Shown: positions 1 to 32,000 of the stretch, one piece after another | Numbering within the stretch: the first letter of the stretch is position 1 | How the letters are laid out: each line of letters begins with the position of its first letter | Assembly (NCBI GenBank): GCA_021498095.1 | Contig: JAIZWK010000001.1 | Coordinates: forward strand, 1,020,001 to 1,052,000 | Direction: 5' to 3' | Origin: Candidatus Harpocratesius repetitus | GTDB lineage: Archaea; Asgardarchaeota; Lokiarchaeia; Sigyniarchaeales; Promethearchaeaceae | Length of the DNA stretch: 32,000 nucleotides | Translations under genes and position numbers: made by a program | The notes under the pieces: model-generated | The model's input: only the letters and a program-made list of their open reading frames with translations | Databases searched by the model: none | Told to the model about the DNA's origin: nothing

Positions 1-2753
1 TCTATGAATTTTTCTATGATGATGCTGTAAAAGTTTCAAAACTGCTTGGGTTAACCCTTACTAAACGGGGAAGCGGACCAAGTCGACATCCACTTGCTGG
101 CATTCCACATAAAGCTACTCAACATTTTAAAAATTTAGTAAAACAAGGTCAAACGGTTATTATTGTTGAACAATTAGAAGATCCCAAAAAAGCCACAGGA
201 AAAATCGTGAAAAGGGGTGTTGTACGAATTTTAAGTCCTGGAACCATCGTAGATAATCTTCTTTTAGATAGCGACACTCCCAATTTTATCTGTGCGATTC
301 ATCGAAGAAAACGAAATTATGGAGTGGCTTTACTCGATCTTTCCAGTGGTGACTTTTACACATCTGAATTTTATGGTAAACTGGCTTCTCGGGTAATGTG
401 GGCATGGATTAATCGATTTTCACCGGTAGAATGTGTTGTTTCTGATGAACTAGCAGGAGATTTTTCCTTTATGGAAGAATTTAATAAGAATTCTACCATG
501 ATTCTTAAGCAACATCCTTCTTATCATTTTCTTGAAGAAAATGCTTATGAATTGCTTCGAAAACAATTTCATGTGGAGAATTTAGCTGCGTATGATCTTG
601 AAGATAAACCACTTTCAATGACCGTTTGCGGCGCCTTACTCTCGTTTGTTCAAGAAACACAAAAAGAAGAAACATTAGCAAATATCTGCCGTGTGAAATA
701 TTATATCGACACAGATTTTATGTTTATCGATCAAACCAGCCAAAAAAATCTGGAATTAATCAAGAATCAAACAGATGGAGGTACTTATGGAACTATTTTT
801 GATATTTTGAATCGTACAAAGACTCCTATGGGCACACGTTTATTAAGACAGTGGATTGTTCAACCGTTATTATCGAAAAATGAAATTGATAAAAGACTAG
901 AAACGGTAGCGTTCTTTCTTTCAAATTATGATCTTTTTCAAGAATTTCGAAGTTATCTTAAGGAGATTGGTGATATCAGTCGGCTCATCTCACGAATTAA
1001 TTATTCAAGCACAGTTAATGCTCGAAATTTGCTAAGTCTTGCTCAAGGTCTTAAGACTATTCAAGAAATCCAAAATCTTCTGTCTTCAGTTGAAAATCCC
1101 GAAATAAAGCGATTAGTATCCAAACTTTCTGATTTTTCTTCGATTATTTCATTGGTTGAATCTTCAATCCATCCGAATCCACCAACAACTATTACTGAAG
1201 GTCAGATAATTCGGGATGGATACAACTCACAAGTTGATGAATACAGAGATATCCTACATAACGGTAAACAATGGGTTATCTCATTTGAAGAAGCTGAAAA
1301 ACGCAAGTTAAATCTTAGTACAGGATTGAAAATTGGATATAATCGCGTATTAGGATATTTTGTTCAAATCACAAATAATGCTCTAAAAGGTATTTCGCTT
1401 CCTCAAGAATATGTTCAACGTCAATCACTTAAATCATGCGTAAGATATGAAACTCCTCGATTAAAGGAAATGGAGATGAAAATTCTCTCTGCAGAAGAAA
1501 ATCTTATGGATTTGGAGTATGAAATATTTCAGCAAACACGTGAACATGTTATTCAATTTACTAAACAGATTCAAGAGAATGCCGAGGTTATCGCAATTTT
1601 AGATGTATTAAGTACTTTTGCAGATGTAGCTTTGACTTACAATTATAATCGCCCCATTCTAACCAACTCAGATAAGATCTTGATTAAACAAGGACGTCAT
1701 CCTGTAATTGAATATGTTAATAAGAAAGAACGCTTTGTTCCCAATGATCTTCTTCTTAATTCCGATTCGGAGCAAATACTAATTATTACGGGCCCAAATT
1801 GGAGTGGAAAATCTACATATCTACGACAAACGGCTTTGATTATAATTCTTGCTCAAATTGGTTGTTATATTCCAGCAGAGGCCGCTGAAATTGGCATTGT
1901 TGACCGTATTTTTACCCGTATTGGTGCATCTGATGATCTCACAAGGGGACAAAGCACCTTTATGTTAGAAATGAATGAAATGGCTCAAATTCTCAATTAT
2001 GCCACTAAAAATAGTTTAGTAATTATTGATGAACTCGGACGTGGAACAGGTACGGTTGATGGACAGTCAATTGCACAAGCCGTGATTGAGTACCTGCATG
2101 ATAATCATATTAAAACACTGTTTTCAACCCATTTTCATCAATTAATTAATCTGCAGCTTCCACGTATTCATAATTATCATTTTCGTATTTTGGAAAAGCC
2201 GGAATCTCATGAGCTGGTCTTTTTACGACAGCTTACGCATGGAGGAACGGATAAAAGTTATGGTATACACGTAGCAATGATGGCAGGTTTACCTACATCG
2301 GTAACTGACCGCGCATTTGAATTAATGGAACGATCTTTACAGGAAGAACTAATAGAAAAGAATAAGATAATTGATGAACAATCCAATAAGAAAAAAGAAT
2401 ATCAAAAGAATATTGCGTATAATGTAAAGGATAAGGATTATTTGGAGATTAAACCATCTTCTCAATCTCAAATTATGAAAAATAAGGTTTCAATTTCAAA
2501 TAATACTGTTGTTTCTGGTTCTCATGAATCTATTCTTTCCTCGACTTCAAAAAATAGTCGAAATGCTGTTAAACCAATTTCATCTCGAAAAGTTAAGCAA
2601 ATGACATTATTTCCCACACGAAAAGTTGACGATTCTGAATTGGTTATCATGCTACGTTCCTTGGATTTAAATCATATGACCCCGATTGAAGCCTTTGAAA
2701 CCCTAATCAAATTGAAAAAGAAACTTTCATCACTTCAATCTCTTGAAAAATAA
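1..2753 (+). CDS. mutS: DNA mismatch repair protein MutS (MutS1 type), 5'-truncated by the window edge
   Basis: The frame is open from base 3 (YEFFYDDAVKVSKLLGLTLTKRG..HPLAGIP..VEQLEDP = domain I with the F-Y-E mismatch motif), so the GTG at 207 is not the start. Walker A GPNWSGKST, DRIFTRIGASDDL, STFMLEM, Walker B IIDELGRGT, FSTHFH, SYGIHVA and the C-terminal LDLNHMTPIEA oligomerisation motif are all present. Confidence 0.97.
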   Translation, partial: YEFFYDDAVKVSKLLGLTLTKRGSGPSRHPLAGIPHKATQHFKNLVKQGQTVIIVEQLEDPKKATGKIVKRGVVRILSPGTIVDNLLLDSDTPNFICAIHRRKRNYGVALLDLSSGDFYTSEFYGKLASRVMWAWINRFSPVECVVSDELAGDFSFMEEFNKNSTMILKQHPSYHFLEENAYELLRKQFHVENLAAYDLEDKPLSMTVCGALLSFVQETQKEETLANICRVKYYIDTDFMFIDQTSQKNLELIKNQTDGGTYGTIFDILNRTKTPMGTRLLRQWIVQPLLSKNEIDKRLETVAFFLSNYDLFQEFRSYLKEIGDISRLISRINYSSTVNARNLLSLAQGLKTIQEIQNLLSSVENPEIKRLVSKLSDFSSIISLVESSIHPNPPTTITEGQIIRDGYNSQVDEYRDILHNGKQWVISFEEAEKRKLNLSTGLKIGYNRVLGYFVQITNNALKGISLPQEYVQRQSLKSCVRYETPRLKEMEMKILSAEENLMDLEYEIFQQTREHVIQFTKQIQENAEVIAILDVLSTFADVALTYNYNRPILTNSDKILIKQGRHPVIEYVNKKERFVPNDLLLNSDSEQILIITGPNWSGKSTYLRQTALIIILAQIGCYIPAEAAEIGIVDRIFTRIGASDDLTRGQSTFMLEMNEMAQILNYATKNSLVIIDELGRGTGTVDGQSIAQAVIEYLHDNHIKTLFSTHFHQLINLQLPRIHNYHFRILEKPESHELVFLRQLTHGGTDKSYGIHVAMMAGLPTSVTDRAFELMERSLQEELIEKNKIIDEQSNKKKEYQKNIAYNVKDKDYLEIKPSSQSQIMKNKVSISNNTVVSGSHESILSSTSKNSRNAVKPISSRKVKQMTLFPTRKVDDSELVIMLRSLDLNHMTPIEAFETLIKLKKKLSSLQSLEK

Positions 2754-2893
2754 TTCCTTCCCAAGTGATACAATTTAATGGAATTGAAATTAAATAGATT
2801 TAAATCCTTTTTATTTAACATAATGTATATTGATCATATCTACCGATCATATCGTTCTTTTTATTTTAAAATTCAATTTGGTGCCAAAATTAC

Positions 2894-4051
2894 ATGGTAA
2901 CAACCGAAAATAGAAAAACTGAAGCAAAAAAATCCATTCTCTTTTCCTTGCCTGAATTAAACTCCAAAATTCTGAAATCACATGAACTGAAGGAAAACAC
3001 GCCTAATTTGTTAAAGCAGAAAATTCCCGAATTGCAGGAAACATTAGAATGCGCTTTAAATCTGTTTTCTCAATTAGATCTTGCTGGAGCGGCCAAAAAT
3101 TTTCGCAAATTAGCGACAGATCTGAAGTTTATCCAAGGTATGTGCTCCACTGAAGGAAATATGCATCCCCGAAATACATTGAATGATTTAACTGGAAAAC
3201 AGTGGTTGCAACATACTAAAAGTTGGTTGATCGTCGATGGACGCCCTAAAGATATGGCTTATGAAATTAAAAATCATCCTGCAAGTTATCCTCCAGCTTT
3301 AGCGGCTCATTTTATTGAATTTTTTACTAAAAAAGGACAGTGGGTTTTTGATCCATTTATGGGAATTGGAAGTACTGCAGAAGCCTGCATTATGACCCAA
3401 CGCAATTGTTATGGCACCGAATTGAATCCCGATTATGCAAACTATACAAAAGAAAGAGTTAATCGACTGAAAAATAATTCTAATTCTTTAGAACCGAGTA
3501 ATAAATTAACATCTGGTTATTCAAATGCTAAATATGATCATTTCTCTTCTAAATGTATAATACAACCTGGTGATGCTAAGAAAGCAGTTAAATATTGGAG
3601 AGATGCCAATCTACCGCTCATGGATTTTCTAATAACATCTCCTCCCTATTGGAATATGCTTCACACAACCCGTGGTGGGGTTAAATCTGCGCTGAAGCAG
3701 CGCGTTGAGAAGGGATTGGATGAAGTATATAGTGAAAATGAAGCTGATTTGGGAAATATTTTTGACTTAACCGAATATCTTGATAAAATCCAAGATTATT
3801 TTCGTCTTTTTAAACCAATGCTAAGATCCGGGGCATATTTAATGGTAATTGTTCAAAATTGTCGACCTAAAGATGGTATCATGGTTCCTCTGGCATGGAA
3901 AATTGCAGATCGGTTAAAAGATGAATATATTTTACGGCAGGAATTTATTTGGTGTCAAGATCAAAAGTTTCTAGGTATTTGGGGGTATCCCACAACCTAT
4001 GTGAGCAATGTACATCACCATTATTGCCTGGTTTTTCAAAACAAAAATTAA
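2894..4051 (+). CDS. Orphan amino-DNA methyltransferase (N4-cytosine/N6-adenine family); SPPY suggests m4C
   Basis: HPASYP (motif X), VFDPFMGIGST (SAM-binding motif I) and ITSPPYW (catalytic motif IV). The order X-I...IV is permuted relative to beta-class enzymes. No endonuclease gene is adjacent. Confidence 0.85.
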   Translation: MVTTENRKTEAKKSILFSLPELNSKILKSHELKENTPNLLKQKIPELQETLECALNLFSQLDLAGAAKNFRKLATDLKFIQGMCSTEGNMHPRNTLNDLTGKQWLQHTKSWLIVDGRPKDMAYEIKNHPASYPPALAAHFIEFFTKKGQWVFDPFMGIGSTAEACIMTQRNCYGTELNPDYANYTKERVNRLKNNSNSLEPSNKLTSGYSNAKYDHFSSKCIIQPGDAKKAVKYWRDANLPLMDFLITSPPYWNMLHTTRGGVKSALKQRVEKGLDEVYSENEADLGNIFDLTEYLDKIQDYFRLFKPMLRSGAYLMVIVQNCRPKDGIMVPLAWKIADRLKDEYILRQEFIWCQDQKFLGIWGYPTTYVSNVHHHYCLVFQNKN

Positions 4052-4152
4052 GTATTTGTGAGTTTTCTAGGAATAAATGGCAATGAAATTTTGAAAACTT
4101 GGCAATGAATTAAAGCCAATTATCAGTTTTTCATCCCCCTAACTTTGATAAA

Positions 4153-4162
4153 TTTTTTTTTT
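4153..4162 (+). terminator. Possible archaeal oligo(T) terminator after the methyltransferase
   Basis: T10 run about 100 nt after the stop codon. Confidence 0.3.
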
Positions 4163-4165
4163 ATT

Positions 4166-4421
4166 TGGATTTATAGAAAATTTATAGAAGAGTGGAAAAA
4201 AAGACTATTAAATAAAAGTACCTTATTCAATTATATTTGAATTTTCTAATAATAATTCTTCAGATACAGATCCTTCTTTATTTAAAGAAGAATTAATTGA
4301 GAAAATTGCCGAAATTGTTCAACTTTATGAAGATTTAGAAAAAGATTTGGATGATATTTTTCTAAAAATTAGAGATATAGCGAAAGGATCATTGAGTTAT
4401 TTATTAACATTAACAATGTAA
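4166..4421 (+). pseudogene. Possible gene remnant with no start codon and one frameshift
   Basis: WIYRKFIEEWKKRLLNK joins through a 1-nt shift in an A-run near 4215 to VPYSIIFEFS..LFKEELIEKIAEIVQLYEDLEKDLDDIFLKIRDIAK..TM* (frame open 4212-4421). The composition is protein-like and helical; no family recognised. Confidence 0.3.
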
Positions 4422-4575
4422 TTGGTTTTTTATGCCTTTTCTGAGCTTGAAATCATGATAAAACCCGATTTCTTGTTCAAATTCTTTGATACACTTTCAA
4501 TCTCATTTCATTGGAGAAACACATAATTATTTTAAGAGACAAAGGGAATAATTTAAAAGCTAAACTTTCTTACCC

Positions 4576-5886
4576 TTGGATATGTCTACAAATCTTAGGG
4601 GAAATCCATCGGTTGCCACCGATATTGGAAAAATTACTCCCGATCTAATTAATCCGCAGTTATTTTTAGATATTGTGAAAGTGATAGATCCTGTGATTTC
4701 CCAAAAATTGCCTCAGAAACGAAGTGGATTTTCCTACACCATCTTCGTTTTATTTGCATGTTGTATGCAAATTTTAAGACTTTCACCACATCATACAGCT
4801 GAAATTTTACAAGAAAAGTGTTTTCATGCCCAAATTTCATTTCAATCCTACTCAATTACAAATTTTTCAAATGGAAAACAACGAAGATATTTCCCTGATC
4901 AACCCGCTTTTTCCCGTTGTCTTCAAACACTATCAAAGTTGGATTTAGTTGAAGAATTTTGGAATTCTGTACTTTTGGCACATATATTAATTCTCAAATC
5001 TCTGAAAATTGTAGGTTCAGATCTAAAGTTAATAGCAGATTATACTGATACACCTTGCAAGAAAAATGAAAACGATCCATATTGTTTCGGAAAAAAAGAA
5101 GGCAAAACAGTTCATCGAACGCTTAGTTTTTCAGTTATTTCAGGTGATTTTCATCAAATGATTGCCAATTTCAAGATTAAAAAGCGTCAAGATAAACTCC
5201 CTCTGTTTCACAATGTCCATCAGATTCTAGTTTCTAACGGCTTTTCTATAAAATATGCTATGCTTGACCGAGGGTTTTATCGTAAAAGAATACTAAAGTT
5301 CTTTCAGCAGAAGCACATAACCGTGATTATGCCTGGAAGAAAATGTGCGCAGACAAAACAAAAAATCATGAACTACTTAAATGGAGTAGGTAAAAGATAC
5401 TGTAAAGGTATGATTAAGGGTAAATACGTAAAAAAGAAAGGATTTTCACCTATTAAATTCGATCTTTTGCTTGTTGCTAAACGCAGATTTAATTTAAAAG
5501 AAATCATTCAAGATTTTAATCAAAAGAAGATCAGTGAACAAACCGCCAGCAGCCGTATTTTTCTCCTAATTGTTATGTTCAGCTCAAAATCTGGCATAAA
5601 AACCCTACACGGCAATGAAAATTATATTCGAGATCTCTATCGCCAAAGATGGTTAATAGAAATCGCATTTCGTGAAATGAATCGGTTAGGTATCGCACAA
5701 AAGGTGTAAGATCGCAATATCCGACTGAATATTATGGGAATACGATGCTTTTTGTACAATATATGGCAGACACAACGATTTCTGATAAAAAGAAACGATC
5801 CTACCGCAAAAGAGTTAGAATTGAATGAATTTCTTGGAATGTGCTCAAATCATCGGTATCCATTATATTTATCATCCATGAGTTGA
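4576..5886 (+). mobile_element. ISH3-like (IS4-superfamily DDE) insertion sequence; transposase interrupted by an in-frame TAA at 5707-5709; element ends not determined
   Basis: DDE triad LIADYTD / MLDRGFY / YRQRWLIEIAFR (Y2-R3-E6-R signature). Past the TAA the same frame continues DRNIRLNIMGIRCFLYNIWQ... to TGA at 5884-5886, matching the RL...LYNIW C-terminal block typical of ISH3 transposases. Confidence 0.8.
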
Positions 5887-6001
5887 AAGGAACAATATTA
5901 TAACAGATTAACGAATAGATTAATCTTATATAGAAGAAAAAGGATCAATTACATAGTGAATGTTATTAAAAAAATCAAAAAAAACATAAGTTTTAAAAAA
6001 T

Positions 6002-6018
6002 AGCTTCAGATAGAAGCT
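6002..6018. promoter_or_regulatory. Short inverted repeat AGCTTC-AGATA-GAAGCT upstream of dprA
   Basis: Perfect 6-bp inverted repeat about 40 nt upstream of the dprA ATG; could be an operator or an IS-end hairpin. Confidence 0.25.
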
Positions 6019-6054
6019 TTATAAAATGAAGAATAAATAGGTAATTGATAAAAA

Positions 6055-7044
6055 ATGCTCGTGGAATCTTTAAACGATTCTCAATTCAGAAATTTGGTTG
6101 ATTTTATTTATTTGCGCAGAATTTTAAAATTCTCACTAAAGGGATTAATAATTTTATTTAAAAATCCATCAATGGAAATTTCAAAATTTAAAGAATTCAA
6201 AGAAGATCGCATCAAGCATTTTCTTTTAATGGGTAAGCAAATTAAGCTAGATACAGATAAAGAACTCCAAAAATTGTTTAGTTTTGATTTTTCTGATGTA
6301 AATTATCGTAAAATCGAATATATGGTAAAATTTTGTATTAAACATAATATTTCTATAATCACTCCTAATTCCCAGAAAATCCCACTACTTTTTCAAGAAA
6401 TTCCTACAATACATAGAGATCTTATCTTTATCAAAGGAATTATTTTGGAGACTGATATTAAATCATATTCTATTTGTGGAACGCGAAATCCGAGCCAAGA
6501 TGCAATTGAAAAAACAAGAAGGATTGGAGCATTTTTTGCTGAAAAAGGTTTTACACTCATAAATGGTTTTGCAAAAGGTATTGATATTGAAAGTTTTAAA
6601 GGTGCTCAAACAAAGAAAGGACGATATATCGGAGTTTTAGCTTCAGGTGTTGAAAATGTATATCCTCCTGAAAATCAAAAGTATATTGATTCAGTAATAA
6701 ATCATGGGGCTTTGATATCTCAAAGATTAATAGATAGAAGAGTTAATCGGCAAGCTTTACAAATGCGAAATAGATTTTCTGCACAATTATCATTAGCAAG
6801 TATTTTCATTGAAGGAAATTATAAATCAGGAACAAAATGGCAGTTTAAATTTGCAAGAGAGGCGAATAAACCCGTTTTTTATTTAGAACCCAAAGATTGG
6901 AATCATGAAAATTCTTATATTCCAAGAATGATAAAGGAACAAGGTGGTTTTGAGATTAAAAATGATCTTTCAAATTTAAATAAAGTTCTTGAGATTTTAG
7001 AGAATGAATATAATCAAAAAAGGAGCAAAATTCTCCATGTATAA
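6055..7044 (+). CDS. dprA: DprA/SMF-family ssDNA-binding protein (Rossmann fold), no C-terminal winged helix
   Basis: SICGTRNPS, LINGFAKGID, IGVLASGVENVYPPEN, ALISQ, MRNRFSAQLS and EGNYKSGT..A....KPVF are the DprA motifs. Confidence 0.9.
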   Translation: MLVESLNDSQFRNLVDFIYLRRILKFSLKGLIILFKNPSMEISKFKEFKEDRIKHFLLMGKQIKLDTDKELQKLFSFDFSDVNYRKIEYMVKFCIKHNISIITPNSQKIPLLFQEIPTIHRDLIFIKGIILETDIKSYSICGTRNPSQDAIEKTRRIGAFFAEKGFTLINGFAKGIDIESFKGAQTKKGRYIGVLASGVENVYPPENQKYIDSVINHGALISQRLIDRRVNRQALQMRNRFSAQLSLASIFIEGNYKSGTKWQFKFAREANKPVFYLEPKDWNHENSYIPRMIKEQGGFEIKNDLSNLNKVLEILENEYNQKRSKILHV

Positions 7045-7771
7045 TAATTCTATAAAATTTGATTATGGAAAATTTCAATTTCAACCTATAAACTCTGCTA
7101 CTAATTTAAATTTTATTAGACCAATAGCCATTGGCAGATTTTTCCTAGATAATAAACCGCAATTAGAAGATTTGAATAAAGAAATCTATGTCTATAATCT
7201 TCTTCAAAATAATTATTTAGATTTTATTCAAGAAAATGAATTTGATCAAATATATTGCTTGGGACCATACTACCCTTACAAAAAATGGAAAAGCAATAAC
7301 AAAAAAAAATCTGATTGGCCTAATTTTTCATCAATATTATTGAATACTAAAACTAAAAAAATGATAGATAATTCATGGCATAATCGAAATGGTAGAATTG
7401 AGCAATTAAGAATTCTATCTAATTTTTTTGGTCATTTTATAAAAAAAGCCAATATTTCATTACATGGAACTATTATTTCAGTTCCAGCAAAACCAAGTTA
7501 TCCTTTTAATTCTGTTGAATTTATTTCCAATGAGTTTTCTAAAGTATTTTCATTACCACAGAAAGAGATATTAATTCGAATATCAGACACTAACAAAGAA
7601 TTTTACCTAAAACAAGATAGTGAGACTATTCCATCTGAAGTTATTTTAGTTGATGATTTATTTACTAATGGAGAGACTAAGAGAAAGATATGTGAATTAT
7701 TAAGAAAAAATGGTGCAAATAAAATAATTATTATTTGTCTTGGTAAAACAGACTACTATTTTTATTACTAA
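7037..7771 (+). CDS. Type I phosphoribosyltransferase (ComF-like PRTase domain, no Zn ribbon)
   Basis: PRPP loop VILVDDLFTNGET..ICELLRKNGANKIIIICLGKT and a ComF-like IISVP...PFN segment. The likely start is ATG 7037 (AGGAG at 7021-7025, ATGTATAA overlap with the dprA stop) rather than 7004. Confidence 0.8.
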   Translation: MYNNSIKFDYGKFQFQPINSATNLNFIRPIAIGRFFLDNKPQLEDLNKEIYVYNLLQNNYLDFIQENEFDQIYCLGPYYPYKKWKSNNKKKSDWPNFSSILLNTKTKKMIDNSWHNRNGRIEQLRILSNFFGHFIKKANISLHGTIISVPAKPSYPFNSVEFISNEFSKVFSLPQKEILIRISDTNKEFYLKQDSETIPSEVILVDDLFTNGETKRKICELLRKNGANKIIIICLGKTDYYFYY

Positions 7772-7789
7772 TTACATATCTTTTTGCTT

Positions 7790-8196
7790 ATGAATACATA
7801 AATGTCACATCTGAGATGATTTTCTAAATTGGGTAGATATTCAAGAGCATATCTCAAAATATATTATTTTATATTCCTTTAGATTCTCTTTAAATTAAAG
7901 AAGAAGATAAAAAAGATAAAATCGCTAAGTTCATTTTTTCAAATGAAGAGCATGAGATTTTAACGAAAAATCTTCCATTCATCATGCATCTTGATAAAGC
8001 AGATCGATCGATCCTGATTGCTACACGAAATAACAAGAGAATTATTCTCTCTGATGATGGGGGATTAATCTTAGAAACCTATGCCCAAAAATTAAAAGCC
8101 TATTTATTTCCCCAATTTCTATTGAATTTAGTCAAACATCTCAAAAAAAAAACTACTGGAAAAAGATATTACAATGGTTATGATATAATTTTCTAA
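7790..8196 (+). pseudogene. Degraded PIN-domain (VapC/DUF3368-like) gene
   Basis: LDKADRSILIA...IILSDD..L resembles the C-terminal acidic motifs of PIN domains. The frame extends upstream of ATG 7984 (IKEEDKKDKIAKFIFSNEEHEILTKNLPF) to an in-frame TAA at 7891-7893. No N-terminal PIN Asp motif was found. Confidence 0.4.
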
Positions 8197-8688
8197 AAAT
8201 AACTTTAGAATTGTTCCCACAGAAACAAGAAAAGAACAAAAAATAATTGAATAAATTGCCGGAATTTCAATTATTGGTGTTTTTATAATACCTGGATTCG
8301 ATAAAAGATATAGTTGGTCTTCGGTTCCTTTATGGTTAGCATTTTCTGCTGATATAATTTTCTTGATAGGATATTTTCTCTTCTTTATAGTTTTAAAAGA
8401 AAATAGTTTTGCAGGAAAGACTGTAAAAATAGATAAAGAAAGACAAAGAGTAATTACAACGGGACCTTATTCTCACGTAAGACATCCAATGTATTCCGCG
8501 ATAATTCTTATGTTTGTAATGGCTCCAATTGCTCTTGGATCTTTTTGGGCTCTAATTTTTTCTGCAATCTTGATTTTAACTATATTCTACCGCATTAAAG
8601 ATGAAGAGAAAATGTTGATTGAGGAATTGGAAGGTTAAAAAAATGTATGGAACATATAAAATATCGACAAATTCCAAAGATTTGGTAA
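8189..8688 (+). pseudogene. Isoprenylcysteine carboxyl methyltransferase (ICMT/Ste14) family pseudogene
   Basis: ETRKEQKIIE*IAG..FIIPGFDKRYSWSSVP..VITTGPYSHVRHPMY..EEKMLIEELEG. There is an in-frame TAA at 8252-8254. A 1-nt frameshift near 8637 gives a premature TAA, and the expected tail (CMEHIKYRQIPKIW*) lies in the shifted frame to 8688. The N-terminus is missing. Confidence 0.8.
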
Positions 8689-8993
8689 AAAAATTGAATA
8701 TATGATAAATATAAAATAAAACAAAGAAAAATGAAAAAACTGAGAAAAAAAAAGGTAATGAAATCTTCCCTTTTCTTTGGTTTATTACACACAATAGAGA
8801 TCAATTATTCAACTGTTATTATTATACAACTATTATTCAAAAGCTGCATTTTTCTAAATAAGTAAAAAAAAATTAGCCTTAACAATCGCACATGCAATAA
8901 TAAAGAAATGACAGATTACAATAATAACTAAATATATCCTTTTAAAATTTTTTAAATACTTACAATTTATTATATTTTATAGTGAAATAAAAG

Positions 8994-9257
8994 ATGTTAA
9001 AAAAAGTTATACATACAGAATTGGATTTAGTTATTGCATACAGGTTTGACCTTATAAAATCTCAGCTTGGTTTAAAAAATGATGGTGAGGTTATTCGGTT
9101 TTTAATTTCAGATTTTTTCAATCGCAAAATTAAGCGTGAATATGAACGAAATAAAATTCTTGCTAAAAAAGAATATGATAACGAAATTGGATCTATGCTT
9201 ACAGAATTCATAGATAAATATGGTGACCAATGGCGCCGACTTGGTGAAGAAAAGTGA
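8994..9257 (+). CDS. Putative antitoxin of the Doc module
   Basis: 87 aa; GTGA overlap with the Doc gene; N-terminal RHH-like segment (LGLKNDGEVIRFLI) and a C-terminal KYGDQWRRLGE reminiscent of Doc-neutralising tails. Confidence 0.65.
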   Translation: MLKKVIHTELDLVIAYRFDLIKSQLGLKNDGEVIRFLISDFFNRKIKREYERNKILAKKEYDNEIGSMLTEFIDKYGDQWRRLGEEK

Positions 9258-9637
9258 TTAGATGGATTCCTTCAATTGAACTCATCGAAATAATTTATGA
9301 AAAACAAATTGGAATCCCTGTGCAATATGATAATATGCAACACTTGGAATCAGCCTTGGATATGTGCAAGTGGGGAATTCCCTATAAAGAAAAACAACTC
9401 TCAGTTTATGAAGGTGCTGCAATCTTGATGCGCAACATTACACAATTTCATGTTTTTGTAGATGGTTGTAAGCGCATGGGCATCCTTATTTCTTATATAT
9501 TTTTACGAAAAAATGGTTTTTTATTGGAACCTCAAGATCCAGAAGAAATATTTTTGTTCCCCATGGCAGTTGCCCGTGGAAAACTCTCGCTAAAAGAAAT
9601 ACAATCATGGTTTGAGCTGCATTGTAAAAAAATATAA
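9254..9637 (+). CDS. doc: Fic/Doc family (death-on-curing) toxin
   Basis: LESAL..., AA.LMRNITQFHVFVDGCKRMG (Fic/Doc motif HxFxDGNKR with N->C), FLRKNGF; 127 aa, typical Doc size. Confidence 0.85.
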   Translation: MIRWIPSIELIEIIYEKQIGIPVQYDNMQHLESALDMCKWGIPYKEKQLSVYEGAAILMRNITQFHVFVDGCKRMGILISYIFLRKNGFLLEPQDPEEIFLFPMAVARGKLSLKEIQSWFELHCKKI

Positions 9638-9720
9638 TGTTATTCTTTATGCATAACCAAAGATGATGAAAATTTGCGCCTTAATAATTTAATGATAATT
9701 GTATGAATGTTCCTAAATAA

Positions 9721-10122
9721 ATGTCTATTTTGCTAAATCCTTAAAGTCAGAAAAGTGGAAGACAATTGTTGTATTTTGCAGGAAACACTCGAATATTAGC
9801 CGCTTATTTAATTTTACCGATAATTATGATCTTTTTAACACCAATCTCGTTTAATTTATCAAATATGATTGAATTAAAAGGAATGATAATTATTGAAATA
9901 GGATTTCTTATTTTTATTATTATATATTCTCTTACTAGAACATTCGCTCTTTTCATGAAACAATATGTATCATCCCTGGATCTAGCATTACCCCTTTTTC
10001 CCAATGAAGCGGAACGAATGAATGTTTTTTCAACATCCTTTTTAGTGATTTTTCTGTTTAGTAAAAATAGATTTTCATTTTTCTTTTTCTCAAAACCTTA
10101 TATTTTAGTTAAATCATTTTAA
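9721..10122 (+). pseudogene. Remnant of a membrane transporter (MFS-like)
   Basis: ATG 9721, then an in-frame TAA at 9742-9744, then hydrophobic helices including FLTPISFNLSNMIELKGMIII, which resembles a degenerate MFS motif A. Far too short for an MFS protein. Confidence 0.3.
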
Positions 10123-10127
10123 TAATT

Positions 10128-10991
10128 ATGAGAATATTGATTCTTTATTTTAGTGGTACTGGGAATACAGAATATATTAGCCGTTATATTCAAAATCACC
10201 TGTATACTTCTTTTTTAAGTGATCTCCAAGTTGATCGATTTTCTATAGAATCATTCTCCGTCGATAATATTCAGCAATATGATTTGATTTTTCTCGGTTT
10301 TCCCATATATGCTTTGGATGCTCCGAAAAATGTCTATGAATTTGTAAGAAAACTACCAAATTTAAAAAATAAAGGGATTTTTCTATTCGCAACCATGGGA
10401 ATTATTGCAGGAAATGCTTTTTATCGATTATATTCATCACTAAAATCAACTGAAATAATTCATCTTGGAAGCTTTGCTATAAAAATGCCAGGAACTGATG
10501 GATTGGCAATGTTAAAATCAACATCACGATATGTTAGAAAAGCTCAATCTCGGAATTACTCAAAAATCACTAAACTTGATAAGTATTTCGAAACATTGCC
10601 CCAAATTTTTGAAACATTCGAAAAAGAACATTCTTTTATCTCATTCGCTGTTAAACCTCCTCGATATATAATTGATACATTATTTGGATGGATGTTTCGG
10701 ATGCTCTATAAATTAATGGAAGGTTCCATTAAAAAGCAATTTTGGGTTGATGATAACTGCACTAAATGTCAGTTGTGCGTAAAACAATGCCCTGTTAACA
10801 ATATTCGGTTAGAAGCGGATAGGATTACATTTGGAACAGATTGTATTGTTTGTTTGCGTTGTATTCATCAATGTCCTACTGAATCAATTCAAATTGGAAA
10901 ATCCACGATTGGAAAATTTCGATGGCATGGGCCACTTGGAGATTTTCATCCATTATCCAATAAAAATAAGGAGAAAAAGGAATCAAACTAA
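10128..10991 (+). CDS. EFR1-family flavodoxin-ferredoxin (N-terminal flavodoxin + 2x[4Fe-4S])
   Basis: ILYFSGTGNT FMN-binding motif, GFPIYA, and CTKCQLCVKQCP plus CIVCLRCIHQCP cluster motifs. Confidence 0.93.
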   Translation: MRILILYFSGTGNTEYISRYIQNHLYTSFLSDLQVDRFSIESFSVDNIQQYDLIFLGFPIYALDAPKNVYEFVRKLPNLKNKGIFLFATMGIIAGNAFYRLYSSLKSTEIIHLGSFAIKMPGTDGLAMLKSTSRYVRKAQSRNYSKITKLDKYFETLPQIFETFEKEHSFISFAVKPPRYIIDTLFGWMFRMLYKLMEGSIKKQFWVDDNCTKCQLCVKQCPVNNIRLEADRITFGTDCIVCLRCIHQCPTESIQIGKSTIGKFRWHGPLGDFHPLSNKNKEKKESN

Positions 10992-10992
10992 G

Positions 10993-11015
10993 AAAAAAAG
11001 AGTAAGAGAAAAAAG
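10993..11015 (-). terminator. Oligo(T) terminator downstream of the PhoU-like gene
   Basis: Two T7 runs on the minus strand directly after the stop at 11021, in a convergent gap. Confidence 0.45.
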
Positions 11016-11020
11016 CACTT

Positions 11021-12073
11021 TTAATCAGAATCGTCTGATACTTCTTTTTCCTGTTGTTTTGTTAATATATCATTTATTCGAATCTCAGCGATATCTCCGC
11101 AAATATTACTTATTCTCCGGATTGGTATCAAGTATTCAGTGTCAGGATGATCTTCATATATTATTCTTTTAACTTCATCAGCATATTTTTTTATTTTTTC
11201 AGTAAGTAACCAGAGTTCCAAGGAGTTTTTACGCCAGAAATAATCTTGAAGTGTATAAAATGTTTCTCTTGTGCGATATAAATGTTCAAGAATGAAGTGC
11301 CTATCATGAAGTGGTTGATTTTTTGTAACTTTAACTAATTTAGTTATATGATCTCCAATTCTTTCAATCAGTCGCGTAGTTTCTGAATAGTGCAGGCATT
11401 CGACTGAAGTTACATTAATATTTCTACCTAAACTTGGAAAATTGAGTATTTGGTGTACGTATCTTTCTATTGCATATCTGTATTCATCAATTTGATTGTC
11501 TTGTTCTTCTAATTGGTCTAATTCATCATTCAAATCAGTGATTGAATCTAATTCTTCAACAATTTCAATATAATTATTGATCAATAATCCAACTTTGTTT
11601 AGTACCTGCTTACTTAGCACATGAAGATTAACTTCATCAAAGTGTTCTTCTACGACAATCTCGTTGCGCGTCTCCGATATTACTACCATTCCATAGAGTT
11701 TTTGGGTTAACTTATGTATCCTATTCTTGATTTTAGTTGGAATTTTATTTTGCTTTCTGACAATTATAGTTCTATAGCCTATAATATAAGCTGTGAGATA
11801 TAAGTTAAAAAGATATTCTATAAACTGTTCTTCGTCTAATTTCAAACCATCGTTTAAGTTTAAATCTAAATCAATAACATAGGTGGTCATTAATTCTGGT
11901 GCGGTCATATCTGAGCGAATAAGAAGAGAATCATCAGATAACTGCTTTAGAAATACCCTCTTATCTTCAGATACTCCATATTTTCGACACCAGCTTTTTG
12001 GCAAATAGATATAAAATGATCCCTTAACTTCTTGAACCTTCTTTTGTTCAAAATGATCGAAACTGTTGCTCAT
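11021..12073 (-). CDS. phoU: Archaeal phosphate-uptake regulator (N-terminal AbrB/MazE domain + PhoU domains)
   Basis: KKVQEVKGSFYIYLPKSWCRKYG..DKRVFL..DDSLLI (AbrB-like). PhoU signatures EEQDNQIDEYR and RLIERIGDH/RRISNICGDIAE. ATG 12073 is preferred over TTG 12088. Confidence 0.8.
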   Translation of the reverse strand: MSNSFDHFEQKKVQEVKGSFYIYLPKSWCRKYGVSEDKRVFLKQLSDDSLLIRSDMTAPELMTTYVIDLDLNLNDGLKLDEEQFIEYLFNLYLTAYIIGYRTIIVRKQNKIPTKIKNRIHKLTQKLYGMVVISETRNEIVVEEHFDEVNLHVLSKQVLNKVGLLINNYIEIVEELDSITDLNDELDQLEEQDNQIDEYRYAIERYVHQILNFPSLGRNINVTSVECLHYSETTRLIERIGDHITKLVKVTKNQPLHDRHFILEHLYRTRETFYTLQDYFWRKNSLELWLLTEKIKKYADEVKRIIYEDHPDTEYLIPIRRISNICGDIAEIRINDILTKQQEKEVSDDSD

Positions 12074-12154
12074 TTTCTGAGGAATCAAAATTAACCATAT
12101 GGTAAAAAGATAAGTCTTTTGGTAAAGATTATCCTAAAAAAAATGAAAATAGAT

Positions 12155-15100
12155 TTAAAAATAGTATTCTTGCAAAATGAAGAATATTGTTAATAAGAAA
12201 TCGATAATGGCTATTAAAGAGCTCCATAATCGCCATTGCATTGATAAATGGTATATCTCTTCTGATTTTCTTACAGCCCAAATAACATATCCAAAGAAAC
12301 CAAGTAGGATTAAAGTGAAGATCCATGCACGTAGAGGGATAATATTATTTGACAGTAGTGTTCCAAATAAACAAATAAATACTAATAAGCGATAGAGTAG
12401 CTTCTTACCAAAATTTGCTTGAGTGGTTTCTTTTTCTCGTTCTGGGGAAACATAATAGATTATTGCTAAAAACACCAATCCTGAAATAAAGATGTCAGAA
12501 ATAATAAGATACATTCCAATAGCGCCTGTTAGTCCCATTAATGAGAGCACTAACTTTATGTGTTTTTCAATCCAATTCACAACTGCAAAATAGAGACGAA
12601 TAATTCCATCAATTAGCCAACGGAAAAAGTGTATCACTCTCTTGCCAATATGCTTGATAAAATCTATGAACCTTTCCAAGAAAAACAAAATAGGATAAAG
12701 AATGATTGCAAATGAGAGAATAATGAAGGCTAGAATTATCATATTTTGTCCAATAATAAATAAAAAGAGTTCTATGACCATAATAAAGTAAAGAATTTGG
12801 TTTAATTGTTTGTTTCTTAATTTAAAGTACAGTGCTATAGCAACGACTGCTGTAATTAAAAATAGCATTCCTGGAATTATTGTTAATATGTAATAATTAG
12901 GCGGATAAGTTATTGGTGGAGTTTCTTTAATAAATGAAGGTAAAATTAAAAATAAAAAGAATCCCAAGGTTGATGTACTTGAAATGATGAATATAATAAA
13001 AAGAATTAATTCAATCTTTTTTATAATTTTCACACTGATAGAATGAATCTTTTTATAATCTAAATAACCAACAAGATAAAATACTAAAAATATTTCTGAT
13101 ATAAGCACCAAGCGAGTGAAAATTAAGGAATCGAAGTATTCTTTACCTTCTGATAGGTTCAATTCAATTAATGCATTCAATATTAAAGCCGTTGATAGAA
13201 TATAGGTTACCCAAATTAACGAATGCTTTAGATGGGTAAAAAGGCTTGATGTTGGGTCTATTAACAACTTAATTGTATAAAATCCTTCAAAAGTAAAGAT
13301 AAGTAAAACAAAATATATTTTGTAGGTATTGATATTAGGTAGAAAGAATAGCATTCCACAGACAATTGAAAGAAGATTGAAGGAAATCCATGAGATTTGC
13401 ATGTAATGTGATATATACTTTTTAAATTTCATAAAATTCATCCAATTTTCAAACTCTACAATTATGTGGATGAATCCATTGATTAATAAAATTGCAAGAT
13501 ATGGGTTTAAAATACGCCCAATTGTAATTCCAAACCATAATATGAATGAACTATATATTCCGATAAAACTTAACCGATATATTGGCAAATAATTTAATGA
13601 GTGTGCATAACGTGTTTGTTGTAATAATGCCAAGAAGATAAAGAATGGAATGATATAAATCCATTGTTCAGACACTGCAATTAATAGGATACAAGCAGCT
13701 GCTCCCGCAATAATAAGAAGAATTAATGAAATTCTCTCAATTCGGTTAACATCCAAAAATTTATTGATTTTCAATTCCCCAACTGCCAGGATTAAGAACA
13801 TTGTAATCGAACAACATATGATTAGGAGATTAAGGAGATAAAAGGATGGGAAAGAGATTAAAGAAAGTGTAAATATTAAAATGCTAATTATTGCACAAAC
13901 TACATAAAATAGGATTGAAATTACCTGCAAAAATTTAAGAGAAGAAGTTTTGGATTTCAAACCTAACAAGTTTAATTGATATCGATTTGAATATCGAATC
14001 ATTACATTAAGAGCGATAAGATAAACTCCTATCATCAACAACAAACTAATTCCCCAATTAATTGTTGAAAAACTTGAGCCAAAATAATCAACAGCAGTTG
14101 GAACTATTGAAGGTAAAATATAATTGAAAATAAGTATAAGCAAACTGAAAGTGCATGCAGGGAAAATTAGCATCCAAACTGCATTGATATAGCGCAATAC
14201 CTCAGGGGATTTAAATATCTTTATAGAAGCTGGGATTTTTTCCCATTTAATTGCCAAATCTTTAGTATGAATTTTGGTAGAGTCGAATTCACTAAATACT
14301 TCGTAATTTTCAAACGATTTTGTTGATCTTGCTTCTTTTATTTGAAGATAATTCTTTACCTGTGTATGATTGTTCCTTGTTTCTAAAATTATTGTAAAAA
14401 AGATACTAAAAACAAATAGAACCAGTAATGCCTTAAATATTAAGAGTGAACTATAATCCCCAATTCTGAATAATACCCAATCACTAAATATATATTGAGT
14501 TAACATACCCAATATTGAAAATTGGCGAAGACTCCAAATAAATGTCGAAGTTGTTGTCTTTTTTGTTTCACTTAAATACAAAATTGAAAAAATGAATACA
14601 AAAGCACTCCAATTAAAGATAAGAGCAGATGAATTCAGATTTTGTAGTAATATTTCAATTAACAATGCTAAACAGAATTTCCAGAATAATCTTATATATT
14701 TTTTACCAAAATCAGGAATAGTTCGGCTTGAAATGGATAAATAAAAGAAACCTATTGAAATTAAGAGGTCTATCAACAAAATTTGAAACACTTTATTTAA
14801 TTCCACTGAAAAAATTCCAAGCAATCTTAATAGTATTTGGAATATTAATGTAGAGACCATAAGAAATGTAATATATAACCAGATTGCCCCCCCCTTAAAG
14901 AAAAATTTGCCTTTCTTCCAAGGAACGTCAATGTTTTTTAAGTAATCCCAAATAAAAGTTCCATATAATAAGAAAATAAACAAGATTAAATTAATAAAAA
15001 CCGTTATTTTATAAAATGTTGAGGTTTGATTTAACACATTAAGTTTCCAGATGATAAAATAAGCAATTCTGCTGAAAAACCCTGTGAAAATTAAAGAATA

Positions 15101-18100
15101 TACACATAACCACAAAATAAAAATAGTGACTCTCTGGTCTTTATTGTTTGAACCATGTAATATAATATTATAATTAATTTTCTTCTGTTTTATGCTAGAA
15201 TCTTGTGAATTCAAAGAATTATGCCCTGTTTCCCCATAAAAAGTAATCAATAGTAGTTCTATCGTATAAAAAAAGCCAAAAATAAAGGAATACCAGATTA
15301 TAGAATCAAATAATGAAAGTTCTGTTAATATAATCATAGTAATAACTAAATAAAAACTGTTGCAGAGAAGATTTGCATTTATTGCCCAAAATGTATAAAC
15401 CCGAATTGGATTTGAGATATAACGTAAATTTAGCATGCATAAAATGACCAAACTTAAAGAAATGTTTGTTAATGGCAGAATTGTGGTATTTAATCGGAGT
15501 ATTTCAAAAATGTAGAGTGTTAAAGAAAGACTTGCTGTAAATTTAATCGTTTCATATATTTGTTTAATGAAATACTTAGTATTCATTAAAATCAAAAATA
15601 CTACACTTAGAATAAGGAAATTAAGCATCAATTTTGCAAAGTGAATATGTAGAATTTCACCAGAAATATCCATAAGTGCCCAGAGATGACTAAATAAAAG
15701 TAATCCAAAAGTATACAGAGCAACCTGTTTGATTATCGCAGAATTTTTTAAGAATTGATATTTAAAATTCCATTCTATTCCTTGTATTCTCAAATTATTG
15801 AGAAAATATAACCATCCTAAAGAAATTAATGTTGAAAAACTACATGTCCAAAGAACTATTTGATATATAATAGAATCTGTGGTATTTTCAACTAATTGCA
15901 CAAAAATTCTATTCCAAAACTGGTTGATCGCAATAATTGATAAAGTAATGCATAGTGATATGAATTGTTGGTAAAGAGAAATAATGTTTTCTGATAAAAT
16001 GAATCTTTTATTACTTTCAGCTTTTTCATTTCCACTTTTATTAATATTATAATCAATTTTTTCAGATTTATTGGTATTTTCATCAAAAGTGTCATCAGAC
16101 ATTGAAATAACTATTGCTGGGAAAATAGAATGATGATATAAACCTGAATCAGCTGAAATAATTATTCTTTTATCTATTAATTTTGTAATTACTAAATGAA
16201 GCACTCCACTAAATATTCCAATGAAAAAGAGAATGCTTTCAAATAAAGTAAACGATATTTGGGTTAATGAAATGATTAATATCCCCAAATTAAATAGAAA
16301 TACTGAGAAAGAAAAGCTTAATAATCCCCAGAAGGCAATTACTTGCTTATTTGAGCGGATTAATCGATTACTTGCAAGCGAAAACATTGCAAGAAATACC
16401 GCTGAAATATTGATAATTTCGAGTAATAAGCTAATTGGTTGATTTGTAAATGATCTGAATCCTTCTGCAATTAAAGCAGCCAAAACAAGGTTTAATTGAA
16501 ATGCAAGTGCTTTACGGGTTTTTTGAGGTAAGATATTAATTCGCACAAAGAAATAATCGATAGAAGTTACAATTAATCCTATAAATATCAAGTTAAACAA
16601 GAATAAATTTCCAATTGATGGAGAAAGATTAAACGATATGTAGAGTATCCAAAATAGACTAATATTCAATAATATTGTATTTCCAATAATTAACCATATA
16701 TGAAATTGGAATAAATGAATTCTGTTGATTAAATATAATGTATAAAATGTAATTGATGTAAATAAAAGTAAGCCTAACTGCCATGAATTCCACAAAAGAT
16801 AAGAAAGAGATGAGAGAAGCAAACTAAATGTAAACACAAGTATCCATTGCATTTGTAATCGAAATCTTTTAGGAATTGATTTAACAAAATACTGATCAAT
16901 ACCAATTATGCATGCATACAATGATGAAATAAAAATTAAAGTACGATTAAGAAAAATTTCAATTAAGTCTAAACTATTTAAATTTGAAATATATCTTATT
17001 TCTACAGGAAAGTTTAATGCTAAAATGAGTGAATCAAATACATAAACAAATTGTATAATAATCGTTTGAATAGTGGAGAGCATTTTATGAATTTCTCTTA
17101 AATCTTGTAGAATTACTGATTTCTTCACATAAAATATTATCAAAAGGGAAAAGATAATCAAACAATTAAATAAAAGTGCTGCAAAATTAAACCACACGAA
17201 ATTAAAATGAATATGTAAAGAAAGAACAAAATTGATAGAACTTGATATTGAAAATAGAGTCCAAACAGCCAAGTATAATAAGTAATTCTTCATTTTATTG
17301 GAGAAGATTCCAAATCTAATCATTTTATATCCAATAAAGCTGATTCCAAGAAAAATCGCGAGAAGAATGTTAATAAAAGTAAGAGAAGGTTGAATTTGAG
17401 CAAGATTCCAAATAGAGATTGCAGATTGATTCAGAATTAATCCAATTGCGGTTCCAATAATCAAAATTGGAATTATCAATCGAGTACGGAGTAATGGAAA
17501 AGAAATAAATGTAAATACAATAAGCAAGATTCCTGTTGATGCCCACACTCCTACATTGAAAGCAGTAAGGAAAATCTCAAAAGCAGCCAGTCCAAAAGAC
17601 AATGACATGAAAAACCAGCTAATTTGGTATAATTCTTTCAAAAGATAGTCTTTCACTTGGAATAATAGAAGTATTGCCCAGAAAAATGCGCATCCAATGA
17701 AAATACCAAAAAGATTTAAATTAACGGCTGAAATCAAATTAAAAACTCGCCAGATAACAACTCCTGTACTAAAAGCTAAACAGAATGAGAAAATAGGCTT
17801 AAGAATTTTAGTCTCTATCTTAAAGTATTTTCCTGGAATCAAAGCAAAGCTCATAATAATTAGTGTAATTGATGCTGAAATAATCCAATCGTAAAATATT
17901 ATGACTACAAATGAATATAATAAGGCAAAAAGGCTTCCAAACATAATGATATAGCTGGAAATTGTAAAGGTCAAATATAAAAGCGGTTTCTTGTTTTTTA
18001 TTAATGGAAAATTGGTATAAATAATAAGATAAATTCCAAACAATAAGAAATTAAGAGGAATCTCCCATTGCAATCCAAAATTGAAATATAATGAGAAGAA

Positions 18101-21100
18101 AACTATATTTAAACCACATGCCAATGGCCAAAGATACATTAAAAGTTGCCATCGTTTTCTAAAATAATAATATGGAATAATTACTGCAATTGTTATCAAT
18201 CCAACAAATGGGATTTGTAATATGAATTCTGTAGGAAAAAGATTAACAGATGCCCAATAAGCTAATAAAAGCAGTTCAGTCCAAAAGGCGTAAACAAAAT
18301 AATCAATATATTGCTTTAACTTGGTGAGAAGATATGGTAAATACAATAAGGAGCACACCACAATGGAGAGAACAATCGAACCTGATAATGATAAATTAGA
18401 TAGTTTTATTGCCATTGTGTATTGGTCGATGTTTGTGACCGCTTCAAAAATTAAGACAAAATTTACAATAGGAACAAAAAGCCATGCAGTAGCTCCTTTT
18501 ATCCATATTTCTTTTGTGAATTGATGTAAATATAATCCTACTCCAATAAAATAGATAAAAATAAAGAAATCTAAAGCGATTGGAACAGCTATTTTGATAG
18601 ATAACTGAATTAGATTTGGTTCAACTAGCAATAAGAAAATATTTGAAGAAAATCCCGCACCTGAAAAGAATAGAGTCATTTTAACCATTTCAGGACGAAT
18701 AGGAATATCAAAGTGATCATAATAGTAAAAATAAACCAACAGCGTCGACCCAATTCCTAAGGTGATACTTAATACGATAGAATAAATTAATGAATAGAAA
18801 AGATAACAATATCCAATTGAAAGGAAAAATATTAATGTATGGGCAAAAATAATGCCTGTAAAGATTGACTTTTGTCGCTGAGAAGTAGTTGTTTTTCGTA
18901 ATAAATATATTAAAGAAAGAGCAATTCCAAATACTACAGGAGCAATATAACGCATTACAATGAAATAATCGAAGAGAAGCAAACTAAATGCAAGAACTCC
19001 CATTCCATAGGCAAAATACCCTAAAATAGTTTTTAAAAGATTATGTCGCCATGTTTTTGAAACTCCACATAGAATCCATTCACCAAGTGTACCGATAGTG
19101 ATGCTTGCTGTTATACTTAAGTACCAAGAAATGGAATAATAAGCCATTAAGTTATATAGGAAAAATATAATAGAACTTACAAATAAGGTTACGAAGAATA
19201 GATTTAAATAACTACGTGGAGAAAACATCATGAATAAACTGCCTGTAATTAGCAAAATTAAGCTAATTATTAGCGGTAACTGTGAAACAATTGACCAATA
19301 GAGAGTTAGGATCACAAAGTTTTCAATATTTATTATCTCTTTTGGACGTGGAAGGAGAGAAGTTGTTAATCTGTGAAGACTTCCAATAAACACAATAGCA
19401 AAAACAAAGTATACGTAAAAATTAATTGGTTGGAAATAAGAATAAATAAGATAATAAAAGATATTAATGAGAACAATCGAAAAGTTAATAGTAAATCGAT
19501 CTTCTTTTGCCCCGAGTGATTTTATTAGATAGAAAATTCCTAATAAATTAAAGCTCAGCGCTGAAATCAATGAAATATGATTTAATAAAACAATACGAAT
19601 CCAAAAATACGAAAGAAGCACTCCAGCAAATATCATTATTCCTTGAATTATATTATTATACTTTTTATGAAAACTGTCTATAACTGTAAAACCAACCGGT
19701 ATTTGTTCTATTTTTTGTGGTATTTCTGAAGGATTATGGCTTAAATTTGCTTTAATCTGATTTTCTATTGGAGTATTCGGAGATTCTCTTACATCAACTA
19801 TAACATTGCTTTTTTTGATTTCATTAGTTAATTTTTGTTTTTCTTGAATTTCCACGTATATATCTATGAAATTTTCGTAAAATGCTTCTGATTTTCTTAA
19901 TGCAAAATAAATTTCAGGCAGAGCAACCAAACTAAAAACAAAAATTTGAGATTCGATATTAAATGCAATTAAATCAGAAATTACCCAAGCAATACTAAAA
20001 CTTGAAAAGATATAAACAAAAGATTGAGCTACAATGTGGAGCTTTCTATTCATAAAGAGGTGTAAATGGCTTTTATCATAAAATAGAGCAGCGATTAAAA
20101 TTAGACTCATAAAAATCAAAAAGAAATATGGAGATATCACATTATTGGTCCCAAAGAATATAATTGCAAGTAGATTTAGGACTAATAATGAAAAACTACC
20201 TTGAAGTAGGTGGAAAGATAGTTTTTCATGAATTCTCCCCTTTCTAAATACTTTAAGAGCAAAATAAGTACAGCTGATGGGAAAAAGAAGAACAATACTA
20301 AAAATTAGAAAAGAAGCACCATCATTAGTAAGAGGAATACAATAATGAACCAATGCTCCAAATAACAACCAACCAGTAGTAACAATGATGAATCCTAATG
20401 TTTCATACCAAATTGATACAGGAATGCACTTTTTGAAATATGGAACACTTAAAATAAGTGCATCTAAAAAGATAAAGCCAAAGAATACTGAGGTTATCCA
20501 TCTTGTTCCAAATTGAATATGCAAAAATGTTGTTAAAATTGAGAATAACTCAAATAATATCATTCTTTTAATAAATAGAACAATTTGAAAGAAATGCTTA
20601 TTTAAGTAAGATTGAATATTAGCAATTTTGGATAGAATAAAAGTAATATAAAGTTGATTAAGAATAATAAGTCCAACAAATAAATCCCAACGAAAAGGTA
20701 CAGTGAATAAAATCCCAAATGAAACACACAAGACTGTAATATATGAATAGAGATAGAATTCTATTATGAAAACATGTTGATATTTTGAATCTTCCTGAAT
20801 TTTCCTATTCCTTTGATTAAAATATAGAAAAATACCAGGTAATATCATATTTATTGCCACAATAAAGAACCAATTTCCTGAAGGAATCATAGATTTCATT
20901 AGGTTAAAATCATAGAACCCAGATAGATGACTAAAGAGAAGAATTCCTGCTAAAATCATAGAATAGATCTGGATATGCAATAAAGTGAAATAGATTGATT
21001 CCCAAGTCTTTGTCTTGATAAGTTTAAATTCTTGAAATTTTTCAATATTGTGTTTAATTAAAGGTAAGAAATATTGAAATCCTAAAATAACAAGATAAAA

Positions 21101-24100
21101 TGAATATGCTTGTGGCTCCAATATCGCATTTTCATCAATAAGGAAAAATTTCACCTGTTGAATACAAAAGAGATAAAACGAAATAAGAATCGTATTTATG
21201 AGAATAAGTTTTAATGTTTCAAATAAAATGGGCATAATGTAGTTAGCAAAGAGCTTAATTCGAGTAAACATAATAATGCAATATAGACTTATAAGAAAAA
21301 CACTAATTCTAATGCTCCAAGATAAATATTCCTGAAAAAGGATAAATCCAAAGACCGCTCCGATTACAATATTTTGCATTAACAAGAAATCAATAATCCT
21401 TTTTTCATATATTTTAAATTTCTTATTAATTTGTGAGATGTTTTTAGTTGTTTGGATTAATGTGGTGCTTAAAAATAGTACTGCAAGTGGATACAGTATT
21501 ATTTCGCGTGGGTTAAGTAAAATTATCATAATTGTTTGCGAAAAAGCAAAAATATTCCACCAAAAGATCAATTCATATTGAATAAATCTTGAAAATCGTT
21601 TTAAGGAATCAAGAATCTTTAATTGTTGAGATTTTTGAATAATATGATAAATTAATAAAGATGGGAGAAATCCAGATATTATAATTAAAGATCCATTGGA
21701 GACTATTCCATTAAGATTGATCCAATTAATTACATTTACAAATAAGCCCAAAAATGTTGAATACAATGAAAAAATCCCAATCTGATAAAAAATTGGTAAT
21801 GAAATTGAATAAACTCTTTCTGAGATTAATTTAATACGATAAAATTTGTAAATACTGTAGATAATTGAACTAATTATGTAAAAACTGGCAACACATATTA
21901 AGAGAATACGAGTATAAATAGAAAATAATGAGAAGTCCCATATTTTGGAATATATAATACTGATTAGACAATTAAGTGAGTTTAGAAGTAGAAGTATACT
22001 CTTTATTATTGTATCGAAATGATATGTTAAAATTTTCTTTCTCATTTGAATAAATGAGTAAATAACATAAGTTATTGCAGAAGCGATAAAAGCTGTAAAA
22101 AAGAAGGAGATTAACAAGAAATATTTAAATAGCAAAGCAATAGCTAAAGAAAATACCAATGAGTTTACTAAAAGGAATGAATTTCTAATTATTTCGATAG
22201 ATTTTTGTTTTGAAGGATAGATGATTTCAAATTTTTGGAAGATTTTTCGAAGAATTTCTAGACATATTGCAGAAAATAGAAAAATTAGATAATATTGCAT
22301 ATGAAAAATAATACAGAGATTTAGAGTGATAACTAAAACCACTAAAACTTCAGTAATAATAGTGATTAACTTAATTGGGTTTTTATATTGGTTTTCTGAA
22401 ATAAATACATAATAATTATGCCTATTGTGAAATGAAATAAAAATATAGAATAATACAGCATCAAAAATTATCAAAATCTGGAGAATTATATTCTCCTGCA
22501 TGATGGTTGAAGGATCAGTTTTTTCAATTAAAAAAACAATAAATCCAATATTTAGAGCATTAAGAAAAATTATAACTATCCATTTTACGAAACGAATTAA
22601 TAAATATCGCTTTTTTGGAATTATTGTAGCTTCAAAAAGAGAATTAAGCGGATCTTGAATTAAACTTAAGTCAATCCTGATTACACTCAAGATTATGATA
22701 AAAGTTAATAAATAAAGATAAATATTTTCTTTAAAGACAAAATTTGAAAGAATTTTGAATCCTAAATATATCGATGAGCTTGAAAAAGAAAGAATTAACA
22801 GACCTTGGTATATAATTTTTCCTAAATCATATAATCTCAGTTTATTCCAAAATTTATTTAGAAAGAATATTTTTTTCAATTCTTGAGAATTTGAATAATG
22901 TAATAAAGCAAGAATAACACCAACGAATAGACAAGGTAAAAAGTTCCAAGTAGAAAGTTCAAATAATAAAAATGTTGTAATAAACAAGATTAAAGTATTA
23001 TTGATAATAAGAATGGATGAATCAATCCATTTTTTTATTATATGAAAATCTCGCTGTAGAAAAGCAGGAATTAATTGATTCTTTGAAAATGTGATTAATA
23101 TATTCCAGATGAATTGACCAATAAATAAACTTGAGATACTTGGCCAAAGAAAGAAGAGAATAAATGAACTGATGCGAAGGACACCTATCTGCAAAAAAAA
23201 ATTGATTTTTTGACAGAAATTCTTAGGTAGTAATCCAAACTTCTGATTTATCATGACAAATACAATAATTAGTAAAATACTCAGAATAAAAGCAGTCGAT
23301 AAAGAAAATAAATTGATAAATAAGGTTTTTGAATGGAAAAACATTGTAAATTGTGCACACCATTCTCCTGAACTATCAATCAAGTTTTGTAATCCTAATG
23401 CATTTATTACTCTTTTTTTATTGAAATAATTCAAAATTTCTATATATCTAGTAATATTTAGGATGAAAGAAATATAATTAAATATGCCCTTGATTATCAA
23501 TAAAAATAGACCTATTTGAAAAATACATAAACTGATTGTTATTGAAGCAAAAAAAGATTTAGGGGGTTTTTCTTTAAATTCTTTCTTCAATACATAATAA
23601 AATATGGAAAGTAATGAAAGATTAAGAAAGAAAATATAATTAATTACTGGATATTTATTTATCAACCATCCTCGTTTAGAAGTAAAAACTGCAAGGGAAA
23701 GCCCTAATTCTATAAATAAGATCAAATAGAGAAGAGTTTCTATTTTTTGCAAATATTTTTGTAGATTTTCATCATAAATCTTTAATAATTTTTCTCCAAC
23801 AATTGCTAAAACTGTGCAAATGATTAGTTGAATATACCAAGGCAATGGAATGATAAAAAAGCAATTGAAAATAATAGCTATATAGAAAAGAAGTTGAATC
23901 TGGTAGTCCTGTCCGCGAGATTGAATTTTTATAATATATTGCTCCAAAATTGAGCCCACAAACATGATTCCAAAAGAAAAACCAACAAATTCTTGATTTA
24001 CTTGACTCAGTAGTGAATAACCAAAAAGGAAAATTGCCAGAACAACTGAAAATATATTATTTACTGCTTGCAAATGTGATTTTGAATGTAGAGGACTAAG

Positions 24101-25045
24101 ATATTTGATTCGTTCTTGACGAAATTTGATTAGAAGGATACACGTGCCTTTAATTAACCAAAAAATTGAAAAAAGTAAAATGATTGGAAATGAGATATTT
24201 ATTTTATAGAATTGTGCAATTAAACTGATGAAGGGAGTTAATAATAAGATAATTTTTATGATATCTAATATGTAAAGGGAAAAATAGAGTTGTTTTTCAT
24301 TATTAAAAGAAGCTTTTTTATTTAAATTTATTTTAATTAAGTGGATTCCAACAGGAGTTAGAAGAATTATTAGTAAATTTAAAAGAGTATCAAGCCAAAC
24401 TTCATGAAAAATCAAGATTGTTGCAGTTGAGACCAATCTATTGGCAAAAAGGGAGATATAGAGTTCATGGGTTAAATTTCTTGATTTCTTTTTTAAGAAA
24501 TTTTCAAAGAGATGGTTATGAGGGGTATTATCAATAGATTCCTTAGTTAATTCTTTAAAACTATGATTGTTTTTGAAATCTAAGATAAAAAATTGCCAGT
24601 ATAATCTAATTCCCAAAAGAAACAAAAGGTTGCTGATAAAGGGGAAAAAAAACTCAAATGAAGCATATTGCTTAATTGTGAAAATGGCTGAAAATGTGAT
24701 ATTACTTAAAAAAACAGGCAAAAACGCGGTAATTAAGGCTGCAATGATACCATTTTTAAAATTCTGTTGTGTAATATACCAATGTTTTGATTTTTTTCTT
24801 GCACGGTAGAATAATCCTAATCCAAAAGGTAAAACAAATAAAATCGCCAAAACAAAAAACCCAATGCTGTATTCCCCAATTAGAAAATCTTCATGAGCAA
24901 TAATTGCTGAAATTCCGGCAGAAAAAACACCAAAAATTCCAGGAATGGCGAAAATATATATTAAACCAAATGCAATTCCAGAGAGAAGTTCAGTTATTTT
25001 TCCTAAATTTTCACTTGTTGAAGAATTTTGATTAATTGATGCCAT
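12155..25045 (-). CDS. Giant (4296 aa) polytopic membrane protein of unknown function
   Basis: Uninterrupted 12.9-kb ORF in very AT-rich DNA. It is a continuous series of ~20-aa hydrophobic segments (I/L/F-rich) separated by short Lys-rich loops. No enzyme or nucleotide-binding motif was recognised. GGGGG lies about 11 nt upstream of the ATG. Confidence 0.9.
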   Translation of the reverse strand: MASINQNSSTSENLGKITELLSGIAFGLIYIFAIPGIFGVFSAGISAIIAHEDFLIGEYSIGFFVLAILFVLPFGLGLFYRARKKSKHWYITQQNFKNGIIAALITAFLPVFLSNITFSAIFTIKQYASFEFFFPFISNLLFLLGIRLYWQFFILDFKNNHSFKELTKESIDNTPHNHLFENFLKKKSRNLTHELYISLFANRLVSTATILIFHEVWLDTLLNLLIILLTPVGIHLIKINLNKKASFNNEKQLYFSLYILDIIKIILLLTPFISLIAQFYKINISFPIILLFSIFWLIKGTCILLIKFRQERIKYLSPLHSKSHLQAVNNIFSVVLAIFLFGYSLLSQVNQEFVGFSFGIMFVGSILEQYIIKIQSRGQDYQIQLLFYIAIIFNCFFIIPLPWYIQLIICTVLAIVGEKLLKIYDENLQKYLQKIETLLYLILFIELGLSLAVFTSKRGWLINKYPVINYIFFLNLSLLSIFYYVLKKEFKEKPPKSFFASITISLCIFQIGLFLLIIKGIFNYISFILNITRYIEILNYFNKKRVINALGLQNLIDSSGEWCAQFTMFFHSKTLFINLFSLSTAFILSILLIIVFVMINQKFGLLPKNFCQKINFFLQIGVLRISSFILFFLWPSISSLFIGQFIWNILITFSKNQLIPAFLQRDFHIIKKWIDSSILIINNTLILFITTFLLFELSTWNFLPCLFVGVILALLHYSNSQELKKIFFLNKFWNKLRLYDLGKIIYQGLLILSFSSSSIYLGFKILSNFVFKENIYLYLLTFIIILSVIRIDLSLIQDPLNSLFEATIIPKKRYLLIRFVKWIVIIFLNALNIGFIVFLIEKTDPSTIMQENIILQILIIFDAVLFYIFISFHNRHNYYVFISENQYKNPIKLITIITEVLVVLVITLNLCIIFHMQYYLIFLFSAICLEILRKIFQKFEIIYPSKQKSIEIIRNSFLLVNSLVFSLAIALLFKYFLLISFFFTAFIASAITYVIYSFIQMRKKILTYHFDTIIKSILLLLNSLNCLISIIYSKIWDFSLFSIYTRILLICVASFYIISSIIYSIYKFYRIKLISERVYSISLPIFYQIGIFSLYSTFLGLFVNVINWINLNGIVSNGSLIIISGFLPSLLIYHIIQKSQQLKILDSLKRFSRFIQYELIFWWNIFAFSQTIMIILLNPREIILYPLAVLFLSTTLIQTTKNISQINKKFKIYEKRIIDFLLMQNIVIGAVFGFILFQEYLSWSIRISVFLISLYCIIMFTRIKLFANYIMPILFETLKLILINTILISFYLFCIQQVKFFLIDENAILEPQAYSFYLVILGFQYFLPLIKHNIEKFQEFKLIKTKTWESIYFTLLHIQIYSMILAGILLFSHLSGFYDFNLMKSMIPSGNWFFIVAINMILPGIFLYFNQRNRKIQEDSKYQHVFIIEFYLYSYITVLCVSFGILFTVPFRWDLFVGLIILNQLYITFILSKIANIQSYLNKHFFQIVLFIKRMILFELFSILTTFLHIQFGTRWITSVFFGFIFLDALILSVPYFKKCIPVSIWYETLGFIIVTTGWLLFGALVHYCIPLTNDGASFLIFSIVLLFPISCTYFALKVFRKGRIHEKLSFHLLQGSFSLLVLNLLAIIFFGTNNVISPYFFLIFMSLILIAALFYDKSHLHLFMNRKLHIVAQSFVYIFSSFSIAWVISDLIAFNIESQIFVFSLVALPEIYFALRKSEAFYENFIDIYVEIQEKQKLTNEIKKSNVIVDVRESPNTPIENQIKANLSHNPSEIPQKIEQIPVGFTVIDSFHKKYNNIIQGIMIFAGVLLSYFWIRIVLLNHISLISALSFNLLGIFYLIKSLGAKEDRFTINFSIVLINIFYYLIYSYFQPINFYVYFVFAIVFIGSLHRLTTSLLPRPKEIINIENFVILTLYWSIVSQLPLIISLILLITGSLFMMFSPRSYLNLFFVTLFVSSIIFFLYNLMAYYSISWYLSITASITIGTLGEWILCGVSKTWRHNLLKTILGYFAYGMGVLAFSLLLFDYFIVMRYIAPVVFGIALSLIYLLRKTTTSQRQKSIFTGIIFAHTLIFFLSIGYCYLFYSLIYSIVLSITLGIGSTLLVYFYYYDHFDIPIRPEMVKMTLFFSGAGFSSNIFLLLVEPNLIQLSIKIAVPIALDFFIFIYFIGVGLYLHQFTKEIWIKGATAWLFVPIVNFVLIFEAVTNIDQYTMAIKLSNLSLSGSIVLSIVVCSLLYLPYLLTKLKQYIDYFVYAFWTELLLLAYWASVNLFPTEFILQIPFVGLITIAVIIPYYYFRKRWQLLMYLWPLACGLNIVFFSLYFNFGLQWEIPLNFLLFGIYLIIYTNFPLIKNKKPLLYLTFTISSYIIMFGSLFALLYSFVVIIFYDWIISASITLIIMSFALIPGKYFKIETKILKPIFSFCLAFSTGVVIWRVFNLISAVNLNLFGIFIGCAFFWAILLLFQVKDYLLKELYQISWFFMSLSFGLAAFEIFLTAFNVGVWASTGILLIVFTFISFPLLRTRLIIPILIIGTAIGLILNQSAISIWNLAQIQPSLTFINILLAIFLGISFIGYKMIRFGIFSNKMKNYLLYLAVWTLFSISSSINFVLSLHIHFNFVWFNFAALLFNCLIIFSLLIIFYVKKSVILQDLREIHKMLSTIQTIIIQFVYVFDSLILALNFPVEIRYISNLNSLDLIEIFLNRTLIFISSLYACIIGIDQYFVKSIPKRFRLQMQWILVFTFSLLLSSLSYLLWNSWQLGLLLFTSITFYTLYLINRIHLFQFHIWLIIGNTILLNISLFWILYISFNLSPSIGNLFLFNLIFIGLIVTSIDYFFVRINILPQKTRKALAFQLNLVLAALIAEGFRSFTNQPISLLLEIINISAVFLAMFSLASNRLIRSNKQVIAFWGLLSFSFSVFLFNLGILIISLTQISFTLFESILFFIGIFSGVLHLVITKLIDKRIIISADSGLYHHSIFPAIVISMSDDTFDENTNKSEKIDYNINKSGNEKAESNKRFILSENIISLYQQFISLCITLSIIAINQFWNRIFVQLVENTTDSIIYQIVLWTCSFSTLISLGWLYFLNNLRIQGIEWNFKYQFLKNSAIIKQVALYTFGLLLFSHLWALMDISGEILHIHFAKLMLNFLILSVVFLILMNTKYFIKQIYETIKFTASLSLTLYIFEILRLNTTILPLTNISLSLVILCMLNLRYISNPIRVYTFWAINANLLCNSFYLVITMIILTELSLFDSIIWYSFIFGFFYTIELLLITFYGETGHNSLNSQDSSIKQKKINYNIILHGSNNKDQRVTIFILWLCVYSLIFTGFFSRIAYFIIWKLNVLNQTSTFYKITVFINLILFIFLLYGTFIWDYLKNIDVPWKKGKFFFKGGAIWLYITFLMVSTLIFQILLRLLGIFSVELNKVFQILLIDLLISIGFFYLSISSRTIPDFGKKYIRLFWKFCLALLIEILLQNLNSSALIFNWSAFVFIFSILYLSETKKTTTSTFIWSLRQFSILGMLTQYIFSDWVLFRIGDYSSLLIFKALLVLFVFSIFFTIILETRNNHTQVKNYLQIKEARSTKSFENYEVFSEFDSTKIHTKDLAIKWEKIPASIKIFKSPEVLRYINAVWMLIFPACTFSLLILIFNYILPSIVPTAVDYFGSSFSTINWGISLLLMIGVYLIALNVMIRYSNRYQLNLLGLKSKTSSLKFLQVISILFYVVCAIISILIFTLSLISFPSFYLLNLLIICCSITMFLILAVGELKINKFLDVNRIERISLILLIIAGAAACILLIAVSEQWIYIIPFFIFLALLQQTRYAHSLNYLPIYRLSFIGIYSSFILWFGITIGRILNPYLAILLINGFIHIIVEFENWMNFMKFKKYISHYMQISWISFNLLSIVCGMLFFLPNINTYKIYFVLLIFTFEGFYTIKLLIDPTSSLFTHLKHSLIWVTYILSTALILNALIELNLSEGKEYFDSLIFTRLVLISEIFLVFYLVGYLDYKKIHSISVKIIKKIELILFIIFIISSTSTLGFFLFLILPSFIKETPPITYPPNYYILTIIPGMLFLITAVVAIALYFKLRNKQLNQILYFIMVIELFLFIIGQNMIILAFIILSFAIILYPILFFLERFIDFIKHIGKRVIHFFRWLIDGIIRLYFAVVNWIEKHIKLVLSLMGLTGAIGMYLIISDIFISGLVFLAIIYYVSPEREKETTQANFGKKLLYRLLVFICLFGTLLSNNIIPLRAWIFTLILLGFFGYVIWAVRKSEEIYHLSMQWRLWSSLIAIIDFLLTIFFILQEYYF

Positions 25046-25405
25046 TATTTATATTTCCCCCATTTTTACTATCTTTGCAACCTAAAAATCAAGATGGAAT
25101 AATAAAAAAAATAATTATTATCCTTTATCGGAGGAAGAATTTTCTATAAAAAATCTCCGTGTTTTTCCCAAGTTGATGAATTTTAGGCTGTGATAATCAA
25201 TATTACTTTAAACATTTAAATCTTAGTGGGGATAATTTTTCTAGAAAGAATTTTAACAATAAAAAAAGCCCCACTTTTAAATTATTCTTTATCTCTATAT
25301 TAAAAATTTTGGTGTTAACCAAGGTAGAAGTGAAATATTTGTGTGAAACCTCATGAAAAAAAAGAAAAAATCTTAACTATTATAGTTCTACAAGGAATTC
25401 AATCT

Positions 25406-26302
25406 TCATTCTTCTATCTTCTGCTTTACTCCTTGCTTTGGTGTTCCGATAAGAATTATCAGAAGTAAAAGAATTAAAAGAATAATAAGAAAAAAACCTG
25501 CACCTATCAAGAAAGATAGAAAATAATCATTGAAGAATGGGCTTGCAAGCAAGAAAATTATCAATCCTAACGCCCAATTTATATAAGCGGAAACAATTAT
25601 ATAAAGACCTACTCTGAAAGAGAGTTGAGATCCGATAAATTTAATTTTTCGATGAGATTCATCTGATTTCAAAAGTTCTTTTGCTTTAGATTGATGTTGG
25701 ATTAATATATTCATCCATTTTATGAAGGCCATCATTCCAGCACCTAATAGGCACCAAAATGCTTCGATAAATTGAAATGGGTTGCTAATTGGATAAATAA
25801 AAGAAATAATATATTTTATTGTTGCTAAAAGGAAATTCAACCATGCAAAATACAAGATCAGATAGATCATTCCTGTAGCAAAGCTGAAAGATCCTTTTAT
25901 TGTTCCTTTATCAAAAGATTCTCGAATTTTGATATTAATTTTATACATCATCGAAAAGTGTTTTCGCAGCAATGGTACGTTTTTTAGCTTTTTCAAGCGA
26001 TTTGGCTCAATTTTAATGAGTACTGCAATGGCACCAAACAGATAGTAGAGAGCGAATGATATAATCAATGGAATTTCAATATATTGAGAAATTACATAAC
26101 TCAAACCTAGGAAAAATAGATATGAAAGGATGGAAATCCAAAAATTATTCTTATTTGGTTTGTTTTCATCGGTATTATCAATGTTTCTTAATCCTTCGTC
26201 TTCTTCCTTCAAAATTTCATCTTTTTTTTCTTCATCTATATTAACTACATTAGATTGTGATTTATCTTTGGGTTTTTTCAAGAATTTTAAAAATGGGGTC
26301 AT
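25406..26302 (-). CDS. Hypothetical membrane protein (about 6-7 TM helices, charged N-terminal tail)
   Basis: ATG 26302 is preceded by AAGGAGTGA, which overlaps the amylase stop, so it is preferred over GTG 26338. Several hydrophobic segments follow an acidic/Lys-rich N-terminus. Confidence 0.7.
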   Translation of the reverse strand: MTPFLKFLKKPKDKSQSNVVNIDEEKKDEILKEEDEGLRNIDNTDENKPNKNNFWISILSYLFFLGLSYVISQYIEIPLIISFALYYLFGAIAVLIKIEPNRLKKLKNVPLLRKHFSMMYKINIKIRESFDKGTIKGSFSFATGMIYLILYFAWLNFLLATIKYIISFIYPISNPFQFIEAFWCLLGAGMMAFIKWMNILIQHQSKAKELLKSDESHRKIKFIGSQLSFRVGLYIIVSAYINWALGLIIFLLASPFFNDYFLSFLIGAGFFLIILLILLLLIILIGTPKQGVKQKIEE

Positions 26303-26307
26303 ATTTT

Positions 26308-26316
26308 TCACTCCTT
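26308..26316 (-). promoter_or_regulatory. Shine-Dalgarno site AAGGAGTGA
   Basis: 5 nt upstream of ATG 26302; includes the TGA of the amylase gene. Confidence 0.6.
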
Positions 26317-27816
26317 TATTATTTTTAATGCTTCCCACGGTAAAACTTCTAAAATGGGATTAATCATTGAGTTCTGATTTGAAAACTGTCCCATTCTACC
26401 GGTGTTCGTTAGTGAATACCATTTCCAATTCAAGGATTTGCTTCTTTTCGATAACTCATTATCATTTCGTGTTTTTATGATGAACTCATCTAAAGTTTGC
26501 GTTGATGGGCTGTAATTTATTAGGATAATTTCCAAATCATCTGTACATTGCCATATATAGCCGATAATTGATTCTGGAAGATCCTTTAATAAAAACCAAT
26601 TAACTTCTTTTGGTTGTGTTTGGTATTTCAAAAAGGGAGTCGAATAAAGCGATGAATAGAATTGATACAATTCATCGTTTTTTACTTCTACAGGATAACG
26701 TGCTAATTGAACTGGTAATTTTAATTTCCAACCAAATTGTTGTCCGTAATGATGGAGATATGCACCAGGTAGAGTGTATGTGAGTACAGCAGCTGCCTTT
26801 GATCTTTCTTGTTTTAAGGTGTAATTTGCACGCAATTCGTCATGATTTTCGATAAATCGGAGTAATTTACGTTGATAATTCCATGAAGCTGTAAGATGGA
26901 TGCGTATATCTTCAGTTGATGCATGAATCAGTCTATCAAATAAACGCTTATCATAACAGAAATCAAAACCAAGCTGCTGAAGTTGCCATTCCATATCCCA
27001 ATATACCTCTGCAATAAACAGAAAGTTTGGGTGTTTTTTTTTGATATTTGATATAATTTCGTCCCAAAATTCTCGGTTCAATGGTGATCCTGCGCGTTCT
27101 TTCCAAGTCTGGTGAAAAATACGATTGGTTAATAGCATTGCCATATCACATCGAACACCATCGACCCATTTTGCCATCCTATCTAAGGTTAGAATAACTT
27201 CGTGACGATATTCAGAAGAGAATGCATTCAATTGAGCCGTATCTGTCCAAGAGGGGAAAAAAGGATCTTTTCCGTGAGCAAAGATTGCTGAATTGTTAAA
27301 ATTTTTATTCTTCTCTTTCCTGTGTTGACCATCGATTTGAAAAAAATCTTTGGGATGAAATTTAAGATCTTCAGTAGAGCCATGAATAAAATACTCTGGA
27401 TGTAGTTTTACCCATTCATGATCGAGAGCTACATGATTAGGGATGAAATCAACGACCAGCTTTTTTCCCTGTTCATGCAATTGATTCGATAAATTAATAA
27501 AATCCGATTCATCTCCAAAATATGGATCTATTGTGTATGCAGCAACTGCATATGGAGAACCAATAACATCATCATTATTATAATCTGATAATGCTTTTTT
27601 GTATTCTATTTGTAATCCTTCGTGATTTTGGGCAATTTCTTTTCCAATTTTACTACGTTTCCATATTCCCATAAACCAAACATAGTCAAAATGCATTAAT
27701 TCCTTGCTCCAGATTGTTTTTGGAATATCTGCTATGGTTTTAATGTTATTTTCCTTTTTCCATTGCAGCAACCACGGCCATGTATTGATTTCAATAATTC
27801 TTGGAAAGAAATTCAT
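26308..27816 (-). CDS. GH13 alpha-amylase-family glycoside hydrolase (cytoplasmic)
   Basis: GSPYAV, VVDFIPNHVA, catalytic DGVRCDMA (nucleophile), FIAEVYW (acid/base) and RFIENHDE; no signal peptide. Confidence 0.92.
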   Translation of the reverse strand: MNFFPRIIEINTWPWLLQWKKENNIKTIADIPKTIWSKELMHFDYVWFMGIWKRSKIGKEIAQNHEGLQIEYKKALSDYNNDDVIGSPYAVAAYTIDPYFGDESDFINLSNQLHEQGKKLVVDFIPNHVALDHEWVKLHPEYFIHGSTEDLKFHPKDFFQIDGQHRKEKNKNFNNSAIFAHGKDPFFPSWTDTAQLNAFSSEYRHEVILTLDRMAKWVDGVRCDMAMLLTNRIFHQTWKERAGSPLNREFWDEIISNIKKKHPNFLFIAEVYWDMEWQLQQLGFDFCYDKRLFDRLIHASTEDIRIHLTASWNYQRKLLRFIENHDELRANYTLKQERSKAAAVLTYTLPGAYLHHYGQQFGWKLKLPVQLARYPVEVKNDELYQFYSSLYSTPFLKYQTQPKEVNWFLLKDLPESIIGYIWQCTDDLEIILINYSPSTQTLDEFIIKTRNDNELSKRSKSLNWKWYSLTNTGRMGQFSNQNSMINPILEVLPWEALKIIKE

Positions 27817-27964
27817 GGGAATAATTCCTTTTTCTTTTTTAATTTATTATATTTTTCTCTTATAATACCTTATTTTTCATATTTGAGAATGGTGTAAATA
27901 ATTAAATAAAATATGATATTATGGTGATCAAATAAATAATAAAGCTCATCTGGTAATTAGATAA

Positions 27965-28606
27965 ATGCATGAACTACCCTATATTCATATACAAGTTATT
28001 AGCAAATCTTCGAAAAGTATGACAAAACGGGCACTTTTAGAAAAAACGCTTCAAAAATTTAAAAAGACTCATAAAGCTCGTTTTTCTTGGGGTGGAACCG
28101 AAGATAATCCTATTTTGAAAGTGAATTATGATTCTGAAGCAGATTTTAGAGTAGCATATGAATATGGTGTGGATGGATTTCTAAAGATTGTTCAAATTTT
28201 GCAAGAACAAAATTTTCCATTTGATTTATTATACACACATAAAGAAATTTCCAAACCTGCATCGTCGACTCAAATAAATAAAGATAAGGAAGAATCTGAA
28301 GATGTATTACCATCAATTGAAGATTATTATGTAGTTCTTGAGTATTTAACAAATCGACCAGATATAATGCGACATAATTATCAAATGACTTGGCGCGTCA
28401 GTCAAATTATTGGAACTCGATTTTTTGTAGAAGAAACTGCAACAGGCTTTATTATTTTCTTTGATCGAAAAGTGGATTATGATATCGCCCAACTAGATCG
28501 AGAAAATCCCCAAGAATTACTTGAATGGGTTAAATCCACACCAATTGGTGAAGATTCCCAATTACTTGCAAAATTAGTTAAGATAATCCAACAAAATATC
28601 CACTAA
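27965..28606 (+). CDS. Hypothetical soluble protein, apparently two similar domains
   Basis: 213-aa ORF with a polar linker (SKPASSTQINKDKEESED) between two alpha/beta halves. Confidence 0.75.
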   Translation: MHELPYIHIQVISKSSKSMTKRALLEKTLQKFKKTHKARFSWGGTEDNPILKVNYDSEADFRVAYEYGVDGFLKIVQILQEQNFPFDLLYTHKEISKPASSTQINKDKEESEDVLPSIEDYYVVLEYLTNRPDIMRHNYQMTWRVSQIIGTRFFVEETATGFIIFFDRKVDYDIAQLDRENPQELLEWVKSTPIGEDSQLLAKLVKIIQQNIH

Positions 28607-28728
28607 ATTCAATGTAAACTAAGAATCATTATCTTTTTATCATTAATTTTTTAAATAACAAATTATTGGTATTCCTTTATAAAGAGGAAAAACTAAAAAA
28701 TTACCCTACTATTTTATGATCGAGTAAA

Positions 28729-28923
28729 ATGGAAATGATTCTTGGTGTGATCGAAGATTTACTAGATAAATATGAGAATGGGACTCCAGAAGAAAAAGAA
28801 GATTCGTTAAACAGTCTCAAATTGGAAAGAGATCAATTTTTGCAGAATCTCAAACCTTTAGTTGAAGCTGGTAACTCTGACGCTCAAAAAATATACAATA
28901 AATTAGAAAATCTCTCCTTCTGA
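28729..28923 (+). CDS. Small acidic helical hypothetical protein (64 aa)
   Basis: ATG start, amphipathic-helix pattern, T-run after the stop. Confidence 0.6.
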   Translation: MEMILGVIEDLLDKYENGTPEEKEDSLNSLKLERDQFLQNLKPLVEAGNSDAQKIYNKLENLSF

Positions 28924-28985
28924 ATTAAAATTGATTGAGTTTTTTTATCTCTTTTCTGGTATAGAAAAATTTAATTATGCAAAGT

Positions 28986-29150
28986 TCAATATTCATCCAT
29001 CGTTTTCAAGACTTCAACCATTGAGTCAATTAAAGAATCTATCTGCTGATCAGGTGGAATGAAATGATGAGCCCTAAGTAATTCTAAATAATTAAAATAA
29101 GTTGTAACTGAAGGTAAATATACATCAAAATCAATATTAATAGTCGGCAT
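28986..29150 (-). CDS. Small hypothetical protein (54 aa), not in the ORF track
   Basis: ATG 29150 to TGA 28986: MPTINIDFDVYLPSVTTYFNYLELLRAHHFIPPDQQIDSLIDSMVEVLKTMDEY. TATA-like TTTATAAA at 29188-29181. Similar to the protein at 29715-29972. Confidence 0.7.
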   Translation of the reverse strand: MPTINIDFDVYLPSVTTYFNYLELLRAHHFIPPDQQIDSLIDSMVEVLKTMDEY

Positions 29151-29332
29151 TAATTGTTCATAACATTCTTTTTTTTTATATTTATAAAGCTATTGGTAAG
29201 AATTCATATCTCAAGATCTTTTTCTCTTTATATTAATTAGGCAATTCAAAAAATTCATTGATCTATATCATTGAAAATGTAAATGAACTCTTATTAAGTA
29301 AAAAGTGAAAAAATTTTCATCACATCACCATC

Positions 29333-29518
29333 TTATGGAACATCAACATGAATATCAAATTGTTCCAACCATTTCTGCAATTTTGTCATTTCTAACCTTT
29401 TAATATAGCGCTCAACCGGATCTATTAAATTTTCAAATTTTTTCAATAAACCTTCAAATTCTGCCTGTTTTTCTGCAATTTTTGATTTAAAGGTAGTTTT
29501 ATTCGATGTAACATTCAT
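29333..29518 (-). CDS. Small coiled-coil hypothetical protein (61 aa)
   Basis: GGGAGG Shine-Dalgarno at 29532-29527, 8 nt before the ATG; heptad-like pattern. Confidence 0.7.
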   Translation of the reverse strand: MNVTSNKTTFKSKIAEKQAEFEGLLKKFENLIDPVERYIKRLEMTKLQKWLEQFDIHVDVP

Positions 29519-29559
29519 TTTTTAAACCTCCCGCGCGAATTTTGTTATGAAAATCGCAC

Positions 29560-29578
29560 TTCTTCAACATATGAAGAA
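29560..29578. promoter_or_regulatory. Inverted repeat TTCTTCA-N5-TGAAGAA, possible operator
   Basis: Perfect 7-bp inverted repeat 42-60 nt upstream of the 61-aa ORF. Confidence 0.3.
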
Positions 29579-29714
29579 AAATACGCAGATTTAAATCTTA
29601 TCTCTTGGGAAGTCTAAGTCACACGATTATAGAACAAAAAATAGAAATGAATTAAGAAAGAAATAAAAATATTGGTAAAACAAAAATAGAATGAAAGATA
29701 AAAGTACAGATAAT

Positions 29715-29972
29715 TTAAATATAAAGGTTTTCTCTTGATTGTTGTTCTTCTTGCTCAATTTCTTTAAGCATTTTTTCAATTTCTCCATCCATTTCATCCA
29801 AATCTTTCTCAGAAATCTCCTTTCTTGTATTATTCATCTCTTGTTGTTCCTTTTTTGGAATTTCAAAGAAGCGATTGTGAATAATTTCTACAAAATGATC
29901 TAGTTGAATCGGAGTTGGTAAATATGAACTAAAATTGATTTCAATTACAGGTTTCTTATGAGAAACGGTCAT
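29715..29972 (-). CDS. Small hypothetical protein with an acidic C-terminal helix
   Basis: Likely ATG at 29972 (MTVSHKKPVIEINFSSYLP...), although the track starts at 29993; C-terminal E/D/K-rich helix. Confidence 0.6.
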   Translation of the reverse strand: MTVSHKKPVIEINFSSYLPTPIQLDHFVEIIHNRFFEIPKKEQQEMNNTRKEISEKDLDEMDGEIEKMLKEIEQEEQQSRENLYI

Positions 29973-30388
29973 TATCAAGATAAATACCACCAAAAAATTA
30001 TTTTAAACTTGTGGATTCCAATTCTTAGCATTTTTTTTCGAAAAATTTTTGACTTTCACTAAATCTATAAATTTGAATTTTGGGCCAAGAATAGGGTATT
30101 TTTGAATTAGTTCTGTATTGTTGCAACAAAATTATGTTACTTGAAAATAGGCTATAAAATGTAAAATTTTAAATAGATGAATTTCCAATAATTTATATAG
30201 AGAGAGTGAAATCCGATGCGTCGCTCATCTCCAACCCTCTGTTTGCAATAAAATTGTTAAAAAGTGAAAAAATCCCTCAATGGTTTTCAAATTGGTATTT
30301 TGTATCCTAATATAAGATGTGATTGGTTCATATGGGATCTTTTATCGCTCCCGAGTTCCCCATGTTTATTTATTGGATAAAAATACCT

Positions 30389-30419
30389 GGAGGTGGAGAA
30401 TTCTCCCCTCTTCACCTCC
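30389..30419 (-). terminator. GC-rich stem-loop downstream of the DUF429 gene
   Basis: GGAGGTG...CACCTCC 7-bp inverted repeat enclosing the palindrome GAGAATTCTC; on the minus strand it is followed by AGGTATTTTT; about 40 nt after the DUF429 stop. Confidence 0.35.
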
Positions 30420-30459
30420 TTAAATGTCTTAATTAAAAGACAGCACCTTTTATCTTATT

Positions 30460-31209
30460 TTAAAGACTAATTTCTGGGTATACGATCCGTTGTGGTAAAT
30501 TTTGATCATCAAAGGTAGGATTTTCAGGAAATGTTCTTAAATTTCCAACTAATCCTGTAGCTGTTAATGCTAATATCCAAGAATCCAATTTATCATCAAT
30601 TTGAACTTCTTTTGAAGAAAAATCACTTGAAAAAATATCCGTTTCTATTGATATCTCGCACTTATTCATCCAACTTTTTAGCAATTTTAATCTTTCATTA
30701 ATTCCTGCTTTAGATTTTTTGTTATTTTTCATACTTTTCTTGTGATTCATTGCCCAAAAGCAAATTTCAGGATGGCTTTCCCAAATATATCTATTCAAAT
30801 ACAAATTTTGACGTAAAAATAAATCGATTTCCATGATTTTTTTTGAAATATTCCATGTTTGGATGCTAATCCCTTTTTTAGTACATTTCCGGTTAATTTG
30901 ATTTGCATGTTCAAAGTCTTTTGCATATAAAGCACTTCTACAGGGTGGGGTAAAAATACTGCTTGAACGAGGTCTCTTTAAAGAAATTCGGGCAAGTTTA
31001 TCACATTCTCTTGAAACAAATCCCCGTTCTACTAATCCAATAGGTATATCAATTAGTATTCTAGATGCATTTAAAGGAGGATTTCCATATTTAGACCAAA
31101 GATCTTGAATCGTTCTAAATACCTCCCAAGTAATAAAACTATTACAGTAGATGACCGCAGCTATCCAACCACCTCTACATCCATCTACACCCAGAAAAAT
31201 ATTATCCAT
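30460..31209 (-). CDS. DUF429 family predicted nuclease (RNase H-like fold)
   Basis: FLGVDGCRGGWIA, ILIDIPIGL, RECDKLAR, SSIFTPPCR, ESHPEICF, DDKLDS. Confidence 0.88.
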   Translation of the reverse strand: MDNIFLGVDGCRGGWIAAVIYCNSFITWEVFRTIQDLWSKYGNPPLNASRILIDIPIGLVERGFVSRECDKLARISLKRPRSSSIFTPPCRSALYAKDFEHANQINRKCTKKGISIQTWNISKKIMEIDLFLRQNLYLNRYIWESHPEICFWAMNHKKSMKNNKKSKAGINERLKLLKSWMNKCEISIETDIFSSDFSSKEVQIDDKLDSWILALTATGLVGNLRTFPENPTFDDQNLPQRIVYPEISL

Positions 31210-31437
31210 TTTGCAGAATTACTTCCTTTTATTTCATAATCTGATTAAATAATCAAAACTTAACTTCCCTTGATCCGATCCCTTCCCTTATGTCGTTGTT
31301 GATCCTTAAATTTTTTTACTTCGATTAAGAATTTCATTTTTTTTACACCAAATACTCGTTATTTCTTTAATTTAGGAAAATTCTAAATATATTAAATCAG
31401 AAAATGAGATCTCTAATTAAGAAGTCAATTTCAATCC

Positions 31438-31475
31438 AAAAATGAGAAAAAATTGAAAAAATAGATAAAAAAGCT
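31438..31475 (-). terminator. Oligo(T) terminator region after the peroxiredoxin
   Basis: Several T5-T6 runs on the minus strand immediately after the stop at 31481. Confidence 0.4.
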
Positions 31476-31480
31476 AAGTA

Positions 31481-32000
31481 TTATTCTTTCAAAGGTTTAT
31501 GACAGAGCCACCAATCATAACATTCATGATCTTTTGATTTAAGTCTTTCTTGTGCCGTTTTTATATCAGTTGCTGGTGGAACAATTACATGATCTCCAAC
31601 TAATTCACTATTCGGCCAGTTAGCAGGAATTGCCACCTTATTTTTATCTGAAATTTGCAGAATTTTAACAATTCGTAGAATTTCTTCCATATTTCTTCCA
31701 ATTTCTTGTGGATAGAATAGAATAATTCGAATAATTCCTTCAGTATCTACGACAAACACCGCTCTAACTGTGCTGGCACCTTTTCCTGGATGAACCATTC
31801 CCATGGTTTTAGCTACTACTCCATGATCAGCAATGATAGGAAATTGAATTTCTTGTTTTAGGTTTTCTTTTATCCATTCGGTCCATTTAATATGGCTGAA
31901 TACCTGATCTATAGATAAACCAATCAATTCACAGTTGAGCTTCTTGAAATCTTCATAATGTTTCGCAAAACTATAAAATTCAGTAGTACACACAGGAGTA
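31481..32000 (-). CDS. Peroxiredoxin, Prx6/archaeal thioredoxin-peroxidase type, 5'-truncated by the window edge
   Basis: TPVCTTEF peroxidatic Cys (TGT), [36 protein letters not shown] and a C-terminal CYDWWLC. Confidence 0.95.

Follow-up and report, generated by a model that had tools for sequence, protein, structure and literature searches.

Can a single reading frame of more than four thousand codons, specifying little other than membrane-spanning helices, be a genuine gene, and if so, to what family does its product belong and what might it do in the membrane? The question is raised by a gene in the window considered here, that is, the whole 32,000-nucleotide stretch of DNA that was analysed. 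The answer that we favour, at a probability of about 95%, is that this gene encodes a genuine protein of ~105-137 transmembrane (TM) helices, a member of an undescribed, order-restricted and usually single-copy family in which conserved N-terminal, core and C-terminal modules are combined with two arrays of 8-helix units, the copy number of the second array tracking protein length.

The gene and its reading frame

The gene and the region preceding it are as follows.

12155..25045, minus strand: whole gene for the giant polytopic membrane protein P0001 (4,296 codons and a stop)
25046..25405, minus strand: intergenic region of 360 bp, AT-rich, upstream of the start codon, as read from the sequence

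The DNA around the gene is AT-rich, and decayed genes lie nearby. An earlier note on this DNA had called it intact, and its frame indeed runs from an ATG start to the end of a 4,296-aa product with zero internal stops. Local GC is ~28%, from which the chance of a random stop is estimated at ~0.08 per codon, so that chance does not account for a frame that stays open over such a length. The 360-bp intergenic region is presumably the site of the gene's own promoter, to judge from the sequence, and a run of G residues can be read ~11 nt before the ATG.

There is no sign of an assembly chimera, a possibility that the earlier note had raised as a check: exact-match contigs of one DNA run cover every bin of the open reading frame (ORF) with no indel and no joint, a coverage built from several contigs, none of which alone spans the gene, and a congener carries a collinear frame of 4,293 codons at 49% identity. 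The 12 variants found in the gene across two DNA runs (6 synonymous and 6 non-synonymous) are too few for use.

Distribution of the family and selection upon it

A profile of the core module, the most conserved part of the protein, matches 112 of the 153 genomes of the same order, nearly always in one copy, and 0 of 247 other Asgard genomes; among 1.84 billion representatives it recovers 42 matching clusters. Homologues that are collinear with P0001 over their full length, at 19-49% identity, occur across the order, and family chains are 2,500-4,900 aa long, with collinear N-terminal, core and C-terminal modules and ~3 helices per 100 aa, a description to which P0001 conforms. In these searches the family, which is undescribed, appears in no other order than that of Promethearchaeum syntrophicum MK-D1 and Lokiarchaeum ossiferum. 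In these cultured organisms the homologues are all annotated as "hypothetical", and no paper naming their accessions was found in the literature.

The MK-D1 protein (QEE15075.1 / DSAG12_00898; 3,940 aa) is a true homologue, collinear over its full length at ~25% identity, that has in common with P0001 the N-terminal, core and C-terminal modules, the core signature and the alternation of Lys/Arg-rich loops described below, with ~128 predicted helices. It differs in having two units of array B rather than three and just two weak matches to the units of array A, and its gene has different neighbours, with an SPFH/flotillin-like gene upstream. Ca. Lokiarchaeum ossiferum encodes two paralogues, UYP46621.1 / NEF87_002906 (3,146 aa) and a 4,908-aa protein ~236 kb away, which share the family, the core signature and the topology statistics of P0001. 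They carry one and five B units, respectively, compared with three in P0001, and the present genome has only one copy of the gene.

The purifying selection that the earlier note had deduced from the open frame is evident both in the preservation of collinear homologues at such low identities and in the dN/dS between three congeners of MK-D1, which is ~0.22, falls to its minimum in the core (0.13-0.15) and peaks in the region of array B (0.40). The AT-rich surroundings near decayed genes might be taken to favour a non-functional origin, whether as a chance or decaying frame, a chimera of the assembly or the reverse strand of some other gene. To this we attach almost no credence: 4,296 codons are open at ~28% GC, the opposite strand has no ORF of at least 100 aa, orthologues are collinear across the order, dN/dS stays at 0.13-0.40 along the gene in relatives, and the contigs cover every gene bin without indels. 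The giant gene is genuine, intact and conserved, and its host is an Asgard archaeon of Lokiarchaeia type.

Membrane topology

The composition of P0001 is dominated by hydrophobic residues (I 16.1%, L 15.6%, F 10.9%), with 210 Lys to 102 Arg and a mean Kyte-Doolittle (KD) hydropathy of +0.9. By eye, the chain had been estimated to consist almost entirely of TM helices, ~100 or more in number, and the counts obtained equal or exceed that figure. Non-overlapping 19-aa windows number 106 at a KD threshold of at least 1.6, compared with 72±3 hydrophobic windows (maximum 79) when the residues of P0001 are shuffled (n=30), and 84 at a threshold of at least 1.8. Semi-Markov segmentation yields 127-147 helices, a count that by itself is non-discriminating, as shuffled chains yield 148; the segmentation that agrees with the AlphaFold model places ~130-137 helices in P0001, and for residues 1880-2620 (741 aa) the two give 24-26 helices and 26 helices of at least 14 aa (AlphaFold2), respectively. 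The real chain is set apart from its shuffles by the segmentation score (6098 vs 5155±96) and by the number of charged residues within helix cores (79 vs 177±10).

The distribution of positive charge between successive loops is strongly uneven, the Lys plus Arg sums of alternate loops being 213 and 44. In P0001 alone the lag-1 autocorrelation of loop Lys/Arg content is -0.45 (shuffles -0.02±0.08); in the family-averaged profile it is -0.47 at lag 1 and +0.49 at lag 2, and alternation is present in 22/22 family members tested, with lag-1 values from -0.35 to -0.66. Such strict alternation of Lys/Arg-rich and Lys/Arg-poor loops fits a genuine multi-pass topology. It shows a chain whose N-terminus is inside, whose cytoplasmic loops are rich in Lys and Arg and whose outward loops are mostly of few residues, which places nearly the entire chain within the bilayer. 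Loops have a median length of 9 aa; only six are of at least 30 aa, all of them Lys/Arg-rich and five on the cytoplasmic parity. Predicted helices hold ~65% of the residues. The absence of a large soluble domain or signal peptide that had been noted by eye agrees with a longest loop of 86 aa and a first helix that begins near residue 20; neither a soluble domain nor a cleavable-looking signal peptide is present in the sequence.

Modules and repeat arrays

Comparison of family members divides the chain into five parts.

23495..25045, minus strand: N-terminal conserved module, residues 1-517, ~14-16 helices
20789..23224, minus strand: array A, residues 608-1419, three tandem 8-helix units of ~270 aa each
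16640..18787, minus strand: core module, residues 2087-2802, the family's most conserved part in the conservation profile
13946..16663, minus strand: array B, residues 2795-3700, three tandem 8-helix units of ~300 aa each
12158..13978, minus strand: C-terminal conserved module, residues 3690-4296, ~19 helices

The three conserved modules are common to the shorter proteins of a sister family, f3. In hhalign comparisons with the f3 profile, residues 1-517 align to 1-527 (probability 89.6%), the core at 2087-2802 aligns to 1284-1993 (probability 99.9%, E 3e-36), and residues 3690-4286 align to 2093-2704 (probability 97.6%). Conserved residues E4262, W4271 and R4272 lie close to the C-terminal end of P0001. 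Searches for the N- and C-terminal modules as stand-alone proteins returned no match of near length, within the sensitivity of the word index used.

Self-BLASTP of P0001 reveals no internal repeats, and the repeats become visible only by profile-profile comparison on the collinear alignment. Aligned to itself in this way (collinear alignment of five sequences), array A matches at a shift of ~277 aa (probability 96.5%, E 9e-10), and array B is recovered by hhalign at a probability of 98.2% (E 5e-14). Each B unit contains one cytoplasmic loop of 40-64 aa and a conserved E..R and W pattern. Kinship is detectable neither between the A and B units nor between either of them and the remainder of the chain, and outside the order the B-unit profile finds only three weak matches (E 1e-5 to 3e-4), two of which have internal stops. 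The number of B units ranges from 0 to 5 between lineages and follows protein length, which is 2,569-4,908 aa in the proteins examined. An even number of helices per unit means that duplication preserves topology.

The core signature

Within the core, a shorter region was examined in an alignment of 34 sequences and in an AlphaFold2 model.

17429..18676, minus strand: signature sub-core, residues 2124-2539

Eleven columns are invariant in this alignment (W2181, W2188, P2192, N2195, G2222, P2237, W2255, W2264, P2291, W2299 and W2306), S2223, N2268 (94%) and P2347 are nearly so, and D2207 (88%), N2313 (88%) and E2257 (79%) are mostly conserved. Together they give a family signature of the form W-W-P-N ... 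G-S ... P ... W-W-N ... P-W-W; all 11 invariant columns are present in P0001, and the core profile scores 988 bits on the giant gene. The sub-core model (pLDDT 88.6, pTM 0.71) has a helix that is broken exactly at the invariant W2188-P2192-N2195 and a small beta-hairpin in the outward loop at 2213-2220. His, Asp, Glu, Arg and Lys are all absent from the invariant columns of this 34-sequence alignment. The earlier note had seen no catalytic motif in the protein. This statement has to be qualified, given the conserved intramembrane polar cluster in the core (N2195, D2207, E2257, N2268 and N2313) and the broken helix.

Comparison with known families and folds

The suggestion that the protein matches no characterised family is upheld by searches of several kinds. 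Pfam gives no family at E <= 1 for the whole protein or at E <= 10 for seven pieces of it, except for two chance-level matches (E 8.8 and 9.8), neither of them Piezo; NCBIfam gives nothing for the whole protein or the pieces, and the core profile has no match among PDB sequences. Fold searches were made with two core models, of residues 1880-2620 (741 aa, pLDDT 73.7) and 2124-2539 (416 aa, pLDDT 88.6), and in PDB Foldseek, VIA-align wide, the AlphaFold DB clusters and the ESM Atlas neither found anything above background. A feature search of the ESM Atlas yielded nothing but bacterial clusters without names, together with a low recognition value. The nearest Foldseek matches were alpha-solenoid/TPR-like repeat proteins and DUF2339 models, with TM-scores of at most 0.37.

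It is very unlikely that the protein is a distant member of a known polytopic family, such as DUF2339, Piezo or the complex I/Mrp antiporter-like subunits, that sequence methods have missed. DUF2339 (PF10101), for which the earlier note had proposed a check, comprises bacterial polytopic proteins in which, as in P0001, TM helices follow one another in long series joined by short loops, and its models recur among the weak Foldseek matches (TM-score by query 0.20-0.30, E 0.1-0.7). Kinship was not found at the sequence level, however: the DUF2339 HMM has no match on P0001 or on the six-frame translated genome and only three sub-threshold matches in 201 genomes of the phylum, of which the only one within the order (contig C198 of genome G181) lies on a different contig from that genome's giant gene (C107). 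DUF2339 proteins among the AlphaFold DB matches are, at 482-1,278 aa, far shorter than P0001. For the complex I/Mrp group, VIA-align pairs three-helix pieces of 74-105 residues with small NuoK/NuoJ/Mrp/MBH-type subunits at Z 7.0-7.8, but these scores, like all the fold scores, are within the background for helical models, and the HMMs for antiporter-like subunits (Proton_antipo and Nuo/Mrp models) have no match on P0001.

Piezo1 and Piezo2, with 38 TM segments per chain, have been described as the channels with the most TM segments (PMC9256749). P0001 resembles them in joining a conserved module to a series of repeated TM helical units and in having a very large membrane footprint. Its repeat unit, however, has 8 helices, whereas the Piezo blade is built of four-helix units; the Piezo C-terminal pore module bears a large extracellular cap, whereas P0001, with its longest loop of 86 aa, has no domain of that size; and P0001 has ~3 times more helices per chain, is archaeal and is confined to one order. 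No sequence similarity between the two was found, and Piezo is absent from the Foldseek and VIA-align results for the core models. Predicted counts of more than 100 helices in one chain, reaching 331, have been reported in giant proteins of Omnitrophota, which are 100,000 aa or longer with large soluble parts and in which there is ~one helix per 370 residues, or ~2% of residues (bioRxiv 10.64898/2026.06.07.730766). By comparison, P0001 has ~one helix per 31-41 residues, accounting for ~65% of them.

Possible function

As a low-confidence guess from the sequence and models, the conserved core may be the conducting or sensing part of the protein, with the arrays serving as expandable membrane arms. 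The working part would be formed by the polar cluster of N2195, E2257, N2268, N2313 and a polar position at 2159, in ~seven adjacent helices, with D2207 in an adjoining outward loop; invariant prolines and glycines, the broken helix and the conserved outward hairpin loop would complete it. Such a pattern is typical of sites within the membrane at which ions or small polar solutes are bound or conducted. The 8-helix arrays would enlarge the footprint, to ~130-150 nm2 per chain if ~1 nm2 is assumed for each helix, and might link the core to the condition of the membrane around it, a design logic like that of Piezo channels (a conserved pore module with repeated helical units) but with no homology found. 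Several observations weigh against a conducting core: most of the invariant residues are Trp, Pro or Gly and possibly purely structural, the acidic positions D2207 and E2257 are not invariant, the confident model recovered no transporter or channel fold, and there is no conserved neighbouring gene to hint at a substrate or partner.

The same preponderance of Trp, Pro and Gly would suit a purely structural scaffold, which we consider possible but rather unlikely. In such a scaffold, a row or sheet of helical hairpins would occupy, stiffen, curve or partition the membrane (that of the thin protrusions of Lokiarchaeia cells, for instance) without any conducting or catalytic site. Minimal loops on both faces, the lack of soluble domains and the confinement of the family to one order accord with it, as does variation in length by whole 8-helix units, which is expected where area or length matters, and the weak alpha-solenoid/TPR-like and DUF2339 Foldseek matches hint at an extended hairpin array over a compact bundle. 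That geometry, however, comes solely from those weak matches, the shaping of membrane would demand high abundance from a usually single-copy gene, a scaffold would have no use for the conserved intramembrane Asn/Asp/Glu cluster and broken helix, and constraint is tighter on the core than on the arrays.

The core could instead be the active site of an enzyme embedded in the membrane, with lipids, isoprenoid carriers or glycans within the bilayer as its substrates, a proposal that we hold to be improbable. It would draw on the conserved intramembrane polar residues, on the position of D2207 in the conserved outward hairpin loop and on the gene neighbourhood, in which two lineages have a glycoside hydrolase gene upstream, one of the alpha-amylase family in this genome and one of GH4 in f3. 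These hydrolases are from different families, however, and synteny around the giant gene is kept among close relatives only; moreover, the core alignment lacks an invariant His, Asp, Glu, Arg or Lys, and no GT-C, polyprenyl or acyltransferase family is matched by HMM or by fold. Other neighbours comprise a PhoU-domain gene downstream in this genus and, near the f3 genes, aminotransferase, MFS transporter and Liv-type ABC transporter genes. The roles that the earlier note had put forward (a membrane-shaping or mechanosensory scaffold, a very large pore for cell-cell exchange, or viral exclusion) stay conjectural; nothing in the neighbourhood of the giant gene points to defence or exchange, and it offers no functional lead. 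The conserved core as a conducting or sensing part remains our tentative preference.

Significance

We know of no characterised protein that packs this many membrane-spanning helices per chain at such density; the maximum usually quoted is that of Piezo, at 38 per chain. Questions are raised as to how such a chain is inserted and folded by the archaeal Sec/YidC machinery, what role is served by a protein that is ~65% TM helix with almost nothing outside the membrane, and why its conservation, usually as one copy per genome, is confined to the one Asgard order to which the two best-studied cultured relatives of eukaryotes belong. The occurrence of homologues in MK-D1 and L. ossiferum makes these questions directly testable, and the map of modules and cassettes separates the core from the variable arrays. 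It is conceivable, though a long shot, that the family represents a new class of membrane protein, in which 8-helix cassettes build up an expandable chain with over 100 helices and a single molecule would organise or sense more than 100 nm2 of membrane in Lokiarchaeia. If true, this would tie the giant family to the unusual membrane architecture of eukaryotes' closest cultured relatives, which bear protrusions and lack a classical wall.

The giant gene and its frame

The giant gene considered here is real, under selection, specific to the order that holds MK-D1 and Lokiarchaeum ossiferum, and usually single-copy, and its product, with about 105-137 transmembrane helices arranged as three modules plus cassettes, represents a new family and fold within reach of the tools used.

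12155-25045, (-), giant gene, protein P0001, 4,296 aa

The ORF listing gives a single ORF at this location, starting with ATG, and no ORF of at least 100 aa on the opposite strand; translation yields no internal stops, confirming the intact frame claimed in the earlier note. The region has a GC content of 23-30%, and local base composition gives a random stop rate of about 0.08 per codon; a 4,296-codon open frame therefore cannot arise by chance. Together, Ile, Leu, and Phe account for 42.6% of residues, and Lys outnumbers Arg (210 vs 102). The gene is the second-longest ORF of the 4.36-Mb single-contig genome and, among ORFs of at least 1,000 aa, the only one with more than 17 hydrophobic windows. 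The longest frame (10,102 codons; contig positions 958946-989254, (-), about 31 kb before the window) has 6 hydrophobic windows, pointing to a second giant gene of a soluble or surface kind.

The gene is not an assembly artefact. Contigs of the best DNA run, in which 86% of sampled words are present, cover 30 of its 30 bins as exact matches free of indels and joints, no single contig spanning the gene, and a congener carries a collinear frame of 4,293 codons at 49% identity; no sign is seen of the chimera raised earlier as an objection. In the same run, the flanks lie in long contigs at a depth of about 12-13, the gene interior (window 13870-23350) is broken into 0.7-1.1-kb contigs at a depth of about 3-9, and a variant contig (depth 4.8) shows 5 changes within about 60 bp, which suggests that two strains co-exist, diverging more within the giant gene than beside it. 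Run X2, a hydrothermal-vent metagenome from 2018, has short contigs that match window 12900-25700 in places, within the gene and in the flank upstream of it, with 95-100% identity; a close relative of the organism therefore occurs in this type of sample.

Helix number and topology

P0001 contains 106 non-overlapping hydrophobic windows (19 residues, Kyte-Doolittle mean at least 1.6), compared with 72±3 in shuffled chains (maximum 79). Semi-Markov segmentation yields 127-147 helices depending on parameters, a count that is no evidence by itself because shuffled chains give 148. P0001 departs from the shuffles in segmentation score (6098 vs 5155±96), in how many charged residues fall within helix cores (79 vs 177±10) and, above all, in the distribution of Lys and Arg in loops. 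In the family-averaged profile, even-numbered loops hold 213 K/R and odd-numbered loops 44, with autocorrelations of -0.47 (lag 1) and +0.49 (lag 2); for P0001 alone, lag 1 is -0.45 (-0.02±0.08 in shuffles), and the alternation recurs in each of the 22 members of the family examined (lag-1 values between -0.35 and -0.66). This is the positive-inside rule, kept along the whole chain. Loops have a median length of 9 aa; six are at least 30 aa long (maximum 86 aa), all K/R-rich and five of them on the K/R-rich (cytoplasmic) parity. K/R-poor loops have a mean length of about 7 aa, many having 2-5 aa. For residues 1880-2620, segmentation places 24-26 helices, compared with 26 of at least 14 residues in an AlphaFold2 model. 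The resulting estimate is 105-137 helices, with the N-terminus inside and about 65% of residues membrane-embedded, in keeping with the 100 or more previously estimated by eye.

Piezo, the usual benchmark for helix number, has 38 per chain (PMC9256749); its likeness to the giant protein goes no further than a design in which a conserved module is joined to repeated helical units. Up to 331 helices are predicted in Omnitrophota giants, which differ in being at least 100,000 aa long with large soluble parts, helices making up about 2% of their residues (bioRxiv 10.64898/2026.06.07.730766).

Family, distribution, and relationship to known proteins

A word-indexed protein search returned nine homologues (2,791-4,356 aa, 27-44% identity), all unnamed or 'hypothetical'. 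Exact look-up identified homologues in Promethearchaeum syntrophicum MK-D1 (QEE15075.1 / DSAG12_00898, 3,940 aa) and Ca. Lokiarchaeum ossiferum (UYP46621.1 / NEF87_002906, 3,146 aa), accessions that appear in none of the papers searched; L. ossiferum has a further paralogue of 4,908 aa. Homology is collinear in a 15-sequence alignment (19-46% identity), best conserved at residues 1900-2600 and conserved also at the C-terminus. The core profile A1 matches 42 clusters among 1.84 billion representatives, with lengths up to 4,905 aa, and 112 of the 153 genomes of the order: 11/13 in f1 (the taxonomic family of the giant gene), 1/1 in f2, 98/135 in the sister family f3, and 2/4 in f4. It matches 0 of 247 genomes in the rest of the phylum. 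Nearly always there is one copy per genome, and its frame measures about 2,500-3,300 aa in f3 but 3,100-4,900 aa in f1.

Pfam and NCBIfam gave no match to P0001, nor to pieces of it at E ≤ 10 beyond two rows at chance level, and PDB sequences gave none to the core profile. Two AlphaFold2 core models (residues 1880-2620 and 2124-2539) were searched against the PDB (Foldseek), about 48,000 PDB representatives (VIA-align), AlphaFold DB clusters, and the ESM Atlas. The top rows comprised alpha-solenoid/TPR-type repeats, DUF2339 models (TM ≤ 0.30), and three-helix pieces of small respiratory-complex subunits (Z ≤ 9), every row lying within the tools' stated background for helical models. That the protein is a hidden member of a known family is very improbable, less likely than the structural scaffold considered below. 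Kinship with DUF2339, earlier suggested as a check, was not found at sequence level, its HMM having no match in the genome; across 201 genomes of the phylum this HMM gave three sub-threshold matches, the sole one in the order on a contig other than that genome's giant-gene contig.

Modules, cassettes, and selection

Self-BLASTP detected no internal repeats in P0001; they were found by profile-profile self-comparison of a collinear five-sequence alignment (indels of at most 32 residues, an N-terminal truncation excepted).

Modules and tandem arrays of P0001 (residues)
1-517, N module, equivalent to f3 1-527, probability 89.6%
608-1419, array A, shift about 277 aa, probability 96.5%, E 9e-10
2087-2802, core module, equivalent to f3 1284-1993, probability 99.9%
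2795-3700, array B, shifts 320 and 284 aa, probability 98.2%, E 5e-14
3690-4286, C module, equivalent to f3 2093-2704, probability 97.6%

Each array unit has 8 predicted helices; A and B units show no detectable relationship, and each B unit has one loop of 40-64 aa and a conserved E..R and W pattern. In f3 proteins, a stretch of only about 100 residues separates the core from the C module, and array B is therefore an insertion of f1. B units number three in P0001 and its congener, two in the MK-D1 genus, and one (3,146 aa) or four to five (4,908 aa) in the L. ossiferum paralogues; a scan of twelve f3 and f4 proteins found none, and the f2, f3, and f4 genomes gave one marginal match (E 3e-4). 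Proteins of the family thus lengthen by whole 8-helix cassettes.

Because the nearest orthologue of the giant gene is too divergent for dS, dN/dS was taken from three congeneric relatives of MK-D1. It is 0.22 over about 3,300 codons (dS 0.58-0.72) and, in 300-codon windows, 0.13-0.15 in the core, rising to 0.40 in the last window, within the array B region, and below 1 in every window, which supports the purifying selection proposed in the earlier note.

The conserved core and its possible function

The model of residues 2124-2539, built on the 34-sequence core alignment A2, has a pLDDT of 88.6 and a pTM of 0.71. Invariant in A2 are W2181, W2188, P2192, N2195, G2222, P2237, W2255, W2264, P2291, W2299, and W2306; S2223, N2268, and P2347 are nearly so, D2207 (88%), N2313 (88%), and E2257 (79%) are mostly conserved, and position 2159 is polar in every sequence. 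In the model, one helix is broken exactly at W2188/P2192/N2195, and the loop that follows forms a small beta-hairpin (2213-2220); this loop is predicted to face outward from the K/R parity of flanking loops and is the sole well-conserved outward element noted. An intramembrane enzyme is improbable, less so than membership of a known family and more so than a purely structural scaffold, which is itself unlikely but the main rival to the reading preferred below; other functions take up the remaining probability.

Gene neighborhood

11021-12088, (-), PhoU-domain gene, 66 bp downstream of the giant gene
25406-26338, (-), 310-aa ORF directly upstream

A 360-bp intergenic region lies upstream of the giant gene. 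The 310-aa ORF has no Pfam match, and its start overlaps the end of an alpha-amylase family gene (26308-27816, (-)). The PhoU-domain gene, on the same strand as the giant gene, adjoins it in the congener too. At two f3 loci a PhoU-domain gene lies within 5 kb but on the opposite side, one of them also encoding an AbrB/MazE-like domain. The link is weak and possibly coincidence. Outside the genus the neighbors differ: in MK-D1, a gene for an SPFH/Band-7, flotillin-like membrane-microdomain protein lies immediately upstream (L010:3207-4442) but is absent from that place in the window, and in f3, GH4, aminotransferase, MFS transporter, and Liv-type ABC transporter genes are nearby. Synteny appears to have been inherited among close relatives and not to reflect a functional link.

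Implications

The preferred reading, to which we give a probability of roughly one in three, is that the core, where polar residues cluster within the membrane and one helix is broken, may bind or conduct an ion or small solute, or sense the membrane, and that the 8-helix cassettes would serve as expandable membrane-embedded arms. Addition of whole 8-helix cassettes leaves the downstream topology unchanged.
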